Source of the DNA: an uncultured Verrucomicrobiota bacterium
Lineage (GTDB): Bacteria; Verrucomicrobiota; Verrucomicrobiia; Limisphaerales; SXQI01
Assembly (NCBI GenBank): GCA_964566945.1
Contig: CAZMKE010000008.1
Span: 81,222-145,221, forward strand
DNA: 64,000 nt
Direction of reading: 5' to 3'
Shown: positions 1 to 64,000 of the stretch, piece after piece
Numbering within the stretch: the first letter of the stretch is position 1
Layout of the letters: each line of letters opens with the position of its first letter
Notes under the pieces: generated by a model
Told to the model about the DNA's origin: nothing
Database searches by the model: none
The model's input: the letters and a program-made list of their open reading frames with translations, nothing else
Program-made: the position numbers and the translations under genes

Positions 1-552
1 CATTCCAGCACCGAGCTCCTGGCATTTGTGAAAGGTTACCTCGCGAATGCCGCCGCGGATCATGGAGGATCAAGCCTTTCGCTCACCGCGGTGGATCCCG
101 CCGTGCTGGCGGCCGGGGTGGCGGGGCAGTACCAGGCGGCGGCGCGCCGCAAAGAGATCACCCTGGTTTTTGAAAATGCCTCGGCCAATTCGATGGTCCT
201 GGCGGACTGCGCCGCGCTGGGCCAGGTGCTGGACAACTTGATCTCCAATGCCGTGAAGTTTTCGCCGCCCGGCAAAACGATCCGGGTGCGCCTCTCCCCG
301 GACGCGGAGGCAATCGAGATCCGGGTGCAAGACGAAGGCCCCGGCTTTACCGAGGAAGATCAGGCGAAGATGTTCCGCCGCTACGCGCGGCTCTCCGCCC
401 GGCCGACCGCGGGGGAGCCATCGAGCGGGCTGGGCCTGAGCATCGCGCGCAAACTCGTGCACGGAATGAACGGCGAGCTGACGTGCGAAACCCGGCCGGG
501 CGAAGGCGCGACGTTCTGCGTGCGCCTGCCCCTGGCGAAGGAGACAGGCTGA
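1..552 (+). CDS. sensor histidine kinase, C-terminal HATPase_c domain (5' end lies outside the window)
   Basis: The frame is open from the window edge. It has an N-box LDNLISNAVKFSPPG, a G1 box DEGPGF and a G2 box GLGLSIARKLVHGMNGEL. The stop is 4 nt before the response-regulator ATG. Confidence 0.85.
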   Translation, partial: HSSTELLAFVKGYLANAAADHGGSSLSLTAVDPAVLAAGVAGQYQAAARRKEITLVFENASANSMVLADCAALGQVLDNLISNAVKFSPPGKTIRVRLSPDAEAIEIRVQDEGPGFTEEDQAKMFRRYARLSARPTAGEPSSGLGLSIARKLVHGMNGELTCETRPGEGATFCVRLPLAKETG

Positions 553-555
553 GCG

Positions 556-1923
556 ATGACCTTTCTCGTGATTGATGACGACAAGACCTTTCGCGATGCG
601 ACCTGCTTCGTGGTGGAAGAAGAGGGCCATGAGGCAGACGGCGCTGACTCGGGCGCCGTGGGACTGCAGCGATTGAGCGAGGAGCGATTCGATGCGGCGT
701 TTCTGGATCTCCAACTCGGAGCGGAAAACGGATTAGACATCCTGGCCGAACTGCACAAGCGCCACCCCAATCTGCCCGTGGTGATGATTACCGGGCAGGG
801 CAACGTCAAGACGGCCGTCGAAGCGATGCGGCGGGGCGCGGTGGATTTTCTGGAAAAGCCATTCCGGCGCGAGCAATTCCACACCGTCCTGGCGCGGCTG
901 CAGCGGCTGCAGAAGATGGGCCAGCAGATCGAAAAACTGGAGCGGGACGTCACGGAAACGAAGGCACAAAACGCCGAAACGATCTTCGACTTCACCACCT
1001 CGCCCATGCGCGAAGTAATGGAAACGCTCGGACGGGCGGCGGCAACGCCCGCCACCATCCTGATCCTCGGAGAAAGCGGGGCGGGCAAAAGCGTGGCCGC
1101 GCGCGCCGTACACGAGCGCAGCCACCTGGCGGATAAACCCTTTGTGACGGTGAGCTGTCCCAGCCTGTCCCGGGAACTTCTGGAGAGCGAACTATTCGGG
1201 CATATGCGCGGTTCCTTCACTGGAGCGGTGAAGGATCATTGGGGGAAAGTCAAAGCAGCGGAGGGAGGCACGCTGTTCCTGGACGAAATCGGCGACCTGC
1301 CTCTGGAGATTCAGCCGAAGCTCCTGCGCCTGCTGCAAGAGCGTGAATACGAGCGCCTGGGGGAGAACATCCCGCGCCGCGCCAACGTTCGCATCATCGC
1401 CGCCACGAATCGCGACCTGAAAAAACGCGTGAGCGACGGTTCGTTTCGTGAAGATCTCTTCTTCCGCCTGAATGTCATCACCGTGGAGATGCCTCCCCTG
1501 CGGCAGCGCGCCAATGACATCCTGCGCTTTGCAGTCCATTATCAGGCGCACTTTGCCGCCCAATGCGGGCGCAAGCTGAGCGGATTCTCCGAGGATGCGC
1601 TGGCGTTTCTCCTCCACCATCCGTGGCCGGGCAATTTGCGGGAATTGCGGAACGCCATCGAAAGGGCCGTGATCATGGCTCGGGGCAGCGAAGTGACTGC
1701 GGACGATCTCCCCCGGGACAGCCATCTCGCGGAAACCGCCACCGAGACCGGTGCGGCAACGGACGCTCTTTCCGTTGGAAGCCCAGTTTCCCTGGAGAAG
1801 CTCGAGGAAGCCCACATCCGGGCGGTTTTGCAAAAGGCCGGCGGGCTGTCCGAAGCGGCGGCGGTCCTGGGGATCGATCAAGCAACACTTTACCGAAAGC
1901 GCAAGAAGCTGGGCCTGGAATAG
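556..1923 (+). CDS. sigma54-dependent response regulator (NtrC/ZraR-type enhancer-binding protein)
   Basis: It has an N-terminal REC domain (VIDDD...FLDLQLG) and an AAA+ domain with Walker A GESGAGKS. The GAFTGA loop is present as GSFTGA and Walker B as GTLFLDEIG. The C-terminus carries a Fis-type HTH, AAAVLGIDQATLYRKRKKLG. Confidence 0.92.
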   Translation: MTFLVIDDDKTFRDATCFVVEEEGHEADGADSGAVGLQRLSEERFDAAFLDLQLGAENGLDILAELHKRHPNLPVVMITGQGNVKTAVEAMRRGAVDFLEKPFRREQFHTVLARLQRLQKMGQQIEKLERDVTETKAQNAETIFDFTTSPMREVMETLGRAAATPATILILGESGAGKSVAARAVHERSHLADKPFVTVSCPSLSRELLESELFGHMRGSFTGAVKDHWGKVKAAEGGTLFLDEIGDLPLEIQPKLLRLLQEREYERLGENIPRRANVRIIAATNRDLKKRVSDGSFREDLFFRLNVITVEMPPLRQRANDILRFAVHYQAHFAAQCGRKLSGFSEDALAFLLHHPWPGNLRELRNAIERAVIMARGSEVTADDLPRDSHLAETATETGAATDALSVGSPVSLEKLEEAHIRAVLQKAGGLSEAAAVLGIDQATLYRKRKKLGLE

Positions 1924-2032
1924 CCTCCTGAAAAACCCTCCGCACCGGGAACGGTCGCGAAACCATCGCGAGCCCGGGCCATCTCAATGAGACCGCCCGA
2001 GCCCGCGAGTCGAACACGACAGAACAGAGTCT

Positions 2033-2533
2033 TTACGGCGCGATCTTGTCGCTCAGCCATTGGCGGGCGTTGTTCACGCCGTCCTTCACGTCATCGACCG
2101 CCTTTTTCATGCCGGATTTAAAGTCTGCCCAGGTTGACTCGGTGGAATCTTTGGCCCCGTCGAGCTTTTCTTCGACCTTGTCCAACTGCCCGCGCAGTTG
2201 CTGAATTTTCGTTTTAGCCTCCTCCTTGGCGGCGGAGGTAGAACTCTCGATTTTCGCGGCGAGAGCGTCGAGATCGCGCTTCATGGCGCTGACTTGCGCG
2301 TGCATCCTCGCCCGATATTCGGTCCTTTGAGCAAAGCTGTAATCGCTCACCGCTTCGGCGGCCTCCTGGGTGTCCTTTTTGGCCCGGTCGAGCGCGGAGG
2401 ACGGGGATGAGGCTTCCTCGTTCACCTCGGGCGGGGCCATGTCCACAGCGGGCCTGCAACCCGAGACGCCGATCGCCACGACAAAAGCCACGGTGGCGGA
2501 AGCGATAATTTCCAGGGTAGATCTGTTTTTCAT
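2033..2533 (-). CDS. lipoprotein with Ala/Glu/Lys-rich helical repeats (hypothetical, stress-operon member)
   Basis: The ATG at 2533 gives MKNRSTLEIIASATVAFVVAIGVSGC, a signal peptide with a lipobox. The 5' extension of the 241-aa track ORF overlaps the DUF1328 gene in another frame, so I rejected it. Confidence 0.65.
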   Translation of the reverse strand: MKNRSTLEIIASATVAFVVAIGVSGCRPAVDMAPPEVNEEASSPSSALDRAKKDTQEAAEAVSDYSFAQRTEYRARMHAQVSAMKRDLDALAAKIESSTSAAKEEAKTKIQQLRGQLDKVEEKLDGAKDSTESTWADFKSGMKKAVDDVKDGVNNARQWLSDKIAP

Positions 2534-2562
2534 AAGCACTCCTTTTGTAAATTGTTTCCCGT

Positions 2563-2718
2563 TCAAGCCTTGCGCGTGATGAGTGAGGCCAGGAACAGCA
2601 CCAGGAAAATGACGAAGAGCATCTGCGCAAATCCCGTCGCAGCGCCCGCCACGCCGCTCAGTCCGAGAGCTCCGGCGACGAGAGCGACGATCAAAAATGT
2701 GACAGCCCAACTTAACAT
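2563..2718 (-). CDS. DUF1328 / UPF0391 small membrane protein (51 aa; below the ORF-track size cutoff)
   Basis: Hand translation gives [51 protein letters not shown]. This matches the two-TM YtjA-like DUF1328 pattern (MLxWAxxFLxxAxxAxxxGxxGxAGAAxxxAxxLFxxFLVLF). The length is 156 nt including the stop. Confidence 0.8.
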
Positions 2719-2806
2719 AGTTTTCCTTTGATTGATGGTTTAGGTCTGCGGATCTCAAGGATCCTGTCTGAAAAGGCCACCGCGCAACTGACGCGCGGGA
2801 ACTCGC

Positions 2807-2941
2807 TCACTGAGTCTTCTCTTGAATCTTCTCGCCCATCTTTTCGATATCCTGGCCAGCCCCGTGCGCGGTGTGTTTGCAACCGGAAGCCCCGCCGAGA
2901 ATCAAAACGGAGGCGAAAAGGGCAAAAGCAAATCGTTTCAT
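2807..2941 (-). CDS. entericidin EcnA/B-family small lipoprotein (44 aa; not in the ORF track)
   Basis: Hand translation gives MKRFAFALFASVLILGGASGCKHTAHGAGQDIEKMGEKIQEKTQ. A lipobox is followed by GC-x3-A-x-G-x-G-x-DI, as in E. coli EcnA (GCNTARGFGEDIKHLG). Confidence 0.7.
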   Translation of the reverse strand: MKRFAFALFASVLILGGASGCKHTAHGAGQDIEKMGEKIQEKTQ

Positions 2942-2980
2942 GAGAGTCCTTCTTCCCTGAAAAGCTGGAGATGTGAATGA

Positions 2981-3178
2981 TCAGTGCCCACAACCGCAAT
3001 CCGTGACCACGCGCTCGATCTCCTCCTTGGTTTTTCCGGTCCGCTTTTGGATCCGGCCAATCAACTCATCCTCCTTGCCTTCCACGTACTCGAGGTCGTC
3101 CGAAGTAAGCGTGGCAAACTTCTGCTTCAGCTTGCCCTTAACGATGTTCCAGTTTCCTTTGATTTGAAGCGTATTCAT
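2981..3178 (-). CDS. CsbD-family general stress protein
   Basis: The 65-aa protein reads [49 protein letters not shown], which is the canonical CsbD signature. Confidence 0.9.
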
Positions 3179-3246
3179 ATCCGTAATCTTTCTTCTCGAT
3201 GTTTTGTCGACTGCTTCCCGCGCTTTGCGGCGCGCCGAATCTCTTC

Positions 3247-3262
3247 TGCAGATCGCGTGCCG
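3247..3262 (-). promoter_or_regulatory. putative sigma54 (-24/-12) promoter for the csbD-ecn-DUF1328-lipoprotein operon
   Basis: The minus strand reads CGGCACGcgatCTGCA, against the consensus TGGCACG-N4-TTGCA. The GG-N10-GC spacing is exact. The site lies about 70 nt upstream of the csbD ATG. Confidence 0.6.
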
Positions 3263-3332
3263 AGCACTGGAGAAACGAAGGCACCCTGATGATCAGTGGT
3301 TTGAGCCGGATCAAGCACGCCCCGCCGTTTCC

Positions 3333-3348
3333 CGGAATGCATTTTGCA
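3333..3348 (+). promoter_or_regulatory. putative sigma54 (-24/-12) promoter for the AI-2E transporter gene
   Basis: The plus strand reads CGGAATGcattTTGCA. The GG-N10-GC spacing is exact and the -12 TTGCA is perfect, but the -24 element is weaker. The site lies about 130 nt upstream of the ATG at 3478. Confidence 0.4.
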
Positions 3349-3477
3349 CGACCGTGGGACGGGACGGGTTGCATTGTGCAAGCAACGACCGGATTGCCCG
3401 CTCCAAAATGCCTGGTTTGAGCGCAAGTCGTTCGTGGCGCAGATGGCATTCCCCAAGCTCAAGGAGTGAGCAAAGCC

Positions 3478-4677
3478 ATGATGACCGGAAATGTTCAGAT
3501 TGATGAGACGAGTTTGGCCAGGTCGGCGCCGAGCGAGCTTCGTTCTCGGGCGAACGTGGCCGCCACCGCGCAGGTCGTGTTCATCATCCTCGCTGCGTTC
3601 GGCTTCGCCTACGTGGCGAGAGCGGTGGTGCTCCCTGTGCTGCTGGCGTGCGGCCTGGCCATTACGCTGAAGGCTCCCATGGATTGGCTGCGGCAGTGCC
3701 GCCTGCCAGCCCCGGTGGCGGCCGCGTTCGTGGTGGGAGTGTGTGTGGCGGCCGCCGCCTTCAGCGCGGTTCACCTCGGGAGGCCGGCGGTGGAGTGGCT
3801 CTCGGCGGCGCCCGAAAACCTGCCCCGAATTCAGGAAAAATTTGGACAACTCCTGCGCCCGGCGGCCCGATTGACCCGGGCGGCGTCGACCGTTTCGAAT
3901 CTGGCGGCGTCCGAACCCGCCCGAGCACCCCAACCGGTCGAAGTAAAAGACAACCATGTGGCCAACACGGTTTTCACCTGGACGAGCAGTCTGCTGGCCG
4001 GCGCGGTCGAGACGGTCGCCCTGCTCTTTCTGTTACTGGCCGCGGGCGACCTGTTTCTCTACAAGCTGGTGCGCGCCCTGCCGCGCCTGCGCGATAAGAA
4101 GCAGGCGGTGGAGATCAGCCGGCAGATCCGGCAGAGCATTTCGACCTATTTGTTCTCCGTGAGCCTGATCAATATCGGTTTCGGGTTGATCGTGGGGCTG
4201 GCGTTTTACGTGATCGGCATGCCAAACGCCATGATGTGGGGCGGGGTCGCAGCGTTCGCGAACTTCATTCCCTACATTGGCCCGACGCTCTGCATGCTCG
4301 CCATCGCCCTCGCTGGTTTGCTGGCTTACGATACCCTCGGCCAAGGCGTCCTCCCCGTGGCCGCCTACGGCCTGGCTCACCTCGTGGAAGCTTTCGCCGT
4401 GAGCCCCCTGGTCCTGGGACGGCGGTTCGCGCTCAATCCAGTCGCCATTTTTCTAGCGCTGATCTTTTTCACCTGGCTTTGGGGGATGCTCGGGTCCGTC
4501 TTTTCCATGCCGCTGCTGGTGACCGCCAAGGTCATCTGCGATCGCGTCCCTTCGTTGGGCCTGGTGAGCGAACTTCTCGCACCGGGAGCGGCCCCGGACA
4601 GCGCCTCGGAAGCGAAAGCGCCGTCCATCCCCCGCGAATTGGAACCCTGCTGCGGCCCTACGACTGTTCCATCGTAG
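3478..4677 (+). CDS. AI-2E family transporter (PerM/UPF0118)
   Basis: It is a multi-TM protein with the family's conserved block GLIVGLAFYVIGMPNAMMWGGVAAFANFIPYIGP. I prefer the ATG at 3478 because AAGGAG sits 11 nt upstream. The track's GTG at 3466 overlaps that SD. Confidence 0.85.
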   Translation: MMTGNVQIDETSLARSAPSELRSRANVAATAQVVFIILAAFGFAYVARAVVLPVLLACGLAITLKAPMDWLRQCRLPAPVAAAFVVGVCVAAAAFSAVHLGRPAVEWLSAAPENLPRIQEKFGQLLRPAARLTRAASTVSNLAASEPARAPQPVEVKDNHVANTVFTWTSSLLAGAVETVALLFLLLAAGDLFLYKLVRALPRLRDKKQAVEISRQIRQSISTYLFSVSLINIGFGLIVGLAFYVIGMPNAMMWGGVAAFANFIPYIGPTLCMLAIALAGLLAYDTLGQGVLPVAAYGLAHLVEAFAVSPLVLGRRFALNPVAIFLALIFFTWLWGMLGSVFSMPLLVTAKVICDRVPSLGLVSELLAPGAAPDSASEAKAPSIPRELEPCCGPTTVPS

Positions 4678-4760
4678 CACGCCTGGCGCATCGTGACTTG
4701 TGCGGCGGGCGAAGTTTGGGCAGTCTGATCGCCGAGATGGTTAGAATCAGCTGTTGTTCT

Positions 4761-5624
4761 ATGCGCATTTTCTTTGCCGTGTTCTGTCTGTCCGTGGCCA
4801 CTGCGATGCAGGCGGCCACGCTCAACCTCGATCCCGCCCGGAGCCAAATCACGATCAGCGGGAATGTGGCCGGGTTCAAACTCTCCGAGCAAGGGCCAGG
4901 GAGCCTGACGACGACAGTTGGGGGAACGGTCGACATCACGACCCTCGGCGGCCAGATCCAAATCACGGGGGCCACACTGGATGTGAATTCAAACGGAAGC
5001 TGGGCGCCCGGGCTCAATGGCCAGGCAAAGTCACCCGCCGATCTGGCAGGCCAGGCGAGCACTTTGTTCGGCCCGATCACCGGGGCTTTCCGGGATCTGG
5101 TGGTGAATGCAATCGGCCCGGTCAAACCGCTCGCGCCGAACGGCCAGTTTGACGCCTCAGCGATCGTCTTCAGTTTTCCGCTGAATTCCACCTCGGTGCT
5201 GGACTATGATTCGTTTATCACAGGCGCCGGCCACCAGAACCTCGCCGGGGGGGGCACGAACCAGGCGGCGACGGTCGGCACGCTGATCGACAGCAATGGA
5301 ACGCAGACCCTGACCATCGGGCTCAACGCGACGTTTTTCTTCACGCTCGCCATTCCGAACGACACCGCGCTGACCCTGACCGGGCAGTTGGTGGCGACAA
5401 GCGCTCCGGCCGCCACACCGCCGCAAATCAGCGGAATTCAATTCACGAACGGGCTGGCCATCATCACGGCGACGAAGACCTTGCCGACCACCAAGGTGGA
5501 AAGCACCCGCACGTTCAACGGGTGGACCTCCGAAAGCCCGATCGTGACGGTGATCGACAGTTCCACGCGCACGTTTACGCTGCAGTCGGCGGACAAGTTC
5601 CGCTTTTTCCGTCTGGCGAATTAG
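4761..5624 (+). CDS. secreted hypothetical protein with a C-terminal FRFFRL tail
   Basis: It has the signal peptide MRIFFAVFCLSVATAMQA. The ATG at 4737 is an alternative start. The first 170 codons of the 462-aa track ORF overlap the AI-2E gene and were rejected. The protein is Thr/Gly/Asn-rich and looks beta-rich. Confidence 0.6.
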   Translation: MRIFFAVFCLSVATAMQAATLNLDPARSQITISGNVAGFKLSEQGPGSLTTTVGGTVDITTLGGQIQITGATLDVNSNGSWAPGLNGQAKSPADLAGQASTLFGPITGAFRDLVVNAIGPVKPLAPNGQFDASAIVFSFPLNSTSVLDYDSFITGAGHQNLAGGGTNQAATVGTLIDSNGTQTLTIGLNATFFFTLAIPNDTALTLTGQLVATSAPAATPPQISGIQFTNGLAIITATKTLPTTKVESTRTFNGWTSESPIVTVIDSSTRTFTLQSADKFRFFRLAN

Positions 5625-5775
5625 TTCGGAAGCATTCCGCCGGAGGCGGAGAGGGCGCGCCAAAAGGGCCGCAAGAACTCACCGGCTTTTCCCAATAAAC
5701 GGTGGGAAATTGCCATTCAACGCGCGGGCCTCTTTTGATAAGGATGGATTCTGGCGTCGCAAACGCCGTAGAGCC

Positions 5776-7065
5776 ATGAAACGCCTTCTTCTATTGAGCC
5801 TCGCGTGCGGCCTGGACCACGCAGGTTCGTTGCCAGAACTGACCGTGCCTTCGACCGTCGGGATCAACATTCACTTTAATCGGGGCCACGAGCGGGACCT
5901 CGACCTCATGGCGGAGGCCGGCATCCGAATCGTGCGCATGGATTTCGGCTGGGCCGGGATCGAACAGAAGCGGGGCGAGTACGACTGGTCGGCCTACGAT
6001 GAACTGACGGCCCACCTGCGCGAGCGGCAGATGCGGCCTTACTACATCCTCGATTACTCGAACCCGCTCTACGAAGAAACCGTCGTGAGCAAGAATCCGC
6101 TGAACGGGGAAGAGCAGCGGGACACCGCATCGCCGCAACACCCGGAGAGCATCGCCGCTTTCGCGCGCTGGGCTGGCGCGGCCGCCGCGCATTTTGCCGG
6201 CCAAGGGATCATCTGGGAAATCTGGAACGAGCCGAACATCAGCTTTTGGAAGCCGAAGCCGGATGTCGCGCAGTATATCGCCCTGGCCAAGGCCGCCAGC
6301 AGAGCCGTCCGGGAGGCCGATCCGCAAGCGATCCTCACCGGCCCGGCCACGTCCGAGGCGCCGGTGAAGTTTCTGGAGGCGTTTTTCCGTTCCGGGATTC
6401 TCGAGTCGCTGGACGCGGTGAGCGTTCATCCGTATCGAAACTATCGAAAATCACCCGAAACGGCGGCCGAGGATTACAAGGCACTGCGCGAGCTGATCAC
6501 CCGCTACGCGCCGGCCGGGAAGAAGGAGATGCCGATCCTGAGCGGCGAGTGGGGATACGCGTCGCATGCCAAAGGGGTGCCGCCCGAAACCCAGGCCTGC
6601 TTTCTCGTTCGGCAGCAGCTTTTCAATCTGGCGCAAAAGATCCCGGTCTCGATCTGGTACGATTGGAAGAACGACGGATCGGACCCGACGGAACGGGAGC
6701 AGAATTTTGGGATTGTCACCGAGGACCTGAAGCCCAAGCCGGCCTTCGAGGCTTTGCGGACGCTGACGCGCGAATTGTCCGGCTGCAAGCTGGCGGTCTC
6801 GATCGCCACGGGCCGGGATCAGGACTATGCGCTGCTGTTCACCGGAGGGCTGGCGGGGGCAAAACCGATCCGGAAATTGGCGCTGTGGACAACGGAACCG
6901 GCGCACGACGCGGTGCTGGAGGATGCGCGCTTCGGCCAGGGGTCGGCGGCGGCGGTCAACGGCTTTGGAAGGCCAGCCTCGCTCACGGTGGAGACCGGGC
7001 GCCTGAAGCACACGTTCCATCCCCTGCCCGACTACGTGGACCTGGCCGACGTTTGGCAGCCGTGA
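5776..7065 (+). CDS. secreted glycoside hydrolase, clan GH-A (GH5/GH39-like)
   Basis: It has the signal peptide MKRLLLLSLACGL. The acid/base motif is IWEIWNEPN and the nucleophile motif is ILSGEWGY, consistent with a TIM-barrel cellulase-like fold. Confidence 0.75.
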   Translation: MKRLLLLSLACGLDHAGSLPELTVPSTVGINIHFNRGHERDLDLMAEAGIRIVRMDFGWAGIEQKRGEYDWSAYDELTAHLRERQMRPYYILDYSNPLYEETVVSKNPLNGEEQRDTASPQHPESIAAFARWAGAAAAHFAGQGIIWEIWNEPNISFWKPKPDVAQYIALAKAASRAVREADPQAILTGPATSEAPVKFLEAFFRSGILESLDAVSVHPYRNYRKSPETAAEDYKALRELITRYAPAGKKEMPILSGEWGYASHAKGVPPETQACFLVRQQLFNLAQKIPVSIWYDWKNDGSDPTEREQNFGIVTEDLKPKPAFEALRTLTRELSGCKLAVSIATGRDQDYALLFTGGLAGAKPIRKLALWTTEPAHDAVLEDARFGQGSAAAVNGFGRPASLTVETGRLKHTFHPLPDYVDLADVWQP

Positions 7066-7081
7066 ACGTGCGGCTGGCCCG

Positions 7082-8470
7082 CTAAAGTTTGCTGACAATC
7101 CAGCGGTGCTTGCCGGCGGGAGTCTTCTCCACTTCGCGAACCGCCCGGAACTCGACCTGAAAATCATCGCCAAGCTTGCGCAGGATGCCGGCCTGAATCG
7201 CGTCCAGCCGGGAGGAATGGAACTGGGGCCCGGCAATGTAGCGGAACTCGGCAAAGCCGGGGCGTTCCTGGTAGAACTGCACCGCGTAGAGATGATCGAA
7301 AATCGCGTCGTGCATGTTGAACGCGGTGAGAGAAATCTTTCGGCCGGTGCCGCTGACGAGGAATTCCTGCTCGCGCCCGGCAATTTCACTGGCAGCCGGC
7401 ACGGGGTATTCGAGAGAGGCGCCCTTCTCGGCCAGACGGACGTAATCACCGGTCCGATACCGGATGAGAGGCATCACCAGATTATGGAAGGAAGTGCCGA
7501 TCACTTCGCGCAAGCCATCGGCGGTGGGCGGGCCAAATTCCACGTAGCCGTATTGGGGGACGAAATAGCAGGCGGTGCTTTTCCGGCCTTCCGCCGCGAG
7601 AATCACGCGCTCGGAGTGGCCGTACCAGCTGTAGGCGCGGCATTGGAAGGTTTTCTCCAAGAGCTTGCGCTGGGGCTCGGTGAGCCGTTCGGATCCGCAG
7701 AGAACTCCTTTGAGCGGCAGGTTCCATGTTTTGCCAGCCGCCTGCAGATACTCGACAAATTGCAGGGCGGAGGAGGGATAGACGTAGAGCAGATCCGGAC
7801 GGAATTGCTCCAATTCGCGGAGGTAAACGGGGATGCGCTCGGGGGAAAGATGATACGAGGAAAGCATCAGCCAATCGCGAGTGGCATCGTAGGAACTGAT
7901 GGCCCCGGCCGCTCTCGAACTGGTCACCTGGCCACGAAGCAGCGCGAGACGGGCGCCATCAAAATAACCGGCGCGCTTCCACATCGATTCGAGAAAGGCC
8001 TGCTCCTTCGGCCGGCTGATGCCGCGCTGCAGATAGAATCCGACCGGCACGCCGGTGGACCCGCCCGTGGTGATATAAAGCCGGGCGGATTCAGGCAAAG
8101 CGCGGGAAACCATTTCATCGCGATGCTGCAACAGGTCGCGCTTCTCGAGCGGAGGGCACTTCGCCAGATCGTCAAAGGAACTGAAACGGGAGGCGTCAAA
8201 ACCGGACTGGCGAAACCGCTGCTGGTAAAACGGGCAATGCTCCTGCGCATGGACGAGCACCCGCCGCAGTTCCTCGAACTGGAAATCGTGGATTTTCCGG
8301 CTGTCCCAGCCCTCGCCTTCTTCCGCCAGCGCTTTGAACTCGCGGTAGGACTGGCCGCGACGAAAGCTTTCCGGCAGCTGGCGGTAAACAAAACCGGCCG
8401 CCCACTTGGGACCGCGCGGCAGGCGCTCGTAGACCGAAAGGAGCGGATAGAGCTTGTCTTCGAGGCTCAT
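7082..8470 (-). CDS. CapK-like adenylate-forming enzyme (phenylacetate-CoA ligase / coenzyme F390 synthetase family)
   Basis: It carries the AMP-binding loop LYITTGGSTGVPVGF and family-typical blocks YPSSALQF, GSERLT and IRYRTGD. The ATG at 8470 lies 1 nt after the stop of the upstream DUF362 gene. Confidence 0.75.
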   Translation of the reverse strand: MSLEDKLYPLLSVYERLPRGPKWAAGFVYRQLPESFRRGQSYREFKALAEEGEGWDSRKIHDFQFEELRRVLVHAQEHCPFYQQRFRQSGFDASRFSSFDDLAKCPPLEKRDLLQHRDEMVSRALPESARLYITTGGSTGVPVGFYLQRGISRPKEQAFLESMWKRAGYFDGARLALLRGQVTSSRAAGAISSYDATRDWLMLSSYHLSPERIPVYLRELEQFRPDLLYVYPSSALQFVEYLQAAGKTWNLPLKGVLCGSERLTEPQRKLLEKTFQCRAYSWYGHSERVILAAEGRKSTACYFVPQYGYVEFGPPTADGLREVIGTSFHNLVMPLIRYRTGDYVRLAEKGASLEYPVPAASEIAGREQEFLVSGTGRKISLTAFNMHDAIFDHLYAVQFYQERPGFAEFRYIAGPQFHSSRLDAIQAGILRKLGDDFQVEFRAVREVEKTPAGKHRWIVSKL

Positions 8471-8471
8471 C

Positions 8472-9851
8472 TCAAGCGGTGAGGGCGCGACGGGAATTCT
8501 CGATGGCTCCCATCCAGCCGAAATGGGGGCGGAAGGCGAGCAGATCATCCATCTGATCGATCTTGCCCTGCCACGAGGGGCGGTTGGAGATCACCTGAAT
8601 ATCCTCCGGTCGAAAATCGACGAAGCTGGACTGAGCCATCGCGAAACAGCCCTGGAGCATGCGAATGCGCCGCCAGTCAAAGCCCATGACCGTGGCCGCG
8701 ACCAGATCCACCGCAGCAGGATGCGTCCCGGCGATGATCACGCCGGACGGGACCGGATCGGGCGCCATCGGCCCATTGCCTTCGCCGCCGATAATTCCGT
8801 CCACCACCGCCAGATAGCGCAAGGGACGGGTCCGCCGGACGCCATCGCCTCCGTAAAAGAAAAGGCACTTGTTGAGGTCGAGCACCATGCGCCAGCAAGT
8901 ATCGTTGCCGTGCCAGTTGCCGGAGCGGACGACCTTCTGCGTGTCGCCAAAGTAAATTCGCCCCATTTTTTTCAACGGAACAAAAAGCCGCGAGAGGCCG
9001 GGGCTGTTCCGAAGCAGGCGTTTGGCCGCGCCCATCCAGGAACGTTCGAGGCGGGCTTTGGCGGTGGCCTGGGGAAACTGGTCGCCGCCATCGGCCGGGG
9101 TGCCTTCGGTGTGGTGAGGCAGCCAGTTCTTGTTGGCATTGATGCCCACCAGATTCTTGAGGGCGCAGGTGATCCCCACCTTTTTGTGCGTTTTGAGCTT
9201 GGGGATATTGATGAACACGTCGGCGTCCATCGGGGTGCGGCAAAGCATGTATTCGTGGCGCGAACCGCGATGATGCTCGTTGGTCTCGGCCATGTTGAAA
9301 GAGGCGCCATAGAGCCGTCCCTGGCCGGAGAATTCGACAAACTCGCTGGCCCCGTCCAAGCGCACGCAGGTGCTGCCCAGCGGGTCGCCCGGCTGAGCGG
9401 TCTTGGAGACGACGACGCCATCCACCGCGTGCCACTCCTCGGGGCGCAAATCGATGATCTCGATGCGCACGCCCGGAAAGCGGGCGCGCAGCCGGCCGAG
9501 CATCGCATCGAAACCGCAATACTCGGAAAGCTTGCGGAAGGAGGAATCGGTCTGGGGAGCGTCGCAAATCAAAATCTGCCCCCGGCCGCGCAACCGTTCC
9601 GCGGCCCAAGCCGCGACGGCCTCGATCACCGAAGGATGAGTGACCACATGCTCCCATTGGCCCGGACCCGGCCTGCGCTCGTCATGTTCCTTGACCCAAT
9701 TGGGCTTCAGAACCACGCGCTCGCCGGGGCTAATAAAGCCGGGCGCGAGGTCCAGAGCGTCGAGGGCCTCCCGGACGGCGCGTTGAACGGACGGTCCATC
9801 CTGGTAAATGGGCGCGCTCGCGATGACAGCCACCTTGGGGTCAGCTCCCAT
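8472..9851 (-). CDS. DUF362 domain-containing protein
   Basis: The N-terminal block AVREALDALDLAPGFISPGERVVLKPNWV and the later KTHKKVGITCALKNLVG match the DUF362 pattern. The gene lies 6 nt downstream of the Wzy-like gene. Confidence 0.7.
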   Translation of the reverse strand: MGADPKVAVIASAPIYQDGPSVQRAVREALDALDLAPGFISPGERVVLKPNWVKEHDERRPGPGQWEHVVTHPSVIEAVAAWAAERLRGRGQILICDAPQTDSSFRKLSEYCGFDAMLGRLRARFPGVRIEIIDLRPEEWHAVDGVVVSKTAQPGDPLGSTCVRLDGASEFVEFSGQGRLYGASFNMAETNEHHRGSRHEYMLCRTPMDADVFINIPKLKTHKKVGITCALKNLVGINANKNWLPHHTEGTPADGGDQFPQATAKARLERSWMGAAKRLLRNSPGLSRLFVPLKKMGRIYFGDTQKVVRSGNWHGNDTCWRMVLDLNKCLFFYGGDGVRRTRPLRYLAVVDGIIGGEGNGPMAPDPVPSGVIIAGTHPAAVDLVAATVMGFDWRRIRMLQGCFAMAQSSFVDFRPEDIQVISNRPSWQGKIDQMDDLLAFRPHFGWMGAIENSRRALTA

Positions 9852-9857
9852 AGGGCA

Positions 9858-11438
9858 TTACCAGCTCTGCGCGCGGCGGGCAAAGGCCGGCTGCCAGGCC
9901 GGTTCAGGGCTGGCCTGCGGCGTCTCGGAGGGTTCCGGCGCTGTCTTGACGAACTTCGCCAAAGGCGCGGCGGCCGGCACCCGAGCCAGGCCGCGATTCA
10001 GAGAAACACTCAACGCCACGATGCCGGTGAACATGGAGAGATCCATATAAAAGGCCCCGAAAACGAAAAGGAAGAAGACCAACCGGGAAAGAAACACCGT
10101 AAGCAAAAAGGTATTCACGGCCTGCATCGCTTCCTCGCCGTAGCGGTAATTGCGCCAAAGCAAACGGATGGCAGAGGCGCAAAACCAGATGAAAGCCATC
10201 ACCCCCCAGATGCCGAACGGGATGATCAGAGTGAGCGGGCCGTTGTGGTAATCCCCGGCGACCAGAGCGGTTTCATATGGCGCTTGCTGCCGGAGCGAAA
10301 TGTTCTGCTGGGCAAAATACAGGTCTTTGGGATCGATCGCGTAGCCCTTCCCAACGAGAAGGTACTGGGGGATATCCGACGTCACCACCCGCCACATTTC
10401 CAAGCGCCAGTCGGTCGAACCGCGGGCCGCCTCGATCGCGCCTTGATCGAGGTCCAGAGGGAGAAGGGTCAGGCAGCGCTGAGCGGAAATGGGCAGCTTT
10501 TTTGCGAACGGAATGAGAAAACCAATGCACAACGAGAGGATCACGCCATAGGCCATGAGATGCTTGGTCTTGTAGAGGCCCTCGAAGATGATCTGAAAGG
10601 CGCACATGAACAAAACCAGGAGCAGCGTAGCGCGGAAGCCGGACATCAAAGAGGCCGCGATGGCCAAGACGAAGAGCAGGCTGCGGTGAGGATAACGGAT
10701 CTTGAAAGTGCCGCGCAGCCCCCAGCGCAGCAGAACAAAGGACATGAGCGCGCAACTGACCGGGGCCAAGCCGCCCAACCGGCTGTAACTGCCCAAGCCA
10801 TATTCCGAGGCGGCCTGCGTGATGGCCCATTCCACGGGAAAAAGGAGAAAGAGGAAATAGAACTTCTCACCCAACATGAAGGCTACGTTGCTGAACGCGG
10901 CCGTGACGCTGGAAAGGAAGAACAGGCCGGCGAGGAGCGTGCGATTCTTCTCGGCAATCGGCACATTGCTCAAAACGAAGTAGCCGAGAATGGCCAGCCA
11001 GAGAAAGAAGTAGCGCTTGCCCCCGTAAATGTCCGAACCCATAGCCTGGGAACCCACACCACCGGTCAGCTTGGAAGTGGCGTAACTGATGACAAAAATC
11101 AGGATAAGCGGCCAGGTAATGCTGGGGACGTTGAGGAACTGGATTTTGCCGCGGTTCAGCGTCCGGGTCAGAATGAGGAAGAAACAACTGACCAAGGTCA
11201 TGGGCATCCAGACGTACGGCTGGCCGGGTAGAAAGAAGGCGTTGACGTAGGCGTTCCAACTGAGGAGCAAAAGGGTGTGATGATTCGTGATGAGAATCGG
11301 ACTGAGCAAGAGCAGGAAGCACCCGGCAACGATGAACATCGTTGTCTTATCGAGCGGGGTTGCCAAAATGACACCCAGCACGATCGCCAGGGGAACACAA
11401 AAGACAAAGATCAGGATCGATTTCGGCAACGACTGCAT
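9858..11438 (-). CDS. O-antigen ligase/polymerase-like (Wzy_C family) polytopic membrane protein
   Basis: It has about 11 TM helices and a loop reading STDWRLEMWRVVTSDIPQYLLVGKGYAI, typical of O-antigen ligase-like proteins. I chose the ATG at 11438 (MQSLPKSILIFVF). The 170-codon upstream extension in the track overlaps the divergent GT4 gene. Confidence 0.7.
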   Translation of the reverse strand: MQSLPKSILIFVFCVPLAIVLGVILATPLDKTTMFIVAGCFLLLLSPILITNHHTLLLLSWNAYVNAFFLPGQPYVWMPMTLVSCFFLILTRTLNRGKIQFLNVPSITWPLILIFVISYATSKLTGGVGSQAMGSDIYGGKRYFFLWLAILGYFVLSNVPIAEKNRTLLAGLFFLSSVTAAFSNVAFMLGEKFYFLFLLFPVEWAITQAASEYGLGSYSRLGGLAPVSCALMSFVLLRWGLRGTFKIRYPHRSLLFVLAIAASLMSGFRATLLLVLFMCAFQIIFEGLYKTKHLMAYGVILSLCIGFLIPFAKKLPISAQRCLTLLPLDLDQGAIEAARGSTDWRLEMWRVVTSDIPQYLLVGKGYAIDPKDLYFAQQNISLRQQAPYETALVAGDYHNGPLTLIIPFGIWGVMAFIWFCASAIRLLWRNYRYGEEAMQAVNTFLLTVFLSRLVFFLFVFGAFYMDLSMFTGIVALSVSLNRGLARVPAAAPLAKFVKTAPEPSETPQASPEPAWQPAFARRAQSW

Positions 11439-11705
11439 ACAATTACGAGACCTGCAATTTATACACCGGGACGGGTGTTCTACAACCCCAATTAAAGCCC
11501 AAAATGCCCTCGATTCGCCCGTGCTCGAGCCTGAATCAGCCCGGGAGGGCGTCAAAATGACCCGCCCACAACCAAGGGGCAAGTCCCGGGCAGACCTTGT
11601 CAAATACCCGGGTGAAATGCATGGTTGCCCCGGATGGCTGGCCAGGGGTCGGGAAAGCGAAGGAAGGAACCGCCAGCGAAGAACAGGAACGAAAACTGTT
11701 AACGG

Positions 11706-12992
11706 ATGCGCATCGTTCAAATAACTCCCGGTGCCGGAGGCATGTACTGCGGCAATTGCTTCCGTGACAATGCCCTGGTGGCTGGCTTGCGGCGGGAGGG
11801 GCACGATGTGCTGATGATCCCGCTCTACCTGCCGATGACGCTGGACGAAGAGGATCAGGCGAGCGGCATTCCGATCTTTTTTAGCGGGATCAACGTTTAC
11901 CTGGAGCAGAAACTGCCGCTGCTGGGCAAGATGCCCGAATGGCTGCACAAGCAGCTGGCCTCCCCGGCTTTACTGAAGTGGGCGGCCCGCCGGGCGGCCA
12001 AAACGCGAGCAGCGGAATTGGGAGAGCTGACCCTCTCCATGATCAAAGGGGAAGAAGGAAGGCAACTGCGGGAGATCGACGAGCTGAGTTCCTACCTGAA
12101 AAGTCATCAACAGCCGCAGATCATCTCCCTCTCCAACGTCCTGCTGGCTGGCATGGCGCGGAAGCTGAAACGGGATTTAAACGCCCCGATTGTCTGCATG
12201 CTGCAGGGGGAGGATTCGTTCCTGGACGCCCTGCCGGAGTCGCATCGGCAATTGACCTGGAACACGCTCTCGGAACGCTGCCGGGATGTGGACCTATTCA
12301 TCGCCCCGTCCCGTTATTTTGCGGATCTGATGAGGCAGAGGCTGGGCCTGCCCCCCGGCAAAGTGCGAGTGATTTACAATGGGCTGAGCCTGGAAGGCTG
12401 GAGCGCTCCAGCAACGCCGCCGGACCCGCCTGTGCTGGGCTATTTTGCGCGGATGTGCAAAGAAAAAGGGCTGCACACCCTGGTGAACGCGTTCATCCAG
12501 TTGAAAAAGCGGGATCGCATTCCCCGGCTGAAATTACATATTGGCGGCTCGCTCGGACCAAGCGACGAGGCTTTCGTGAACGATCTGAAGCTGCAACTGC
12601 AAGGGGCGGGTTTCCTCGGAGATGTGACCTTTTTCTCCAACGTGACCAAAGAGCAGAAGCAACAGTTCTTCCAGCGGATCTCGGTGATGTCGGTGCCCGC
12701 GCTCTATGGGGAGGCGTTCGGCCTGTATCTGCTCGAGGCGTGGGCCACGGGGGTGCCTGTGGTGCAGCCGCCGGTCGCCTCCTTCCCGGAACTGATCGAA
12801 GCCACAGGCGGCGGCGTCACCGCGGCCGGAACCGATCCGGAATCCCTGGCCAACGGGATTGAATCGCTGCTGCTGGATGAAAACCGCCGTCGAAGCGCGG
12901 GAAACGCCGCACTGAAAGCGGTGCAGGAACGGTTCACGCTCCGGCAAATGACGCTGAACATGCTGGAGGCTTTCCGCACGCTGGCGTCGTAA
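11706..12992 (+). CDS. glycosyltransferase family 4 (GT-B, group 1)
   Basis: The N-terminus is MRIVQITPGAGGMYCGNCFRDNALV. The C-terminal half has the GT1 motif MSVPALYGEAFGLYLLEAWATGVPVV (the E-x7-E region). Confidence 0.85.
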   Translation: MRIVQITPGAGGMYCGNCFRDNALVAGLRREGHDVLMIPLYLPMTLDEEDQASGIPIFFSGINVYLEQKLPLLGKMPEWLHKQLASPALLKWAARRAAKTRAAELGELTLSMIKGEEGRQLREIDELSSYLKSHQQPQIISLSNVLLAGMARKLKRDLNAPIVCMLQGEDSFLDALPESHRQLTWNTLSERCRDVDLFIAPSRYFADLMRQRLGLPPGKVRVIYNGLSLEGWSAPATPPDPPVLGYFARMCKEKGLHTLVNAFIQLKKRDRIPRLKLHIGGSLGPSDEAFVNDLKLQLQGAGFLGDVTFFSNVTKEQKQQFFQRISVMSVPALYGEAFGLYLLEAWATGVPVVQPPVASFPELIEATGGGVTAAGTDPESLANGIESLLLDENRRRSAGNAALKAVQERFTLRQMTLNMLEAFRTLAS

Positions 12993-13034
12993 AAGCCTTG
13001 ACCCTTTCGCCGGCTGAACAAAGCTGAAGCGCCC

Positions 13035-13490
13035 ATGGCCTACGAATTCAAAGCAACCCGGCGGGTGGAGTTCTCGGAAACCGATATGGCGGGAATTGTC
13101 CACTTCTCCAATTTCTTCCGCTACATGGAAACGGCGGAACACGGGTTTTATCGCTCGCTCGGCTTTTCGGTCATTCTGGATCAATTCGATCCGCCGCTCG
13201 GCTTTCCGCGGGTGCACGCCTCGTGCGACTACAAGAAGCCACTGCGTTTCGAGGATCTCCTGGAAATTCACATCCTGGTGAAAGAAAAGCGGTCGCGGGT
13301 GCTCAGCTACCTTTTCCGGTTCAGCAAACTGCCAAAGGAAGAAGGCGGGAAGCCGGTGCTGGTGGCCACCGGACTGTTGACCGTGGTCTGTGTGACGCAC
13401 GGCCCCGGAAAAATGGAAGCCGTGCCGATCCCGGAAGAGCTGGCTTCGCGAATTGAGGCAGCGCCGCCCGAACTGCTGGTGACTCAGTAA
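13035..13490 (+). CDS. acyl-CoA thioesterase, hotdog fold (YbgC/4HBT family)
   Basis: The block RVEFSETDMAGIVHFSNFFRYMETAEHGF matches the 4HBT catalytic region. Confidence 0.8.
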   Translation: MAYEFKATRRVEFSETDMAGIVHFSNFFRYMETAEHGFYRSLGFSVILDQFDPPLGFPRVHASCDYKKPLRFEDLLEIHILVKEKRSRVLSYLFRFSKLPKEEGGKPVLVATGLLTVVCVTHGPGKMEAVPIPEELASRIEAAPPELLVTQ

Positions 13491-13951
13491 GCGGGGCGGG
13501 GCAGCGTCCGCCAGGAAAGAACGCGGCCGTCCTTGAGCAAAATCTCCGCCCGCACGTAATCGCGCGGCTGGTAGTCACTGACGAGATAACGCTCAAGATA
13601 AAGATCGGACCCGCCGCGCCGAGTCTCGCGATAAGCCCAATAGCGGGATTCCTGCATCCAACTGCCGTAGAAACGCCAGGTGGTGATGTGGCCCGATTGA
13701 TCTTCGCTTTCGAGCACCTCCGCCGGTTTGCCCCAGGCGATGTAAACCGCGTCCGCGCTCATGCCGACCTTGATCTGGCCTTGATCCACCAACTGCTTCT
13801 CCTCGGGGGCGAGCCGGGCGTAAGCGTCCGGCTTTTCCGCGCGGCGGGTTTCGATGGTGGAAGTGGCCGCGCAGCCGAACAGAAAGCACGCCAGGCCGAG
13901 ACCGCAAACCCTCAACACAAGCATGTTAAAAGACCTTTTCACAATCATCAC
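13484..13951 (-). CDS. hypothetical lipoprotein
   Basis: It has the lipobox LACFLFGCAAT. The start may be 13951 or 13924. Its 3' end overlaps the convergent thioesterase gene by 7 nt. Confidence 0.55.
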   Translation of the reverse strand: MMIVKRSFNMLVLRVCGLGLACFLFGCAATSTIETRRAEKPDAYARLAPEEKQLVDQGQIKVGMSADAVYIAWGKPAEVLESEDQSGHITTWRFYGSWMQESRYWAYRETRRGGSDLYLERYLVSDYQPRDYVRAEILLKDGRVLSWRTLPRPAY

Positions 13952-15228
13952 TGACCGGGAACCGCCCCCGGAGGGAAAGGCGGAAGCGCTCCCGGCCCGC
14001 CGGGAACCGGCGCCGGCTTCGGAACCGCGAGCGGCTCCGCCAGCGTATTCGCGAGGATCTTATCGATCGAATTGCGCTGCTGCTGCTGGATCGTGACCAG
14101 AGCGATCCGGCGCTGGTCTTCGGAGATGCTGGCATCCGCCTGCACCCGGGCGATCTCTTCCTGCACCGCCTGGTTAATCCGGTAGATCGGCAAAACCTTG
14201 TCCGCGGGAGCGCCGCTCTGCTGCGCCTGCTCCTGGGCCTGGCGGAAGAGCGGATTCTGAGTCGCCTGGTAAAGGGCAAACCGTTCGGGCCCGATCTCCT
14301 GGCGCAAAGACTCATCGCGCAGGCGTTCCAGTTCGGTGCGCCGACGCTGGGCGCTGGCATCGTTGCCGGTGAGGGCAGCGACCTGCTGATCATAGGAATC
14401 ACGCAGGCGGAAAATGCGGCGAAACTCATCCGCGTTGGCCCCGAAACCGCGCAACTGATCGCGCATCTGATCGGCCGTCTGCGAATAGCGCAAAAGATAT
14501 TCCTCCAACTGTTCCCCGCTCAACACCCCGGCCAGTTGCCTACGGGTTTCCTGCTGCAACGCAGTCAACTCCAGGACCGTGGGCTCGCGATTTTCCTGGC
14601 GCGCGCGGCGGACGATTTCTTCACGCGCCAGCGCAGCGCGTTGCTCGATCTGACGGACGCCGGATTTGGCCTCGGCGGATAGCTTGCCCAGAATCGGGCC
14701 ATCAAATCGCAGGGCATCGCTATAAAGGCCCTGGCGGGATTCAAGCCCGGCGATGCCGGCCACGCTGCTGCCGCTCTTCGCCCAATCGGGGCCAAGCAAC
14801 TCGGTGAGCAGGCGGTTCTTCTCCGCTTCCAAAGCGCGGACCTGAGCCATTCCAGACTCAAACGCGTCCATGTCCGGCTCGGGCAGCCACCATTTTTGCT
14901 CTGGAAAAACGATTTCGCGAGCAATCCGCTCCGCGTAGAGGTCGTTCACATCGGCGACGATGATGTCCCGGATGGTTTTTTCCGGGCAGCCGATGCGGCG
15001 GAGATTGCTGATGTAGACATGATAATCCGGGGTCTCGATCTCGCTCCAGGCGAAGGGCTGCCGCCGGACGACGACATTGGTTTTGATCTGCCGGGGAAGA
15101 TCGTTGGTTTGAAGATCGGCGCGAGCGGGAGGAGGCGCCTGCACCGAACCGTGAGCCAACCGGAAGACCGCAATCCCCAGCAAGACGTTCAGCCCGAGGC
15201 AAAACCAAAGCAGCGCTCGCGCTCGCAT
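13948..15228 (-). CDS. membrane-anchored hypothetical protein, Arg/Glu/Gln-rich helical
   Basis: It has an N-terminal TM helix, MRARALLWFCLGLNVLLGIAVF. A 4-nt ATGA-type overlap links it to the downstream lipoprotein gene. I recognise no family. Confidence 0.55.
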   Translation of the reverse strand: MRARALLWFCLGLNVLLGIAVFRLAHGSVQAPPPARADLQTNDLPRQIKTNVVVRRQPFAWSEIETPDYHVYISNLRRIGCPEKTIRDIIVADVNDLYAERIAREIVFPEQKWWLPEPDMDAFESGMAQVRALEAEKNRLLTELLGPDWAKSGSSVAGIAGLESRQGLYSDALRFDGPILGKLSAEAKSGVRQIEQRAALAREEIVRRARQENREPTVLELTALQQETRRQLAGVLSGEQLEEYLLRYSQTADQMRDQLRGFGANADEFRRIFRLRDSYDQQVAALTGNDASAQRRRTELERLRDESLRQEIGPERFALYQATQNPLFRQAQEQAQQSGAPADKVLPIYRINQAVQEEIARVQADASISEDQRRIALVTIQQQQRNSIDKILANTLAEPLAVPKPAPVPGGPGALPPFPPGAVPGQ

Positions 15229-15306
15229 AGGTTATACTTAGCGGAGTTCCGGTTGGGAAGCAATCCGCCTCTGAGAGCCGAAACAAAAACCCGGGCCAGG
15301 GCGTGG

Positions 15307-15588
15307 TCAGTGCTTCAGCTGGTCGATCTCGCGCTGGCGAATGACGCCCGAATAGGACCCATCCTGGTCGCGCTGCACCTGAAGGAAATAGCCGCGCTGC
15401 TGGAGCAAGTCGTAGAGCTGCCACGGATTGGCATCGATGCGGAGTTGCAGGCCCGCCCCTTTGGGCAGTTCGCTGACTCGTTTCAACACTTTCAGGACAT
15501 TGTCCGGCGGCTGGATTCCTCTGACGTCGAGAAGGTCGCTGGTTTGGCTCTGATTCGGGGCCGGTTGCCCGGCGGAGGTTGCTTGCAT
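15307..15588 (-). CDS. DUF2249 domain-containing protein
   Basis: The 93-aa product from the ATG at 15588 reads LDVRGIQPPDNVLKVLKRVSELPKGAGLQLRIDANPWQLYDLLQQRGY, which matches the DUF2249 pattern. The longer track ORF has no supporting features. Confidence 0.65.
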   Translation of the reverse strand: MQATSAGQPAPNQSQTSDLLDVRGIQPPDNVLKVLKRVSELPKGAGLQLRIDANPWQLYDLLQQRGYFLQVQRDQDGSYSGVIRQREIDQLKH

Positions 15589-15742
15589 ATTCCTGCGCCA
15601 AAACTTGTATGAGTCCGCCTCAGGCGTGTAAACACTTTTCGTCCGTCTGATCCGTCGGCGGCCAACCTTTTCACGACAAACGGTGGACAAATGAAGAGAA
15701 AACCCGATTGGCAACCTGCGCCAACGCCAGTAGAAATTTCCC

Positions 15743-18679
15743 ATGGTCCTTTTGTTTGCCTTGCTGGCCACGCTCTCGGCTGCCGCGGCCGATGCGCCCG
15801 CCCCGGTGCCGGTCGATCGCGCGCAGCAGTCCCTTAGTTTGCGGCCGGGTTTCCAGGCCACGCTTTTCGCGGGCGAACCCGAACTGGTCCAACCGATCGC
15901 CATGACGACGGATACCCGCGGGCGCCTGTGGGTGGTGGAATGCCTTTCCTATCCGCACTGGTCGACCAATCGGCAAGGGGCAGACCGGGTCAGCATTTAC
16001 GAGGACACGAACGGCGACGGGCGTTTCGATAAAAAGACGGTGTTCTGGGATAAGGGCCGAAATCTGTCCGGGATTGCGCTGGGTTTTGGCGGGGTCTGGC
16101 TTTGTTCGCTGCCGGAATTGATCTTTATCCCGGACCGGGACGGAAATGACAAACCGGACGGGGAACCGGAAGTGCTGCTGGACGGGTGGGACCTGAAGAG
16201 CAAACACAATGCGTTCAACGGGCTGAACTGGGGTCCGGATGGATGGCTCTATGGGTGCCAGGGAATTCTTGGCAACTCTTTGATCGGCAAACCGGGGACC
16301 GCGCCGGCGCAGCGCACCGCGATAAACTGCGGGGTTTGGCGGTATCATCCAATTCGCCGCGTTTTCGAGGCGGTGGCGCATGGAACGACCAATCCGTGGG
16401 GCATCGCTTTCAACGAAACCGGGCAGATGTTCGTGGCGAACTGCGTGATCAAACACTTGTTCCACATTATTCCAGGCGCCCGCTATGAACGGATGTTCGG
16501 GCAGGATTTCAATCCTTACTCCTTTGAACTGATCCCGAGCATCGCAGATCACATTCACTGGGCGGGCGGATTTTGGAAAACCGAAGGAGCAAACAACCCG
16601 CAAAATGATGTGACAGGCGGCGGTCACGCGCATTGCGGAGCGATGGTTTACCTGGGGGAAACCTGGCCGGATCAGTATCGGAACAGCTTCTTCACGATCA
16701 ACATTCATGGGCACCGGGTGAACAACGATCTGCTGGTCCCCCAAGGCTCCGGCTATGTGGCCAGGCATGCACCCGATTTTCTGCGCGTGGACGACACTTG
16801 GTTTCGCGGGGTGTCGGTGATCCCGGCGCACGACGGAGGAGTCTACGTGAGCGACTGGTGCGACGCGGGCGAGTGCCACGATTACGACGACATTCATCGC
16901 GAGAACGGGCGGATCTACAAAGTGAATTTCGGCGGCCAGCGAAAGCAATATCCGGATATCCGCCGGGTGAGCGACAACGAACTGGTGTCTTTCCTGAGCG
17001 CGAAAGACGAATGGCTGGTGAACCAGGCGCGCCTCGTCCTGGCCGAGCGCGGGGAGATGCGGAATCTGCAGCCGACCACGGTCGTCCGCCTGCAGGACCG
17101 CTTCCGGCACGGTGACAATCTGCATGACCGCCTGCGCGCACTCTGGGCGCTGCACTGCGTCGGAGAAAGCGCGGCGATCCGGGAAGATGCGCTGGTCGAC
17201 TCCGAAGAGTACATCCGGGCCTGGGCAGTCCAGTTCGCCACGGAATTGCGGAACCCGGGCGAGCCGGTGGCGGCGGAGCTGGCGGACATGGCAGGGAATG
17301 ATCCCTCGCCAATCGTGCGCCGCTACCTGGCGTCTGCGCTACAGAGGATCAAGCCAGCGGACCGCGTGAAAGTAGCCGCGGGCCTGCTCTCGCACGCCGA
17401 GGACGCAGCCGACCCGAATCTGCCGCTCCTCACGTGGTACGGAATCGAACCGGTCGCAGCCGAGGATGAGCGGGCGGCGTTAAAGCTTCTGGAGCGGTGC
17501 GAGATTCCCAAGGTGCGGGGTTTCATCGCGCAGCGCCTGGCGCTGCGGCTGGCGCTGGATGGGCTGACATCGATCCTGGGCCAGAATCCGAAGCCCGAAC
17601 TGCTGGCGGACGTGGCGCATGGAATGTTCGCGGCGCTGAACGGGAGACGCGATGTCAAAGCCCCGCAGGACTGGCCGCGCGCCTATGCAAAACTGAAAAG
17701 CCACCCGGACGCGACCGTGCGGGATGAAGGCAACCGTCTCGCCTTGCTTTTCGGCGACAACACAGCCTTGACCGAGTTGATCAGCCAGGCGTCCAACCCC
17801 GAGGTTGCCGCCCCAGTGCGCAATGCCTCGCTCGACAGCCTCGCGCAGACGCGGCGGGCGGATATTTTGCCGCTCCTGCAAAAAGCTTTGGGCGACTCGG
17901 CGATCCGAACAACGGCCTTGCGCGGGCTGGCTGCTTATGATGCAGCCGACACGCCGAAACTGATTCTGGAGCGTTACAGCCAGTTCAGCGCGCCGGAAAA
18001 AGCGGAAGCCATCAACACGCTGGCCTCGCGAGCCAATTACGCCGCCGCGCTTCTGGAAGCCGTAGCCGCCCAGAAAATGCCCCGGAACGACGTGACTCCG
18101 TTCTCGCTGCGGCAGATCCAGGCCTATGCGGACCCGCGGCTGCAATCTCTCCTGGAAAGCCTGGGCAGCGTCCGGCGCGTTGCCGGCGACAAAGCGGCGC
18201 TGGCAGCCAAATACAAGCAACTTCTGACGCCCGCCGCGCTCGGCCAGGCCAATTTGGGCCACGGGCGCACGGTGTTTCAAAAGACCTGCTCCGCCTGCCA
18301 TACGCTGTTCGACGCCGGGGGAACACTGGCGCCGGAACTGACGGGCTCGCAACGCGGCAATCTCGATTACCTGCTCGAGAACATTCTCGACCCCAACGCC
18401 GTGGTCTGGGATCGCTACAAGGCGACCTATTTCGAAACCAAGGATGACCGCCTGATTTCGGGCGTGGTGGTGCAGGAAAATGAAAGTACTGTTACCATCC
18501 AAACTCAAACGGGAACCGTGACGCTGCCGGTAAACGAAATCACGAACCGACGGAGATCGAATCTCTCGATGATGCCCGAAGGACTCTTCGACGCGCTCGA
18601 AGAAAGGGATGTCATTGATCTGATGGCCTATCTCCAAAGCCCGGCGCAAGTGGCGCTCCCGGCCAGCCAGGCTCCGTAG
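15743..18679 (+). CDS. PVC-type heme-binding CxxCH protein: putative membrane-bound dehydrogenase beta-propeller + HEAT repeats + cytochrome c domain
   Basis: It has the signal peptide MVLLFALLATLSAAAA. The N-terminus is glucose/sorbosone-dehydrogenase-like (GRLWVVE..., NGLNWGPDGWLYG). HEAT-like repeats follow, and the C-terminus has CSACHTLFDAGG...GPELTG. The architecture is typical of Planctomycetes/Verrucomicrobia. Confidence 0.85.
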   Translation: MVLLFALLATLSAAAADAPAPVPVDRAQQSLSLRPGFQATLFAGEPELVQPIAMTTDTRGRLWVVECLSYPHWSTNRQGADRVSIYEDTNGDGRFDKKTVFWDKGRNLSGIALGFGGVWLCSLPELIFIPDRDGNDKPDGEPEVLLDGWDLKSKHNAFNGLNWGPDGWLYGCQGILGNSLIGKPGTAPAQRTAINCGVWRYHPIRRVFEAVAHGTTNPWGIAFNETGQMFVANCVIKHLFHIIPGARYERMFGQDFNPYSFELIPSIADHIHWAGGFWKTEGANNPQNDVTGGGHAHCGAMVYLGETWPDQYRNSFFTINIHGHRVNNDLLVPQGSGYVARHAPDFLRVDDTWFRGVSVIPAHDGGVYVSDWCDAGECHDYDDIHRENGRIYKVNFGGQRKQYPDIRRVSDNELVSFLSAKDEWLVNQARLVLAERGEMRNLQPTTVVRLQDRFRHGDNLHDRLRALWALHCVGESAAIREDALVDSEEYIRAWAVQFATELRNPGEPVAAELADMAGNDPSPIVRRYLASALQRIKPADRVKVAAGLLSHAEDAADPNLPLLTWYGIEPVAAEDERAALKLLERCEIPKVRGFIAQRLALRLALDGLTSILGQNPKPELLADVAHGMFAALNGRRDVKAPQDWPRAYAKLKSHPDATVRDEGNRLALLFGDNTALTELISQASNPEVAAPVRNASLDSLAQTRRADILPLLQKALGDSAIRTTALRGLAAYDAADTPKLILERYSQFSAPEKAEAINTLASRANYAAALLEAVAAQKMPRNDVTPFSLRQIQAYADPRLQSLLESLGSVRRVAGDKAALAAKYKQLLTPAALGQANLGHGRTVFQKTCSACHTLFDAGGTLAPELTGSQRGNLDYLLENILDPNAVVWDRYKATYFETKDDRLISGVVVQENESTVTIQTQTGTVTLPVNEITNRRRSNLSMMPEGLFDALEERDVIDLMAYLQSPAQVALPASQAP

Positions 18680-18699
18680 CAAATTCAAATCAAACGACT

Positions 18700-19479
18700 A
18701 TGCGCATTGAACGAATCATCTCGATCCTGCTGATTGCCGCGTCGGCCGGAGCGGCCGCACTGAATTGGCAGAAGGCCTCGGCTTTGCAGGCGGACAACGC
18801 GGCGCTCCGGGCGAAGATCGAATCGCTGGAGGGCGAGTCGGCACAAGCCGTGCAGGCGGCCGAAGCGGCGAAGACCAGCGCCGACAAGCTGAAAACACAA
18901 ACCACCGAACTGGCCAAGCTGCGAAATGAAATCACGCAGCTGCGGACATCCGCCCAAACGGCGGAAGCGTTGACTTCGGAAAATCAACGGCTCCGCGCCG
19001 AGAACCAACACTTGCAGGGGCAAGCCGGCGCCGCCGGGGCGGCGGCGGGAGGCGCAGCTGAGAATCTCGCCGGACGCGATCATTTTCCGCGCAGCAGCTG
19101 GAACTTTGCCGGATACAACTCGCCCGAAGCCGCTCTGGTTTCGGCGATTTGGGCGATGAAAGAGGGCGATCCGAAGACCTATCTCGCCAGCCTCACTCCG
19201 GACGAACAGCAAAAAGCGGCGCAAAACTGGCAAACCCAGAACAAGAGCGAGGCGGAGGTGGCGGAGAAGCATAAGAACGATGTGGCCGCGATTTCCGGGA
19301 TGCGCGTTCTGGAAGTGCAAACCGTCTCGCCCACGGAAACGGTCATGAGCGTCTACCTGGATGGCCCCGGCCGGATGGAGAAGGTCCGGATGAGCCAGAT
19401 TGGCCAGGAATGGAAATTTGGCGGCTTCATGCGAGACCAGCAACCGGTCAACGCGGTGCCGCTCACGCCCGCGAAGTAA
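18700..19479 (+). CDS. membrane-anchored coiled-coil hypothetical protein
   Basis: It has an N-terminal TM helix IISILLIAASAGAAAL followed by an Ala/Glu/Gln coiled coil. The gene starts 20 nt after the upstream gene. Confidence 0.55.
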   Translation: MRIERIISILLIAASAGAAALNWQKASALQADNAALRAKIESLEGESAQAVQAAEAAKTSADKLKTQTTELAKLRNEITQLRTSAQTAEALTSENQRLRAENQHLQGQAGAAGAAAGGAAENLAGRDHFPRSSWNFAGYNSPEAALVSAIWAMKEGDPKTYLASLTPDEQQKAAQNWQTQNKSEAEVAEKHKNDVAAISGMRVLEVQTVSPTETVMSVYLDGPGRMEKVRMSQIGQEWKFGGFMRDQQPVNAVPLTPAK

Positions 19480-19608
19480 TCTGTAAGGCTCGCCAGCCTG
19501 CCCTCGACAGATCTAAAAACAACAGCGGGCCAGAGCTGAACTCGAGGTGAACAGTAGACAAGTGAGCCTGGCTGCTCTTAATTGAACCTGTCCTCGCGGA
19601 GCGAGATT

Positions 19609-20214
19609 ATGCACATGAGATATTTATTGTCATTAACCCTGGTGGCGACGTTGTCGCTCGCCTCCCTGCTGGCCGACGCCACCAACTCCCCGGCCAAGCC
19701 GGCCGAGACCGAATCGATCATTCTTGGCGCGGGTTGTTTCTGGTGCACGGAAGCGGTTTACCAGCAAATCCCGGGGGTGATTTCCGTGACGTCGGGCTAC
19801 TCCGGTGGAACCGTGAAAAACCCTTCCTACGAGCAAGTATGCACCGGGGAGACCGGCCACGCGGAAGTGGCGCGCATTGTTTTTGATCCGAAAGCCACCA
19901 GCCTGGCGAAGATCCTGGAGACATTCTGGCATGTCCATGATCCGACCTCCTTGAACCGCCAAGGCGCGGATCATGGGACCCAGTATCGGTCCGCGATCTT
20001 TTACACGACCGACGCCCAACGGGCCGTAGCGGAAAAGTCCAAAACCGAAGCCGCCAAGGGTTTTTCCAAGCCGATCGTGACGGAAATCACGAAAGCTGGT
20101 GCGTTTTATGCCGCGGAGGATTATCACCAGGATTACTACCGACTGCACAAGCGGGCTCCTTACTGCCAGATGATTATCGCTCCCAAATTGCGCAAGGCCG
20201 GCCTCAAGGAATAA
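19609..20214 (+). CDS. msrA: peptide-methionine (S)-S-oxide reductase MsrA with an N-terminal signal peptide
   Basis: It has the catalytic motif GAGCFWCTEAVYQQIPGV plus GHAEVARIVFDP and GTQYRSAIF. The N-terminus MHMRYLLSLTLVATLSLASLLA looks like a signal peptide. Confidence 0.92.
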   Translation: MHMRYLLSLTLVATLSLASLLADATNSPAKPAETESIILGAGCFWCTEAVYQQIPGVISVTSGYSGGTVKNPSYEQVCTGETGHAEVARIVFDPKATSLAKILETFWHVHDPTSLNRQGADHGTQYRSAIFYTTDAQRAVAEKSKTEAAKGFSKPIVTEITKAGAFYAAEDYHQDYYRLHKRAPYCQMIIAPKLRKAGLKE

Positions 20215-21729
20215 TCAGTTCAGTCCCGCGGCGCTTTCCGAGCCGGGGGAAACACCGGCCATCATTTTCATCAACGTTTCCTGGGAGAATTGTTCCCGGG
20301 GCAATTCGCCCATCTGGACGCCCTCGCGCAGGACGATGATGCGCCCGGCAAGGTTGATGATCTCGGGCAATTCGGACGAAATCAAAAGGATCGCCACGCC
20401 GGTGCAGGCCAGTTCGTCCAGCAATTGGTGGATCTCTGCTTTGGCGCCGACATCCACTCCACGCGTCGGCTCGTCCACGATGAGGATGTTGCAGCGCCGG
20501 GCCAACCATTTGGCGAGAGCGATTTTCTGCTGATTACCGCCGCTCAACCCTGATATTTGGGCTTCCAGGGAGGGTGTTTTCACCCGCAACTGATCGGCGT
20601 AGCCGCGGACCAGATCGCGTTCGACGCTCCGCTGTAAGAACCCGCGCCGGGTAACCAGCGGCAAAGCGGCCAGCGAACCGTTTTCCCGGCAATTCATCGA
20701 CAGCACCAGCCCTTGCCGCTTGCGGTCTTCCGGCAAAAAGCCAACGCCCGCGGCCAGGGCTTCATCGGGACTCTGCAGGGCGACTGGGCGTCCCCGGAGA
20801 AAGAGTGTTCCGGTCGACTCCGGATCCAGCGCGAAGATCGCCTGAGCGATCTCACTCCGGCCCGCGCCGACCAAACCGGCCAGGCCCAGAATTTCTCCCG
20901 CGTGGAGGCGAAAGGAAATATCCTGGAACTTGCCGGGCGAAGTGAAACGCTCCACGCGGAGCACCTCTTCGCCGCGAGGGCGGGAGGCATGGCGAGGATG
21001 AATGTGCTTGAGTTCACGCCCGATCATTTGCTGGACCACCCGGTCCGGCGTAGTCCGCGCCAACCGTTCTGTCGCGACGTGGCGGCCATCCCGCAGGACG
21101 GTAATGCCGTCGCACAAACGAAAAATCTCCTCCATGCGGTGCGAAACGTAGAGGACGGTAATCCCGCGGGCTTTCAGTTTGGCCAGAAGATGAAAAAGAT
21201 GCTCGCTTTCAGCGGCTGAGAGCGAGCTGGTTGGCTCATCCATGACGATCACCTGGGCGTCGACGCCCAAAGCCGCCGCGATCTGGACCATCTGTTCCTG
21301 GCCGGTAGTGAGGAGGCCAATCGGCACGTCCGGATCAATGTCGGCTTCGATCTCAGCCAGCATCGCGGCCGCCCGCGCGCGCATCTCGCGGCGGTTGACC
21401 AGGCCGGCCCGGCGCGGAATGTCACCCAGGCAAAGATTCTCGGCCACGGTGAGATTGGGGCAAAACGCGAGTTCCTGGTGGACGATGGCCACTCCGAGGC
21501 GGCGCGCAACGAGCGGGTTGGCGGGAACGATAACGCGACCGCCCAGGCGAATAGCGCCGGCATCGGCCGTTTGCACTCCAGACAGAATTTTGCCCAGGGT
21601 GCTTTTGCCCGCGCCGTTCTCGCCAATCAACGCGTGGCATTCGCCTCGCTCGACTCCAAAACTGACATTCTCCAGGGCCGTGACCCCGGGAAAGCGCTTG
21701 GTAATGGCATCAAACTCCAGCCAGGCCAT
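20215..21729 (-). CDS. sugar-type (CUT2, RbsA/MglA-like) ABC transporter ATP-binding protein with two fused NBDs
   Basis: It has two Walker A sites (GENGAGKST and GLVGAGRSE), two signature motifs (LSAAESE-like and LSGGNQQK), and two Walker B motifs (IVMDEPT and LIVDEPT). It is 504 aa. Confidence 0.88.
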   Translation of the reverse strand: MAWLEFDAITKRFPGVTALENVSFGVERGECHALIGENGAGKSTLGKILSGVQTADAGAIRLGGRVIVPANPLVARRLGVAIVHQELAFCPNLTVAENLCLGDIPRRAGLVNRREMRARAAAMLAEIEADIDPDVPIGLLTTGQEQMVQIAAALGVDAQVIVMDEPTSSLSAAESEHLFHLLAKLKARGITVLYVSHRMEEIFRLCDGITVLRDGRHVATERLARTTPDRVVQQMIGRELKHIHPRHASRPRGEEVLRVERFTSPGKFQDISFRLHAGEILGLAGLVGAGRSEIAQAIFALDPESTGTLFLRGRPVALQSPDEALAAGVGFLPEDRKRQGLVLSMNCRENGSLAALPLVTRRGFLQRSVERDLVRGYADQLRVKTPSLEAQISGLSGGNQQKIALAKWLARRCNILIVDEPTRGVDVGAKAEIHQLLDELACTGVAILLISSELPEIINLAGRIIVLREGVQMGELPREQFSQETLMKMMAGVSPGSESAAGLN

Positions 21730-21738
21730 CGCGGGGAA

Positions 21739-22011
21739 TCAGCGAGAACACTTCACCGTATCGTAGTAAGCGACGCGAAAATAGTTATGCGTCTTGATAT
21801 TGTGTTCGCGGGACAGCTTTTCAGCCTCCTGCGTTTTCTTGTAAGGGCCCTTGCACCAGGAGCAGGTGTCGCAATGGACGTACCACTGCATCGAAGGCGG
21901 AAGCTTCTCCGAGTTGCTCGTCGGTTTCGGATTGGAATGGCAACCCAGCAGGCTAACGAAGATGACCGGGCCGACGAGAAGCGCCAAAGCCCGCAAGCAG
22001 ATGATTCTCAT
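21739..22011 (-). CDS. small Cys-rich lipoprotein (hypothetical)
   Basis: The ATG at 22011 gives MRIICLRALALLVGPVIFVSLLGC, which contains a lipobox. The mature part carries HCDTCSWCKGPY and a C-terminal Cys. The stop is 9 nt before the ABC ATPase start. Confidence 0.55.
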   Translation of the reverse strand: MRIICLRALALLVGPVIFVSLLGCHSNPKPTSNSEKLPPSMQWYVHCDTCSWCKGPYKKTQEAEKLSREHNIKTHNYFRVAYYDTVKCSR

Positions 22012-22058
22012 AGTCAGACTGTGGGCAAAGGAACGCGGGGGCGTCAAGGTTTCGCGGC

Positions 22059-22904
22059 TCAATCAAAAATGATCGTGCGGTGGCCGCTGAGGAAGACGCG
22101 ATCCTCCAGCAGAAGGTTCAAGGCCCGGGCAAGAACCGCCTGCTCGATCTCCCGTCCTGCGCGGGCCATGTCCGCAGGGCTGTGCGTATGATCGACCGGA
22201 ATCACCTGCTGGGCAATAATCGGCCCCTGATCCAGGTCCTCCGTGACAAAGTGGGCGGTTGCACCAATGACTTTGACGCCGCGCTGCCAGGCCTGTTGAT
22301 ACGGCTTGGCTCCAATAAAAGCGGGAAGGAAGGAGTGATGGATGTTGACGATGCGCCGGGGGAATTGGCGGACGAACGCCGGTGAAAGCACGCGCATATA
22401 TTTAGCCAGCACGATCCACTCCGGGCGGAGGGTTTCCACGATCGCCAACAACTCCGATTCGTGCTCGTCCCGGGACCGGCCTTCATGCGACACGTGATAA
22501 AAGGGCAGTTCAAACTTCTGCGTCAGGGACTGGAGATTATCATGATTGCTCACGACTCCGAGAATCTCGGCGTTGATCTCGTTGAATCGATGGCGGACCA
22601 GCAGGTCCGCCAGGCAATGATGTTCGCGGGAAGCGAACACCAGCATGCGCCGCCGGCCGCGGGTGGCGAGACGAGCGCTTCCTCCGGGCGGCAACGACTG
22701 ATTGGTTTCAGCGAGGAGCGCCTCCGGATTGATTTCGCCGGTGAACTCGGTGCGCATAAAAAAGCTCCGAGCCTCGGCATCCACGAACTCCTGGTTGCCG
22801 GTGACGTTGCAGCCATGGCGCAACAGCGCCCCGGTGATCCCGTGGACCAGCCCCGGGCGGTCCGGACACTCCACGAGCAGGATGTAAACGTTCGTCTCAG
22901 CCAT
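22059..22904 (-). CDS. purU: formyltetrahydrofolate deformylase
   Basis: It has an N-terminal ACT domain (YILLVECPDRPGLVHGITGAL) and a formyltransferase core with IVNIHHSFLPAFIGAKPYQQA and GATAHFVTEDLDQGPII. Confidence 0.92.
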   Translation of the reverse strand: MAETNVYILLVECPDRPGLVHGITGALLRHGCNVTGNQEFVDAEARSFFMRTEFTGEINPEALLAETNQSLPPGGSARLATRGRRRMLVFASREHHCLADLLVRHRFNEINAEILGVVSNHDNLQSLTQKFELPFYHVSHEGRSRDEHESELLAIVETLRPEWIVLAKYMRVLSPAFVRQFPRRIVNIHHSFLPAFIGAKPYQQAWQRGVKVIGATAHFVTEDLDQGPIIAQQVIPVDHTHSPADMARAGREIEQAVLARALNLLLEDRVFLSGHRTIIFD

Positions 22905-23098
22905 CGGAGTGAAGATTAGCCCAACCGCCGGGCCGGTTCCAAACACCAAAAGCGGGGAATGCGACCTTGGGCGCGGCCGGGGCTATTTTGGCGGCATAGT
23001 CGGCCCGAAACAAGGAGGCGGCCCGTCATATTTTCGGCCAAAAAAACGCGAATCCTGACTTGAGAAAATCGTGAACCTTCTGAAGAGTTGCCGCCCCT

Positions 23099-23887
23099 AT
23101 GATGAAATTACGCACACCTAATATTCGCCGTTGCGGAGCGGCGACCGCTGTTGGATTGGCAGCGTTTGCTTTGTATTCGCAAGAAACGCACGCGCAGGCA
23201 GCCGCCAGCACTCCGGCGGCAGCGGCCACCAATTCGCCGCCGTGGGACCTGTCGGTCGCCCTCGGTTTGACAGCCACCAAAGGCAACAGCGACACGGTGC
23301 TTTTCAACCTGAGCGGACGCGCCGACAAAAAGTGGAACGCGAACGAGCTGCACCTCGGAACAGACCTCACCTACGGCGAACAAAACGGAGTGAAAAACAA
23401 CGAAACCTACCGCGGCTTCGCTCAATACAACCGCTTGTTTTCGGAAAACTGGTATGGCTACGGACGGGTGGAAGGCCTGCATGACGGGATCGCGGATATC
23501 GCGTATCGCTTCACAGTCAGCCCTGGTGTCGGCTACTACTTCATCAAGAGCGCTCAAACCTCTCTCAGCGTTGAAGGCGGTCCGGGCGTGATCTTTGAGA
23601 AACAAGGCGGGGTGACCCGGGATTACTACACCGCGCGCGTCGCCGAGAAATTCGAACATAAGTTCAGCGACCGCGTGCGCATCTGGGAATCGGTCGAATT
23701 TCTGCCCCAGGTTGATAATTTCGAAAACTACATCGTCAACGGGGAAGCAGGCGTCGAGTCTGCCCTGTCGAAAGCCTGGGCGTTGCGGTTGGTGTTCCAG
23801 GACACCTATGACAACCAGCCGGCTCCCGGACGGAAGGCGAATGACTTCAAAGTGATCGCCGCGCTCGCCTGGAAATTGGTCCACTAA
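23099..23887 (+). CDS. DUF481 outer-membrane beta-barrel protein (YdiY-like)
   Basis: It has a signal peptide ending THAQAA. Alternating beta-strand patterns and the terminal block LVFQDTYDNQPAPGRKANDFKVIAALAWKL are typical of DUF481. Confidence 0.75.
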   Translation: MMKLRTPNIRRCGAATAVGLAAFALYSQETHAQAAASTPAAAATNSPPWDLSVALGLTATKGNSDTVLFNLSGRADKKWNANELHLGTDLTYGEQNGVKNNETYRGFAQYNRLFSENWYGYGRVEGLHDGIADIAYRFTVSPGVGYYFIKSAQTSLSVEGGPGVIFEKQGGVTRDYYTARVAEKFEHKFSDRVRIWESVEFLPQVDNFENYIVNGEAGVESALSKAWALRLVFQDTYDNQPAPGRKANDFKVIAALAWKLVH

Positions 23888-23903
23888 GCGAGGCTTAATT
23901 TTT

Positions 23904-23939
23904 GCGGCGGCAGGAGCGCGAGCTTTTGCCGCTTTTTTT
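23904..23939 (+). terminator. probable intrinsic terminator after the DUF481 gene
   Basis: A GCGGCA/TGCCGC stem (23907-23912 / 23927-23932) is followed directly by a T7 run (23933-23939). The loop is long at 14 nt. Confidence 0.5.
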
Positions 23940-24017
23940 GTCCCTATTCCCGGGATTCGTTCGTCGTGCTATCAAGGGAGGATCACGACCGATCTTTCCG
24001 CCAACAGCCATAAACAA

Positions 24018-24428
24018 ATGAAGATTGAACCATATCTCTTTTTCAACGGCCGGTGCGACGAAGCCATCGCCTTTTACCAACGAGCGCTCGGCGCGCAGGT
24101 GCAAATGCTGATGCGCTTCAAGGAAAGTCCGGAACCGACCGGCCACCCGCCCGAAATGGCGGAAAAGGTCATGCACGCGAGCCTGACGATTGGCGAAACC
24201 CAGGTCATGGCCTCGGACGGTCGATGCCAGGGGAAGACAGAGTTCGCTGGGTTTTCCCTGTCGATGGCCGCCACCAATCCAACGGAAGCCAAGCGCCTGT
24301 TTGAAGCGCTGTCCGACGGAGGCAAGGTTCACATGCCGCTGATGAAAACCTTTTACTCGCCCAGCTTTGGCATGGTGGAGGACCGGTTTGGAGTCCTCTG
24401 GATGGTGATCGTCCCCATGCCGATGTAA
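24018..24428 (+). CDS. VOC/glyoxalase-fold protein, PhnB-like
   Basis: The sequence MKIEPYLFFNGRCDEAIAFYQRALGAQ...MHASLTIGETQVMASD...FGMVEDRFGVLWMV matches the PhnB-like 3-demethylubiquinone methyltransferase-domain family. Confidence 0.8.
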   Translation: MKIEPYLFFNGRCDEAIAFYQRALGAQVQMLMRFKESPEPTGHPPEMAEKVMHASLTIGETQVMASDGRCQGKTEFAGFSLSMAATNPTEAKRLFEALSDGGKVHMPLMKTFYSPSFGMVEDRFGVLWMVIVPMPM

Positions 24429-24432
24429 GCGG

Positions 24433-25083
24433 CTATGACGTGATCAAACTTTGGAGAAGCCGTTCCCGCTGGGGCGGGAGCTTCTCCAGAGCCATGCCGA
24501 TGGCCCGGCGGAGAAACAGCGAAAGATGAGCGCAGGCCGGAACGGACAGCTTGATCGAACCGGCGCTGGCGAGGTCCGCGCGGACCAGATCACCCGCGAG
24601 GCGGGCGAGGTCCGGAGGCAGGCCCCCTTCGAGAGATGGCGCCACGCCCGTCAGTTCGAGAAATTTCAGTTCCAAGCTGAGAATCAAAGCTGGGCTGGGT
24701 GGCTGCCGATCCAACTCCTCGAACAGCGCTTTCAAAAGAGCGTAGAATTCCGGGAGAGGAGTCTCACGTTCCGTGCCCTGCTCGATCAAGACGGCTCCAT
24801 AGGCGGCCGCGTGCAAACGCGAGAGGTCCTGCCGAATGGCGCCATACAGCTTCACCAGGACCACTTCCCGGAGGGTGTGCAACTCCGAGCGGCGGCTGCG
24901 GACATAGGAGAACTGGCCTTCATAGAAAATGTCCAGCTTGCCGCTGAAAGGCGATTTCGGCCGGCGAGCCCCTTTGGCGACGGTGGCCACCCGCCCCTCC
25001 TCCGCTGTCAGCCAATGGACGATCAGGCTCGTTTCCGTGAGGGGCCGGGTCCTGAGGATAAGTCCCGAAGATCGTTCCTCCAT
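24433..25083 (-). CDS. recO: DNA repair protein RecO
   Basis: The N-terminal OB fold reads GLILRTRPLTETSLIVHWLTAEEGRVATVAKGARRPKS. The gene follows ybeY with a 1-nt gap. Confidence 0.85.
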   Translation of the reverse strand: MEERSSGLILRTRPLTETSLIVHWLTAEEGRVATVAKGARRPKSPFSGKLDIFYEGQFSYVRSRRSELHTLREVVLVKLYGAIRQDLSRLHAAAYGAVLIEQGTERETPLPEFYALLKALFEELDRQPPSPALILSLELKFLELTGVAPSLEGGLPPDLARLAGDLVRADLASAGSIKLSVPACAHLSLFLRRAIGMALEKLPPQRERLLQSLITS

Positions 25084-25084
25084 A

Positions 25085-25555
25085 TCAAGTGCCCACCGAG
25101 TCGAGGGAAAAGCGGCCAGCCAGGAGTTTTACGAGCCGGTTTTCCTCGCGCTTCATGACCTGGCGCTTCTTCGGGACAAGATCATCGTAGCCAAGGAGAT
25201 GAAGAACGCCGTGAACCCCATAGCGAACGACTTCAGCCTGCCAGCTCGTTTTAAACTCCGCCGCCTGCTGCTCCGCGACAGCCACGCAAATATAGATTTC
25301 CCCGGTCACCCCCTGGCCGGGCGCCGGACTGGGGTAACCCTCGGAGAGGTCAAATGTGATCACGTCGGTGGGCCCCTCGTGCTGCAGGAACTGGGAATTC
25401 AGGCGCGCCATGGCGGGCGCGGAGACGAAATGAACCGCCACCGCGTAGTCGCTCAGGCCCAGCAAATCCTCGAGAAGCGCGACCGTGATCGCGCGCACCG
25501 CCGCGGATTTAATGTTGCGATCGCGCTGACGATTTCGAAGCTGCAGCTCCTTCAT
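25085..25555 (-). CDS. ybeY: rRNA maturation RNase YbeY
   Basis: It has the zinc motif HGVLHLLGYDD and the block PTDVITFDL. The start overlaps the phoH 3' end by 47 nt. Confidence 0.9.
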   Translation of the reverse strand: MKELQLRNRQRDRNIKSAAVRAITVALLEDLLGLSDYAVAVHFVSAPAMARLNSQFLQHEGPTDVITFDLSEGYPSPAPGQGVTGEIYICVAVAEQQAAEFKTSWQAEVVRYGVHGVLHLLGYDDLVPKKRQVMKREENRLVKLLAGRFSLDSVGT

Positions 25556-26513
25556 CTTTCAGTTTCGTCCGGTGCTCTTCGTAGGCTCCGATGATTCGCT
25601 GCACCAGCGCGTGGCGCACCACGTCGCGCTTGCCGAATTCCATGATGGCGATGCCTTCGACCCGGCCCAGGATGCGGATGGCCTCGATCAGCCCCGAGCG
25701 TTTGTTCGGCGGCAAATCAATCTGGGTCGGATCACCGGTCACAACCGCTTTCGAGCCATGGCCCAGGCGGGTGAGAAACATGAGCATCTGCTCGGTGGTC
25801 GTGTTCTGGGCTTCGTCCAGGATGATGAACGCGTTGTTCAAGGTGCGCCCGCGCATATAGGCGAGCGGGGCGATTTCCAAGATCCCGCGCTCGGTGTTTT
25901 TCAGAATCTCCTCGCCCGGGAGCATGTCATGCAACGCGTCGTGGAGCGGACGCAAATAGGGGGCGATCTTCTCGTAGAGGTCACCCGGCAAGAAGCCGAG
26001 AGCCTCGCCTGCCTCGACCGCCGGGCGGGTGAGAATAATGCGCGACACCTTCTCCTCCTTGAGCGCCTGCACAGCCATGGCGACGGCCAGATAGGTCTTG
26101 CCGGTGCCGGCCGGGCCGATGCCAAAGGTGACATCGTGATCGCGAATCATCTCGATGTAACGTTTCTGCCCGACGGTCTTGGGCGTGACCGTGGTTTTGC
26201 GGGCCGAAGTCTGAATGCGCTGTTCGCCGAGCTGTTGCAGAGCCTCGCCGCCATCATGGCGGGCGACGTTTAAAGCGTAAGCGAACTCCCGGTTGCGCAC
26301 CGGCGCGCCTGATTTGAGAGTGCCTTCCAGGAATTGAAAGACCTGCCTGGCGCGATCGATATTCTCCTGGTCGCCTTCCAGCTTGATCCAGCCTTCCCGG
26401 GAGGTGGCCTTCACCGCCAGTTCATCCTCCATCAGTTTGAGATTCCGCGGATCGTTATTGAAGAGCTGCTGCGCGTGACGCGCCGTCTCGTATTGCAAAG
26501 TTTCTGTTGGCAT
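25509..26513 (-). CDS. phoH: PhoH-family ATPase
   Basis: It has Walker [14 protein letters not shown], the block [18 protein letters not shown], and Walker [10 protein letters not shown]. Confidence 0.92.
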
Positions 26514-26517
26514 TTCT

Positions 26518-27006
26518 TTAGCTGGCCAGAGCCTTCCGCAGTTTCGCGGCGATATCCTTTAACGCCTCGGGCACCACCGTGGTATTGGCGAGCACCGGCA
26601 TGAAGTTGGTATCCCCATTCCAGCGCGGCACCACGTGAATGTGGAGATGCTCCACGATCCCGGCCCCGGCGACCTGCCCGAGATTAATGCCGATGTTAAA
26701 CCCCTGGGGTTTCATCACCTGCTTCAAAGCGTCCTGGCATCGTCTCGTCAGCTTCAATAAATCCGCTAATTCCGTTTCGGTCAACTGATCGAAGTCAGGA
26801 ACCTGCTTGTAGGGAACGATCATCAAATGTCCGCCCGTGTAGGGAAACGAGTTGAGCAGGGCAAAGCAGGTCTTGTCCCGGACGAGCACCAGATTGGCCT
26901 CATCCTCGCTGGATTGGGCAATGCGGGAGAAGATCGACTCTTTGCCCGGTTCCGTCTTGGGAGCGAGGATGTACTCGATGCGCCACGGGGCGTGCAATGG
27001 ATCCAT
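26518..27006 (-). CDS. HIT-family nucleotide hydrolase/transferase
   Basis: It carries the histidine triad HLHIHVVPRW. The stop is 4 nt before the phoH start. Confidence 0.88.
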   Translation of the reverse strand: MDPLHAPWRIEYILAPKTEPGKESIFSRIAQSSEDEANLVLVRDKTCFALLNSFPYTGGHLMIVPYKQVPDFDQLTETELADLLKLTRRCQDALKQVMKPQGFNIGINLGQVAGAGIVEHLHIHVVPRWNGDTNFMPVLANTTVVPEALKDIAAKLRKALAS

Positions 27007-27181
27007 GGGCAGACGCTAGGCGGCACGCGGGCCAATGTAAAGGCTACCCGGCCCGGGAAATGGCCTGCCGCAATTCACCGGGGCGTGGGTCGACCACGTG
27101 GCCGTCTGCGGCGCCGAAAGGCACCTTTCCGTTCATTGACTTTACGAGGACGAATGCTCTAAAACTCTAAAGCCCAGCCGC

Positions 27182-29806
27182 ATGGTCACGCGCCGAGTCC
27201 AACTTTTTTGCCTCGAGGTCCTTTTGATCTCGCCGCTGCTGGCGTCGCTCTCCTCTTCGGCGACGCCGGCGAACAAGGCGGCGTTCAAGCGGCATTACGA
27301 TCGCTTTCTCCCGGCGGCCCTGAACAACTGTGCCGCCTGCCATCTGCCGAGCGCGAAGAAGAACCCGGAAACCCTGGCGGAGTTCCCACACAATCCCTTC
27401 GGCAATCGCCTTCGAGTTTTGGGGGAAGAACTGGCCGCCCAAGGAAAACCTGCTTCGCTAGGCGCGCGCCTGGACCTGGCAGCCAAAGAAGATTCCGACG
27501 GGGATGGGGTTTCAAATCAGGATGAGATTCTGCTCGGGCACAACCCCGGGGACGCGAAGGACACGCCGTCCAGCGACGCGCTGAAATCGCTGGCCACCCT
27601 CTCGGCCGATCTTCGCTCGTTTCTGTCTGCGTATCGCTGGGAGCCATTTCAAACGGTTCGCCGGCCAGCCGTGCCGGTCCTTCAGAACCCGGGCTGGGCG
27701 CGCAATGAGATCGACTGTTTTATCGCCGCGCAGCACGAGAAACGAGGGCTGATGCCGCGGCCGGAGGCGAGCCGGGAGATTTTGCTGCGCCGGGTTTACC
27801 TTGACCTGATCGGACTATCCCCCACGCCCGAGGAGCGCCGGAAGTTCCTGGAAGATTCCTCGTCCGACGCCTACGAGCGCCTGGTGGACCGGCTGCTGGA
27901 AGACCCGCGCTACGGCGAGCGCTGGGGGCGGCACTGGATGGATGTCTGGCGGTACAGCGATTGGGCGGGCTGGAGCGGAGGAAATCAAATCCGCGACAGC
28001 AAACCGCATATCTGGCGCTGGCGCGATTGGATCGTGGAGTCGTTGAACGGGGACAAGCCGTATTCGCAAATGATCGTGGAAATGCTGGCGGCAGACGAAC
28101 TGGCCCCTGAAGACGCCGGAGCGCTGCGCGCCACCGGGTTTCTGGTGCGGAATTACAAAATGCTGAGCCGCGAGCAGTGGCTGGAGGATACGGTGAAGCA
28201 CACGTCACAGGCATTTCTGGGCGTGACGATGGGCTGCGCGAAATGCCACGACCATATGACCGATCCGATCCAGCAGACCGAGTACTACCGGCTGCGGGCG
28301 GTGTTTGAACCGCACCAGGTGCGAACCGACCGGCTGCCGGGCGAGTTGGATGCGGCCAAGGTCGGGTTGGTGCGCGCCTACGACGCCCAGCCGACGCCAG
28401 CGACTTACTTTTTTGTCCGGGGCGACGAGCGCAAGGCCGATACGAATCGCGTGATGACACCGGGCGTGCCGCGCGCACTGACGTGGGAGGGCTCCAGTTT
28501 TGCGCCGGCGCCGGTGCCATTGCCTCGATTCGCGGGCTATCCCGACCGGCGTCCATTTGTCGTGGAGAAAGTTCTCGCCAATTCCCGGCAGGCGCTGGAA
28601 ACGGCGGAAAAAGCCGTCGCGGCAGCCCAGAGTGGAACGCCTTCCGCCCAGATCAAGCGAGCGGAGCTGGCTTTCGCCCTGGCAGAGGCGCGGCACGAGG
28701 CCCTGTTGAATGTCTTGCGCCTTGAAGATCTGGATGAGCAAGGCGGCAAGGAAAGCCCCGAAAGACGGGAACTGGCAGGGACGACCGCGGCCTTGCAGCG
28801 CAAAGCGGACCTGCTCGAAGCAAAGCTGAAACTCGAAGAGGCGCGCCGGACGGAGCGGGATGCCGCCGCCGGAAAGGAAGCCGAGAAGGCGAAAGCGCGC
28901 CGTCTTGAGGCCGAGAAGGGACTGAGCGACGCCGAAAAGCAGTTTCAGGGCGGTTTCAGCACCGATTACAAGGCGCGCGAGGCGGAGACCTACCCCCTCC
29001 AGAGCAGTGGACGACGGCTCGCGTTTGCCCGGTGGGTGACGGATAACCGGAATCCGCTCACGGCCCGAGTCGCGGCCAATCACATCTGGCTCCGTCACTT
29101 TGGTCGCGGCCTGGTTTCCACGCCCGAGAATTTTGGAGCCAATGGCAACCCGCCCTCCCATCCAGAACTGCTCGACTGGCTCGCCGCAGAATTCATGGCG
29201 CGCGGCTGGAGCATGAAAGCTTTGCACCGCCTGATCCTCACCAGCAGCACCTACCGCATGACCTCGACAGGGGACGACCGGGACGCCAGCCTGGATCCGG
29301 ACAACGTCTATCTTTGGCGCATGCCGTCCCGCCGGTTGGATGCGGAACTCGTGCGCGATAATCTGCTCGCGGCCGCCGGAGATCTCGATCCGTTGATGGG
29401 CGGTCCAGAGATCGATCATGCGGATGGCCTTGTCTCGAAACGGCGCAGCCTCTACCTGCAGATCGCCGCGGAGAAGGAAGTGGAGTTCCTGAAGATTTTC
29501 GACGGTCCGGCCGTGACAGAATGCTATCAACGCCACCCGACAGTGATGCCGCAACAGGCCCTGGCGCTGGCCAACAGCAAAATCGCCCTGGCCGAAGCAC
29601 GTTCGCTGGCCGCCAGGCTGTCCGATTCCCGGGATGACCGGGCCTTTGCGGCAGCCGCGTTCGAGCGGGTGCTCGCCCGACAGCCCAGCGCCGCGGAATT
29701 GGAAGCGTGCGCCGCCTTTCTCCGAAATTCTTCGGAGCAGGAAAAGCGGCGGGAAAATCTCGCCCTGGTCCTTTTCAACCATAACGATTTCGTCACGGTC
29801 CGCTAA
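27182..29806 (+). CDS. PSCyt1/DUF1549/DUF1553 (PSD1) domain protein
   Basis: It has an N-terminal planctomycete cytochrome-c motif NNCAACHLP. The DUF1549 block is RRVYLDLIGLSPTPEE, followed by CAKCHDH. The DUF1553 C-terminus ends in FNHNDFVTVR. Confidence 0.88.
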   Translation: MVTRRVQLFCLEVLLISPLLASLSSSATPANKAAFKRHYDRFLPAALNNCAACHLPSAKKNPETLAEFPHNPFGNRLRVLGEELAAQGKPASLGARLDLAAKEDSDGDGVSNQDEILLGHNPGDAKDTPSSDALKSLATLSADLRSFLSAYRWEPFQTVRRPAVPVLQNPGWARNEIDCFIAAQHEKRGLMPRPEASREILLRRVYLDLIGLSPTPEERRKFLEDSSSDAYERLVDRLLEDPRYGERWGRHWMDVWRYSDWAGWSGGNQIRDSKPHIWRWRDWIVESLNGDKPYSQMIVEMLAADELAPEDAGALRATGFLVRNYKMLSREQWLEDTVKHTSQAFLGVTMGCAKCHDHMTDPIQQTEYYRLRAVFEPHQVRTDRLPGELDAAKVGLVRAYDAQPTPATYFFVRGDERKADTNRVMTPGVPRALTWEGSSFAPAPVPLPRFAGYPDRRPFVVEKVLANSRQALETAEKAVAAAQSGTPSAQIKRAELAFALAEARHEALLNVLRLEDLDEQGGKESPERRELAGTTAALQRKADLLEAKLKLEEARRTERDAAAGKEAEKAKARRLEAEKGLSDAEKQFQGGFSTDYKAREAETYPLQSSGRRLAFARWVTDNRNPLTARVAANHIWLRHFGRGLVSTPENFGANGNPPSHPELLDWLAAEFMARGWSMKALHRLILTSSTYRMTSTGDDRDASLDPDNVYLWRMPSRRLDAELVRDNLLAAAGDLDPLMGGPEIDHADGLVSKRRSLYLQIAAEKEVEFLKIFDGPAVTECYQRHPTVMPQQALALANSKIALAEARSLAARLSDSRDDRAFAAAAFERVLARQPSAAELEACAAFLRNSSEQEKRRENLALVLFNHNDFVTVR

Positions 29807-29809
29807 CGC

Positions 29810-31276
29810 ATGAAAAAAACCTCGCAGAGCTGTGGATTGACCCGCCGGTCCTTTCTGGCGGACACCGGCCTGGGCTTTACCGGCCTGGCTCTCGGCGCGA
29901 TGTGGTTGCGCGATGCCGCCAAGGCGGCCACGGACGGCTGGCGGCCGCCGGACGGACGGCCGCACCGCACTCCGAAAGCACGGTCGGTGATCTGGATTTT
30001 TCTGTGCGGCGGAGTGAGCCACCTCGAGAGTTTTGACGTCAAGCCAGAGCTGAACAAATACGCGGGGAAATCAATCGAGGAGACGCCGTTCAAAAACATT
30101 CTCGATCCAAAACGGGTGAATCAGGATGTGGTGGGCGCGAACCCGGCGCACGGAAACCGCAAGATGATCATGCCGCTGCAAACGGGCTTTCAGCGTTACG
30201 GCGAAAGCGGCCTGCTCGTGGGTGATTGGTTCCGGCAGGTGGGGGCTCACGCGGACGACCTGGCTGTCATCCGATCTCTGTGGACGATTCATAATGATCA
30301 CGGAGCCCAGCTGACCTGGCAGACCGGACGCCATCCGCGCGAGCTTGATCATCCCACGCTGGGCTCGTGGGTCTGCTACGGCCTCGGCACGATGAACCAA
30401 AACCTGCCGGAATACGTGGTGCTTGGGGTGCCGACCGGAGATTGTTGCGGTGGCGCTTTTACCCACGGGGCGGCCTACCTTGGCGCCGAGTACGCCGGGG
30501 TCCGGCTCAGTGTAGATCCGAAAAATCCGATGCCGTTTATTGCGCCTCCGGAAGGGGCCCTGACGCGCGAGGAGCAATTGGACAACCTCAGCCTGCTCGG
30601 GCAGCTCAACCATCTCGCCGGCATCGACTATCCGGATGACAAGGATCTCCGCGCCCGCATCAAAGCGTACGAACTCGCCTTTCAGATGCAGACCTCGATT
30701 CCCGAAACGCTCGAGCTGCATCGGGAAACGCCGGCGACCCGCCAGCTCTATGGCTTGGATCGGCCGGAAACGAAAAGTTTCGGCGAGCAGTGTCTGGTCG
30801 CCCGCCGGCTGGTGGAACGCGGCGTCCGGTTCATCCAGCTTTTCCACGGAGGCGGGGGCGGCGGAGATTGGGACGCGCATTCGGAGATCAAATCAAACCA
30901 TGGCAAACTGGCCGAACAAGTGGACCGGCCGATTGCGGGACTCCTGGCCGACTTAAAGCAGCGCGGATTGCTCGACGAAACCATCGTGGTTTTCGGAACC
31001 GAATTTGGCCGCTCGCCCGGCGCGGAGGGGACCGGCCGTGATCATCACCCGAACGGCTTCAGCGCCTGGCTGGCGGGCGGCGGAATCAAAGGCGGGGTGA
31101 CGCACGGCGCGACAGACGAACTTGGCTTTCATGCCGTGGAAGATCGCCACTACGTCACAGACATTCACGCCACCGTCCTCCACCAACTTGGGCTCGATTC
31201 CCGCCTGCTCGAACTGCCCGGCCGGAAGCGGCTCGATATGGATCACGGCGCGCCCATTTTCCCGATTATCACCTGA
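29810..31276 (+). CDS. DUF1501 sulfatase-fold protein with a Tat signal
   Basis: It has the Tat motif LTRRSFLADTGLGFTGLALGA and the blocks GGVSHLESFD and FGTEFGRSP...GRDHHP. It is the canonical partner of the upstream DUF1549/1553 gene, with a 3-nt gap. Confidence 0.88.
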   Translation: MKKTSQSCGLTRRSFLADTGLGFTGLALGAMWLRDAAKAATDGWRPPDGRPHRTPKARSVIWIFLCGGVSHLESFDVKPELNKYAGKSIEETPFKNILDPKRVNQDVVGANPAHGNRKMIMPLQTGFQRYGESGLLVGDWFRQVGAHADDLAVIRSLWTIHNDHGAQLTWQTGRHPRELDHPTLGSWVCYGLGTMNQNLPEYVVLGVPTGDCCGGAFTHGAAYLGAEYAGVRLSVDPKNPMPFIAPPEGALTREEQLDNLSLLGQLNHLAGIDYPDDKDLRARIKAYELAFQMQTSIPETLELHRETPATRQLYGLDRPETKSFGEQCLVARRLVERGVRFIQLFHGGGGGGDWDAHSEIKSNHGKLAEQVDRPIAGLLADLKQRGLLDETIVVFGTEFGRSPGAEGTGRDHHPNGFSAWLAGGGIKGGVTHGATDELGFHAVEDRHYVTDIHATVLHQLGLDSRLLELPGRKRLDMDHGAPIFPIIT

Positions 31277-31290
31277 CCCCGCCCAGCTCG

Positions 31291-32301
31291 ATGAAGACGA
31301 TCCGGATCGCTCAATTCGGGCTCGGCCCGATTGGCCTTGAGACCTTAAAGCTCGCCGCCACGCGCCCCTGGATCGAGATCGTGGGCGGCGTCGACGTCAA
31401 CCCAGCCCTGGCCGGACAATCCCTCGGGGTGCTCACCGGGCTGCCGTCGCTGAGGGGTGCGCCTGTTGTTCCCGCCGTTTCGGACCTGACGGAGCGGCCG
31501 GACCTGATTTTTCACACAGCGGTCTCGAAACTAGCCGATGCCGCGGCTCAAATCCTGCCGCTGGCGGCGCTGGGGATCAGCATTGTTTCTTCCTGCGAGG
31601 AACTGCTCTTCCCGGCTTTTCGGAATGCGCACCTGGCCCGGCAGCTTGACGAAGCGGCGAAGTCGGGCGGGGCGCGCATTCTCGGGACAGGCGTCAATCC
31701 CGGCTTCGTAATGGACCTCCTGCCTCTTTGTTTAACGGGGGTCTGCCGTTCGGTGGAAGCCGTCCACGTTCAACGCGTTGTCAACGCCAGCACACGGCGC
31801 GGACCGCTCCAGAAAAAGATCGGCAGCGGTTTGCCGCCGGCCGAGTTTGAACGCCTTTTCCGGCTGGGGCAGACCGGCCACGCCGGATTGAAGGACTCCG
31901 CCGCCCTCTTGGCGCATGGCCTGGGCTGGGAGCTGGAAAGCCTGGTCGAAACAGGCGCGGCGGTGGCAGCGGATCATGATATTGCCACGGCGCACGTCAC
32001 CGTTAAGAAAGGCCAAACCTGCGGCTTGCATCAGCGGGCGGAGGGAGTCGTCCGCGGCCGGACCTGCCTGACGCTCGACCTCAAGATGTATCTGGATGCG
32101 CCCGATCCGCACGACGCCTGCCAGATCGTAGGGGAACCGCCTCTGGACCTTCGCCTCGAAGGCGGGGTAGCGGGCGACACGGCCACGATTGCGGCGCTGG
32201 TCAACGCCGCGCCGCGCCTGCTTTCGGCCCCGCCCGGACTCCGCCTCATGACGGATATCGCTCTTCCAAAATTCGCCGGGGCCTTCTCGAGGGCAACGTA
32301 A
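31291..32301 (+). CDS. NAD(P)-binding DapB-like oxidoreductase (amine-dehydrogenase-like family)
   Basis: It has the N-terminal Rossmann motif IRIAQFGLGPIGLETLK. The overall length and pattern resemble dihydrodipicolinate-reductase-like proteins, but the function is not assignable from sequence alone. Confidence 0.5.
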   Translation: MKTIRIAQFGLGPIGLETLKLAATRPWIEIVGGVDVNPALAGQSLGVLTGLPSLRGAPVVPAVSDLTERPDLIFHTAVSKLADAAAQILPLAALGISIVSSCEELLFPAFRNAHLARQLDEAAKSGGARILGTGVNPGFVMDLLPLCLTGVCRSVEAVHVQRVVNASTRRGPLQKKIGSGLPPAEFERLFRLGQTGHAGLKDSAALLAHGLGWELESLVETGAAVAADHDIATAHVTVKKGQTCGLHQRAEGVVRGRTCLTLDLKMYLDAPDPHDACQIVGEPPLDLRLEGGVAGDTATIAALVNAAPRLLSAPPGLRLMTDIALPKFAGAFSRAT

Positions 32302-32314
32302 TCGGCCGGCTTGA

Positions 32315-32848
32315 TCAGTCTTGGAACCGGGCGTGGTAAACAAAATCCTTCTCCGAACCAGCTTTTATATGGCATTCCGCGCACACCGCGGATTTCTCGG
32401 GCGGCGTGATAAAAGCACCGTTCGGCTTGTATTCGACAAAGTCCCATTCCCCGCTCCGTTTGTCACCATACTGCTTGCCGAAGTTCCGTTCCTTGCGCAT
32501 CACATGCAAACCGGAGACGGCATCCTTCTTGAGCTGCCCCTTATCATCTTTGCGAGTAGTGGCGGTCTCCATGACGAGGACGGAACCGAAGGGATAAGGC
32601 AACTGAGCTTTGTTCGTCACAGAAGCCGCGGGCTCGTTGCCATAGACGGTCACAAGCTTGGCGCCATGGTCACGTTCCACTGTGCGGAGAATCGAGAATC
32701 GTGCGGCGTAGTCTTTGGGGAAACCGACCCGGTCCACTTTTGCCGCTTCATCGGAATCGGCGAGCGAGCCGAGGCTCAGCGTCACCCCGAGAAGAGCGGA
32801 CATACAGCTTCGGTTCAGAATCCAGGATGAAGGACGACCGTTTTGCAT
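32315..32848 (-). CDS. cytochrome P460-family heme protein (secreted)
   Basis: It has the C-terminal heme motif SAVCAECHIKAGSEKDFVYHARF, preceded by the beta-rich domain typical of P460. There is a signal-like N-terminus. The start is uncertain (32848 or 32803). Confidence 0.6.
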   Translation of the reverse strand: MQNGRPSSWILNRSCMSALLGVTLSLGSLADSDEAAKVDRVGFPKDYAARFSILRTVERDHGAKLVTVYGNEPAASVTNKAQLPYPFGSVLVMETATTRKDDKGQLKKDAVSGLHVMRKERNFGKQYGDKRSGEWDFVEYKPNGAFITPPEKSAVCAECHIKAGSEKDFVYHARFQD

Positions 32849-32988
32849 ATCGGCCGAGGCTAGGGACAATGGGGAAAATCGCAACTTTTGCCGGGACGGC
32901 TGGCCTTTGCTGAAAAATCGGCCTGCAGCGCTTGCGCGCCCGAAGGATTTTGGGCGCAGCGACGTCTTACTAGGTAAAAGGAGGAGAT

Positions 32989-33783
32989 ATGTCGAAGGTT
33001 TTGATCTGCATCGTTCTTTTCACAAGCGTCTTTCGAACTGGCGCCCAGGCCATTCAGCCGCCGCCTGTGCAATTGGCGCCCCGACCTCCGGTCGCCGGCA
33101 GCTTTGGCAAAGGATCCGGAGCCGAGAACGAGAAGGATCTGCCACGCTTCGACCTCGATTTCGCGGGAGGGACGCCACAGGAACTCGTTGATGCAATCCG
33201 GGCCCAGATCGGAACACTGAACGCGATCATACCCGAGAAGGACCGCGCAGAGCGCATTCCGGCCTTCAATGTGAAGGGGGCAAACGTAGCGGAGTTGTTT
33301 CGAGCTTTGCAGTCAGCGAGCCAGCAAACGCATAGTTATCAAACCGGGTTCGTGGACTACGGCGGCAACGGAAACAATCGGCGGGCGGCTTTGCAGTGGA
33401 ACACGGTCGTGAGCGGCTTCCAAACGGTGGGCGCGGTCACGCCCGAAGCGGTTTGGTACTACTCCGCGAACAGCCCACCGAGCCTCGACGTGACCGTTTG
33501 TCGATTTTACCAACTCGCTCCGTATCTCGGGAGCTATAAAGTGGACGACATTACCACGGCCATTCAGGCGGGCTGGAAAATGCTGGGGGACAAAGACACT
33601 CCCAAGCTCAACTACCATGAAGACACGAAGTTATTGATCGCGGTGGGCACGCAGGCGAAATTGGAGATGATCGACGCCGTCCTGAGCGAACTGAAGAAGG
33701 GAAAAGGCGACGCGGAAACTCCGTCCGGACCGCCTGCCAGCAAGGACGCGTCCAACTCGACTAAGAGCGACAAAGCCCGGTGA
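32989..33783 (+). CDS. secreted hypothetical protein with secretin-N/STN-like segments
   Basis: It has the signal peptide MSKVLICIVLFTSVFRTGAQA. The segments FDLDFAGGTPQELVDAIRAQIGTLNAII and KLLIAVGTQAKLEMIDAVLSEL resemble STN/NolW-like modules. This is an inference only. Confidence 0.5.
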   Translation: MSKVLICIVLFTSVFRTGAQAIQPPPVQLAPRPPVAGSFGKGSGAENEKDLPRFDLDFAGGTPQELVDAIRAQIGTLNAIIPEKDRAERIPAFNVKGANVAELFRALQSASQQTHSYQTGFVDYGGNGNNRRAALQWNTVVSGFQTVGAVTPEAVWYYSANSPPSLDVTVCRFYQLAPYLGSYKVDDITTAIQAGWKMLGDKDTPKLNYHEDTKLLIAVGTQAKLEMIDAVLSELKKGKGDAETPSGPPASKDASNSTKSDKAR

Positions 33784-33786
33784 GGA

Positions 33787-34422
33787 ATGACGCGGTCGAT
33801 GGAGGGCGGAATACAGGCGATGGCAGGCATGGAGGATGGGCCGGACGCCGGCAGAGGTTCGGTCCCAGCCTCTCCCGTGTTGCTGGGGCTCACTCGCGCC
33901 ATGGCGGCTGGCGACGAGCAGGCGTTTCGTGATTTTTTTGGCCTGTATTTTCATCGGCTGTTCGCCTATCTCCTGACAGTAGCGCACGGGAACGAGGACC
34001 TGGCGCGGGATTTACTGCAGCAGACCATGATTCGGGTGGCGCGCCATGTAAGACCATTTGCCAGCGAGGAGGAATTCTGGCGCTGGCTCACCCGGCTGGC
34101 GCGGAGCCGTGCCATTGACGAGGGGCGCAGGGCCGGGCGCTACTTTGCCTTTCTGCAACGCTTCACCCTTTGGATCAATACACCCGAAGAGGCCGGACCG
34201 GAAGCAGACCTGGACGCAGTGTTGCAACAAGAATTAGCCCGGCTGCCGGACGAAGAGAGAGCTGTGCTGGAGCGCAAGTATCTCCAGCACTGGTCCGTAC
34301 GGGAAATCGCGGAACTGCAAGGGACTACCGAGAAGGCGGTTGAGTCCCGCCTTAGCCGAGCACGCGCGAGACTGAAGCAATTGACTCTGGCGCGGCTCGC
34401 GGAGGAGGGCGAAAATGAGTAA
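33787..34422 (+). CDS. ECF-type RNA polymerase sigma factor
   Basis: Region 2 reads FRDFFGLYFHRLFAYLLTVAHGNEDLARDLLQQTMIRV. Region 4 reads LPDEERAVLERKYLQHWSVREIAELQGTTEKAVESRLSRARARLK. Several in-frame ATGs (33787-33829) could be the start. Confidence 0.85.
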   Translation: MTRSMEGGIQAMAGMEDGPDAGRGSVPASPVLLGLTRAMAAGDEQAFRDFFGLYFHRLFAYLLTVAHGNEDLARDLLQQTMIRVARHVRPFASEEEFWRWLTRLARSRAIDEGRRAGRYFAFLQRFTLWINTPEEAGPEADLDAVLQQELARLPDEERAVLERKYLQHWSVREIAELQGTTEKAVESRLSRARARLKQLTLARLAEEGENE

Positions 34423-34903
34423 ACTCGATGATCAAGAACGACTGGATCTGTTGCGGGATATGTTACAAACCAGCTGCCCGCCCGATTTCGAAACGGAGAT
34501 CTTCGCCAGAACACTGAAAGCGGCGCGCCGGAGGGCGATAAGACGGACGGTGCTGCGCGGCACTGCCGCCACTGCAGCGTTGTTTCTATTCGCCGCAGCG
34601 ATTCACAGCCGGTGGCAGCGACCTCCCTCAGAACCGACGACCGTCCGCGTGCACGCCCACAAGAGCATCCAAACGGTCCCGTTTGGGAACATCATTCACA
34701 CCGAGAGAATGACCGAACGCGCAACCCCCTCGCCGGGCGTCGCGTTCATCCGCACTCAAAGCGCTGCTGAACAAGGAATTCTTCATCCAATCAACGATGA
34801 AGAGCTCATGAATTTACTCCGCGGGACGGGCATGGCCCTGATCCGCCGAGGCGCGCACGGCGCGGAGCTGATCGGCGATCCAGCAATCAGCGGGAGCCCA
34901 TAA
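34415..34903 (+). CDS. putative anti-sigma factor (single-pass membrane protein)
   Basis: It overlaps the sigma gene by 8 nt. It has one TM helix, GTAATAALFLFAAAI, after a short cytoplasmic N-terminus. I see no recognisable ZAS motif. Confidence 0.5.
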   Translation: MSKLDDQERLDLLRDMLQTSCPPDFETEIFARTLKAARRRAIRRTVLRGTAATAALFLFAAAIHSRWQRPPSEPTTVRVHAHKSIQTVPFGNIIHTERMTERATPSPGVAFIRTQSAAEQGILHPINDEELMNLLRGTGMALIRRGAHGAELIGDPAISGSP

Positions 34904-35237
34904 CAACGCCCGAGCGCTTGAAGGTCGAAGTTTAAAGTAGGAGTTAGTGCGGTGATGGCGGCGGGTGGAAGAAGGGGAAGCGCCGGAGCGAAGCCGGGTG
35001 GGGCACGGGGACTACAAAAAGCGCCGACCGGAGGGGCGCACGGCCCGGAGTGGGTCTACAGAGGCCGAGACATAATGATTCCTGACGTTTCAGACACTCC
35101 TTTTTGCCTGCATTTGCCTTGACAGATCGCTTGATCCCCAGCGTCATACTTCATCCCATGAGGCTGAGGCAGCCTGCCGCCCGCCCAAGCCTGCGAAAGT
35201 AGTTTAATCTCCAGTCAATTCAGCACGATAGGACTCC

Positions 35238-37277
35238 ATGAACGAATCAGAAAATACCAACCACGGCCCCGGTGCGTCCGCAGAAGGGGTAACGCGGCGT
35301 GAGTTTGTCGCCACGGTCGGCGTCACCGCCGCCGCCATTGCCGCCGCCGCGCAACCGCGGCAGGCCCGAGCCGCAAATGCCGCCACGGCGGTCTACCGAA
35401 TTCATCCGGCGATTGGCATCGCGCGGCTCGGAAACCTGGACCCGGATCAAGGCTTCATCGTCGGCCCGGAGATCCCGGGGCAACGCGCAACAGACGGCCT
35501 GACGAATCAGGAAGCTCTGAACTACAAGGTGAACGGGCAGGTAAAACCTCAAGCTGCCCGCTTCCGCATTTTCAAATATGAACCCGATGCGAACGGCAAA
35601 CTCACCCCAACGGGTGAAGTCGTGCCCCAAACCGGATCAACCGGCGGTCCTTTTGTCAGCGCGATCACCTGGAAGGTTCATCTCGCCAATCGCAAAGCGT
35701 CCTTTTACGAAGAAAACGGCCCGAGCGGCGAGACCCACGCATCCGGGGCCCTCCGCAACCCAACGATCAGCGATCGAGCTTCCCTCGAGAGCGACTTTGG
35801 GCCGCGCTCGATCTCTGGCCGGCTCGCGCCGCCCCAACTCTTCACGCCCGGAACCGGAGGCGGCTACGCCGTTCGGCAGGTCAAAGCCTCGGACGGCTCC
35901 ACGGTGATCGATTACCTGGGCCAGCTCCGCACCGATCCGGATGGACACCTCTTGGTATTCGGCGGACGGGGCAAGTCCGCTTCGAGCATTTCCCCGCCGC
36001 AGCCGCTCACGCACTGGTCGAACAACAACTATTGGTTCGACGATATCGCGGATGGCCCGGTCACCGCGATCGTCACGATCAACGATGGCCAGGGCAACCT
36101 GACGGATATTCCCGTGGACGCAGCGGGCAAGGCCTGGGTGCTGGTCGCGCCGCCCGATTTTTCACCGGGGCTGCAGAGCGCCGTTTCGCTCTACGATCTC
36201 CTCTACGACCTGGGCGTGCGGAAGCTCGCGATTCCGGCCAGCAATGCGCTCTACGCCGACGGCGGACCGCTGGCCCGCCTCCGCCAATTGCACGACGCCT
36301 GGACGGCGTGGCAGGCTAACCCTTCCCCCGACGGGTTCGAGTTCGGAGCGATTCAGCCGGATTACCAGTCCGAGATCTGGCCGATGATCCTCAACGCGGT
36401 GAACTACGTTTACACCACGGGCCTGGTGAACTTTAAACACGGCAACATGCTGACCGATCCGCTCGGAGATCCCAGCCCGGCCGCCGCGAAGGATCGCAAA
36501 ACCTTTTTCGGTTTTGTCCGCCCGCCGGAAAATGCCGCCACGAATGTCAATGGCCCGGCCACCATGCCCCGCCTCTACGGCGACAACTGGTACATCGGCA
36601 ACGAAAACTTCGCCTCGACGTTTGGTCAGAATGGCCCGGGCAATGCCGGGGGCGGGGCGGTCCAAGGAACCGGCCCTCGAAAAGTTCCGAAGTACCAGCG
36701 GTACATGACGCTCACGCCTACTCAGTACGGGCTGCTACGCTCCTGGTGTGCCGGAAACTTTGTCCCCCCTCCGGGCAGCTCGACGCCGGACACCACGATT
36801 ACCCCGCACGGCCTCGACCGGGCGAACCTGGAGAATTGCATCGGCGGCCCGTTTTACCCTGGGATTGAGTGCAGCTGGCAAATGCGAAATCCCCTGCTCT
36901 TCATCGAGCCATTTCGCTTGGATCACGCCGCGACCAGCCAGTATCTCCGCCCCGATGGCACTCCCGAAGGAACAACGATTACGGCGGGGCATTTCTCACG
37001 CCAGATGGCTCTGCCGTGGCAAGCGGACTTCAACGACTGCTCCAAGGCGCTGAACCTCGGCTGGTGGCCCTCGGCCCGTCCGGATGATGTGTTCCTCAAT
37101 GTGAACGACAAGCTCCAGGACCGCGTTCCATGGGCGCGCCCCGACACGAAATGGCCCAGCGGCAGCACCAGCTCCAGCCACGAGGACATGGTGGGCAGTT
37201 GGTACAAGTTCGGGTTCGTTCTGGAGGATGGCCCGGGCTTTTATCTCGAGAAGGAGCGAAACAGCCAGGTGCCCTAA
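35238..37277 (+). CDS. LodA/GoxA-family cysteine tryptophylquinone (CTQ) quinoprotein oxidase homolog with a Tat signal
   Basis: It has the Tat signal TRREFVATVGVTAAAIAAAAQPRQARA. LodA-like blocks are present: YRIHPAIGIARLGN, WKVHLANRKASFYEE, DFGPRSISG, LGQLRTDPDGHLLVFGGRG, WFDDIADGPVT, PGIECSW and LPWQADFNDC. Confidence 0.8.
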   Translation: MNESENTNHGPGASAEGVTRREFVATVGVTAAAIAAAAQPRQARAANAATAVYRIHPAIGIARLGNLDPDQGFIVGPEIPGQRATDGLTNQEALNYKVNGQVKPQAARFRIFKYEPDANGKLTPTGEVVPQTGSTGGPFVSAITWKVHLANRKASFYEENGPSGETHASGALRNPTISDRASLESDFGPRSISGRLAPPQLFTPGTGGGYAVRQVKASDGSTVIDYLGQLRTDPDGHLLVFGGRGKSASSISPPQPLTHWSNNNYWFDDIADGPVTAIVTINDGQGNLTDIPVDAAGKAWVLVAPPDFSPGLQSAVSLYDLLYDLGVRKLAIPASNALYADGGPLARLRQLHDAWTAWQANPSPDGFEFGAIQPDYQSEIWPMILNAVNYVYTTGLVNFKHGNMLTDPLGDPSPAAAKDRKTFFGFVRPPENAATNVNGPATMPRLYGDNWYIGNENFASTFGQNGPGNAGGGAVQGTGPRKVPKYQRYMTLTPTQYGLLRSWCAGNFVPPPGSSTPDTTITPHGLDRANLENCIGGPFYPGIECSWQMRNPLLFIEPFRLDHAATSQYLRPDGTPEGTTITAGHFSRQMALPWQADFNDCSKALNLGWWPSARPDDVFLNVNDKLQDRVPWARPDTKWPSGSTSSSHEDMVGSWYKFGFVLEDGPGFYLEKERNSQVP

Positions 37278-37361
37278 AGCGTGGAAACACCGGCGAGCAA
37301 TGAAGCCATGTTTGAAAGGCCCCGGCGGGCGGGCGGCGGCATTTGAACGCGGCGCCGCCAA

Positions 37362-37841
37362 GTGAAGAAGCCCAAGGAGATCTCCCGGCGGGCGCTGCTG
37401 ACCCTATGGCGGACAGCCGCCCGGCCCGTGCCGAAACCACCGGACGCCCAAGCCCGCCCTGAAGACCAGGGCTCCCCGCGCGTGTTACGGCAAGCACCCA
37501 CGCCGCTGCCATGGTTGCTGCGCGAACCGGTAGAGCAGGCCGCGGAAACGCCACTGGCGGGAGAGCCTTTAGTGGCGTTGATCGACGCCACCCGATGCAC
37601 CGCGTGGCGCGGGTTGCCGTGCCGGATTTGCTATGATCTCTGTCCCGTCCCGGGAGCGATCACGATGTCACGCCGTGCGCGCTCGTTCGTCCCCACCGAC
37701 GGGCCAGCGGACTGCACCGGCTGCGGAATCTGCCGCGAACATTGCCCGGCCAACGGCGCCATTCGCCTTGGTCCGGGATCACACGACGAGCATGTGTCCC
37801 GGCGCGTCCGCGTCCTTCAGCCCGAACCGGGGGAGGAATGA
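37362..37841 (+). CDS. 2x[4Fe-4S] ferredoxin-domain protein
   Basis: It has one canonical cluster motif, CTGCGICREHCP, and one atypical motif, CTAWRGLPCRICYDLCP. It uses a GTG start. The N-terminus contains ISRRALL, which is RR-like but lacks a good hydrophobic core. Confidence 0.65.
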   Translation: MKKPKEISRRALLTLWRTAARPVPKPPDAQARPEDQGSPRVLRQAPTPLPWLLREPVEQAAETPLAGEPLVALIDATRCTAWRGLPCRICYDLCPVPGAITMSRRARSFVPTDGPADCTGCGICREHCPANGAIRLGPGSHDEHVSRRVRVLQPEPGEE

Positions 37842-37857
37842 GCGCTGAAGACACTCC

Positions 37858-39309
37858 ATGCCGATTGAAAGCCAGGCGCTCGGAATGACCGACGCACTTA
37901 TCCTCGGAGGCGGTCCGGCCGGACTTGTTCTGGCCATTCTCCTGCGCCGCCTCGGCCACTCTGTGATCGTCCTCGAGCGCAGCCGCTACGAACGGCCGCG
38001 GGCTGGCGAAACGTTTGGCGGCGAATTGCGCTCCCTGCTGAGCGCGCTGGGTTTGGAAGCCCCACTCTCCGGGGTCCAGCGCACGCCATTCCGCGGGGTG
38101 CGATCCGCGTGGGGCAGCGAAGATCTCGTGGATCGGTCCTCGCTATTCAACCCGTTCGGCGAGGGGTGGCATGTCGATCGCGCCGAATTTGACGCGGCGC
38201 TCGCTCACACGGCCCGGATGGAGGGGGTGGACGTTCGGCTGGAAACGCGCCCGAAGTCCATCGATCGCGAAGGCATTGACCGATGGCTTGTCCGGACCAA
38301 GGACGGGAACGCGCTAGCCGCGCGGTATCTGGTGGATGCGAGCGGCCGGGGAGCGCCCGCCAGCGCGCCGGCCATCCCTGGGCGGCGCTGGCTGCAAATG
38401 GACCGGATGGTTGCGGTAATGGCGCGGCTCCGCGCCCCGGACTCGCACGCGTGGGAGATCGCACCGGAACTCCTGCTTGAAGCCGTGCCCGAGGGCTGGT
38501 GGTACTCTGCTCCGCAACCGGGCAACACTCTGCTGATTACGCTGATGACCGACGCCGATCTCATGCCCGCGGGACCACGCGATCGTCTGGCAGAAGCGTT
38601 TGCCGCCGCGCTCTCACGCAGCGACTTCACCGCGCAACGCGGCCGGGCAGGCAAACTCGAAGGCGCTCCCTCCATCGTTCGCGCGGACACGGGCCTGCTC
38701 CTCCCGGATCACGGCCCTGGCTGGCGCGCAATCGGCGATGCCGCGATGAGTTGCGATCCCTTGGCCGGCGACGGCGTCACGCGCGCAGTCCGCACCGCCG
38801 CGAACGCCGCTCCCGACATCCATCGGGCTCTCGCGGGGAATTCCCCGGCAGGCCATCCAGCCGATCTGCCTCAGGCGGCTGGAGATTCTCCTGGGCCTTT
38901 CACGGGATACCTTGAGCTTCGTTCCCGCTATTACAAGCGAGAGAGCCGGTTCTCACGCGCGCTTTTCTGGTCTCGCCGCCAGCCCTTGGACTGGCGGGTG
39001 GCCCCCATTTTCCTCGATCCGGTCCAGCGCCTTCATTGCCCGGAACTCCCGCTCAAACGAGAAGATCTCGCCCCAGTCGAAGCGTTGGTGCCGCCTCGGG
39101 CCTTGCGCTCTTTGCTCGAGAGACTGCGCCAGCCCATGCCCGCTCACCAGGCGCTGGCAGCCCTACGATCCGAAGCGCCCCTCGAGAATCGGCGGTTGCT
39201 GGCAGGAATGCAGGATCTGATCGCCCGCGGCATTCTGCAGGCCAGCGGCTCCAACAAGAATCGCGAGGAAATTTCGCGAAATCCCGGAAAGGCAGAAGAA
39301 ATCCATTGA
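37858..39309 (+). CDS. LodB-like FAD-dependent oxidoreductase (flavoprotein for CTQ biogenesis; halogenase/monooxygenase fold)
   Basis: It has the dinucleotide fold ALILGGGPAGLVLAILLRRLGHSVIVLER and the GD motif AIGDAAMSCDPLAGDGVTRA. It sits downstream of the lodA-like gene, as in known lodAB/goxAB operons. Confidence 0.75.
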   Translation: MPIESQALGMTDALILGGGPAGLVLAILLRRLGHSVIVLERSRYERPRAGETFGGELRSLLSALGLEAPLSGVQRTPFRGVRSAWGSEDLVDRSSLFNPFGEGWHVDRAEFDAALAHTARMEGVDVRLETRPKSIDREGIDRWLVRTKDGNALAARYLVDASGRGAPASAPAIPGRRWLQMDRMVAVMARLRAPDSHAWEIAPELLLEAVPEGWWYSAPQPGNTLLITLMTDADLMPAGPRDRLAEAFAAALSRSDFTAQRGRAGKLEGAPSIVRADTGLLLPDHGPGWRAIGDAAMSCDPLAGDGVTRAVRTAANAAPDIHRALAGNSPAGHPADLPQAAGDSPGPFTGYLELRSRYYKRESRFSRALFWSRRQPLDWRVAPIFLDPVQRLHCPELPLKREDLAPVEALVPPRALRSLLERLRQPMPAHQALAALRSEAPLENRRLLAGMQDLIARGILQASGSNKNREEISRNPGKAEEIH

Positions 39310-39344
39310 CGCAATCACTTTAATTAGATAATTTCTAGCTACTT

Positions 39345-39595
39345 TCGATGGAAACCTGCACAAACATATCAACCTTGAACCGGCCAATGATGCCGATCGC
39401 GCCGATTATGCGTGCGACACGTCATAATTGGTCCAGTCCGGGTTATATCGTCAGCCTGGGCTTATCCATTTCGTATCAAGGGCAAGGCCTCAAAACACGT
39501 TTTGGATACTCAGAAAGGAAGCAGGCAAAATAGGAACATTATAGAATTTTGAAAACCCTGCTTACCGAAACGTAAGCAGGGTTTTTTGTTTTTCA
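39345..39595 (+). ncRNA. candidate ~250-nt small RNA or leader, bounded by a sigma70-like promoter and an intrinsic terminator
   Basis: TTGACG (39306-39311) is followed by a 15-nt spacer and GATAAT (39327-39332). A strong terminator lies at 39552-39595. The region is 43% G+C by hand count. The internal 61-aa ORF has no SD and unconvincing composition. Confidence 0.3.
39552..39595 (+). terminator. rho-independent terminator (bidirectional architecture)
   Basis: An AAAA run precedes a perfect 10-bp stem CCCTGCTTAC/GTAAGCAGGG (39556-39565 / 39572-39581) with a 6-nt loop. The stem is followed by TTTTTTGTTTTT. Confidence 0.8.
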
Positions 39596-40218
39596 GGATG
39601 AATGACAAGCAGCGCAAACCCAGGAGAAGCAAGCCGTGGACGATGATCTGACGACATCTTGATGATGTCTAGCGACACAATGAAATGGGCGCCGGAGAGC
39701 CGAAGCTCTCCACCGACGAACTTTGCCTCGAGGCGATTTCGAACAGCGCCAAACAGATTCAGCCAGATTTTACAATCAAAGGGCTTCGGAGGAGGTGTGC
39801 CCAAAAACACCGAAACAGCCGCCGTGAAACCGCGGGTTGGGACTTAACCAGTCACCAAGAGGTGTCTGTCTTTTTCCTTCCGGGAGGGATGAGCCTGCCC
39901 ATCCATTCCATTCGATTTTCCAGACGCAGCCTCCCTTCCGCTCGAAGTTTCCTGCCAACTAACTAGTGTTTAGGGTAGCGGCTCAGCCGAAGGCGCCGGA
40001 ACGATTGCTTTCAATTACTTTTCGATCTTTCACTGCGGGAAGAATGAGATTCAGCCAAGCCTCATAAGCTTCGGTTTCGTGGGCGCAACTCCCACTCCCG
40101 CAACCAATTTTCCAGCGCGGCGGAAGAACTCCGCCAGCAGCCGGCCGCCGGGATCCAAATCCCCCTTCGGCTCGGTCAATCCACCCGTCAACACATCAAC
40201 CTCAAATCAAGGAGTTCT

Positions 40219-40368
40219 ATGAAAACAGCCATCCGTTACCGCAGCCAGTTGTTGCTTCGCAAGAGTTATCGGCCGGTGCGAGCGATCCGAGCTCAGCCGG
40301 GGACACATGTGGTCTCAAAGCCGCCACGCCGGTTTGGGCTGAAGCCCAGGCTGGAACTAATTCCGTGA
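40219..40368 (+). CDS. small highly basic hypothetical protein (49 aa; not in the ORF track)
   Basis: AAGGAG (40209-40214) sits 4 nt before the ATG. Hand translation gives MKTAIRYRSQLLLRKSYRPVRAIRAQPGTHVVSKPPRRFGLKPRLELIP. Its stop overlaps the GTG of the next ORF (GTGA). Confidence 0.35.
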   Translation: MKTAIRYRSQLLLRKSYRPVRAIRAQPGTHVVSKPPRRFGLKPRLELIP

Positions 40369-40370
40369 GA

Positions 40371-40577
40371 ATGGGCGCTCAGAGCAATGAAAAGGCGCCC
40401 ACTGACCCTGTTTATAAAATGAAAATGACGACGAATGTTTCGGCAAGGGCGCTCCCCGCCACCACCCAGCAAGGACGATGGCGAGTGATCGGGCTTCTCA
40501 TCCGTTGCGCCGACCTGCTCGCGAAACCCCTCACTGATTGGCCTCGCGAGGTTCAGGAGTCTTATCTGGCTCGTTGA
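40371..40577 (+). CDS. small hypothetical protein (68 aa from the ATG; 70 aa from the GTG at 40365)
   Basis: The ORF is coupled to the preceding small ORF. I recognise no family, and the coding status is uncertain. Confidence 0.25.
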   Translation: MGAQSNEKAPTDPVYKMKMTTNVSARALPATTQQGRWRVIGLLIRCADLLAKPLTDWPREVQESYLAR

Positions 40578-40704
40578 GCCGCTTTGATCGATTTCTCGGG
40601 ACGAACCGCTAAACGGCACGAGGCGCTCCGTGGAGCGCGGAGCGCCTCATTCGCCCGGGAAAGCCAAAAGGCAGACACCTCGAAAATGCCTGCATAAGGA
40701 AGCT

Positions 40705-41289
40705 ATGGACCAGATCCTCAAACGAAATATCGTGCTCGTGCTGAATCGATTCTGGCAGGCGATCGACATTTGAACGCCCGCCGACGCGTTTTGCCGCATG
40801 GCTGCCAATGTAGCCACGGCTTTGGAAATCGAAGGAGCGGGCCAGGTCCGACCGGTTTCGTGGCCCGATTGGCTCGGGCTGCCCATCCGTGACCGCGACC
40901 TTGCCGTCAGCACGGTGCGCGGCCCGGTCCGCGTCCCGACCGTGATCGTAGCCGTGAACTTCAGCAGAGTGCCGAAAAAACGGCCCCGTCTGAATGCCGT
41001 CAATGTTCGCCTCCGCGACGGAGGCCGCTGCCAGTATACCGGCCGCGAACTCGGGCCGAACGAAGGCAATCTGGATCACATCATCCCGCGTTCCAAAGGC
41101 GGGGCGAGCACTTGGGAAAACCTGGTCTGGGCCTCAAAGGAGGTGAATGCCCGAAAGGGCGACCGACTGCCTCACGAGGCCGGCCTCAAGCTGCTCAAGG
41201 TTCCCAAGGCGCCAAAGGAGCTGCCTGTCACGGCGGTCCTCAGAAATCTGGCGGGGATTCCGGATTGGAAGTTGTTCCTGGCCGAATGA
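40705..41289 (+). pseudogene. HNH endonuclease (McrA/COG1403-type, ~190 aa family) interrupted by an in-frame TGA at 40771-40773
   Basis: The upstream 22 codons, MDQILKRNIVLVLNRFWQAIDI, are the family's conserved N-terminus and are in frame with the 163-aa track ORF (40798-41289). That ORF carries the HNH motif GNLDHIIPRSKGGASTWENLVWASKEVNARKG. Confidence 0.7.
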
Positions 41290-41293
41290 CTGC

Positions 41294-41323
41294 GGGAGGA
41301 GCGATGGCCTGGTCGCTCCTCCC
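41294..41323. terminator. GC-rich perfect 11-bp hairpin between convergent genes (no U-tract)
   Basis: The stem is GGGAGGAGCGA / TCGCTCCTCCC with an 8-nt loop. It starts 5 nt after the HNH stop. Confidence 0.4.
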
Positions 41324-41371
41324 AAACGAGCGCCGTAGCTCCGGGTTTCCTTTCGCCTTGGCTAAAACAGG

Positions 41372-43459
41372 TTAATTACCACTTTGTCCGGAGCTGAGGC
41401 GCGTCCGAAAGAAGTTCGCGCTGGCGTCCGAATCGGTCGGCACGAGAAAGGTGGCAGACCAGGCATTCGTGAAACGGCCGACCGGAATCCAATGAGCGAG
41501 ATCCGACGATCGCTCGATCGCAAAGGGAAGACCCGAGTTATCGGCCGTGGTTACTTCCGCGAACTGGAGTCCCCCGCCCCCAGGAAACGATAGCCGCCCA
41601 AAACGCAAAGCGGGCGCCGTCACCGGAGTGAGCGTAAACTCGACGGAGCTTCCATACTGGGTCCGAGCAAAAGCGCCGATTTCAAACACGTCGTTGGTTC
41701 CGGCCTGGAAGACCAGCGGTTCCCACGTCGTGGTCGCCAGATAATTCTGCTCCGTCGGCTGTCCGGCTGGATAAATCACCACACGATTGTCAAAAACTCC
41801 AGACTTAAGAAATAAAGTCCAGAGGCCAGCCGCGGGCGCTTTCCACTCCCACCAGGCACTGCGAAAAAGGGCGCGATCCTGTTCCGGGAAAACCGGGTCC
41901 GGCGCCGGACTGGCCGCTTGCGTCGCACCGAACGTGCGCCCAAAGACGCGCACGCTTTCGGAGGCCAGCGAGACCCGGCCGCTGAAGGCGTCGTTGACCG
42001 GAGGAGGGGTGAACAGGAAGTTGAGATTGGTTGCCCCCTCGCTCCCACTGACGCCGTCCATGACCATCCAGAAGTCGTCTTTGGCGGCTTCCCAAATGAT
42101 GCCGTTGGTTCCCAAGATATTGGCGAGCGTCATTGTGGGAAGCGGACTCCCCTCGAGGAGAGACAACACCGGAGCGAAGTCGGGCAACGGATGCAGATCC
42201 ACGAAAGGCGCCAGACAGGGGGGGCCGTTGTATTGCGTGCCCGACCCGGTCTGATCGGTGGGCTCGCTGTGGGGCTCGTCGTAGCGCAAAGGAGGAGCGG
42301 TGGTGAGTTGAACGATGCCGTTTGTGGGAGCGGTCCAGCGAAACCAGACCGTGCTCGTGCCTGACCCCATCTCGCCGGAACGCTGGGTGGCGCCGAGGTT
42401 GGAAGCAACGAAGGAAAAATCTGTTCCCAGGAGCACCGTTGCAGCTTCCACCGTATCGTTCGGCGGGGCTGGGTTGAACACGAGTTCAAAATCGCCGGCG
42501 ACATCGGGCAAACTCGGAAACCGATCCACCTGAATGAAGTAAATCGTGCCCGGGCTGACGTGCCACCTTACCGAACGGCGGGCCACCGGCTCACTCTGAC
42601 AGGTGTTGCCGAACTCGGTGGCGGATGAAGCAATCATGTTCAGGGACTGAAACGCGCCGCGCCCGTAAACCCCGACGAGCGGACAGCCGATCGAGGGCGC
42701 GTTCGTGCCAAGGAAACGAATCTCTACGGAGCCGTAGCCAGGGGCTTGCCAGGTCCACCACACGGTGCGGTGCAGAACGGCATCACTGATCGCTGGCTCC
42801 CCTTCGTCTGCCGTCGCCGCCAAAAGATCCGCGTGAAAGGTAGCATTCGTCCCGACCAGCGCGATCGCCCGGCTGAAACGATCGTTGTCGGGGGCGGGCG
42901 CCTCGGGATAAGCGAAGCGAACCAACACTGGCAGATTGACGGTGGGTTGCGCCGGACCGGGCACGCCCAGGATCGGCCCGGCGGAAGGCGGAACGGCCGC
43001 TTCAAGCTGAATCAGATATTTCTGGCCCTGCCGAACCTGCAGCGAACCGCTCGAATCAAATTCCCAAGCCCCGTCTCTGGGCCTGCGGTAACTTTCACCG
43101 ATCAACTCAAGCCCGAATTCGCGGTCGACGAATACTCGGACCGCGACCGGACTCCCGCTGGGATCAGCGTTCCAAAGAAAGATTCCGTCGGCTGCGGCCT
43201 CCCAACTCCACCAGGCGGTCTTGCCGAGCCCGCCACTTGCGCTCGGTTCAAAATCCTGCCGCGTCGCCGCCCCCAGGTCTGCCTGAAGGGCGAAGCTTGC
43301 CCCTGCCACCGGAGTGGCGTTTTCCAGATTGTCATTAGCCGGCGGAATTGGAGGAACGCCTGGCTGAGCGCAAAGCGTAGCGGCGAGAAAAGCGAAGAAA
43401 ACTGCCACCGCCACCCGTCGGCCAAAAAATGGCGGACGCAAGCGGCCCAAGCAGGGCAA
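41372..43459 (-). CDS. secreted protein with four tandem ND-x-F...GEP...VWWxW beta-sandwich (PPC-like) modules and a C-terminal FFR tail
   Basis: It uses a TTG start with a signal-like RRVAVAVFFAFLAATLCAQ. Four repeats begin at ANDNLENATPV, PDNDRFSRAIAL, PPNDTVEAATVL and PVNDAFSGRVSL. Each continues with ...AT...GEP/GEM... then VWW/WWS/VWF-x-W-x-AP. Confidence 0.65.
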   Translation of the reverse strand: MPCLGRLRPPFFGRRVAVAVFFAFLAATLCAQPGVPPIPPANDNLENATPVAGASFALQADLGAATRQDFEPSASGGLGKTAWWSWEAAADGIFLWNADPSGSPVAVRVFVDREFGLELIGESYRRPRDGAWEFDSSGSLQVRQGQKYLIQLEAAVPPSAGPILGVPGPAQPTVNLPVLVRFAYPEAPAPDNDRFSRAIALVGTNATFHADLLAATADEGEPAISDAVLHRTVWWTWQAPGYGSVEIRFLGTNAPSIGCPLVGVYGRGAFQSLNMIASSATEFGNTCQSEPVARRSVRWHVSPGTIYFIQVDRFPSLPDVAGDFELVFNPAPPNDTVEAATVLLGTDFSFVASNLGATQRSGEMGSGTSTVWFRWTAPTNGIVQLTTAPPLRYDEPHSEPTDQTGSGTQYNGPPCLAPFVDLHPLPDFAPVLSLLEGSPLPTMTLANILGTNGIIWEAAKDDFWMVMDGVSGSEGATNLNFLFTPPPVNDAFSGRVSLASESVRVFGRTFGATQAASPAPDPVFPEQDRALFRSAWWEWKAPAAGLWTLFLKSGVFDNRVVIYPAGQPTEQNYLATTTWEPLVFQAGTNDVFEIGAFARTQYGSSVEFTLTPVTAPALRFGRLSFPGGGGLQFAEVTTADNSGLPFAIERSSDLAHWIPVGRFTNAWSATFLVPTDSDASANFFRTRLSSGQSGN

Positions 43460-43643
43460 CTTAAACCTTTTGCCAAGGCCCTTGAACTCCAGCGCGGTTC
43501 GAACAAAATCGTTTTTAATGGCGTGCCCTTCTCTCAGTTCGTCGGAAGCAATCCTCCGGCGCCTTTATAGTGAGAACGCCGGCCAAAGTCGAGTTTTCCG
43601 GCTTCGAGAATTTGGAGAAGGCTCGAAGGCGCGGGCGGGGCGC

Positions 43644-45098
43644 TTACTTCTCCGAGATACAATAGAGGGTCTGCTTGCCGCGGATGAACAGATCCTTCCC
43701 GGCCAGAGCCATCGAAGCATCCGTCTTCTCGTCGAGCTTGTTCGTCGCGAGGATTTCGAGTTTCGGGCCCTTCCTGATGATCACGCATTTGCCGTCGCGG
43801 CTCAAAAGGTAGACCCGGTCCCGGGCCGCAACCGGCGAGGCGTACACCTCTCGGATCTCGTCGAGCCTTTGCTGATCGTAGAGCGCCTCGCTCGTGCGCG
43901 CGTTCACGCAGCTGAGAATGCCGTTGTTCCCGGAAACGTAGTAAATCAGATCATCCACCAGCAAAGGCGAGGGCACGTAGGGAGTGCCCTTGTTGCGCGT
44001 CCAACGCACCGCGTCCGTGGCTGCGACGTCGCCACTGGCGCTGAGCTTGATGGCAAAAAGCGCCGAACCGCGAAAGCCGCTCGTGCAGTAAACGGTGTCC
44101 GCGTCCGCCACTGGACTCGGGATGGCGTTGGCAGTCTGACCAGCGCACGACCAAAGTTCCTTGCCCGTGGCCAAGTCGTAACTTCGCACCTTCCCGGTGG
44201 CGTTGACGACCACCTGGGGCTTTTGGTCCGGGGCCACAATCAATGGAGTGGACCAGGTGGTCGGCTCGTTGCGCGGAGTGCGCCAGAGTTCTTTTCCATC
44301 GCGCTTATCCAAAGCCACGATGAAATCATTGTCGGTTTCGTCATCCCAGTCCACCACCACTGTCTGACCGAACAAGGCCGGAGAAGCACCCTCGCCGAAC
44401 CCATTGCGGGTTTGCATGCGGCCGAGTTGCTTGGACCACTTGGGATTCCCCGCGAGATCGTAACAATAAAGGCCGTGGGAGCCGAAGAAGGCGAGCACTA
44501 CCTCACCATCTGTGACGGGCGACGCCGAGGCGTAGGTATTGTTCTGCTGGATGCCTTCATGCGGGACTTCCTCCCGCGCCACTTTTTGCCAGAGCACCTT
44601 CCCAGTTCCCCGATCCAGACAAAGGACAATGAACTGGTAGAGATCGGTGGGTCTCTCTTCCCGGCCAAATCCACTCGGGCCCCCGGGACCGCCCGGACCT
44701 CCGGGTCCACCAGGAGCACGACGGGGCCGGCCCTCGCCGCCCGGGGCGCCGTCGCGGGGCGGCTGGGGATCAGCGGGCTTTGCGTCTACAGCCTTCGCTC
44801 CAGAAGTTTTATCCTCGCTGGCTGGGCCGGCCGGTTTTGGCACTCGAACAGCAGTCAGAACAAAAACACGATCGCCCCATACTGCCGGGGTGGAGGAACT
44901 CTCGCCGGGGATGGCCGTCTTCCATTTTACGTTCGTGGTCTCGCTCCACTCAGTGGGCGGGTCCGCCTGCGGTGCGAAACCAGTGGCCAAAGGGCCGCGC
45001 CATTGCGGCCAGTTCTGGCGCGCATCCGCGGGATCAGGCGCTGCGGTAAGAGCGACAGCGATGGCGAATACCCCAACGCCTAAAGAGAGAATCTTCAT
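43644..45098 (-). CDS. PQQ-like beta-propeller repeat protein (BamB-like fold), secreted
   Basis: A signal peptide is followed by NWPQWRGPLATG, typical of PQQ_2-type propellers. The protein has repeated W/G blade motifs and a Pro/Gly insert, PGGPGGPGGPGGPSG. Confidence 0.75.
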   Translation of the reverse strand: MKILSLGVGVFAIAVALTAAPDPADARQNWPQWRGPLATGFAPQADPPTEWSETTNVKWKTAIPGESSSTPAVWGDRVFVLTAVRVPKPAGPASEDKTSGAKAVDAKPADPQPPRDGAPGGEGRPRRAPGGPGGPGGPGGPSGFGREERPTDLYQFIVLCLDRGTGKVLWQKVAREEVPHEGIQQNNTYASASPVTDGEVVLAFFGSHGLYCYDLAGNPKWSKQLGRMQTRNGFGEGASPALFGQTVVVDWDDETDNDFIVALDKRDGKELWRTPRNEPTTWSTPLIVAPDQKPQVVVNATGKVRSYDLATGKELWSCAGQTANAIPSPVADADTVYCTSGFRGSALFAIKLSASGDVAATDAVRWTRNKGTPYVPSPLLVDDLIYYVSGNNGILSCVNARTSEALYDQQRLDEIREVYASPVAARDRVYLLSRDGKCVIIRKGPKLEILATNKLDEKTDASMALAGKDLFIRGKQTLYCISEK

Positions 45099-45176
45099 GA
45101 GAATCGGTGCAAACCTCGTCGTATGTTTGAGAAAGTGACACGGGTCCCGCGCCAGAGGTTACACGAACTGGCAAAG

Positions 45177-47882
45177 CTACTCGCGCTGCTTGAGGGCATT
45201 CCCGGAAGGACGCTGCTGCCGCCCGGCCCAGTATTGGTTGAATCGGGCCCGGGCCGCCCAAGCCTCGATTTCGTCCCAGTTCACCTGGCGATTCGCCTCA
45301 GTCCCGTTCGACCGGTGCGCCAGACGAAATTCCCAGGCCGGCAGATCGCCCACTTGATCGAGCGCGCCGAGGATGCGGAGTGATTCGAAAGCGCAATAGG
45401 TGTCACGAGCATCGCCATGAACGTTAAACCTCCAGCTTTCCTCACTGTCAGGCGAAACGAAGTAACCGCGACCGCGATGCAACCTCAAGAGGGCACGAAC
45501 ACAGGCCTCGCGATCGACAAGGTCCAAACTGCCCAGAATTTCCAAGGCTGCCAACTGACAGTAGGTATCCTGGAGGAGCGGGCCGCCCGGTGCGTAGAAA
45601 AGGCCCGAAGCCTCACCCGCTTTGGGGAAACGATCGGTCCGGCCTGGAAGGACCTGGAGCGACGCTATTTTTTGACTTCGGTCCCTCCGCTCGATCAGAT
45701 CGAGGCAGCCCACATCCCGAAACCACTGCAATTGGGCCAGAGCCACAGGATCAATCTTCTCGACATAAGGGTCTCCAGCTTCCCGCGACTGGTAGCGCGG
45801 CAGAGGCCACGCCCAACCATTCGATTTCCGGGCCTCCAAAGAGGACCGGACACCACTTGCGTCCAGACCGATCTCATCGAGGTGAAGCCACCCGCTCGCG
45901 AGGCCCCGGGTCAGGGGCCAATTGTTGCCCAGATTGGACCAGGCCGGGGAAAGATGAGTGAAGTCGGCGCCGGACGATTTCAGGATCTCTCGTTGAACCA
46001 CCCGAAGGCTCTCCGGAGTGAAAAGGTCGCGCGCGGGCAAAACGACTGAGAAACTCAACTCATAGGACAGGCCGTTGCTCAACCGGACGCCGCTTGAACT
46101 GGCCAAGTCCGCCAGCGCGTCCCGGACTTCACTCTCGCTCAACTGCACCGCGCGCAAGCCAGAAAACCAAACCGGCCGAAAACTCAGCAAAGCCGATAGG
46201 ACGATCAGGACAAGCGCACAGGTCACGCTCAGGCGATGCTGCCAACGATTCGCGCCGCCCAAGGCTGGAGGAACCTTAAACACGTCCTGGTCGGGAGTTT
46301 GCCCCAACGCCTGCTCCGCCTGCGATCGCCGGCCCGCCCGAAGCTCATGCCAGGCCAGGCGAACCACCTCGCTCACCCTCTCCTCCAGTTCGGCGTCGGC
46401 CGACGCTTCACCGAGGAACTCCCTGATTTGACCGCTCTCCTTTGGCGCGAGGCGCGCCGTCACGTCTCCGCTCGGACTTAGCACAAGCGTTGAACCGCCG
46501 CTCCAGCCCCGGAACAAGGAGACCCCTCCGAGCGGCACGGAGCGAAAGCGAGGAAGAAGCAAGTTCAACTCGCTGCCGGACCAGCGCGCCTTTTCGATGA
46601 GCCAGAGGCCGCCCAGGAATCGCGCGAAGGCCACGAGATCGGCGCGCGCGAACCCGCTTGTTTCCTGACGGGTCGAGCCACTCTTTGGCAACTCCCTGGC
46701 GGCAGCCCTCAGAAACAGATTGTAATCCATTCGGAGAGGCCGATAGCGCCAGCCAAGAATCCCAGGGGCCATTCCCAGAGCGACAATGCCGGTCACGCTG
46801 GAAAGGGGCAGCCAGTGCAGGCTGACCCCGACAAGGGCCGTTGACATCAGAACGAGCGCGCCCACCGAGAGAAGGTGGAACGGATGGCGGATGACGGCCA
46901 ACTGACGGACCATCACCAACGCCATCGCGCCGCACCAAATCCCAAGACCAAGGTAAAAGGGGCGCACGCCAAACTGCGCGCTAAACCGGGGAATGACCCA
47001 GAGTGTAAGGGCGAACAGGGGAACAAACCATAAAAGGCGAGCACGGACGCCGGTCCGAAAAAGGCGGGCTCGAAAGCCGTCGGGATCACGAAAGTTCCGC
47101 GCCTCATTCCGGTTATGCAGCCAGGCGAGGAAGACCGTAGGCGCCAGCGGCAGCCAGGCGAGAGCGCCAGCGAGCCAGCCGATCGGCAAAACTTTCGCCA
47201 GAGCGCCAGTCAACGTCGCGCCGGCTCCCAAGGTTGCCGCTTTCGCGGTGGAGCCGGCCAGAATCCCGGCCATGACTGCAGGGACGAGCGACCGGGACGG
47301 CCGCAGTTTCTCCAGCGAGTCGGACAAAGCGTGTTCCATCTGCTCGCGCAACGCCGCCCTGGCCCGATGAAGGCGAACACGAAAGGCGGCTTCGGTGACG
47401 CCCAGGGCTTTCGCGGCTTCCTCGCCGCTTTTGCCCTCCACGTAAAAGAGCACCAGACACTCGCGATGACTGGCGGGCAGCGCCGCCAGAGCCTCCCGCA
47501 ACGTCTCCCCGGACACCGGTTCAGGCGGTTCGCCAGCTGCGGCCAGATCTGTTTGCTCCACCGCCCAGCGTTCCCGCCTTTCGAGTTCCCGGCGCTGGCG
47601 CAGCCCCAGGTTTATGGCGGTGTGGCGCGCGATGGAAGCGATCCAGCCCGCGAATTTTCGGCCATCGCCCAGTGACCACAATCGGCGGTAGCCTCGAATG
47701 AAAGCTTCCTGCGCAGCTTCTTCCGCGAGTGAAGCGTCGCCGAGCCGGCTCCAGGCGATCGCGAAGACGCGCTTTTCATGGCGCTTGACCAGATCCGCAT
47801 AGCGTTCGGCATCTCCGCAGCGAATAGCGGAGACTGCAGCGGCGTCGTCCTCGAACGTGTTATTGATTTCCGAATCCGTCAT
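45177..47882 (-). CDS. ECF sigma factor fused to a ~7-TM region and a C-terminal prenyltransferase/terpenoid-cyclase-repeat-like domain (901 aa)
   Basis: Residues 1-195 carry sigma2 (RVFAIAWSRLGDASLAEEAAQEAFIRGY) and sigma4 (LPASHRECLVLFYVEGKSGEEAAKALGVTEAAFRVRLHRAR). Six clustered TM helices follow, then a seventh at about aa 550-573. The last ~330 aa contain LLQDTYCQLAALEILG and DARDTYCAFESLRILG repeats. Confidence 0.8.
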   Translation of the reverse strand: MTDSEINNTFEDDAAAVSAIRCGDAERYADLVKRHEKRVFAIAWSRLGDASLAEEAAQEAFIRGYRRLWSLGDGRKFAGWIASIARHTAINLGLRQRRELERRERWAVEQTDLAAAGEPPEPVSGETLREALAALPASHRECLVLFYVEGKSGEEAAKALGVTEAAFRVRLHRARAALREQMEHALSDSLEKLRPSRSLVPAVMAGILAGSTAKAATLGAGATLTGALAKVLPIGWLAGALAWLPLAPTVFLAWLHNRNEARNFRDPDGFRARLFRTGVRARLLWFVPLFALTLWVIPRFSAQFGVRPFYLGLGIWCGAMALVMVRQLAVIRHPFHLLSVGALVLMSTALVGVSLHWLPLSSVTGIVALGMAPGILGWRYRPLRMDYNLFLRAAARELPKSGSTRQETSGFARADLVAFARFLGGLWLIEKARWSGSELNLLLPRFRSVPLGGVSLFRGWSGGSTLVLSPSGDVTARLAPKESGQIREFLGEASADAELEERVSEVVRLAWHELRAGRRSQAEQALGQTPDQDVFKVPPALGGANRWQHRLSVTCALVLIVLSALLSFRPVWFSGLRAVQLSESEVRDALADLASSSGVRLSNGLSYELSFSVVLPARDLFTPESLRVVQREILKSSGADFTHLSPAWSNLGNNWPLTRGLASGWLHLDEIGLDASGVRSSLEARKSNGWAWPLPRYQSREAGDPYVEKIDPVALAQLQWFRDVGCLDLIERRDRSQKIASLQVLPGRTDRFPKAGEASGLFYAPGGPLLQDTYCQLAALEILGSLDLVDREACVRALLRLHRGRGYFVSPDSEESWRFNVHGDARDTYCAFESLRILGALDQVGDLPAWEFRLAHRSNGTEANRQVNWDEIEAWAARARFNQYWAGRQQRPSGNALKQRE

Positions 47883-47934
47883 TCACCCCGAAAGACAGCA
47901 CGGCCGGCGGATTGTTACACGCCCATCAGGCTTG

Positions 47935-49089
47935 CTAATGCGGAAACACCTGGGCTGCTGTCTTCAAAAAGAGGTCCCGCGCGGCCCACTGGTCGCCACT
48001 CGTGCATTGGATCATGAAAATGGCCACCAAGCCGGTGGAAGGGTTGACCGAAAGGTCGGTTCCGTAGGCGCCATCGTGCCCGAACATTCCATTCCGCAAA
48101 TGGTAGCCCAGGCTGTAATTCACCTTCGTGGCCCCGGTCTGCTCCTTGCGCAATTCGTCCATGGCCACGTGGGAAAGGTAGCGCTTGCCCTCCAGTTCTC
48201 CGTCATTCGCGAGCATGAGCCCGTAGCGCAGGATGTCGTGCGTGGTCGAAAACAGCCCCCCGCCCGCTTCCGGAAAGCGATGCACGCGATCATTGTAAGG
48301 CTTGGTCAGAAAGAAGATGCCTCCCCGGGTGTAACCGGTCTTTTCCTGGTTCGGTCCATAGGCGCCCGCGAGTCGGGCGATCTGCGCTGCGGACGGCCAG
48401 AAGGTCGTCTCGGTCATGCCGAGCGGGTTAAAAAAGCGCTTTTGCAGAAACTCTTCATAAGGCAGGCCACTGACGATTTCGACGATGCGCGCGGCGATGT
48501 TCATGCCTTGATTGCCATAGGCGTATTTGTCCCCCGGCTGCCATTGCAGGGGTCCCGTCACCGAACTCAAGGCGCGGGCTTTCAACGGCGTGCTATCCAC
48601 CCCGGTGGCCTGCTGCAGCTCGGACGAGCCGGTCAGGCCGCTGGTATGGCTCAGCAGATGCCGCAAAGTCACCGGCCGAACCGGAGGTTTCAGCAGCATG
48701 TGAGACGCGTCCTTTTCTTCGACCACCATCCACTTGTCCAGCTGAGGAATAAAACGCGTGACCGGATCATCCAGGCTCACCTTGCCTTCGTCCGCCAGCA
48801 TCATGATCGAACCGCCGGCAAACATCTTCGTCATCGACGCGATCCAAAAAACGCTATCCTCGCTCATGAGAGTTTTTGCTTCCACGTCGGAGTAGCCCTC
48901 GACATTCCGGTAATGCACCCGGCCGGTCTTGTCCGCCACGATGGCAACAAAACCGGCGAGCTTGTAACTTTCAAGGTAAGGCCGCAGGGCGCCGGTGACT
49001 TCGGGGGAAGCGGGCGGTTCGCCAGCAGAAAGCAGAACTGTGGCGCCAAGGAGAAGTCTGGCGAGCGGACCAAGGAACCGGGGTTTCAT
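47935..49089 (-). CDS. serine hydrolase, beta-lactamase class C / PBP4*-like family
   Basis: It has the signal peptide MKPRFLGPLARLLLGATVLLSA and the S-x-x-K motif IASMTKMF. The Y-x-N equivalent is YGNQG. Confidence 0.82.
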   Translation of the reverse strand: MKPRFLGPLARLLLGATVLLSAGEPPASPEVTGALRPYLESYKLAGFVAIVADKTGRVHYRNVEGYSDVEAKTLMSEDSVFWIASMTKMFAGGSIMMLADEGKVSLDDPVTRFIPQLDKWMVVEEKDASHMLLKPPVRPVTLRHLLSHTSGLTGSSELQQATGVDSTPLKARALSSVTGPLQWQPGDKYAYGNQGMNIAARIVEIVSGLPYEEFLQKRFFNPLGMTETTFWPSAAQIARLAGAYGPNQEKTGYTRGGIFFLTKPYNDRVHRFPEAGGGLFSTTHDILRYGLMLANDGELEGKRYLSHVAMDELRKEQTGATKVNYSLGYHLRNGMFGHDGAYGTDLSVNPSTGLVAIFMIQCTSGDQWAARDLFLKTAAQVFPH

Positions 49090-49166
49090 CCGGACGATTC
49101 TGAAGGAAAGGCTGGAGGAATGCACCTGTTCTCGTTAAGCCCGATCGAAGAATTCCGGCCGCGGCG

Positions 49167-49205
49167 AAAAAAAAGAGCGGGCTCAGTCTTGCAACTAAGC
49201 CCGCT
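49167..49205 (-). terminator. rho-independent terminator downstream of the LamG/Big_2 gene
   Basis: The minus strand has the stem AGCGGGCT(t)AG / CT(c)AGCCCGCT, which is 11 positions with 1 mismatch, followed by CTTTTTTTT (a T8 run, seen as A8 at 49167-49174 on the plus strand). Confidence 0.8.
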
Positions 49206-49243
49206 GACTTCCAAGAGCGCTGGAACGCGCTGACCGACTCCGG

Positions 49244-52102
49244 CTATTTCGTGAGGCGGAAGAACTGCGCCGGTCCGGTGCTCAACGGAACGCTGACCGA
49301 GCTGACGCCGTTCTGGGTGGAGACGCTGCCCGAGACAACCTGCCAATTCGCCTTGCTCCCGAGCGCGGGCGAGCCCTGCAATTTGAAGCCCGAGGCGCTG
49401 GAGGACCAGGAGACAACTACCGATGTCCCGTTGACCGCAGCCGCCAGCTTGGGCAAGGCTTCCAAAGAATCAGGACCGGCCGCAAAGTTCGAGGCGACCT
49501 GATCCGGAAGGAGGACTCCGTTCCAGATGCGGAACTCATTGAACTGTCCCTGCAGAATCGCATCAGGCCATTGGGAACGGCCGAGCCAGTTGTTCACGTC
49601 GCTAATGCCGGTGATAGCCACGGGCGCCGTGCTTTGAGCGACCAAAACAGCGTTGCTGTAAAGGCTTGCCACGTTCGCGGTGAAGTCATAGGTCACCGTC
49701 ACCAGGGTCTCGACCCCAGCGGTCAGCGGACCCGGGGCCGTCAAGGGAGACGGTTCCGCGCCCGTAGCCGGATCGCGCACGGAGAAGCGCAGCGCGTTCG
49801 GCCCCTGGGGCGAAAGGAACAGGTAGTTGCCTCCGCCGTTGGAAACATCTTCGCCTCCCGTGGAAGTGCCGAAGTCAAAGATGCGCTGCCATGAACCCGA
49901 TCCCTGCCAGGTGACCCACGTTTCAATCGAGAGATCGGTCAGCGCGCTGATGATCCCGTTGGGCAGCTCGACATAGCCGGCAATCGCGCTGATATCCGCA
50001 TCCGAACCAGTTCCGCCCGGGAGGTTCAAATGACCGGCGCCGTCAAAAGCCGCGCCCGCACCCCGAATGTCGCCATCCGCCGAGCCCACGGAATCCTTCG
50101 CCACCTTGCTGCCGACCGCGTCGCCGAAGCTGTAGCGGTGGACGAGAACCGGCTTCTGCCAACCTGGCGGCGCAGTCACGGTCACGATCAGAGTGTTGGT
50201 CTTGCCGCCAAAGCTGGCGCTAAGCGTGGCAGTCCCCAGGCCGGTTCCAACCACGCTGCCTTGAGCGCTGACCGCGGCAACCTTGGCGTCGCTCGAGCTG
50301 AAGACTACGCCATCGAGGGTCGTCACATTCAGATTGGTGACGTTCGAGTACGTCGCGAGCAACAGCGCCTGCACCGGAAGGCCGCCAAAAAACACTTGGT
50401 TCGTCCCAATGGTCAGTTGCAGCGATTTCAGAGTGCCCGGATTGGAAACAATCGAATCAGGCCCGATCGCCGCATCCACCGCCACTTGCAACGGCGTGAT
50501 CGCGCCACTGTAAATGCGAAATTCATCGATCGAGCCGTTGAAGGCCGGATCATTAAACTGCGATTTACCCAGCCAATCGTTGACGGTCGGACCGAGGTCT
50601 CGCGGCGTCAGGGTCATGCTCGTGTTCACCCCCACGAGCAGGCCATTCACGAAGAGCTTGCCCGTCTGGAACGCGGCGTCCGACGTCCAGACAATGTGAG
50701 TTTTCTGCCCCACCGGAGGACGGGTTCCAGCCCACTCCACCACTTGCTCACCCGCGCCGCCGCCGGTAATCGTGTAGGCCCCGCGAAGATTCCCGGGACC
50801 GGCCGGCAAGGACAGGAACATATATTGAACTCCTCCTCCCTGCTGATCCTCGCCGTTGACGCTATTGCCAAAGTCCCAGATCCGGGCCCAATTCGCACTC
50901 CCTTGATCGGTCACCCAAGCCTCAAAGGTCACCGAGTCCAGATTGGTAAAGAGGTTGTTCGGGAGATCAACATACCCCCCGGTCCCATCCATCACGACTG
51001 CCCCGTCCACGATGGTCGCGCCATCCACCAGCGTGCCATTCGCGGTTCCGGCTGAGTCCGTGGCATCCGTCGTGAAACTGTAACGATGGATCAGCGCCGT
51101 CGCCTGGCCGCTGGTGATATTCACGGCCTGGGTCGCGGTTTTGCCCTGATAGGATACAGTCAAGGTGGCGGCCCCGACGCCCGTGCCTTTGACCACGCCG
51201 TTGGTATCCACGGTAAAAATATTCGTGTTGCTGCTGGCATAGATGACATCCGCCACGCCGGCCAGAGTCACGCCGCTGATTTTCGAAAAATCCGCGATCG
51301 CGGAAGCAGTCGCCGAAGCCCCTTTGATCAGCGGGGATTTGACGGTCACTTTGAGGTTCGTCGGCGCGCCCGGATCGCTTCCCAGCGCGTCCGGGCCAGC
51401 CACAAAGCTTCCGGCGATCTGAATAGCGTTCTGAGCGGTGTCATAAACGCGAAATTCATCGATCGACCCGGTGTAGGGGGCGTCTGGCGCATAGAGCGAT
51501 TGGCCCAACCACGAATGAACGTTGTGAATGGCGCTCAGCTTGAAGAAGGTTCCGAGATCCGAACGGGAGGCGGCGAGCACGCCGTTCGTATACAACCCCA
51601 TGAAATGAGCGTCGGGCTTATAAACGCAGGCGATGTGAATCGGACCGAGATTGTCGAGAACCCCGGGCTGAGTGACCACAAACTCGTGATTGTACCCTGG
51701 ATCAACATCCGAGAAACTCATGCGAAAATCGCCCGAGCCCGAGTGGGGAGTAAACATCAACATGTTACCTCCCGCGCCGGAGCTGTCCCGGTTGCCGAAA
51801 GCATAAAGTTCGCACCAGTTCCCATTGGCGCCGGGCGAAATCCAAAATTCCACGGTGAGCGAAGTGTAATTGCTGACCATTCCAGGCGGCAGGTCAATAA
51901 AGCTGCCGGAATTCCCATCAAATACAGCTTGCCCGCCCGAGACGGTGACGCCGCCCTGGACCGTGCCATTGGCAGTGCCCACCGAATCGTTGGCATCCGA
52001 CGTAAAACTGTAGCGATGCGTGAGATCAGCGCGCGACGGAAGAACCATCGCCAGCGCCGCCATGCATGCCAGAAGCGGCAAAAAGACAGGTTTCATTTTC
52101 AT
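49244..52102 (-). CDS. large secreted protein: three LamG (Laminin_G_3) modules, the first two each followed by a Big_2 Ig-like domain, plus a C-terminal FFRL-tail domain
   Basis: The ATG at 52102 follows AAGGAGAG and gives the signal peptide MKMKPVFLPLLACMAALAMVLPSRA. There are three LamG openings, L[TIV]HRYSF. The Big_2 blocks are VKGTGVGAATLTVSYQGKTAT and VVGTGLGTATLSASFGGKTNT. The protein ends ...GPAQFFRLTK. Confidence 0.85.
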   Translation of the reverse strand: MKMKPVFLPLLACMAALAMVLPSRADLTHRYSFTSDANDSVGTANGTVQGGVTVSGGQAVFDGNSGSFIDLPPGMVSNYTSLTVEFWISPGANGNWCELYAFGNRDSSGAGGNMLMFTPHSGSGDFRMSFSDVDPGYNHEFVVTQPGVLDNLGPIHIACVYKPDAHFMGLYTNGVLAASRSDLGTFFKLSAIHNVHSWLGQSLYAPDAPYTGSIDEFRVYDTAQNAIQIAGSFVAGPDALGSDPGAPTNLKVTVKSPLIKGASATASAIADFSKISGVTLAGVADVIYASSNTNIFTVDTNGVVKGTGVGAATLTVSYQGKTATQAVNITSGQATALIHRYSFTTDATDSAGTANGTLVDGATIVDGAVVMDGTGGYVDLPNNLFTNLDSVTFEAWVTDQGSANWARIWDFGNSVNGEDQQGGGVQYMFLSLPAGPGNLRGAYTITGGGAGEQVVEWAGTRPPVGQKTHIVWTSDAAFQTGKLFVNGLLVGVNTSMTLTPRDLGPTVNDWLGKSQFNDPAFNGSIDEFRIYSGAITPLQVAVDAAIGPDSIVSNPGTLKSLQLTIGTNQVFFGGLPVQALLLATYSNVTNLNVTTLDGVVFSSSDAKVAAVSAQGSVVGTGLGTATLSASFGGKTNTLIVTVTAPPGWQKPVLVHRYSFGDAVGSKVAKDSVGSADGDIRGAGAAFDGAGHLNLPGGTGSDADISAIAGYVELPNGIISALTDLSIETWVTWQGSGSWQRIFDFGTSTGGEDVSNGGGNYLFLSPQGPNALRFSVRDPATGAEPSPLTAPGPLTAGVETLVTVTYDFTANVASLYSNAVLVAQSTAPVAITGISDVNNWLGRSQWPDAILQGQFNEFRIWNGVLLPDQVASNFAAGPDSLEALPKLAAAVNGTSVVVSWSSSASGFKLQGSPALGSKANWQVVSGSVSTQNGVSSVSVPLSTGPAQFFRLTK

Positions 52103-52360
52103 ATTTAATTCTCTCCTTCTCGAGCTTTGGATAGAAACCAAAAAACACGCGTGCCTTAAGTTGCAACAAATGCTGCAACGCCTTGGCGACCGCGTGCTAA
52201 CTCGAGATTGATTAGGTGGCTTTAGGCCAGTGTGGGAAAGCGGTCAATCCTAAAAGGAACTCATCCGGCTTTCTCCGATTCCCATTGCTTGACCGGACGT
52301 TCGCAAAAAATGCGAGCAACGGGAGCAGCCAGAGGGCGCGATGAAGCATAGTTCAACCCG

Positions 52361-53683
52361 TCAACAGCCTTCCGGCCTCCCTCCGGCGCCGAGGGCAGAG
52401 GAGCCCGCGGCCGAATTGGCAGGGCGCGCGCCGCTCCGCGCTGCGTGCTCCGGCCAGCTAAACGCCAGGAGGGCGGCCCAGAGCGGCAAGGTTCCAGCCA
52501 GGAGCAAAGCGGGCGCGAATTTTCCCATGGGCTGGTGGTGAGTATCCGCGTAACGGCCGATCAACGGATGCAGCTTCGAGTTGATAAACCAGACAAAAGC
52601 GGCGATCAGGCCGAGGCACTTGGAGGTATGGGCGGGGGAAATATCCTGAACGAAGCAATAGAACATTGCAAAGACGCCCATGATCCCGGCGCCGACGAGG
52701 CAGTATAGGACCATCATCGTTTCGCGGCCAAGGTTGATCAACATGGGAGTGCCCAGCAGGCACATGGCAGCCGCCAGCAGCAGCACCCATTTCCGCACGC
52801 GTTCAATGGGACGACTCGGAGAAACCCATTTGCGCGCGAGCCACCCGAGCACAATGCTGCCGAGATCCGCGGTGAGATAAAAAGCGATGAGAAGATATTG
52901 CAGCTGCTGATCGGTGAAATGCAGATCAACCACCAGATGGCGCGGCAGCCAGACCCGATAAAGATGCCAGGCCATGTTCACCGCGGTCCCAACCGCCAGC
53001 GTGATCCAAAAGGTGCGGAGCAGAAACACCTGCCGGAACGGCATGGGCGCCACCGCCATCTGCTCGGCGCGCGACATCTCTGCGGCTCGCTCGCCCCGAG
53101 TGGTCCAGAGCCAGATCAGCACCCAGATGGACCCGGCCGCCCCAACCAACACAAACAAGCGCCTCCATCCTTCGCCGTGCGGTCCAACAAACAGCAGCAC
53201 CAGGACCGGAGTTAACACCGCGCCAAAAGTCATGCCGCTGTTGAACACGCCATTGGCGAACGGCTGCGCTTCCCGCGGAATGATTCTCCGGACAATTCCC
53301 ACGGCCACCGGCCAGTTGAAAGCTTCGCCGGCGCCCAGAACGGCGCGGCACAGTTGCAGTTGAAACAGCGTTTGGGCAAACCCGGTGGCGAAACCCGCCG
53401 CGGACCAGACCAGCAGCGCCGCGCAGTAAAGCCAGCGCAGGTCGCAACGATCCGCCATGAATCCCGCCAGAATCAGGAACACCGCGAAGGTGTAGCCGAA
53501 CACGGCTTCCAAAGTGCCGTAGCCCTCTTCATTCAAATGAAAATCGGCCTTGATGAACGTGGCCATGGATCCCAGCGTCTGCCGATCCATATAGTTCACG
53601 ACCGTCGCCAGAAGCATCATGACAACGACCCACCATTTCCAGGCAGGAACAGCACTCTTCATCCGCGGCGCAGACAAACTCAT
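52361..53683 (-). CDS. MFS transporter (anion:cation symporter/ACS-like, hexuronate-type)
   Basis: It has 12 predicted TM helices. The N-terminal block WKWWVVVMMLLATVVNYMDRQTLG is typical of ACS-family MFS proteins. Confidence 0.8.
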   Translation of the reverse strand: MSLSAPRMKSAVPAWKWWVVVMMLLATVVNYMDRQTLGSMATFIKADFHLNEEGYGTLEAVFGYTFAVFLILAGFMADRCDLRWLYCAALLVWSAAGFATGFAQTLFQLQLCRAVLGAGEAFNWPVAVGIVRRIIPREAQPFANGVFNSGMTFGAVLTPVLVLLFVGPHGEGWRRLFVLVGAAGSIWVLIWLWTTRGERAAEMSRAEQMAVAPMPFRQVFLLRTFWITLAVGTAVNMAWHLYRVWLPRHLVVDLHFTDQQLQYLLIAFYLTADLGSIVLGWLARKWVSPSRPIERVRKWVLLLAAAMCLLGTPMLINLGRETMMVLYCLVGAGIMGVFAMFYCFVQDISPAHTSKCLGLIAAFVWFINSKLHPLIGRYADTHHQPMGKFAPALLLAGTLPLWAALLAFSWPEHAARSGARPANSAAGSSALGAGGRPEGC

Positions 53684-53821
53684 GGGATGAGACGCAGAGT
53701 GGCACGAAACTCACGCCAGCGCGATAGCGAACTCGCAGCAGCGCATTCGGGCGATTCGCGCCGCCCCTTCCTTAATTCTCGTAGACACTCGTCCGGACCG
53801 CCGCAATATTGATCGCCGCAC

Positions 53822-55222
53822 ATGAGTAAAAACTCGCCAGTCTCTCGAAGCGGCCGATTCAGCAGCGGACCGGAAGCGGACGTTGCGCGCTTTACGGAAT
53901 CGATTTCCTTCGATTGGCGCCTTTGGGAACATGACATCCGGGGGTCGATCGCTCACGCCAGGATGCTGCGCAAAATCGGCGTGCTGAGCGCGCCCGAACT
54001 CAAAGACATCGTCAAGGGCCTGAATGAGATCGCCGAGGAAATCCGCGGCGGAAGCTTTTCCTGGAACCAGGATCTCGAAGATGTGCACATGAACATCGAG
54101 GCGGCCCTCACCCGCCGCTATCCGGCCGGCGCCAAGCTGCACACCGCCCGGTCGCGCAACGATCAGGTGGCCCTGGATGTCCGACTGTGGCTGCGTGACC
54201 AAATCAACGCGTTGCGCGGGGAAATCCGGAGCCTCCAAAAGGAATTCATCGGCCTGGCCCGGCGCAGCGGCGAAGTCCTGATTCCCGGTTATACCCATCT
54301 GCAGCGGGCGCAGCCGGTTTACTTCGCGCATCATTTGCTCGCCTACGTGGAAATGCTCGCCCGGGACGACAGCCGGATGGCCGATTGCCTGGAGCGCTTC
54401 AATGTTTGCCCGCTCGGCAGCGGCGCGATCGCGGGCACGACCTTGCCGATCGACCGGGAGTTTGTGGCGCTTGAACTCGGCTTTGCCGATGCCCGAGGCA
54501 GAGCCCGCGTCACGCAGAACTCGATGGACGCGGTGAGCGACCGCGATTTCGCGCTCGAGTTTTGCAGCGCGGCGGCCATTCTCGCGGTTCACCTCTCACG
54601 CCTGGCGGAAGATCTCATCCTGTGGGCGGCGAGCGAGTTCAGCTTCATTCGCATTGCCGATGCCTACACTACCGGCTCGTCGCTCATGCCGCAGAAGAAG
54701 AACCCGGACATCGCGGAACTCACGCGCGGCAAATCGGGCCGGGTAGTGGGAGATTTGATGGCGCTTCTGACGCTCGTCAAGGGCCTGCCCATGACCTACA
54801 ACCGCGATCTGCAGGAGGATAAGGAGCGGCTTTTTGACGCGGTTGATACGGTGCGCGGGACGGTGCGGATCGTGGCTGCCATGCTCCGGCATACCGAAGT
54901 GAATCCAAAAGCCTGCGCAACGGCAGCGGCCGACAGTTCGCTGCTGGCCACGGACCTGGCGGATTACCTGGTCCGGAAGGGCATGCCTTTCCGCCAGGCG
55001 CATCACGTCGTCGGGGCGGTGGTGGCGCACGCGGAAAAAGCGGGCAAGAAACTCCACGAACTCAGCGCAGCGGAATTCCACGCAATCGACCCTCATTTTA
55101 CAACGGATATCCTCAATCTGTTCAATCTCAACAAAGCGATGGTCCATCGCAACTTGATCGGCGCGCCCGGCCCGCGGCAAGTAAAGGCCCAACTTGCCCG
55201 CTGGACGAAACTGCTCGTCTGA
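53822..55222 (+). CDS. argH: argininosuccinate lyase
   Basis: It has the blocks DIRGSIAHARML, TARSRNDQV, GYTHLQRAQP and the fumarate-lyase signature GSSLMPQKKNPD. Confidence 0.95.
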   Translation: MSKNSPVSRSGRFSSGPEADVARFTESISFDWRLWEHDIRGSIAHARMLRKIGVLSAPELKDIVKGLNEIAEEIRGGSFSWNQDLEDVHMNIEAALTRRYPAGAKLHTARSRNDQVALDVRLWLRDQINALRGEIRSLQKEFIGLARRSGEVLIPGYTHLQRAQPVYFAHHLLAYVEMLARDDSRMADCLERFNVCPLGSGAIAGTTLPIDREFVALELGFADARGRARVTQNSMDAVSDRDFALEFCSAAAILAVHLSRLAEDLILWAASEFSFIRIADAYTTGSSLMPQKKNPDIAELTRGKSGRVVGDLMALLTLVKGLPMTYNRDLQEDKERLFDAVDTVRGTVRIVAAMLRHTEVNPKACATAAADSSLLATDLADYLVRKGMPFRQAHHVVGAVVAHAEKAGKKLHELSAAEFHAIDPHFTTDILNLFNLNKAMVHRNLIGAPGPRQVKAQLARWTKLLV

Positions 55223-55225
55223 GCC

Positions 55226-56260
55226 GTGGACAGCGCGCCCTCATCTCCCTGCGCCCAGCCCCCTCTCTTGCGGGATCTGTTGCGGGACGTTTCGCGCTCG
55301 TTCTACCTCACTCTCCGGGTCTTGCCGCAGCCCGTCCGCGAACAGATCGGCCTCGCCTACCTGCTCGCCCGCGCCACGGACACCATCGCGGATACCGGCG
55401 CGGTTCCTCTGGAAGAACGGATCTCCGCTCTGCACGAACTGCGCGGGCGGATTCTCGCGCCGCAAGCCAGCCCATTTATCCTCGCCAACCTCAGGGCGCA
55501 ACAGAGTTCCCCCGCTGAACGGATCCTGCTCGAGCGAATCAACGAAGCTCTGGATCTGCTCTTTCGCTTGAGCCCATCGGATCGGGAGCTGGTTCAGCGC
55601 GTCCTCGCCATCATCACGGATGGACAGGAACTTGATCTCCGGCGCTTCGGACAAGCAACCGCGAAATCAATTGTGCCTCTCAGTTCCGACGCGGAGCTGG
55701 ATGACTATGCTTATCGCGTGGCGGGTTGCGTGGGGGAATTCTGGACCCGAATGTGCGTGGCTCACCTGCGTCCGAAGCCCGCGCGCGATCTCGAAACGCT
55801 GGTGCAACGCGGCATCCGCTTCGGCAAAGGGCTGCAACTGGTCAATATCCTCCGCGACCTGCCCGCTGATTTGCGCAACGGCCGGTGTTATCTCCCGTGG
55901 CCCGCTCTTCAACTGATTGGGCTGACACCCTCCGATTTGCTCGAACCGGCGAACGCTGGCCGCCTGCGCCCGCTTTACAACCAATGGCTGGAGACGGCGC
56001 AAGAGCATCTCCGGGTCGCGTGGAGTTACGTCCTGGACCTTCCCCGAAGCTGGTGGCGAGTGCGGCTGGCCTGCGCCTGGCCGGTGCTGATTGGCGTGCG
56101 CACTCTCGCCCTGCTCGAAAGTGGGAACGTGCTTGCGCCCGACAGCCGGATCAAAGTTCCCCGGCCGGAGATCAAGAGAATCATCCGTCAAAGCATCGTG
56201 CTTTACCCCTTTCATTCCCGGTGGAATCGACTGCCGGAATGGGCGGAACGCGGCATGTGA
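55226..56260 (+). CDS. squalene/phytoene synthase family protein (HpnC/HpnD-like)
   Basis: It has the blocks SRSFYLTLRVLP, YLLARATDTIAD (first Asp-rich region), YAYRVAGCVGEF and LVNILRDLPADLRNGRCYLP. It uses a GTG start 3 nt after the argH stop. Confidence 0.78.
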   Translation: MDSAPSSPCAQPPLLRDLLRDVSRSFYLTLRVLPQPVREQIGLAYLLARATDTIADTGAVPLEERISALHELRGRILAPQASPFILANLRAQQSSPAERILLERINEALDLLFRLSPSDRELVQRVLAIITDGQELDLRRFGQATAKSIVPLSSDAELDDYAYRVAGCVGEFWTRMCVAHLRPKPARDLETLVQRGIRFGKGLQLVNILRDLPADLRNGRCYLPWPALQLIGLTPSDLLEPANAGRLRPLYNQWLETAQEHLRVAWSYVLDLPRSWWRVRLACAWPVLIGVRTLALLESGNVLAPDSRIKVPRPEIKRIIRQSIVLYPFHSRWNRLPEWAERGM

Positions 56261-56369
56261 AATCTGAAGGGATTTCGCCCGAAAAATTGCGCGGCATTTT
56301 CGCGGTCTGGCATGCAGATAGCTTGACTCATTGTTGAGTTGTGGAATGATCCCGTCGCAAGATAGTTCT

Positions 56370-56786
56370 ATGCCCAAGAAAGAGGCTTCCAGAAAACACC
56401 TGACACGGCAGGAGAGGCGCGACCTGGATATTGAAATTGGGTTTTTAGAGGGGATAGTTCAACGCGATCCAGCCTACGTCGACGCTCTTCAGCTTCTCGG
56501 GGACGATTACACGAAACGCGGCAAGTTCCTCTCTGGGTTGGAGATTGACCAGAAGCTCTCCGGGCTCCGACCTCAGGACCCGCTGGTCTTTTACAATCTG
56601 GCTTGCAGTTTGTGCCTAACCCAGAACTTTAAGGAATCCGCGGAAGCGCTTGAGCAGGCCCTCGATTTGGGCTATCGCGATTTCAAGTGGCTCGCGGAAG
56701 ACCCGGACTTGGAGGACTTGCGCAAGCAGGCGGTTTACCGTCGCATCCGGGCAAAATTGCGCCAAATGAAGGTCCGGACCCGGTAG
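56370..56786 (+). CDS. TPR-like small protein (hypothetical)
   Basis: The ATG at 56370 gives MPKKEASRK. The segments YVDALQLLGDDYTKRGKF and LVFYNLACSLCLTQNFKESAEALEQAL are TPR-like. Confidence 0.5.
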   Translation: MPKKEASRKHLTRQERRDLDIEIGFLEGIVQRDPAYVDALQLLGDDYTKRGKFLSGLEIDQKLSGLRPQDPLVFYNLACSLCLTQNFKESAEALEQALDLGYRDFKWLAEDPDLEDLRKQAVYRRIRAKLRQMKVRTR

Positions 56787-56893
56787 TTTTGGCTCTCCTC
56801 AGGGAATCTCAGGGGTAATAAAGGATAAAGCGCCGTAGAAGTGAAGTTGCAACTCCGCGAGGCGTCCCTAATGATCGCGGCGGTTTTTTGTTC

Positions 56894-58006
56894 ATGAAAG
56901 TCACGCTGGAAGGTCAGACTAAACAGTATCGCACGGTTTCCTTCGACCACGTTGCCAACGAGGTTATCCTGATCGAGCAACGCCTTCTCCCCCATTCATT
57001 TCAAATCATCCGAACGCCGGATTTCGAACAGACCGCCCAGGCCATTCGAGACATGATTGTTCGCGGGGCAGGCGCGATCGGCGCCACCGCCGCGTTTGGC
57101 CTCGCCCAGGGGGTGCGCGCCTTCCGCGGAGCGGATCCGGACGCCTTCGAGCAGCACGCCGAAACGGTCTACCAGGCCCTGAAGAACGCGCGGCCAACTG
57201 CGGTCGACCCGGTGAACGCCATGGACGCCATCCGCCAGCGGATGAAGGCCGGCCGAAACGTGAGCGAAAAACAGCGGATCGCTCTGAGCGAAGCCGAAGC
57301 GTTTGCGGACGAGGACGTAAAGCATTGCCGTGCGATTGGAGAACATGGCGTCCACCTGATTCGCGAAGGCGCGCGAGTCCTGACTCACTGCAACGCAGGC
57401 TGGCTGGCCTTTGTCGACATCGGCTCCGCGACCGCGCCGCTCTACGCAGCCCACAATGCCGGGCGCAAATTTCATGTCTTGTGCAGCGAAACCCGGCCGC
57501 GCTCCCAGGGCGCTTCACTGACCGCCTGGGAACTCGCCCAGGAAGGGGTCTCTCACCAGGTGATCAGTGACAACGCCGCCGGCCATCTGATGCAGCGTGG
57601 CCAGGTAGACCTGGTGATCGTGGGAGCGGACCGGGTGCTGGCACAAACCGGCGATGTGGCCAACAAGATCGGCACGTACACCCGGGCGGTTCTGGCTCAG
57701 CGGCATGACATTCCCTTTTACGTGGCCATTCCGCTGAGCACGATTGACTGGCAGCTCGCCAGCGGGTTTGAGATCCCGATTGAAGAAAGGGACGAGGACG
57801 AAGTGCTTGGGGCCTGGGGTGCAACCAAAACTGGCGCGCGCGAATATGTGCGGACCGCAAATCCCTCCAGCCATGCGCTCAACCCAGGATTTGATGTCAC
57901 TCCCGCCGATCTGATCACCGGGATCATTACGCCGGCGGGCGTCTTCAAGCCGCGCGAGTTGATGAAAAACCGGGCGCGGCTCGAGGCGGCCGCGGAACAT
58001 TTCTAG
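56894..58006 (+). CDS. mtnA: S-methyl-5-thioribose-1-phosphate isomerase
   Basis: It belongs to the eIF-2B alpha/beta/delta-like family, with VRGAGAIGATAAFGLA, THCNAG, ETRPRSQGA and VGADRVLAQTGDVANKIGTY. Confidence 0.9.
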   Translation: MKVTLEGQTKQYRTVSFDHVANEVILIEQRLLPHSFQIIRTPDFEQTAQAIRDMIVRGAGAIGATAAFGLAQGVRAFRGADPDAFEQHAETVYQALKNARPTAVDPVNAMDAIRQRMKAGRNVSEKQRIALSEAEAFADEDVKHCRAIGEHGVHLIREGARVLTHCNAGWLAFVDIGSATAPLYAAHNAGRKFHVLCSETRPRSQGASLTAWELAQEGVSHQVISDNAAGHLMQRGQVDLVIVGADRVLAQTGDVANKIGTYTRAVLAQRHDIPFYVAIPLSTIDWQLASGFEIPIEERDEDEVLGAWGATKTGAREYVRTANPSSHALNPGFDVTPADLITGIITPAGVFKPRELMKNRARLEAAAEHF

Positions 58007-58010
58007 GCCG

Positions 58011-58568
58011 TCACAAAGCGGCCGCCACCGATCGGGGCGGAGCTTCCTTGCGCCACTGTTGCAGCGCCATCTGAAAAAGCTGACGAGCATCAGCCCGGGC
58101 GCTGGCGCAGACCAGCTGGTTGTTGGTCAGGACAAGCACGCTCGCCGAAACGTCCTTTGTGGAATTCATATTGCGAGGAACATAAACCGCCACCAACTGA
58201 TCGCGCTGGACGACCCCAACCAACCGTTCGCATCCCCGAGCGGTCATCGCCTCATCCGCATCCGCCAGAATCGTGGCCAGCGAATGCCGGCGTTCGTGCA
58301 CTTCATAAACCGCGCACTCCAGGTGCTTCACCGAAGAAAGAGCCTCCCGCGCCTCCGGAGGAATATCGACATATTGCGTCACCATCTTCGCGAGCCCGAT
58401 GGTAAAGAACCCCGCGCCCACCTCCACTTTTTGATCGGCGCGGGCGAATCCGCCATCCAGCACGGTGTCTCGCAGAATTCGAGCCTCCGAACCCACCCGG
58501 AAACAACCAGTCCCGAGCAGAGGGAGGAGCAGCAGGGCGCAGAGCGCAATCCATCTCCAGCGTTTCAT
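58011..58568 (-). CDS. hypothetical lipoprotein (possibly DUF4252-related)
   Basis: It has the signal/lipobox MKRWRWIALCALLLLPLLGTGC. It follows the DUF4252 gene on the same strand. Confidence 0.5.
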   Translation of the reverse strand: MKRWRWIALCALLLLPLLGTGCFRVGSEARILRDTVLDGGFARADQKVEVGAGFFTIGLAKMVTQYVDIPPEAREALSSVKHLECAVYEVHERRHSLATILADADEAMTARGCERLVGVVQRDQLVAVYVPRNMNSTKDVSASVLVLTNNQLVCASARADARQLFQMALQQWRKEAPPRSVAAAL

Positions 58569-58633
58569 AACAGGGAAAGCTTTGCGAGGGGCGCCCGCCC
58601 GGCTCTCCCGGGGCGGCCCCCTCGGTTGCGCAA

Positions 58634-59185
58634 CTATTTCTCCGTGGCCGGCTTGCCCGGCAGATGTTTCAGAGGCTCAATATTGAAGCGTTCTCCGAGG
58701 AGGCTGAGCTTTTCCGGACGAATGTCGCCCACCACGTTGACAAACACTGCGTGCCCCCTGCCCTCCATGACCGTCACCACCAACCCCTCCACCACTTCAG
58801 GACCGCGGGTCTTCATGTAAACACCGACGTCGTCTTTTCCGTTCATCACAGCCACAACTCGATCCCAACCCGTATCGTCCAGCTTCGTCCGCAGAGATTG
58901 CATCCGGGTCTGGACCTCATCCCGATTCGCCTGATTCACGCCTAACACATTGACGCGGATGCCTTTCAACCCTTTGAGAACTTCAGCCACTTCCGGCTCA
59001 TCTTTCGCAAAGTTCGTCACCATCGCGATCAAGTTGGCGTTGACGTTCACTTCGACAAATTCGGCGCCCGGGCTGGGCGAAAACTTGCCAAAATCAACCG
59101 CCCCGGGCGCCGGGCTGGCCGCCTGGATGGCAACGGCAAAAGAGGTTGTCGCGGCAACTGCTGCTATTTGGAGGAATCGTTTCAT
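58634..59185 (-). CDS. DUF4252 domain-containing protein
   Basis: The ATG at 59185 gives the signal peptide MKRFLQIAAVAATTSFAVAIQA. The blocks FVEVNVNANLIAMV...LKGLKGIRVNVL...VYMKTRG...VEGLVVTVMEG fit the DUF4252 pattern. Confidence 0.65.
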   Translation of the reverse strand: MKRFLQIAAVAATTSFAVAIQAASPAPGAVDFGKFSPSPGAEFVEVNVNANLIAMVTNFAKDEPEVAEVLKGLKGIRVNVLGVNQANRDEVQTRMQSLRTKLDDTGWDRVVAVMNGKDDVGVYMKTRGPEVVEGLVVTVMEGRGHAVFVNVVGDIRPEKLSLLGERFNIEPLKHLPGKPATEK

Positions 59186-59267
59186 AACCTGAGTGTTTTT
59201 CGGGCAACCGCCCGTGTCTCCAATACACAGCAGCCGGGACGGAAGTTTCACCCGGGGCCCGTCGGCG

Positions 59268-59969
59268 TCACAGCCCGAAGGATTGGGGGGACCGCTGCAG
59301 GAGTTCAGTTACATTGTTGGAATTCACCAGCAGATAACGCTCCCGAAAGTCGGCCACCGTCCCGGCAATTGAACGGGAGACCACTGCGGCCACCAGTTTG
59401 CCCGATGAGAATGCCGCCGCGATCTCCGAGGCGTCCCCAAGAATCCGCCAATCCGGCAGAAGCAGCGCAAACCGCGGCGGGCCCGATTTGCTCCAGGTTT
59501 CCATCGCGCCCAGATTGACCGGCAAGCCGATCAGGCTGACGGCGAGATCGCAGTCTGGATGGGACTTGAGCAACGCATCGAAGGCAGAACTCTCAATGAG
59601 GAAACTGAGCGGATTGGGGCTCTTCGGATCGATCGGGATCGACGCCGGATTGGCCAAAACCGATGGCTTTACCGCCGGGAAATCGACGGTCAGCGCCGGA
59701 CCGTTCCGCAAGCCGGTCTTGAGGCCGGCAACACCGGCGCGCTGAAAATCGCGCACCTGGGCCGAAGGGTTCGGCAGCTGAGAGAAGGGATTGCCGACCA
59801 CGAGCACCGCCTTGGGTCGGATCGTTTGGCGAATAAAATCGCCGAGCAACTGCGTGGCGAATTCGCGCTCCGAAATTGCCGGCCGGCTTTGGCGCCAGGC
59901 CAGGTATCCGCCGGCTCCTGCCAAAATCACGACGATTAAAATAATCGCCCCTTTACGTCCCAATGACAT
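59268..59969 (-). CDS. membrane-anchored hypothetical protein (233 aa)
   Basis: The ATG at 59969 gives MSLGRKGAIILIVVILAGAGGYLAW, an N-terminal TM helix. The longer track ORF overlaps the upstream pilin-like gene out of frame and was rejected. Confidence 0.5.
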   Translation of the reverse strand: MSLGRKGAIILIVVILAGAGGYLAWRQSRPAISEREFATQLLGDFIRQTIRPKAVLVVGNPFSQLPNPSAQVRDFQRAGVAGLKTGLRNGPALTVDFPAVKPSVLANPASIPIDPKSPNPLSFLIESSAFDALLKSHPDCDLAVSLIGLPVNLGAMETWSKSGPPRFALLLPDWRILGDASEIAAAFSSGKLVAAVVSRSIAGTVADFRERYLLVNSNNVTELLQRSPQSFGL

Positions 59970-59977
59970 CCGCAAGC

Positions 59978-60616
59978 CTAAAAGTAGGCTGGAATGTCGT
60001 CTTTCGTAAAGAGGCCTGTGATCCCGAGAAACTCCAAACGCGACGAACCGCAGCTCTCGACATGGCCATCCAGGAAAAGACCGTCCGCCCGCGAGTTGTG
60101 GCGGGCATGGACCTCCTTTTCCGAAGCGGCTCGAAAGAAATAGTACTGTTCGGCGCCCACGCCTCCTTTGCCCCGGCTGGTGGTGTCCGCCACGTGCAGA
60201 TAATCGACCGGCCTCTCCACCGCATCCTTTTTCAGAATTTCCCGAAACGCCCCCGACACGGAATTGCTCGGAGGATCCTGCCGGACACCGAACGTCTTGA
60301 CCCAATTTGTGAACCGGTACGGGGAGTAAGTCGGGCAAACAAAAATGTCGTAGGATTTCAGATTCTGGTTCGTCGCCAGAAGACTGGCCCAGGTGATGCC
60401 CGGTGTGAGAGGCGTGCCGTCAATCTGAATGCGGCCATTGAAATCATCCGCGTAAATCAAGGAGCCGAGGCCGATCTGCTTGAGGTTATTGGCGCATTGG
60501 GTTTGTTTGGCCTTGCTCTTGGCTTTGGTCAGCGCCGGCAGGAGCATTCCCGCGAGGATCGCAATGATCGCAACGACGACCAGCAATTCGATCAGCGTAA
60601 ACCCCGTCCGTTTCAT
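59978..60616 (-). CDS. prepilin-type N-terminal cleavage/methylation domain protein, DUF1559 (H-X9-DG) family
   Basis: It has the N-terminus [29 protein letters not shown] and the C-terminal block [15 protein letters not shown]. Confidence 0.88.
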
Positions 60617-60793
60617 TTCCTCTTTGATTGCCAGGGAAGGTAAATGAGGAGAAACGGGCTCTCAAACGACTTCCTTCCTGTGCCTTGGAACGCACGGCGC
60701 CTAATCAAAACGAATCAGCACCCCCGCCAAAAAGAAGAAAGCCGCCCCCGCCGGAAGGCGGGGGCGGCGCGAGAACCGTTTCGGGCGTGAGCG

Positions 60794-62311
60794 TTAGTTG
60801 CTGTGGTAGGCTTCTTCGCCGTGTTCCGCCAGATCGAGGCCGATCGTCTCGACTTCCTCGCTGGCGCGCAGTCCAACTACCGCTTTCACGATGAATGCGA
60901 TCACCAGGGTGCCGACAATCGCGAGAACGAGCGTGAGCGCGACTGCCTTGACCTGCTCCATCCAGAGCCCGCCGTTGGCGACAAGGGCTGCGAGGCCGTT
61001 TTGTTTCGCGTAGCTGTTCGCGTCAGTCAGGTTCGAGTTGACGCTCGAGGTCGCCAAAAACCCCGTAAGGAGCGCGCCCATGGTGCCGCCGACCGCATGC
61101 ACGCCGAAGGTATCGAGCGCGTCGTCATAGCCGAACATGCCCTTGACCTTGGTGCAGAAGATGTAGGGAACAATCGCGGCCAGGACGCCGATGATCACCG
61201 CGCCGTTCGTGCTGATGAAACCGCAAGCTGGAGTCACCACCACCAGGCCAGCCACCGCTCCGGAGCAGAAACCGAGGATACTCGGCTTGCCCTTGAAGAT
61301 GTATTCCAGCAGCGGCCAGACGAAGGAGGCAACGGCCGTGGCGATCGTCGTCGTGGTAAAGGCGTTGGCGGCGACACCGTCAGCAGCCACCGCGCTGCCC
61401 GCGTTGAAGCCGTACCAGCCGACCCAGAGCATGCCCGTGCCGACCATGCAGAGAACCATGCTGTGGGGAGGCATCGGTTCCTTGCCGAAACCGAGGCGCT
61501 TACCGAGGAGCATGCAGAGAATGAGAGCGGACCAACCGGAGGACATGTGAACCACCGTTCCCCCGGCGAAATCGATCGCGCGGATTTTCGCATCACCGTT
61601 CCACACGCCGTTCATCAGGCCGGTCGAGCCCCAGACCATGTGGGCGAGCGGGAAGTAAACCACAAACATCCAGAGAGCGATGAAGAGCATGATCGCCGAA
61701 TACTTCATGCGTTCCGCGATCGCGCCCACGATCAGGGCCGGGGTGATGATCGCGAACATCAGCTGATACATGGAGAACACGTTGTGCGAAACCCAGTAGC
61801 TGTAGTTCGTGTTCGGATTGGAATCGACTCCGTTGAGAAAGGCGAACTTCAAGGTGCCGATGAACGCGCCGCCGCCGTCGCCAAAGACGAGGCTGTAGCC
61901 GCAGAGCCACCAGAGAATGGTGACCAACCCGGCGCAGCCGAGGCATTGCGCGAGCACGGACAAGACGTTCTTCTTGCGAACCAGGCCGCCGTAGAACAGG
62001 GCCAAACCGGGCAAGGTCATAAACAGAACCAACGCCGCAGAGGTCATCATCCAGGCGTTGTGCCCAGGGCCGGAACCGCTGATATTGCTCTTCACTTTGG
62101 CATCGGCCGCGTCAGCGCCGCGAGTGCCGTTGTTAACGTAAGCCTCGAGGTCCGCCACACGTTGAGCAAGATCCGGGTCCGCTTTCTGGCCGGCCGCCGC
62201 CGCCGGAGCGGCGTTTGTCGTGGCGGGCGCTGCATCGGCAGCGGTCGCGCGCCAGGCGGTTAAACTCGCCAAGAGAGTGACAAACAAGATGGAAATGATA
62301 CGTTTCTTCAT
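60794..62311 (-). CDS. amtB: ammonium transporter
   Basis: It has the Amt-family blocks AWMMTSAALVLFMTLPGLALFYGG, DFAGGTVVHMSSG and GVHAVGGTMGALLTG. The N-terminal signal/extension is Ala-rich. Confidence 0.93.
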   Translation of the reverse strand: MKKRIISILFVTLLASLTAWRATAADAAPATTNAAPAAAAGQKADPDLAQRVADLEAYVNNGTRGADAADAKVKSNISGSGPGHNAWMMTSAALVLFMTLPGLALFYGGLVRKKNVLSVLAQCLGCAGLVTILWWLCGYSLVFGDGGGAFIGTLKFAFLNGVDSNPNTNYSYWVSHNVFSMYQLMFAIITPALIVGAIAERMKYSAIMLFIALWMFVVYFPLAHMVWGSTGLMNGVWNGDAKIRAIDFAGGTVVHMSSGWSALILCMLLGKRLGFGKEPMPPHSMVLCMVGTGMLWVGWYGFNAGSAVAADGVAANAFTTTTIATAVASFVWPLLEYIFKGKPSILGFCSGAVAGLVVVTPACGFISTNGAVIIGVLAAIVPYIFCTKVKGMFGYDDALDTFGVHAVGGTMGALLTGFLATSSVNSNLTDANSYAKQNGLAALVANGGLWMEQVKAVALTLVLAIVGTLVIAFIVKAVVGLRASEEVETIGLDLAEHGEEAYHSN

Positions 62312-62332
62312 TGGGGTTCTTCTAATTCGGGG

Positions 62333-62722
<390 letters not shown>

Positions 62723-62757
62723 TCAACCGCGCGGCTGAACGGGACGGAAGGGCCTTT

Positions 62758-62773
62758 AGCAACCGAAATGCCA
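62758..62773 (-). promoter_or_regulatory. putative sigma54 promoter of glnK-amtB
   Basis: The minus strand reads TGGCATttcggTTGCT, against the consensus TGGCAC-N5-TTGCW. The GG-N10-GC spacing is exact. The site lies about 90 nt upstream of the glnK ATG. Confidence 0.65.
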
Positions 62774-62859
62774 CCCGATGACAAACATTTTAGAGCAATC
62801 GCAATCCGCTTTCGGATAACGACTTATAAAACATTTAAGCCTTGGTATGAAATTGGTTC

Positions 62860-62892
62860 TTTTTGAGCATGAAAGCTGCGCGTGCTCAAAAA
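62860..62892. promoter_or_regulatory. perfect 10-nt inverted repeat TTTTTGAGCA-N13-TGCTCAAAAA upstream of the glnK sigma54 promoter (candidate activator site)
   Basis: I read it directly from the sequence. It is centred about 100 bp upstream of the -24 element and has no usable U-tract for termination on either strand. Confidence 0.4.
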
Positions 62893-63015
62893 TCGCCAAT
62901 CTTCAAATTTCTATACAGAGGATTCGGAACGGTGATTTGACCGAAATCTGCCCTTGGAGAAGCTACGGGGCGGAGGGCGGAAGGTGGAGAGATTGGCCGA
63001 GGAGATGGCCGGAAA

Positions 63016-63858
63016 TCAAAGGATACGAATTACCAGCGCGGTGGTGTTGTCTTTCCCGCTTCGAGCGATCGACTCCCGAACCAACGCCTTGGCCCAATTC
63101 TCCCCCGGAGCATTTCCTTCTACAGAACGGAGGAGATCAAACAGATCGGAATCATACAGCCCCTGAACCAGCCCATCCGTGCATAAAAGAAAGGCATCGC
63201 CGGGTTCGCAAGCCACGGCTCCCACTTGTGGAGTGACAAATTGATTCCGCCCGCCGAGGGCTTTCTGCAACAGATTTCGCCGGGGGTGATTCCGGGCCTC
63301 ACGTTCGTTGATCTGACCACTCCGAAAAAGCCAGCCCACGTGGGTGTCATCGTGGCTCAGCTGTTTGATCGCGTCGCTTTGCGCCGGCAGGTAATAAATG
63401 CGGCTGTCTCCGATGTGCGCAAAATGCATCCAGCCTGGATAAAACCAGCACAAGCTCAGCGTTGCCTCCATTCCGCGACACTCCTCGTAGCTCTGCCCGA
63501 GGAATTGCAGCGCGGAATGCACCTGAGAGAAAAGCTCTTCGAGCACGTCCGAACGACCGGCATCGAAACCCGCCGCCGATTGGCGATACGCGCGGGGAAG
63601 GAGCGTGGTGATCTTTTGCACCGCGATTTGGCTGGCGTATTCGCCCGCGTTCGCCCCTCCCATGCCATCGCTGACGGCAAAAGCGAAGTCGAGATGCTCG
63701 GTGCGAGCTTCGCCGGTTGCCCCCAAAAAATGGACTTCACGGGCGTCGAACTGCAGCCCGAGAAAAGCATCTTCGTTGTTTTTGCGGACAGGCCCGCATT
63801 CGGTGCGTCCAGACCAGGCAATCCCCTGGCTGTGAGGGAGTGTTTGAGACGGAACCAT
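63016..63858 (-). CDS. PP2C-family Ser/Thr protein phosphatase
   Basis: It has the blocks RKNNEDAF, AVSDGMGGANAGEYAS and LLCTDGL, which carry the metal-binding Asp residues. Confidence 0.88.
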   Translation of the reverse strand: MVPSQTLPHSQGIAWSGRTECGPVRKNNEDAFLGLQFDAREVHFLGATGEARTEHLDFAFAVSDGMGGANAGEYASQIAVQKITTLLPRAYRQSAAGFDAGRSDVLEELFSQVHSALQFLGQSYEECRGMEATLSLCWFYPGWMHFAHIGDSRIYYLPAQSDAIKQLSHDDTHVGWLFRSGQINEREARNHPRRNLLQKALGGRNQFVTPQVGAVACEPGDAFLLCTDGLVQGLYDSDLFDLLRSVEGNAPGENWAKALVRESIARSGKDNTTALVIRIL

Positions 63859-63871
63859 TGCTCAAGGGGCC

Positions 63872-64000
63872 TTACTCAGCTTTGGGCAGGATGGTCGCCA
63901 ATTCGAAATCCACGACACAAAACCGCCCATCTGCCTGACGGTAAGTCACATTCCGCATGTCAGGATCGTCATGTCGAACCCCATAGGTTTCGAGTTCGGC
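63872..64000 (-). CDS. C-terminal fragment of a protein-kinase-like protein (5' end outside the window)
   Basis: Hand translation gives AELETYGVRHDDPDMRNVTYRQADGRFCVVDFELATILPKAE. This resembles a catalytic-loop H-x-D-x4-N followed by a DFE (DFG-like) motif. The stop is 13 nt before the PP2C start. Confidence 0.4.
   Translation of the reverse strand, partial: AELETYGVRHDDPDMRNVTYRQADGRFCVVDFELATILPKAE

Follow-up and report, generated by a model that had tools for sequence, protein, structure and literature searches.

The window, by which we mean the whole 64-kb stretch of Verrucomicrobiota DNA that was analysed, contains at its start the end of a histidine kinase gene, the gene of a sigma-54 activator, four small genes on the minus strand and a divergently oriented transporter gene. 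The genes named in a preliminary description of this DNA (histidine kinase, activator, csbD, entericidin-like, DUF1328, helical lipoprotein and AI-2E transporter) are all real as judged by Pfam and NCBIfam. The features are listed below, with UAS denoting candidate enhancer sites.

1..552, plus strand: C-terminal part (HATPase_c) of a histidine kinase (HK; Pfam domain match at 28-552)
556..1923, plus strand: NtrC-family sigma-54 enhancer-binding response regulator (EBP) with a REC domain, an AAA+ domain with GSFTGA loop and a Fis-type HTH
1924..2032, no strand assigned: gap between the convergent EBP and sll1863-like genes, with a very stable hairpin (-58.7 kcal/mol, z = -4.5 versus shuffles)
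2033..2533, minus strand: sll1863-family helical stress lipoprotein, 166 aa, operon gene 4 (NCBIfam NF052504, 59 bits versus a cutoff of 35)
2563..2718, minus strand: DUF1328 (YtjA-like) small membrane protein, 51 aa, operon gene 3 (Pfam, 50.5 bits versus 27)
2807..2941, minus strand: entericidin-like lipoprotein (ecn), 44 aa, operon gene 2 (Pfam Entericidin, 23.5 bits versus a cutoff of 23.3; lipobox)
2981..3178, minus strand: CsbD-family protein, 65 aa, operon gene 1 (Pfam, 57.6 bits versus a cutoff of 40)
3262->3247, minus strand: predicted class A sigma-54 promoter of the csbD operon, CGGCACGcgatCTGCA (weight matrix 13.1, rank 4 of 128,000 positions)
3337..3349, no strand assigned: UAS-1, aTGCATTTTGCAc, candidate LuxO-type enhancer site (11/13 matches to TTGCAWWWTGCAA)
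3369..3381, no strand assigned: UAS-2, TTGCATTGTGCAA, candidate LuxO-type enhancer site (12/13 matches to the same consensus)
3444..3459, plus strand: predicted class B sigma-54 promoter, TGGCATTCCCCAAGCT, directed towards the AI-2E gene (motif yGGCAy-N6-RGCT; predicted start ~3470)
3478..4677, plus strand: AI-2E (PerM/TqsA) family membrane transporter, divergent to the csbD operon (Pfam AI-2E_transport, 150.9 bits versus 34.3)

Only the last 174 residues of the kinase cascade fall inside the window; in relatives the full-length kinase is a REC-HK of 379 aa, which is preceded by a CHASE3 hybrid HK (orthologs in L013 and L090). The domains of the EBP (Pfam: REC 89.5, Sigma54_activat 216.9 and HTH_8 30.5 bits) place it in the NtrC family, the GSFTGA loop is located at residue 219, and its orthologs, found in 80 loci at an identity of 57-75%, retain the sequence G[AS]FTGA. 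CsbD, DUF1328, Entericidin, sll1863_fam and AI-2E all scored above the curated family cutoffs, the Entericidin match being borderline by score. As had been claimed, two of the genes encode fewer than 60 residues (the entericidin-like protein and DUF1328); genes of this size are hidden by ORF cutoffs and were recovered here. Their conservation could be confirmed: csbD has orthologs in 19 related loci, DUF1328 occurs in 22 loci including the window (the protein of L090, a relative that is 96% identical, being the same as the window copy), the sll1863-like gene in the window and 14 related loci (15 in all), with sigma-54 sites in front of several of these copies, and homologous entericidin-like lipoproteins are encoded 3' of csbD in L029 and L069 and at another position in L065. 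AI-2E genes are recurrent in the stress clusters of related loci; in the window, it is uncertain whether the ATG at 3478 is the true start of the gene. The gap between ecn and DUF1328 holds no sigma-54-like site (best weight-matrix match 0.5 bits) and a strong hairpin follows the last gene, on which grounds csbD, ecn, DUF1328 and the sll1863-like gene are read as one operon. The hairpin is succeeded by a U-run on the minus-strand RNA and probably marks the operon end. No Rfam family matched anywhere in the window.

The preliminary description placed two outward-facing sigma-54 promoters in the region between csbD and the AI-2E gene, at 3262->3247 on the minus strand and at 3333-3348 on the plus strand. 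Both 16-mers are present exactly as quoted, but mismatch counts do not single them out, as consensus matching with up to three mismatches yielded 84 matches in the window versus 111 expected, i.e. no enrichment. In a scan with a generic sigma-54 weight matrix, which is an approximation, the two sites ranked 4th and 7th of 128,000 positions (the top match of the window being located 87 nt upstream of glnK-amtB), and only the comparison across genomes told them apart. A search for an RpoN box across the window and 916 kb of related loci gave no match, but the use of sigma-54 in this genome is indirectly supported by the site at glnK-amtB and by the sigma-54 contact loop that the EBP has kept. 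Between 1850 and 4800 no sigma-70-like promoter was detected, in a scan that may not suit the Verrucomicrobiota. Elsewhere in the window an ECF sigma gene is present (33787-34422).

That the minus-strand site is the sigma-54 promoter of the csbD operon is well supported by the comparative sequence data. It has the GG and GC doublets at exact N10 spacing in a TGGCAC-N5-TTGCW context, with 2 mismatches at 12 specified positions, and the specified positions are unchanged in L090. Among the csbD genes located beside EBP orthologs in Verrucomicrobiota, 17 of 20 (window included) have a sigma-54 site in front, mostly 49-82 nt upstream. For DUF1328 (23 copies in 22 loci, window included) we found 14 copies with a sigma-54 site of their own, 7 that were operon-internal, 1 without a site and 1 at a contig edge. 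The earlier proposal of a sigma-54 promoter for a small-gene operon beside a sigma-54 two-component system is supported by this conservation. The predicted csbD start site is at ~3236, which would give a 5' UTR of ~58 nt.

Upstream of this predicted start site lie two TGCA-N3-TGCA cores (3338-3348 and 3370-3380) at a distance of 32 bp, or three turns of the helix, with the centers of UAS-1 and UAS-2 at ~107 and ~139 bp. The 64-kb window contains three such cores in all versus 0.76 expected, two of them in the csbD/AI-2E intergenic region. Within the 916 kb of related loci their density is ~10 times that of chance; a core is found 30-260 bp upstream of 61 of the 220 sigma-54 sites (5.9 expected), most often at 70-130 bp, and the spacing of paired cores peaks at 29-32 bp (16/22). 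The logo derived from 72 sites, tTGCA[A/G][A/T]tTGCAa, equals the LuxO UAS, for which the consensus TTGCAWWWTGCAA has been described in Vibrio (PMC10162802, PMC10328515). Relative to L090 the intergenic region carries ~21 substitutions, of which none fall in the two UAS 13-mers or in 3444-3459 and 4 in the 19 bp between the UAS, a footprint that, coming from so close a relative, is statistically not strong.

On the other side of the region, the AI-2E gene is likely transcribed from 3444-3459, a reading that draws on motif class and position. The distances from the GG of this site to the UAS centers are 70 and 102 bp, so that the GG-N10-GC spacing is combined with UAS at 70-130 bp upstream and with conservation of the class: in 33 of its 89 occurrences the motif yGGCAy-N6-RGCT has a UAS upstream, versus 2.3 expected (~15-fold enriched), and orthologous class B promoters precede a DUF5670-AI-2E operon in L082 and L088. 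With a weight matrix built from 32 class B instances outside the window, the site is the top match of the window (15.5 bits). The low score on the generic matrix (9.8 bits) is due to the -12 region, which reads AAGCT instead of TTGCA. The same low score enters an alternative that we regard as unlikely, namely that the csbD side is organized as described and the AI-2E gene is not sigma-54 dependent, 3444-3459 being a chance match or a third, degenerate and inverted EBP site (GGGAATGCCATCTGCG, minus strand) and the housekeeping promoter having gone unrecognized. Indeed, a degenerate copy of the UAS-like repeat in inverted orientation (I1 and D2) overlaps the site, and the ATG at 3478 follows after only 18 nt, so that the mRNA would be almost leaderless or translation would begin further downstream; a transcript from ~3470 would exclude the AAGGAG at 3461-3466, and neither a sigma-54 site nor a UAS directly precedes the close AI-2E orthologs in L002, L004, L017 and L025. 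Against this stand the strong link of the class B motif to upstream UAS cores in other genomes, the presence within the class of the two DUF5670-AI-2E promoters, the score obtained with a matrix that did not contain the site, and the lack of a sigma-70-like promoter in the scan mentioned above. The bidirectional character of the region that was proposed at the outset is thereby supported by the comparative data, with 3444-3459 as the predicted promoter on the AI-2E side.

A second question is which activator serves these sites. Since the DUF1328-sll1863 operon of L007 adjoins another EBP paralog (35% identity) and lacks an exact UAS core, the pairing of the EBP at 556-1923 with the UAS sites is drawn from adjacency only. 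The enhancer-promoter modules could therefore be real and yet be served by another EBP encoded elsewhere, with the adjacent HK/EBP pair controlling something else; a 51%-identical paralog is indeed present in L062, and the UAS sequence is common to LuxO, a member of another subfamily, which implies that the specificity is not unique to one group of orthologs. We nevertheless consider this improbable, given that the modules occur within 6 kb of an EBP ortholog in dozens of species despite a shuffled gene order, with the stress genes upstream or downstream depending on the locus, that UAS cores abound in these same loci and that in many of them a class B promoter precedes the operon of the kinase and EBP genes as well.

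The original layout, in which CGGAATGcattTTGCA (3333-3348) is the sigma-54 promoter of the AI-2E gene with a start at ~3360 and a palindrome at 3283-3300 is an EBP site common to both promoters, is very unlikely to be correct. The plus-strand 16-mer does have the exact GG-N10-GC spacing, reaches 12.2 bits (7th in the window), is oriented towards the AI-2E gene, for which a normal 5' UTR of ~118 nt would result, and differs in L090 at its first base only. Yet this 16-nt stretch forms a direct repeat with a second copy 32 bp downstream; it contains the UAS core TGCATTTTGCA, its bases 6-16 being the conserved core, and its GG is not part of the motif conserved around UAS cores in other loci. As a promoter it would overlap UAS-1 and have no UAS upstream, with UAS-2 falling ~16 bp downstream of its start site. 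In L009, matrix matches overlap the UAS cores on both strands of a single site, marking such matches as a by-product of the TTGCA half-site, which resembles the sigma-54 -12 element, so that motif scans will miscall enhancer sites as promoters. The candidate was therefore rejected on promoter geometry and conservation, and 3333-3348 is most likely an activator-binding site of the enhancer. A palindromic sequence is indeed present at 3283-3300 (ACCCTGATGATCAGTGGT, 18 nt), although it had been quoted with one base too many and the true palindrome is limited to CTGATgATCAG (3286-3296). Around 0.3 palindromes of this 11-nt type are expected by chance in 299 bp, it was found in the regulatory regions of none of 89 distant related loci and is unchanged only in L090; as an EBP site it is thus not conserved across species and no more frequent than chance would have it.

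Finally, the possibility that the sigma-54-like motifs match by chance only and that sigma-70 or ECF-type promoters serve the small genes can practically be dismissed, despite the unremarkable number of consensus matches in the window and the ECF sigma gene it carries, as site position and sequence are kept in front of the 17 of 20 csbD genes and most DUF1328 genes at an EBP identity of 57-75%, where other intergenic DNA is unalignable, and a match of at least 11 bits in a given 300-nt upstream region has a chance of ~0.04.

Taken together, we consider it probable that the 299 bp between csbD and the AI-2E gene (3179-3477) form an enhancer-promoter unit for sigma-54 that acts in both directions within a stress regulon, with the EBP bound at two UAS and the two promoters, that of csbD and 3444-3459, facing outward. 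The arrangement of an activator gene beside an enhancer with two outward sigma-54 promoters is conserved in many related genomes. The signal would probably pass from the CHASE3 hybrid HK to the REC-HK and on to the EBP, as a multi-kinase cascade. Phosphorylated EBP would dock at the two LuxO-type palindromic sites (TTGCA-W3-TGCAA) and the oligomer would loop to the sigma-54 holoenzyme at either promoter, of which 3262->3247 would drive csbD-ecn-DUF1328-sll1863-like as a single operon up to the hairpin at 1924-2032, and 3444-3459 the AI-2E transporter. While the sequences, gene identities and the statistics of conservation and co-occurrence are observations, the binding of the EBP to the UAS, the sigma-54 dependence, the start sites and the nature of the inducing signal are what we infer from them.

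The functional theme emerges from the survey of related loci. The first genes behind 64 modules include CsbD, DUF1328, DUF5670, Dps, DUF883, sll1863-like, entericidin and AI-2E, and also CHASE3-HK, DUF892, BON, Ku, PqiA and DUF3185, which agrees with the earlier remark that the cargo is usual in RpoS/SigB regulons. Because the same EBP/UAS/promoter module drives this general-stress set across the Verrucomicrobiota, the regulon most likely serves osmotic, stationary-phase or general stress under sigma-54 control. To our knowledge, general stress responses are known in detail only under alternative sigma-70-family factors (RpoS, SigB, EcfG), and in the literature searched we found no description of a general-stress regulator for the Verrucomicrobiota, which are abundant in soil, freshwater and gut. 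It is possible, and we offer it as a tentative generalization, that the core of the general stress response in these bacteria (CsbD, Dps, ElaB, YciF, OsmY, Ku, DUF1328, entericidin and others) depends on sigma-54 and one dedicated EBP, with a CHASE3 multi-kinase cascade, a LuxO-type enhancer and paired divergent promoters, as a functional counterpart of RpoS/SigB/EcfG that may share ancestry with the LuxO circuit of Vibrio. If so, a phylum-wide stress regulon would be predictable from sequence (TTGCA-W3-TGCAA 70-130 bp upstream of GG-N10-GC), and sigma-54, which is silent without ATP-driven activation, would control genes that elsewhere rely on sigma-factor competition.

Of the known systems, LuxO/Qrr of Vibrio shares the NtrC-family REC-AAA+-HTH activator, the -24/-12 promoters, multiple UAS upstream, hybrid HKs upstream in the pathway and the 13-bp UAS consensus (matched at 11 and 12 of 13 positions here). 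It differs in that the EBP is not a LuxO ortholog (329 bits versus an NCBIfam equivalog cutoff of 800), the targets are protein-coding stress operons and not Qrr sRNAs, the host phylum is Verrucomicrobiota and no LuxU-type HPt protein was identified at this locus. The resemblance to ZraSR/zraP of E. coli that had been noted holds for the layout, i.e. a sigma-54 two-component system by a divergent sigma-54 promoter pair, EBP sites common to one intergenic region and a cargo that includes small envelope-located stress proteins, but not for membership: the EBP, at 320 bits, stays below the ZraR cutoff of 760, the cargo does not include a ZraP-family protein, the UAS differ, and the divergent partner is the AI-2E transporter here and the kinase/regulator operon there.

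At glnAp2 the NtrC sites are centered near -108 and -140, and the two activator sites, likewise ~32 bp apart, lie here at about -107 and -139 relative to the predicted csbD start; the mechanism would in both cases be looping activation of sigma-54, whereas the half-sites differ, the regulon concerns stress and not nitrogen, and the EBP reaches 366 bits versus an NtrC cutoff of 558.6. A sigma-54 EBP also heads a stress or adaptation response in Rrp2-RpoN-RpoS of Borrelia and PspF/psp of E. coli; the former works through rpoS, whereas the stress genes here have sigma-54 promoters of their own, and PspF has no receiver domain and acts on psp genes, of which none occur here. The cargo is partly shared with the general stress regulons that RpoS governs in E. 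coli, SigB in Bacillus and Listeria and EcfG/PhyR in Alphaproteobacteria, with CsbD, Dps, ElaB/YqjD (DUF883), YqjE, YtjA (DUF1328), entericidin, OsmY/BON, YciE/F (DUF892), Ku and the lmo0937 family in common. Those regulons are governed by alternative sigma factors of the sigma-70 family under partner switching or proteolysis, whereas here sigma-54 together with an ATP-dependent enhancer-binding response regulator would be in control.

Comparison with related loci strongly supports the central idea of the preliminary description, namely that a sigma-54 two-component system is associated with a stress operon; two details have to be revised, as a proposed plus-strand promoter is better read as an enhancer site and a proposed palindrome is unsupported. 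Every gene named before was confirmed with Pfam and NCBIfam, and two of these indeed encode fewer than 60 amino acids. The genes of the module are:

Up to 552: C-terminus of a histidine kinase
556-1923, plus strand: sigma-54 activator (EBP) with REC-AAA+-HTH_8 organization and a GSFTGA loop
2033-2533, minus strand: 166-aa lipoprotein of the sll1863 stress-protein family (NCBIfam)
2563-2718, minus strand: DUF1328
2807-2941, minus strand: entericidin-like lipoprotein (ecn)
2981-3178, minus strand: CsbD
3478-4677, divergent from the csbD side: AI-2E transporter

EBP orthologues (57-75% identity) were found in 80 species-level genomes, almost all of which carry the label Verrucomicrobiota, Limisphaerales or Pedosphaera. 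Some contigs (L001, L021, L036, L060 and L074) encode an EBP that is around 70% identical, yet are titled at NCBI as, for instance, Bifidobacterium, Klebsiella or Chitinophaga; the MAGs in question have probably been mislabelled or mis-binned. Exact-sequence look-up yielded no record for EBP and CsbD and led to a relative, L090, for the DUF1328 protein, and a metagenome scan with the AI-2E protein recovered no close relative (best match 62% identity). On the sensor side, the full-length loci encode a CHASE3 hybrid kinase, then a REC-kinase and then the EBP. The stress genes remain near the EBP despite a shuffled gene order: in many related loci they precede the kinase genes, and in others they follow the EBP. 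In the window, a 287-aa protein that has a signal peptide but no Pfam match is encoded at 4761-5624 (plus), in the same orientation as the AI-2E gene and 83 nt 3' of it; it was not seen beside AI-2E in related loci.

Both 16-mers that had been put forward as promoters, one on the csbD side and one on the plus strand, occur exactly as quoted. Plain consensus matching was rejected as a test for sigma-54 sites, as its yield in this G+C-rich window (61%) does not exceed chance: 84 matches to the consensus TGGCACGNNNNTTGCW with at most 3 mismatches were counted over the whole window, versus 111 expected. With a sigma-54 weight matrix, which is approximate and served as a scoring device only, the csbD-side and plus-strand sites rank 4th and 7th of 128,000 positions. 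The csbD promoter (3262->3247, minus strand) is well supported, because such sites recur upstream of csbD and DUF1328 in related loci, where the surrounding intergenic DNA is otherwise unalignable. More explicitly, 17 of the 20 csbD genes (window copy counted) carry a yGGCAy-N5-yTGCA site, in most cases 49-82 nt 5' of the start codon, and among the 23 copies of DUF1328, 14 have a sigma-54 site of their own, 7 are operon-internal, one has none and one is at a contig edge. The csbD start that was predicted near 3235 is reasonable, and transcription from the starts predicted here would depend on sigma-54. A sigma-70 promoter scan of 1850-4800 found nothing, and rpoN was not found in the window or the related loci searched.

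Aligning the upstream regions on the promoter revealed a recurrent TGCA-N3-TGCA motif. The 64-kb window holds three of these cores (0.76 expected), two of which, the predicted activator sites UAS-1 and UAS-2, lie in the csbD/AI-2E intergenic region (3338-3348 and 3370-3380), with centres near -107 and -139 from the predicted csbD start. Within 916 kb of related loci a core is present 30-260 bp upstream of 61 of the 220 sigma-54 sites, versus 5.9 expected; the core-to-promoter distance peaks at 70-130 bp, and paired cores are 29-32 bp apart in 16 out of 22. The UAS logo, tTGCA[A/G][A/T]tTGCAa with unconserved flanks, equals the published UAS of LuxO from Vibrio, TTGCAWWWTGCAA (PMC10162802, PMC10328515). 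We infer that the EBP binds the predicted UASs.

The plus-strand promoter proposed at 3333-3348, CGGAATGcattTTGCA, comprises UAS-1 and a GG five bases upstream, and represents one copy of a 16-nt direct repeat, the other copy being 32 bp away. The GG is unconserved and falls outside the conserved UAS motif, no UAS is found upstream, and UAS-2 would be positioned downstream of the start, which is the wrong geometry for a promoter. Weight-matrix matches over UAS cores fall on either strand in other loci (e.g. L009), because the TTGCA half-site mimics a -12 element. We conclude that the plus-strand site is an activator site and not a promoter.

The actual second promoter is likely 3444-3459 (TGGCATTCCCCAAGCT), about 110 bp beyond that site. 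Related loci have another class of promoter, yGGCAy-N6-RGCT, on the side of the UAS cluster that faces away from csbD, and a purine-rich stretch usually comes after it. A UAS is present 30-260 bp upstream of 33 of the 89 occurrences of this class (2.3 expected), and the class precedes genes for Dps, DUF5670 (lmo0937 family), DUF883 (ElaB-like), a YqjE-like protein and AI-2E as well as the CHASE3 kinase operon. The window site, 70 and 102 bp from the UAS centres, ranks first in the window (15.5 bits) with a matrix made from 32 non-window instances, and the AI-2E orthologues of L082 and L088 are located behind the same class. The site is only 18 nt from the annotated AI-2E ATG and overlaps a degenerate inverted UAS-like repeat, and four close AI-2E orthologues lack a promoter of this class.

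The palindrome proposed at 3283-3300, a stretch of 18 nt, had been mis-transcribed, only CTGATgATCAG (3286-3296) being truly palindromic, and its candidacy as a regulatory site, be it an operator or an IHF site, was dropped given its absence from 89 distant related loci. The window spacers come no closer to the IHF consensus than 2 mismatches, a level of agreement that random DNA typically shows; elsewhere, 13 of the 66 UAS-promoter spacers contain IHF-like sites (at most 1 mismatch) versus 1.8 in random segments, these spacers being AT-richer. An exact 10-nt direct repeat, TGGTTTGAGC, of which each UAS-promoter spacer has one copy (3297-3306 and 3413-3422), was considered as the site of a second regulator. 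It is probably due to chance, since it is unconserved elsewhere and both copies are substituted in the 96%-identical L090. The repeat has TTTGAGC in common with an inverted repeat upstream of glnK. Rfam gave no match in the window, so that neither a riboswitch nor an sRNA accounts for the region.

Gene order in L090 is identical to that of the window, and the two differ by about 21 intergenic substitutions, none of which affects either UAS, 3444-3459 or the specified positions of the csbD promoter, and four of which fall within the 19 bp between UAS-1 and UAS-2. This pattern agrees with the enhancer-promoter model, albeit in a statistically weak manner. As to the proposed csbD-ecn-DUF1328-sll1863-like operon, both an internal promoter and an internal terminator between ecn and DUF1328 were rejected: the gap contains no sigma-54-like site (0.5 bits) and the hairpin in it does not stand out from shuffled sequence (z = -0.4). 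The hairpin at 1924-2036, which follows the last gene of the operon and separates this sll1863-like gene from the convergent EBP gene, is unusually stable (-58.7 kcal/mol, z = -4.5) and likely a bidirectional terminator. Two modules seem to have fused to give the four-gene run, because in the closest species-level relatives, L001 and L023, the DUF1328/sll1863-like genes form an operon separate from csbD, the two having the kinase-EBP genes between them and each having its own promoter and 1-4 UASs (L023 1-500 and 8137-8483; L001 7531-8410). In locus L007 (4949-7754), an operon of DUF1328 and an sll1863-like gene, with a sigma-54 site at 6919-6934 and without an exact TGCA-N3-TGCA core, lies directly downstream of a different histidine kinase/EBP pair, the EBP of which is 35% identical to that of the window. 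A second, paralogous sigma-54 system may control similar cargo in some species.

The top weight-matrix match in the window, TGGCATTTCGGTTGCT at 62758-62773 (minus), and a sigma-54-like site at 33308-33323 (minus), TGGCTCGCTGACTGCA, are associated with the following genes, the latter site being flanked by the cytochrome P460 and ECF sigma genes (32315-34422):

62333-62671, minus strand: glnK (P-II), first gene behind the 62758-62773 site, which is 87 nt upstream
60794-62311, minus strand: amtB, after glnK
Within 32315-34422, minus strand: cytochrome P460 gene
33787-34422, plus strand: ECF sigma factor gene

The glnK-amtB operon is a classical sigma-54/NtrC target and therefore acts as an internal control, both of the matrix and of sigma-54 use in this genome. 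A perfect 10-bp inverted repeat, TTTTTGAGCA/TGCTCAAAAA (62892-62883 and 62869-62860), precedes the GG of the glnK site by about 105 bp, and the unit as a whole (60794-62900) is probably an NtrC-type nitrogen module. Two other strong sigma-54-like sites have an AGCT-type -12 and no LuxO-type UAS upstream: 56308-56323 (plus), TGGCATGCAGATAGCT, which is followed by a small TPR-like ORF and an IF-2B family gene, and 26508-26523 (plus), TGGCATTTCTTTAGCT, with a PhoH-like gene on one side and a PSCyt2/PSD1 gene on the other. These two may belong to other EBP regulons.

An inventory of the first downstream ORF of each of 64 UAS-plus-promoter modules, made without preselecting families, added DUF892 (YciE/F-like), BON (OsmY-like), the low-affinity iron permease family, Ku, PqiA and DUF3185. 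Neither sigma-54 control of CsbD or of a general-stress regulon nor stress regulation in Verrucomicrobiota is described in the literature that was searched. The cargo of the modules is typical of the general stress regulons of RpoS, SigB and EcfG, and the inducing signal of the stress module is a presumed one. Despite the common UAS, the window EBP is no LuxO orthologue (329 bits versus a cutoff of 800), and the site that LuxO and the EBP loci have in common is a functional resemblance rather than a matter of family membership. We rate the module as a putative NtrC/LuxO-style sigma-54 enhancer that would serve a set of general-stress genes throughout the phylum.

Follow-up and report, generated by a model that had tools for sequence, protein, structure and literature searches.

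Only three enzymes that carry cysteine tryptophylquinone (CTQ) have been characterised: QHNDH, LodA and GoxA (2025 review). LodA, the L-lysine epsilon-oxidase of Marinomonas mediterranea (PDB 2YMW, 3WEU), has the LodA_N and LodA_C domains, is encoded upstream of the flavoprotein gene lodB and forms its cofactor from C516 and W581 (PMC4417212). The GoxA glycine oxidases of M. mediterranea and Pseudoalteromonas luteoviolacea (PDB 6BYW) share the family, the fold and a paired flavoprotein maturase, GoxB. A Tat signal was described for M. mediterranea GoxA in 2013 (PMC3948610), and Group II followed in 2015 (PMC4417212). In the quinohemoprotein amine dehydrogenase system, the flavoprotein QhpG (PDB 7CTQ) introduces both oxygens into its substrate, a small gamma subunit bound to a radical-SAM protein. 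None of NADH, NADPH and FADH2 reduces QhpG, and ferredoxin has been put forward as a possible donor by those who studied it; the electron source of the maturase in tryptophylquinone building is an acknowledged open question (PMC7876137). Ferredoxins of the MauM/NapG family (TIGR00397) occur in the clusters for periplasmic nitrate reductase and for the TTQ enzyme methylamine dehydrogenase, MauM being such a ferredoxin inside a tryptophylquinone enzyme cluster.

Here we describe a locus in the window, the whole 64,000-nucleotide stretch of Verrucomicrobiota DNA that was analysed, in which a LodA/GoxA-type quinoprotein gene and a flavoprotein gene flank a ferredoxin gene. NCBI already names near relatives of the quinoprotein 'LodA/GoxA family CTQ-dependent oxidase', and the family itself is not new. 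The sole new or unusual feature of the locus is the conserved Fe-S gene between the other two; without it, the locus would be one further uncharacterised member of an annotated family. At about even odds (roughly 0.5), we read the three genes as a self-contained, horizontally mobile cassette that makes a periplasmic CTQ enzyme, with the ferredoxin as an accessory electron donor to the maturase.

The three-gene locus

The layout proposed in an earlier note, which was made from the letters alone, was found unchanged, with ORFs of 679, 159 and 483 aa on the + strand between positions 35238 and 39309 (Table 1). The terminator-like hairpin lies 242 nt 3' of the flavoprotein gene and has the longest stem among such sites in the region, whose count was not above the shuffled expectation. 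The PVC host that had been proposed also held, as ArgH is 71-76% identical to its counterparts in Verrucomicrobiae, Pedosphaera and Limisphaerales, and the quinoprotein operon has a PSCyt2/PSD1 + DUF1501 gene pair in its vicinity.

Table 1. Features of the locus, in coordinates of the window.
Feature	Position	Strand	Basis
Quinoprotein precursor, LodA/GoxA-family CTQ, 679 aa	35238..37277	+	Pfam LodA_N/LodA_C, AF2 model, Foldseek
Predicted Tat signal peptide, quinoprotein residues 1-45	35238..35372	+	TRREFV motif, h-region, AxA rule
Predicted CTQ cofactor site, Asp597/Cys601/Trp610 (WQAD-FND-C ... GW-W)	37026..37067	+	Alignment to LodA/PlGoxA
NapG/MauM-derived short ferredoxin, 159 aa, GTG start	37362..37841	+	NCBIfam NapG and MauM/NapG matches below cut-off
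LodB/GoxB/QhpG-type FAD flavoprotein, CTQ maturase candidate, 483 aa	37858..39309	+	NCBIfam models, PDB matches
Terminator-like hairpin, 15 bp stem then T-run	39551..39586	+	Consensus match only

The quinoprotein

Pfam LodA_N (PF17990) matched quinoprotein residues 56-303 (3e-48, 165 bits against a gathering threshold of 26.3) and LodA_C (PF18417) residues 483-604 (1e-33, 116.5 bits against 25). This was the domain search that the earlier note had proposed as a check, and it upheld the assignment to the LodA/GoxA family, as did the LodA-like fold. The motifs quoted for that assignment were all present: YRIHPAIGIARLGN at residues 53-66, WKVHLANRKASFYEE, DFGPRSISG, LGQLRTDPDGHLLVFGGRG and WFDDIADGPVT, with PGIECSW at residue 541 and LPWQADFNDC at 592. 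The AF2 model (pLDDT 86, pTM 0.88) was disordered in the signal-peptide region, and its top 50 Foldseek matches in the PDB were all LodA or GoxA (TM 0.57-0.67). By template, TM was 0.66 for LodA and about 0.6 for PlGoxA, the sole significant fold matches in the PDB. LodA was the best match in fold and also in sequence, its structures being matched by the subfamily profile at 1e-87, although identity was only 22% (17% for GoxA). Comparison with a near strain gave 39 synonymous and 6 non-synonymous differences in the quinoprotein gene, and hence strong purifying selection. The 679-aa protein is a member of the LodA/GoxA family, and its sequence predicts CTQ formation.

Profile alignment placed Asp597, Cys601 and Trp610 on LodA D512, C516 and W581 and on PlGoxA D678, C682 and W697. 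Each of the three residues is kept in all 73 quinoprotein relatives, and the predicted CTQ-forming pair is Cys601/Trp610. The spacing of the pair is 9 residues in 72 of the 73 relatives, as it is here, compared to 65 in LodA and 15 in PlGoxA; because of the shorter loop, LodA Lys530 has no counterpart. A different pair had been put forward earlier, Cys545 of PGIECSW and Trp594 of LPWQADF. Its 49-residue spacing is arithmetically right, but neither residue aligns with the cofactor of LodA or PlGoxA, and Cys545 is Cys in only 17/73 relatives, so we rejected it. The alignment suggested at the time, made here to LodA and PlGoxA, did find the Cys/Trp positions, at residues other than those proposed.

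Neither substrate class could be extended to this protein. It scored 208 bits against the NCBIfam LodA equivalog (NF038172, cut-off 600) and 168.5 bits against the GoxA equivalog (NF038173, cut-off 750). Residues of the LodA substrate site are replaced (Cys448 by Tyr540, Tyr211 by Trp260) or missing with the Lys530 loop, and the active-site His583 of PlGoxA gives way to Tyr here and to Phe or Tyr in 68/73 relatives. Scores and residues together rule out both LodA proper (lysine epsilon-oxidase) and GoxA proper (glycine oxidase). Since the quinoprotein is an equivalog of neither, we assign no substrate, and the earlier decision to name none was sound.

The N-terminus of the quinoprotein carries T-R20-R21-E-F-V. 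Behind it come a hydrophobic segment (Kyte-Doolittle mean of 2.1 over the best 12 aa) and A43-R-A45, after which the AxA rule predicts cleavage. The NCBIfam Tat model (TAT_signal_seq, TIGR01409) was marginal at 16.5 against a cut-off of 16.7. The RR pair is nearly invariant (at least 90% conserved) among the 73 relatives, and the Tat signal is kept in 111/121 homologues. All elements of the signal claimed earlier are therefore there and predict export, a likeness to M. mediterranea GoxA and a difference from LodA, where the alignment shows no such signal; the novelty then attached to the signal was overstated, given the reports of 2013 and 2015. A Tat-type signal implies that maturation in the cytoplasm precedes export, and that part of the earlier proposal is supported.

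The flavoprotein

The FAD protein at the operon end, called LodB-like in the earlier note, carries the motifs GGGPAGL and GDAA..DPLAGDG and matched the NCBIfam GoxB and LodB models end to end (197 bits each, 5e-58 and 6e-58), which bears out that description. The equivalog cut-off of both models (NF038171, NF038174) is 400, and the protein is best described as a LodB/GoxB homologue, not an equivalog, as judged from sequence. QhpG matched nearly as well (178 bits, again below its equivalog cut-off), a likeness to a class of FAD monooxygenases that do not take electrons from NAD(P)H, but the operon has no qhp genes. In the PDB, the matches were CmlS (3e-21) and QhpG (7ctq, 7e-16). A C-terminal extension of roughly 100 aa is conserved in the subfamily. 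The GxGxxG motif begins at residue 17, too close to the N-terminus for a signal peptide to precede it.

The ferredoxin gene

The middle gene was barely described in the earlier note, which missed that it encodes a conserved ferredoxin derived from NapG/MauM. The product has 8 Cys in two [4Fe-4S] motifs and an N-terminal SRRALLTLW without an h-region. NCBIfam NapG (5e-10) and MauM/NapG (1e-9) both matched below cut-off, the latter family (TIGR00397) at 38 bits against 178.85, so that on sequence grounds the protein derives from the MauM/NapG family without being a regular member. It is 39-48% identical to the same-position ferredoxins of relatives (213-248 aa, 15-18 Cys), which form a clade sharing the LRPPGA motif and the Cys-motif layout of MauM/NapG. 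In contrast to classical NapG, the whole clade lacks a hydrophobic segment of roughly 14 aa between RRxFL and a conserved Trp; hydropathy at this position is -0.5 to 0.9, compared to 1.3-1.6 in two classical NapG proteins. The RR-x-F/L-L-x-x-W motif is nevertheless strongly conserved. Also unlike MauM/NapG, no NapH/MauN-type membrane partner accompanies the ferredoxin, and no ferredoxin gene accompanies LodA or has been reported for GoxA.

The gene adjoins the quinoprotein gene in about 15/16 lineages with at least 53% identity, spread over several phyla, and is absent in every examined relative at 51% identity or less. Six metagenome contigs and MAGs of Byssovorax, Rhodocyclaceae and Myxococcales carry it at the same position amid unrelated flanks; five further cases were deduced from contigs of identical length. 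Sister quinoproteins that are 41-51% identical share the Tat signal and the Cys-Trp loop of 9 residues but have no ferredoxin, and one lineage inside the clade (L084-086) has lost it. The ferredoxin gene invariably neighbours the quinoprotein gene and points the same way, at gaps of 4-227 bp. In five loci where the maturase gene is inverted it is still co-transcribed with the quinoprotein gene, and one locus has it 5' of that gene, on the side away from the maturase. In two loci (L001 and L135) it overlaps the maturase start.

Possible roles of the ferredoxin

In the reading that we favour, by analogy to LodA/LodB and GoxA/GoxB, the flavoprotein would oxygenate Trp610 and help to cross-link it to Cys601 in the cytoplasm, and the folded holo-quinoprotein would then leave via Tat. 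Its periplasmic substrate for oxidative deamination would be some amine or amino acid other than lysine or glycine as LodA and GoxA handle them. The ferredoxin, its export h-region deleted, would stay behind and feed electrons to the FAD maturase as a helpful but replaceable accessory. We judge that gene 2 encodes such a NapG/MauM-type cytoplasmic donor with a confidence that falls slightly short of even. Lacking the h-region, the ferredoxin would share a compartment with the signal-less flavoprotein, and a replaceable accessory would explain both the loss in one lineage and the two-cluster remnant in the window. The overlap with the maturase start in L001 and L135 and the ferredoxin proposed as donor for QhpG also speak for this reading.

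Several points count against a donor role. In E. coli, LodB or GoxB alone suffices for the maturation of LodA or GoxA, so a dedicated donor is not generally required. The conserved RR-x-F/L-L-x-x-W motif is not explained by a simply cytoplasmic ferredoxin. No ferredoxin-maturase fusion turned up when we looked for one, and constraint on the window's copy is relaxed. The loci with an inverted maturase or an upstream ferredoxin are explained no less well if the ferredoxin is the quinoprotein's partner. A clonable three-gene system lets one ask whether the ferredoxin is the missing reductant, and also whether LodA-like enzymes can be dehydrogenases instead of H2O2 generators.

The latter possibility belongs to the main rival, which we consider unlikely: the ferredoxin may bind the folded quinoprotein in the cytoplasm, travel with it through Tat as a hitchhiker and take electrons from substrate-reduced CTQ in the periplasm, the enzyme then being a dehydrogenase and not an H2O2-forming oxidase. 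The constant adjacency to the quinoprotein gene, whatever the position of the maturase, speaks for this, as do the descent from periplasmic NapG/MauM carriers and the retained RR motif. Four-cluster, signal-less ferredoxin subunits are co-exported with Tat-signal catalytic subunits in DmsAB and PsrAB. The gene order here, a Tat-signal catalytic subunit followed by a signal-less multi-cluster ferredoxin, resembles theirs, as a resemblance only, since their catalytic subunit is an unrelated molybdopterin protein and their operons include a gene for a membrane anchor. The remaining periplasmic tryptophylquinone enzymes (MADH, AADH, QHNDH) are likewise dehydrogenases with dedicated redox partners. 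Against co-export, deleting the h-region would be pointless if export were still wanted, and no membrane or quinone-linked partner gene is present in the cassette or conserved nearby across the compared loci. The 41-51% sisters do without a ferredoxin, and the one in-clade loss and the disappearance of half the clusters here would be surprising if the enzyme depended on it as acceptor. Low-potential [4Fe-4S] clusters are also poor acceptors from tryptophylquinol. That the clade represents the first LodA-like CTQ two-subunit periplasmic dehydrogenase, with a co-exported Fe-S subunit receiving electrons in place of O2, is rather unlikely; if true, the pairing would be without characterised precedent.

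We regard it as improbable that the locus encodes an ordinary two-component LodA-like oxidase and maturase with the ferredoxin as a decaying, functionless passenger. The window's copy retains two of the four Cys motifs found in all other clade members, and it differs from that of a near strain by 7 synonymous and 8 non-synonymous changes, a relaxed constraint compared to the 39/6 of the quinoprotein. The exact 159-aa product was not found in a collection of 15 billion proteins, an antisense ORF was called in its place in one locus (L138), and one related lineage lacks the gene. However, two strains carry the full ORF with the same start and stop and all 8 Cys, one of them 97.5% identical in nucleotide sequence, and half of the substitutions fall in the linker. 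The AF2 core resembles 2x[4Fe-4S] domains, so the remaining motifs may well form a compact domain of this kind, and the gene has stayed beside the quinoprotein gene across phyla despite maturase rearrangement.

It is hardly credible that the quinoprotein is a LodA-fold paralogue, non-catalytic or differently modified, that makes no CTQ: the subfamily is uncharacterised and the position before PGIE is Tyr/Phe and not Cys (LodA) or His (GoxA), but the invariant Asp/Cys/Trp triad, the adjacent maturase, the strong purifying selection and the confident LodA-like fold all argue otherwise. The targets for mutagenesis or mass spectrometry are the corrected Cys601 and Trp610, on a loop that is unusually short at 9 residues.

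The quinoprotein and its predicted cofactor residues

The three co-directional ORFs of the operon, with intergenic gaps of 84 and 16 nt, were found at 35238-39309, where the earlier note had placed them, and contain all the sequence blocks listed there. The encoded quinoprotein matched the Pfam domains LodA_N (3e-48) and LodA_C (1e-33), and a profile of its subfamily matched the LodA crystal structures (1e-87) and P. luteoviolacea GoxA (2e-37). In the AlphaFold2 model (73-sequence alignment; pLDDT 86, pTM 0.88), disorder was confined to the signal peptide and one loop, and all 50 significant PDB fold matches were to LodA (TM 0.66) or GoxA (TM ~0.6). The assignment to the LodA/GoxA family that had been made from the sequence blocks was thus upheld.

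Table. Features of the window in the operon and its surroundings
Feature	Coordinates	Strand	Remarks
PSCyt2/PSD1 (DUF1549/DUF1553) protein	27182-29806	+	
DUF1501 protein	29810-31276	+	
2,4-diaminopentanoate dehydrogenase-like gene	31291-32301	+	follows DUF1501 gene
Cytochrome P460 match	32315-32884	-	189 aa; Pfam 5.7e-16
ECF sigma factor	33787-34422	+	weak NCBIfam match
Putative anti-sigma factor	34415-34903	+	weak NCBIfam match; overlaps sigma gene
Quinoprotein	35238-37277	+	679 aa
Ferredoxin (middle gene)	37362-37841	+	159 aa; GTG start
Flavoprotein (maturase)	37858-39309	+	483 aa
C-terminal extension of maturase	38983-39309	+	residues 376-483, ~100 aa
Region past operon end	39310-41370		no convincing long gene
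Long terminator-like hairpin	39551-39586		3' of operon
Small HNH endonuclease gene	40798-41289	+	beside 695-aa ORF
695-aa ORF	41372-43459	-	visible repeats, modules of ~110 aa; lacks Pfam match
901-aa protein	45177-47882	-	sigma-70 regions 2 and 4 at N-terminus

By score the quinoprotein is nearer LodA (Group I) than GoxA (Group II). Its equivalog scores were 208 for LodA (cut-off 600) and 168 for GoxA (cut-off 750). Directly ahead of PGIE the quinoprotein has Tyr540, where LodA has Cys448 and PlGoxA His583; Phe or Tyr fills this position in 68 of 73 relatives. Trp260 takes the place of LodA Tyr211, and the quinoprotein lacks the loop that carries LodA Lys530. Scores so far under the cut-offs, together with these substrate-site differences, indicate a family member that is not a lysine- or glycine-oxidase equivalog. 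Close relatives (47-73% identity) bear the NCBI name "LodA/GoxA family CTQ-dependent oxidase"; the family to which the uncharacterised quinoprotein belongs is thus named already, and most of the family assignment is ordinary. The only CTQ enzymes characterised, according to a 2025 review, are QHNDH, LodA and GoxA.

The CTQ pair proposed in the earlier note, the Cys of PGIECSW and the Trp of LPWQADF (Cys545/Trp594), was ruled out by profile alignment with the structures of LodA and PlGoxA and by conservation. "PWQADFNDC" of the quinoprotein aligned with "PWQADFFNC" of LodA, equating Asp597 with LodA Asp512 and Cys601 with Cys516, and "GWWP" aligned with "YWWP", equating Trp610 with Trp581 (native LodA numbering). 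The PlGoxA alignment gave the same answer (Asp678, Cys682 and Trp697). C516 and W581 form the CTQ of LodA (PMC4417212). Asp597, Cys601 and Trp610 were each conserved in all 73 subfamily sequences, whereas position 545 was Cys in 17, with Ala, Val or Phe in most of the others. The predicted CTQ pair of the quinoprotein is Cys601/Trp610. The spacing between the two residues, 9 in 72 of the 73 sequences, differs from that in LodA (65) and PlGoxA (15).

At the N-terminus, T-R20-R21-E-F-V is followed by a strongly hydrophobic stretch and then by A-R-A45. An RR motif occurred within the first 70 residues of 111 of 121 homologues, and h-region hydropathy was at least 1.5 in 98 of them. The Tat signal described earlier is therefore genuine and family-wide; it is not new, having been published for this family, with a Tat motif noted throughout Group II of the LodA-like proteins in the 2015 survey (PMC4417212).

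The maturase flavoprotein

The 483-aa protein matched the NCBIfam models GoxB (197 bits), LodB (197 bits) and QhpG (178 bits) from end to end, bearing out the LodB-like flavoprotein proposed at the operon end, and it also matched the QhpG structure. Its FAD-binding GxGxxG begins already at residue 17, which leaves it without a signal peptide. The C-terminal extension lies outside the LodB and GoxB models. It was conserved in 33 related loci and missing from more distant LodB-like proteins; a docking domain specific to the ferredoxin was ruled out, as ferredoxin-less relatives have the extension too.

In sequence reaching up to ~7 kb on each side, about a dozen LodA-like genes had no LodB-like gene (L007, L008, L010, L012, L013, L017-L019, L021, L023, L024 and L076). 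Their products, from Polyangium, Myxococcales and Fimbriimonadaceae, are 45-50% identical to the quinoprotein, and the genes next to those of L007 and L010 (for acyl-CoA dehydrogenase, histidine kinase, pirin, PfkB kinase and DUF5996) were unrelated. Just one case of a missing lodB was recorded in the 2015 survey (PMC4417212).

A conserved ferredoxin that has lost its export segment

The novel part of the cassette is a conserved, export-disabled ferredoxin derived from the NapG/MauM family, to which the middle gene product was nearest (5e-10, 1e-9), at scores well under the family cut-offs. We found no mention of such a ferredoxin in LodA-like operons within the searchable literature. An S/T-R-R-x-F/L-L-x-x-W motif was invariant in the alignment of the whole clade, and a hydrophobic stretch of ~14 residues, present in classical NapG between RRxFL and the Trp, is missing from the clade. 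The best 12-residue hydropathy was -0.5 to 0.9 in the clade, compared with 1.3-1.6 in two classical NapG proteins and ~2 in the quinoprotein signals. Judged by its N-terminal sequence, the ferredoxin cannot act as a Tat substrate on its own. Outside the LodA-linked clade, NapG/MauM-like ferredoxins that are somewhat further removed (P0135 and P0379-P0382) also have an N-terminus with RRxLLxFWRR, a Pro-rich linker and LRPPGA but no h-region, and this N-terminal motif may mark a wider export-disabled subfamily.

The ferredoxin of the window alone also lacks Cys motifs I and II, with 8 Cys compared to ~16. An assembly artefact can be ruled out for this short ORF, since L138, a locus of 97.5% DNA identity, shares its start, stop and all 8 Cys. 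Between the two loci, synonymous and non-synonymous changes numbered 7 and 8 in the ferredoxin gene compared with 39 and 6 in the quinoprotein gene, and constraint on the ferredoxin is weaker; four of its eight amino-acid changes fell in the linker that carries the deletion scar. In the AlphaFold2 model the core (pLDDT ~80) superposed on the 2x[4Fe-4S] domains of RnfB, dihydropyrimidine dehydrogenase and oxalate oxidoreductase at 2-3 Å over 69-75 aligned columns, with weak Foldseek E-values (2e-3 or worse). The exact 159-aa product was missing from a collection of 15 billion proteins in which the neighbouring gene products were present, and in L138 the gene caller had chosen an antisense ORF of 250 aa (2041-2793, -). 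The gene therefore probably lacks annotation in public records.

Linkage and distribution

A homologous ferredoxin of 213-248 aa adjoined the quinoprotein gene in a Byssovorax MAG (L001), a Rhodocyclaceae MAG (L002), a Myxococcales bin (L031) and metagenome contigs (L135, L136, L137, L139, L140 and that encoding P0025), with flanks that differed and were unrelated between loci. Five more pairs were inferred where the two protein searches gave contigs of identical length. The maturase gene is inverted in L136, L137, L139, L140 and P0025's contig, yet there too the ferredoxin gene directly neighbours the quinoprotein gene and runs in its direction; in L001 and L135 the ferredoxin gene overlaps the maturase start.

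The ferredoxin was absent from all examined relatives of 51% identity or less. It is not universal within the clade either: in L084-086 (64% identity) none was found within ~6 kb, even at relaxed thresholds. Known ferredoxin-linked and ferredoxin-less quinoproteins separated in 200 of 200 neighbour-joining bootstraps, and the exact clade split was recovered in only 57 of 200; P0029 and P0120, placed with the ferredoxin-linked proteins by this method, carry no ferredoxin. The ferredoxin clade is tiny (~14 clusters above a sharp score drop), and of 1.84 billion proteins ~7 representatives scored at least 180 bits, none of them fused to another protein. No fusion to a LodA-like or LodB-like protein occurred in the best 150 of 4958 matches among the 1.84 billion representatives, where all clade members were 149-241 aa long.

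The quinoprotein itself has more than 1000 homologues. The 185,579 species representatives of GTDB yielded 390 loci (best match 73%), and only three close relatives came from a metagenome scan. In the 2015 survey, 3 of 40 Planctomycetes and none of 34 Verrucomicrobia had LodA-like genes (PMC4417212), and a distant homologue is now known from a Verrucomicrobia MAG (L066).

Possible roles of the ferredoxin

By analogy with LodA/LodB and GoxA/GoxB, the cytoplasmic flavoprotein would complete CTQ on the quinoprotein precursor, the Tat system would then export the folded holo-enzyme, and this would oxidise an amine or amino acid in the periplasm. We consider this core pathway very probable.

The role that we favour for the ferredoxin, at a probability of a little under one half, is to donate electrons to the maturase in the cytoplasm. 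Deletion of the h-region is what a move to the maturase's compartment would need, and neither NAD(P)H nor free FADH2 reduces flavoproteins of the QhpG type; a ferredoxin was suggested as the QhpG donor by the authors of that work (PMC7876137). The overlap with the maturase start in two loci points the same way, and a replaceable accessory would explain the loss from one lineage as well as the two-cluster form in the window. MauM ferredoxin occurs in TTQ clusters, a suggestive parallel to the ferredoxin of this CTQ cassette.

The main rival, that the ferredoxin is a co-exported redox subunit and the quinoprotein a dehydrogenase, is supported by the constant linkage to the quinoprotein gene, by a periplasmic ancestry with the RR motif conserved, and by the analogy with DmsAB. 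However, a membrane partner gene is lacking, ferredoxin-less sisters share the same active-site loop, the gene has been lost in one lineage and truncated in the window, and loss of the h-region would be pointless; we regard this reading as rather less probable than the donor role. Less likely than either the donor or the co-exported subunit are a decaying passenger gene, which we think improbable, and a quinoprotein that does not contain CTQ at all, which we think scarcely credible.

With the ferredoxin as donor to the maturase, the cassette would offer a direct handle on the reductant of tryptophylquinone maturases, which makes the locus of moderate interest; alternatively, it may point to the first dehydrogenase in the LodA-like family.

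Genomic surroundings

ArgH of the host was 71-76% identical to proteins of Verrucomicrobiae, Pedosphaera and Limisphaerales. A PSCyt2/PSD1 gene followed by a DUF1501 gene, a combination characteristic of the Planctomycetota and Verrucomicrobiota, lies nearby. The host is a member of the Verrucomicrobiota, which bears out the PVC origin claimed for it. The quinoprotein gene lies ~2.4 kb from the P460 ORF, which is convergent with the genes upstream of it; hydroxylamine and NO are ligands of P460 proteins.

The ECF sigma/anti-sigma pair ends 335 bp upstream of the quinoprotein gene. Regulators 5' of homologues were an ECF sigma factor in L141 and GerE-type proteins in L139, L142 and P0025's contig; regulator type varies, and no single one is common to all loci. 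An Rfam search of the 335-nt leader for a riboswitch that might hint at the substrate gave only two sub-threshold matches, and no tRNA genes were found in the window. The 901-aa protein beyond the operon is a sigma factor of the ECF type; its large extension, a long fused C-terminal part, weakly matched a prenyltransferase-like alpha-alpha toroid.

What the first reader, a model, noticed from the sequence alone, without database searches (positions are those of the whole stretch)
37362..37841. A di-cluster ferredoxin gene is inserted between the lodA-like and lodB-like genes, suggesting a dehydrogenase rather than an oxidase, or a new maturation factor
As far as I know, described lodAB/goxAB operons are two-gene units with lodB immediately downstream. 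Here a 159-aa ORF sits between them. It has one canonical motif (CTGCGICREHCP) and one atypical motif (CTAWRGLPCRICYDLCP), both [4Fe-4S]-type. Its N-terminus contains ISRRALL. One hypothesis is that it feeds electrons to, or removes them from, the LodB-like flavoprotein during CTQ formation. A second hypothesis is that it is co-exported by Tat hitch-hiking and acts as the physiological electron acceptor. That would make this a CTQ dehydrogenase analogous in logic to quinohemoprotein amine dehydrogenase, rather than an H2O2-producing oxidase.
Basis: inference. Interest (0 to 1): 0.65.

Follow-up and report, generated by a model that had tools for sequence, protein, structure and literature searches.

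The report
Dedicated ferredoxin inside a quinoprotein operon
A small iron-sulfur protein gene really does sit between the gene for a LodA-like quinone enzyme and the gene for its flavoprotein maturase, and it sits directly after the enzyme gene in every related locus examined. This makes it a testable candidate for the unknown redox partner in making the enzyme's built-in quinone cofactor.

Summary
Window 37362-37841 (+) is a real, conserved gene for a 159-aa 2x[4Fe-4S] ferredoxin. It lies between a Tat-signal LodA-like CTQ quinoprotein gene and a LodB/GoxB/QhpG-like flavoprotein gene, in one unit that ends at a strong terminator.

A profile search of 5.8 billion proteins found about 20 clusters of this ferredoxin. 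All 13 members whose context I could read lie directly downstream of a LodA-like gene that is 68-76% identical to the window's. Twelve have a LodB-like gene next to them. Twenty-seven more distant LodA loci (49% identity or less), including the Tat-signal sister clade, have no Fe-S gene within 6 kb.

The protein belongs to the NapG/MauM/NapF ferredoxin superfamily. Most orthologues have four clusters. The window copy is a derived two-cluster form. All full-length members keep an N-terminal SRRxFLxxWR motif but lack the hydrophobic core of a Tat signal. NapF, a cytoplasmic protein, has the same arrangement.

Best reading: a cytoplasmic redox partner for CTQ maturation, most likely for the LodB-like flavoprotein, whose family has no known physiological electron donor. 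The "co-exported acceptor, hence a dehydrogenase" idea is weaker but not excluded. I found no description of this three-gene module in the searchable literature, so I rate it a new variant of a known kind.

The parts
35238..37277 (+). lodA-like gene: a 679-aa CTQ-type quinoprotein precursor. CTQ residues Cys601 and Trp610 and the conserved Asp597 are present.
   Evidence: Pfam LodA_N and LodA_C. NCBIfam LodA 208 bits and GoxA 168 bits, both far below the equivalog cut-offs. Alignment to LodA structures 2YMW and 3WEU.
35238..35372 (+). Twin-arginine (Tat) signal peptide of the LodA-like protein: TRREFVATVGVTAAAIAAAAQPRQARA, with a likely A-x-A cleavage site after residue 45.
   Evidence: TIGR01409 gives a marginal hit. 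The h-region has a 12-residue Kyte-Doolittle mean of 2.11 and 18 uncharged residues. The same signal is present in clade members and in the sister clade. The cleavage site is inferred.
37362..37841 (+). Ferredoxin gene: 159 aa, GTG start, the short two-cluster form of a LodA-linked NapG/MauM/NapF-type ferredoxin.
37380..37418 (+). N-terminal conserved motif ISRRALLTLWRTA (residues 7-19). It is a twin-arginine motif on a predicted helix, with no hydrophobic h-region after it.
   Evidence: R9, R10 and L13 are invariant in alignment A1. The motif is present in every family member that has a complete N-terminus. Helix 9-19 appears in the AF2 model. Hydrophobicity analysis.
37419..37568 (+). Pro-rich and charged linker (residues about 20-69). 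It is variable except for a P-L-P/x-x-L patch.
   Evidence: pLDDT 53-65. Low conservation in A1 and A3, with P48, L49 and L52 conserved in A1.
37569..37781 (+). 2x[4Fe-4S] dicluster ferredoxin domain (residues 70-140).
   Evidence: pLDDT 92-97. Foldseek matches to the DPD and HdrA ferredoxin domains at rmsd 2.1-2.8 A over about 73 residues. Pfam Fer4_7 26.8 bits and Fer4_21 26.4 bits.
37596..37646 (+). Cys motif C79-x7-C87-x2-C90-x3-C94-P. This is the third motif of NapG, MauM and NapF.
   Evidence: Invariant in 21 of 21 family sequences. Aligned with MauM, NapG and NapF.
37713..37748 (+). Cys motif C118-x2-C121-x2-C124-x3-C128-P.
   Evidence: Invariant Cys in 21 of 21 family sequences.
37858..39309 (+). 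lodB-like gene: a 483-aa FAD flavoprotein of the LodB/GoxB/QhpG maturase family, with a C-terminal extension of about 100 aa. The true start may be the ATG at 37885.
   Evidence: NCBIfam GoxB 196.9, LodB 196.7 and QhpG 178 bits. PDB hits to CmlS and QhpG 7CTQ. Clade alignment.
39551..39596 (+). Intrinsic terminator that closes the three-gene unit: a 15-bp stem followed by a T-run.
   Evidence: No comparably strong terminator-like site lies between lodA and this point: two weak matches at 37220 and 37605 have stems of 5 and 8 bp. The 84-nt lodA-fdx spacer has no significant structure.

Best explanation
The ORF encodes a dedicated third component of a distinct clade of lodA/lodB-type operons. 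It is a cytoplasmic 2x[4Fe-4S] ferredoxin descended from four-cluster NapG/MauM-type ferredoxins.

Proposed mechanism:
1. The LodA-like precursor folds in the cytoplasm.
2. The LodB-like FAD protein carries out the oxidative steps that turn Trp610 and Cys601 into cysteine tryptophylquinone.
3. The ferredoxin is the protein redox partner for that flavoprotein. It most probably delivers electrons to FAD for O2 activation. Less probably, it takes electrons away.
4. The finished quinoprotein alone leaves through the Tat pathway.

The conserved N-terminal SRRxFLxxWR helix on a flexible linker is proposed to act as a tether to a partner, not as an export signal.

Shown: the gene is real; it is exclusively linked to this LodA clade; its superfamily; the two-cluster fold; the lack of a Tat h-region; the operon structure.
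Inferred: its location, its partner, the direction of electron flow, and the tether role.
For: (1) Exclusive linkage. The family forms a discrete high-scoring group, P0001-P0020 at 125-233 bits, with the next hit at 55 bits. All 13 members with readable context lie immediately downstream of a LodA_N/LodA_C gene. Twelve have a LodB-like flavoprotein gene next to them.

(2) Coupling to lodB. The fdx stop and the lodB start overlap by 11 nt in L001, L040, L041, L050, L052 and the P0005 locus, and by 20 nt in L047. The gap is 6-16 nt in L048, L049 and the window. The lodA-fdx spacers are 24-103 nt in 11 of 12 loci; in L007 the two genes overlap by 4 nt.

(3) No Tat h-region in any member, as in cytoplasmic NapF. 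The nearest relatives MauM and NapG do have one. NapF is a cytoplasmic maturation factor for Tat-exported NapA (PMC10609526).

(4) The flavoprotein family needs such a partner. QhpG's FAD is not reduced by NADPH, NADH, FADH2, dihydrolipoate or glutathione. Its NAD(P)H-binding region is not conserved. Its 'physiological electron donor ... is unknown', and the authors name ferredoxin as a candidate (PMC7876137).

(5) The best structural matches of the Fe-S domain are dicluster domains that sit within flavoenzymes (DPD, HdrA).

(6) No cytochrome, NapH/MauN-type or other membrane partner is conserved next to the module. Only the three genes are shared between the window, L001, L002 and L045-L052.

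(7) In L007 the ferredoxin is followed by a peptidase-U32 protein instead of lodB. This family contains O2-independent hydroxylases. From my memory of Lauhon 2019 (not retrieved), TrhP needs the ferredoxin YfhL. That would fit a ferredoxin that serves whichever hydroxylase modifies LodA.
Against: - All evidence is from gene context. No interaction or activity was tested.
- The constant neighbour is lodA (13 of 13, same strand). lodB is inverted in L045 and L046 and is not adjacent in L007. The true partner could therefore be LodA.
- Most lodAB systems, including the Tat-signal sister clade (42-49% LodA identity), work without a dedicated ferredoxin. From my memory, recombinant LodA matures in E. 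coli with LodB alone. Any role is therefore clade-specific or replaceable.
- For LodB and GoxB the literature favours remote oxidation of a mono-hydroxylated precursor, so the direction of electron flow is uncertain.
- LodB proteins of the ferredoxin clade show no obvious clade-specific docking feature.
- What reduces or oxidises the ferredoxin itself is unknown.
Confidence: 0.45

Rival explanations
1. NapF-like escort. The ferredoxin acts on the LodA precursor, not on LodB. It binds the Tat-targeted apoprotein in the cytoplasm and supports or checks cofactor formation before export, with or without electron transfer to the nascent quinone. NapF is thought to do this for NapA.
For: lodA is the invariant upstream neighbour, on the same strand, in 13 of 13 loci. 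lodB is inverted in L045 and L046 and not adjacent in L007. The N-terminus (SRRALLTLWRTA) closely resembles that of E. coli NapF (SRRGILTGRWRKA), and both lack an h-region. NapF is cytoplasmic, binds NapA, and is dispensable in some organisms (PMC10609526). LodA of the ferredoxin clade carries clade-specific features: a conserved 27-aa Gly-rich insertion and changed residues around the CTQ Cys and Trp. These could form a docking surface.
Against: NapF's proposed job is Fe-S insertion into NapA, and LodA-like proteins have no Fe-S motif. Sister-clade Tat-LodA proteins need no such factor. The translational coupling is with lodB, not lodA. By sequence the protein is closer to NapG and MauM (93-107 bits for long forms) than to NapF (37-48 bits).
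Confidence: 0.25
2. Exported redox subunit. The ferredoxin binds folded LodA, is carried across by LodA's Tat signal, and accepts electrons from CTQ in the periplasm. The enzyme would then be a dehydrogenase and not an H2O2-forming oxidase.
For: LodA has a genuine Tat signal and the ferredoxin has none of its own. This is the pattern of hitch-hiking Fe-S subunits such as DmsB (established knowledge). The nearest relatives, NapG and MauM, are periplasmic electron carriers, and MauM is encoded in the gene cluster of a tryptophylquinone (TTQ) dehydrogenase. LodA is unusually conserved (68-76%) and has clade-specific changes next to the CTQ residues. A periplasmic H2O2 producer would be costly for the cell (inference).
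Against: No onward acceptor is conserved in any of the loci: no NapH/MauN, no cytochrome c, no cupredoxin, no membrane anchor. The sister clade is Tat-exported without a ferredoxin. Loss of the h-region while the RR motif is kept matches cytoplasmic NapF. Shrinkage to two clusters, and Cys-to-Ser changes in the first motif of P0009 and P0010, do not suggest a fixed electron wire. Tight coupling is to the cytoplasmic maturase gene. [4Fe-4S] clusters are poorly suited to an oxic periplasm and to the positive potential of tryptophylquinones (my knowledge; not measured here).
Confidence: 0.15
3. Passenger or non-functional ORF: a generic ferredoxin gene, or a decaying remnant, that happens to lie in the spacer and has no role in the lodAB system.
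For: The window copy is truncated relative to most orthologues. It has a GTG start and no SD. Pfam domain scores fall just below the gathering thresholds.
Against: 13 of 13 linkage across unrelated genomic backgrounds, where only the three genes are shared. Eight invariant Cys and an invariant RR motif at 39-49% identity. An intact frame everywhere. GC3 equal to its neighbours, and no SD on lodA or lodB either. Short forms recur in five cluster representatives (window, P0001, P0003, P0005, and the full-length L007 copy, 939-1463, whose database gene call P0006 is an N-terminally truncated version).
Confidence: 0.03

Closest known systems
NapF (cytoplasmic ferredoxin of periplasmic nitrate reductase operons)
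   Same: An N-terminal twin-arginine motif followed by W-R and no hydrophobic h-region. The same Cx7CxxCxxxC third motif. A small accessory Fe-S protein encoded beside a Tat-exported redox enzyme. Present in some lineages and dispensable in others.
   Different: The HMM score to NapF is weak: 37-48 bits for long orthologues against a cut-off of 102, and the window copy is not among the 25 hits shown. The client enzyme has no Fe-S or molybdenum cofactor. The context is lodA/lodB, not nap. The window form has two clusters, not four.
MauM (NapG-type ferredoxin in the methylamine dehydrogenase mau cluster)
   Same: It shares the best-scoring annotated family with NapG: 35% identity to the long form over the alignment, and TIGR00397 at 93-96 bits for long orthologues. 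It is likewise encoded in the gene cluster of a tryptophylquinone enzyme, directly after the cofactor-maturation gene mauG.
   Different: MauM has a true Tat signal and a membrane partner, MauN (NapH-like), next to it. The LodA-linked protein has neither. MauM belongs to a TTQ/di-haem MauG system, whereas this one belongs to a CTQ/flavoprotein system. MauM's own function is unresolved (my knowledge).
NapG (periplasmic four-cluster ferredoxin of the NapGH quinol dehydrogenase)
   Same: The best NCBIfam hit: 38.9 bits for the window copy and 94-107 bits for long orthologues. It has the same four-motif architecture and the RPPGA motif seen in the long forms.
   Different: All scores fall below the cut-off of 269. 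There is no h-region, no NapH, and no nap genes. The window copy lacks motifs I and II.
Canonical lodAB/goxAB operons and the 'group ID' variant with a small intervening gene
   Same: A LodA-family quinoprotein followed by a LodB-family flavoprotein. Group ID also has a small gene (138-142 aa) between the two (PMC4417212).
   Different: The group ID protein has no recognisable domain and travels with tyrosinase and multicopper-oxidase genes. Here the intervening gene is an Fe-S ferredoxin, LodA carries a Tat signal, and no copper oxidases are linked. Whether the two small proteins are related was not tested, because I had no group ID sequence.
QHNDH maturation system (QhpG flavoprotein with the radical-SAM Fe-S protein QhpD)
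   Same: CTQ is made in the cytoplasm by a LodB-like FAD monooxygenase that cannot use NAD(P)H. Fe-S clusters in a partner protein were proposed as the route for electrons (PMC7876137).
   Different: QhpD is a radical-SAM enzyme that forms thioether bonds. The CTQ-bearing subunit is a small peptide. There is no stand-alone ferredoxin gene.
FixC/FixX and archaeal geranylgeranyl reductase plus ferredoxin (my knowledge, not retrieved)
   Same: Flavoproteins of the same broad superfamily (COG0644; TIGR02032 hit at 75 bits) that receive electrons from a small ferredoxin encoded next to them.
   Different: Different ferredoxin families and different substrates. This is an analogy of logic only.

Membership tests
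2x[4Fe-4S] dicluster ferredoxin domain (Pfam Fer4_7 / Fer4_21) | Two Cys motifs that supply 8 ligands, each ending in C-P | tested here: met
   C79, C87, C90, C94-P and C118, C121, C124, C128-P. All 8 Cys are invariant in 21 of 21 family sequences.
2x[4Fe-4S] dicluster ferredoxin domain (Pfam Fer4_7 / Fer4_21) | Score at or above the Pfam gathering threshold | tested here: not met
   Fer4_7 26.8 against 27.0. Fer4_21 26.4 against 35. All eight Fer4-type models fall just under their thresholds.
2x[4Fe-4S] dicluster ferredoxin domain (Pfam Fer4_7 / Fer4_21) | The (beta-alpha-beta)2 ferredoxin fold | tested here: met
   AF2 residues 70-140 at pLDDT 92-97. Foldseek matches to the DPD and HdrA dicluster domains with probability 0.99-1.0 and rmsd 2.1-2.8 A, although E-values are only about 0.015.
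2x[4Fe-4S] dicluster ferredoxin domain (Pfam Fer4_7 / Fer4_21) | Actually binds two [4Fe-4S] clusters | not testable with these tools
   Needs reconstitution, UV-vis and EPR.
MauM/NapG ferredoxin family (TIGR00397; NF007012) | HMM score above the curated cut-off | tested here: not met
   Window copy: 38.1 and 38.9 bits. Long orthologues: 93-107 bits. Cut-offs: 178.85 and 269.
MauM/NapG ferredoxin family (TIGR00397; NF007012) | Four Cys motifs (four clusters) | tested here: not met
   The window copy has only motifs III and IV. The 11 full-length long-form database sequences (P0004, P0007-P0013, P0016-P0018) and the full-length L002 copy have all four.
MauM/NapG ferredoxin family (TIGR00397; NF007012) | A functional Tat signal: RR motif plus hydrophobic h-region | tested here: not met
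   The RR motif is present. The best 12-residue Kyte-Doolittle mean is 0.53, with only 6 uncharged residues in a row. MauM and NapG score 2.06 and 1.97, with 16 and 19 uncharged residues.
MauM/NapG ferredoxin family (TIGR00397; NF007012) | An adjacent NapH/MauN membrane partner | tested here: not met
   None in the window or in any related locus. It is present in the P. denitrificans mau cluster and the E. coli nap operon.
NapF (TIGR00402) | RR motif without an h-region (cytoplasmic type) | tested here: met
NapF (TIGR00402) | HMM score above the cut-off, and a nap operon context | tested here: not met
   Not among the 25 hits shown for the window copy. Long orthologues score 37-48 bits against a cut-off of 102.2. 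There are no nap genes nearby.
LodA/GoxA CTQ quinoproteins (upstream neighbour) | LodA_N and LodA_C domains, and the Cys and Trp that form CTQ | tested here: met
   Pfam E 3e-48 and 1e-33. Cys601, Trp610 and Asp597 align with LodA Cys516, Trp581 and Asp512.
LodA/GoxA CTQ quinoproteins (upstream neighbour) | Equivalog-level match to lysine oxidase LodA or glycine oxidase GoxA | tested here: not met
   208 bits against 600, and 168 bits against 750. This is a separate clade with a Tat signal and unknown substrate.
LodB/GoxB/QhpG maturase flavoproteins (downstream neighbour) | An FAD-binding fold with family-level similarity over its full length | tested here: met
   GoxB, LodB and QhpG models are matched end to end at E 1e-52 to 1e-58. 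PDB hit to QhpG 7CTQ.
LodB/GoxB/QhpG maturase flavoproteins (downstream neighbour) | Score above the equivalog cut-offs | tested here: not met
   197, 197 and 178 bits against cut-offs of 400, 400 and 240.
Canonical two-gene lodAB operon | lodB immediately downstream of lodA | tested here: not met
   The ferredoxin gene intervenes here and in the other loci of this clade. Among the 27 more distant loci, lodB follows lodA within about 15-130 nt in most. The exceptions are L017 (a second lodA-like gene intervenes), L021 (a gene for a 342-aa protein intervenes), L026 (a spacer of about 0.5 kb after the lodA ORF end), L029 (lodB on the opposite strand, directly after a long lodA ORF) and L030 (a long fused lodA ORF).

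The most novel reading that the evidence does not exclude
This LodA clade may not be an oxidase with a self-contained maturation system. It may be the first tryptophylquinone enzyme wired to iron-sulfur clusters. One version is a periplasmic CTQ dehydrogenase whose co-exported ferredoxin is the electron acceptor. The other is a system whose CTQ can be built without O2-dependent flavin chemistry, using the ferredoxin with U32-type hydroxylases, as the L007 locus hints.
Probability: 0.12. Interest if true: 0.85.

Novelty: new variant of a known kind. Interest (0 to 1): 0.58.

Why it matters
The flavoproteins that build cysteine tryptophylquinone (LodB, GoxB, QhpG) have no known physiological electron partner. 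For QhpG, the nucleotide cofactors and the thiols tested all failed, and the authors explicitly left the donor open (PMC7876137).

A ferredoxin that is genetically locked to a lodA/lodB pair, often with overlapping stop and start codons, gives a concrete three-protein system in which that question can be tested in vitro.

It also creates a parallel with MauM, the ferredoxin of unknown role in TTQ (methylamine dehydrogenase) gene clusters. Fe-S carriers may therefore be a recurring, overlooked part of tryptophylquinone biology.

Finally, it defines a well-conserved, horizontally mobile, Tat-exported LodA clade of unknown substrate. The clade is found in Myxococcota MAGs, in one MAG labelled Rhodocyclaceae, and in this probably PVC-group genome.

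Tried and rejected
- Metagenome pattern scan with the ferredoxin alignment. It returned only 9 distant ferredoxins, with no LodA or LodB nearby. It did not extend the family, but it showed that small RR-motif ferredoxins also exist alone (L031, L032).
- Look-ups of the window's own ferredoxin and LodA proteins. Neither is on record, so the source organism stays unidentified.
- Fold of the lodA-fdx spacer. There is no significant structure (z = +1.3), so an attenuator idea was dropped.
- Search for clade-specific docking features in LodB. Nothing convincing emerged: only a variable insertion at about residues 325-340 and a few substitutions.
- The LodB C-terminal extension as a ferredoxin-binding module. 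Rejected, because the ferredoxin-less sister clade has it too.
- The Tat signal on LodA as the reason for the ferredoxin. Rejected, because the sister clade has Tat signals without a ferredoxin.
- Synonymous-substitution test on near-identical contig pairs. The pairs are identical at the nucleotide level, so the test gave no information.
- Context of a more distant RR-ferredoxin, P0031. Its neighbours are uninformative.
- Literature for MauM/MauN function and for the YfhL-TrhP link. Nothing was retrievable, so those points rest on my memory and are marked as such.
- AlphaFold-multimer of the ferredoxin with LodA or LodB was not possible with the tools offered.
Full report
**1.

Window 37362-37841 (+) is a 159-aa ORF with a GTG start.

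Upstream, 35238-37277 encodes a 679-aa protein with Pfam LodA_N (E 3e-48) and LodA_C (E 1e-33). Its N-terminus is a twin-arginine signal (TRREFVATVGVTAAAIAAAAQPRQARA). Alignment to the LodA structures 2YMW and 3WEU places its Asp597, Cys601 and Trp610 on LodA Asp512, Cys516 and Trp581. Those LodA Cys and Trp residues form cysteine tryptophylquinone (residue roles from PMC4417212).

Downstream, 37858-39309 encodes a 483-aa FAD protein. It matches the GoxB, LodB and QhpG maturase models end to end at 197, 197 and 178 bits, all below the equivalog cut-offs. Among solved structures it matches flavin halogenases and QhpG (7CTQ).

A 15-bp-stem terminator lies at 39551-39596. No comparably strong site lies within the three genes; there are two weak consensus matches at 37220 and 37605. 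The 84-nt lodA-fdx spacer has no significant fold.

GC3 of the ORF is 0.75, against 0.76 and 0.72 for its neighbours. An in-frame TGA at 37344 leaves GTG 37362 as the only start that includes the conserved SRR. None of the three genes has a Shine-Dalgarno sequence.

**2. The gene is conserved and specific to one LodA clade**

A scan of one genome per GTDB species with the LodA protein gave 30 loci. A homologue of the ferredoxin lies directly after lodA only in the three loci whose LodA is 69-75% identical to the window's: L001 (Byssovorax MAG), L002 ('Rhodocyclaceae' MAG) and L007 (Myxococcales MAG). In most of the other 27 loci (49% identity or less), lodB follows lodA within about 15-130 nt. 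The exceptions carry a second lodA-like gene, an unrelated secreted-protein gene, a long spacer, an inverted lodB or a fused long lodA ORF. None of the 27 has any ORF with a ferredoxin-type Cys motif within 6 kb on either side.

A single-sequence search of 5.8 billion proteins found only three relatives. A profile search found a discrete group of 20 clusters at 125-233 bits, with the next hit at 55 bits.

Every member whose contig I could read sits between a LodA_N/LodA_C gene and a LodB-like flavoprotein gene. These are P0001, P0003, P0005, P0007, P0008, P0010, P0013, P0015 and P0017. In L045 and L046 the flavoprotein gene is on the opposite strand.

With the window, L001, L002 and L007, this makes 13 of 13 members linked to lodA and 12 of 13 next to lodB. 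In all of them LodA is 68-76% identical to the window's, LodB is 50-59% over the full-length alignments (67% over the 77-residue fragment in L040), and the ferredoxin core is 50-60%. The flanking genes differ from locus to locus. The three genes therefore travel as a module.

**3. What kind of ferredoxin it is**

The long orthologues (213-248 aa) carry four Cys motifs and an RPPGA motif. They score 93-107 bits against the NapG and MauM/NapG models and 37-48 bits against NapF, all below the cut-offs.

The nearest annotated relatives in plasmid records are NapG and the Paracoccus denitrificans gene annotated 'napG'. That gene lies at the position of mauM in mauFBEDA-amicyanin-mauJ-mauG-M-N.

The 'atypical' motif Cx7CxxCxxxCP is the standard third motif of NapG, MauM and NapF. 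The window protein, P0001, P0003, P0005 and the L007 protein are short forms. They have lost motifs I and II and keep III and IV. In P0009 and P0010 the first motif reads CxxSxxC. The conserved core is therefore the C-terminal dicluster domain plus the N-terminal motif.

AlphaFold2, run with the 21-sequence family alignment, gives three regions: a helix at residues 9-19, a low-confidence linker at 20-68, and a confident domain at 70-140 with pLDDT 92-97. The best structural matches of that domain are the 2x[4Fe-4S] domains of dihydropyrimidine dehydrogenase and HdrA.

An exhaustive HMM search of 1.84 billion representatives shows the family is the tip of a large superfamily: 151 representatives at E 1e-30 or better and 2814 at 1e-10 or better. 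The closest outside relatives (P0036-P0039, P0043, P0049, P0031) also have an RR motif without an h-region.

**4. Where the protein probably sits**

All full-length family members keep SRRxFLxxWR. What follows is Pro-rich and charged. The best 12-residue Kyte-Doolittle mean is -0.5 to 1.3, and for most members the longest uncharged run is 5-10 residues (13 in P0007, 20 in P0009).

The genuine Tat signals of the window LodA, P. denitrificans MauM and E. coli NapG score 2.0-2.1, with 16-19 uncharged residues. E. coli NapF scores 0.01 with 8, and its N-terminus (SRRGILTGRWRKA) resembles the window's (SRRALLTLWRTA).

NapF is a cytoplasmic protein that binds NapA and aids its maturation before Tat export (review PMC10609526). 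On its own, therefore, the ferredoxin is predicted to stay in the cytoplasm.

**5. Mechanism**

The QhpG study shows that the FAD of this flavoprotein family is not reduced by NADPH, NADH, free FADH2, dihydrolipoate or glutathione. [quoted passage not shown] The physiological donor is unknown, and ferredoxin, flavodoxin and thioredoxin are named as candidates (PMC7876137).

In this clade a ferredoxin gene is fused into the operon. Its stop codon overlaps the lodB start by 11 nt in at least six loci and by 20 nt in one. In contrast, lodA-fdx spacers are 24-103 nt in 11 of 12 loci.

My best explanation (confidence 0.45) is that the ferredoxin is the cytoplasmic redox partner of the LodB-like flavoprotein during CTQ formation, before the matured LodA is exported. 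The direction of electron flow is uncertain. For LodB and GoxB the literature discusses remote oxidation of a mono-hydroxylated precursor.

A NapF-like role on the LodA precursor itself is the main rival (0.25). It is favoured by the fact that lodA, not lodB, is the invariant neighbour.

It is also weakened by the Tat-signal sister clade (LodA 42-49% identical: L003-L006, L008-L011, L018), which has no ferredoxin.

A passenger or dead ORF is nearly excluded (0.03).

**6. Comparison with what is known**

Campillo-Brocal et al. 2015 surveyed lodA-like loci. They reported variants, including a small domain-less gene between lodA and lodB in 'group ID' and ferritin-like genes in fungi. They reported no ferredoxin and did not discuss Tat signals.

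In the searchable library, only two papers mention LodA, LodB and ferredoxin together, and neither describes such a gene.

The ferredoxin fails the curated thresholds and several defining features of NapG/MauM (four clusters, a Tat signal, a NapH/MauN partner) and of NapF (score, nap context). I therefore file it as a new LodA-linked subfamily of that superfamily, and the operon as a new three-gene variant of the lodAB type. It works most like NapF in logic and most like MauM in genetic setting.

**7. Side observations**

LodA proteins of the ferredoxin clade share a conserved 27-aa Gly-rich insertion and different residues flanking the CTQ Cys and Trp: FNDCSK...NLGWWPSARPDD, against FNDCRNEGNYAWWPxQRPT in the sister clade.

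In L007 the ferredoxin is followed not by lodB but by a 298-aa protein with no Pfam or NCBIfam match and then a peptidase-U32 protein (Pfam E 5e-36, with weak TrhP and UbiU matches). The U32 family contains O2-independent hydroxylases (family role from PMC6599085). The contig ends 0.7 kb further on, so replacement of lodB is only a possibility.

The window itself is probably from the PVC group. This is an inference from the DUF1501, PSD1 and PSCyt2 genes and a sub-threshold hit of the ECF sigma factor to the Rhodopirellula/Verrucomicrobium-type model.

**8. Verdict**

The finding is real and was not described in the literature I could search. It makes an acknowledged open question directly testable: what the redox partner of the CTQ-forming flavoproteins is. 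The function rests on gene context only.

Interest 0.58. Novelty: new variant of a known kind.

Noticed in passing
L007:1485-3405 (uncultured Myxococcales MAG contig CAIXAA010000595.1): After lodA and the short ferredoxin comes not lodB but a 298-aa ORF with no Pfam or NCBIfam match (Cys at 34, 198, 217, 221). After that comes a peptidase-U32 protein (Pfam E 4.7e-36; weak TrhP and UbiU matches). The U32 family contains O2-independent, prephenate-dependent hydroxylases, so this could be an alternative oxygen-independent route to the quinone cofactor. The contig ends at 4078, so lodB may still lie beyond it. No U32 homologue was found in the window or in the other 41 loci held at that point (L001-L042). 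The later loci L045-L053 were not searched with the U32 proteins, though no Peptidase_U32 Pfam family is listed among their called genes.
   Followed up: partly
window 36597-36683 (LodA residues about 454-482): LodA proteins of the ferredoxin-bearing clade share a conserved 27-aa Gly-rich insertion (NENFxxTFGQNGxGNxGGGAVQxxGPRxV). They also differ from the ferredoxin-less sister clade in the residues flanking the CTQ Cys and Trp. This may be a docking surface or a substrate determinant.
   Followed up: partly
window 38890-39240 (LodB residues about 345-460): The LodB-like protein has a conserved C-terminal extension of about 100 aa. It is shared by both Tat-LodA clades but absent from more distant LodB homologues, whose alignments stop near residue 375. 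Its function is unknown. It does not depend on the ferredoxin.
   Followed up: partly
P0009 and P0010 (L045:6001-6642); family alignment A3: The family has long four-motif and short two-motif forms. In two long members the first motif reads CERSGHC, with the second Cys replaced by Ser. The N-terminal dicluster half therefore seems to be decaying in several lineages, while the C-terminal half and the RR helix are kept.
   Followed up: yes
window 33787-34903: An ECF sigma factor gene (33787-34422) and an overlapping gene for a putative anti-sigma factor (34415-34903; weak NCBIfam hits only) lie directly upstream of lodA on the same strand. The P0005 locus also has an ECF sigma gene, plus a Ser/Thr kinase gene, next to the module. 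These may be regulators.
   Followed up: no
L031:365-715 and L032:2003-2512 (metagenome contigs): Small two-cluster ferredoxins (116 aa in L031; the matching reading frame in L032 starts at its internal Met) have an ISRREWF / SRRAWF N-terminal motif and no h-region. No LodA or LodB gene lies on these short contigs. P0031, P0036-P0039, P0043 and P0049 are four-cluster proteins of the same RR-without-h-region type. There seems to be a broad, largely unannotated class of NapF-like ferredoxins.
   Followed up: partly
window 31291-32884: A gene with a 2,4-diaminopentanoate dehydrogenase C-terminal domain (31291-32301, +) and a cytochrome P460 gene (32315-32884, -) lie about 2.4-4 kb upstream of lodA. 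A link to the unknown amine or amino-acid substrate is pure speculation.
   Followed up: no
window 39600-41289: Downstream of the terminator is a stretch of about 1.2 kb with only short, low-GC3 ORFs, followed by an HNH endonuclease gene (40798-41289). Together with the different flanks in every related locus, this fits horizontal mobility of the three-gene module.
   Followed up: no
L021:7661-8689: In a cyanobacterial (Symploca) locus, a different gene lies between lodA and lodB. It encodes a 342-aa protein with an apparent N-terminal signal sequence. This is another example showing that lodAB operons are not always two-gene units.
   Followed up: no
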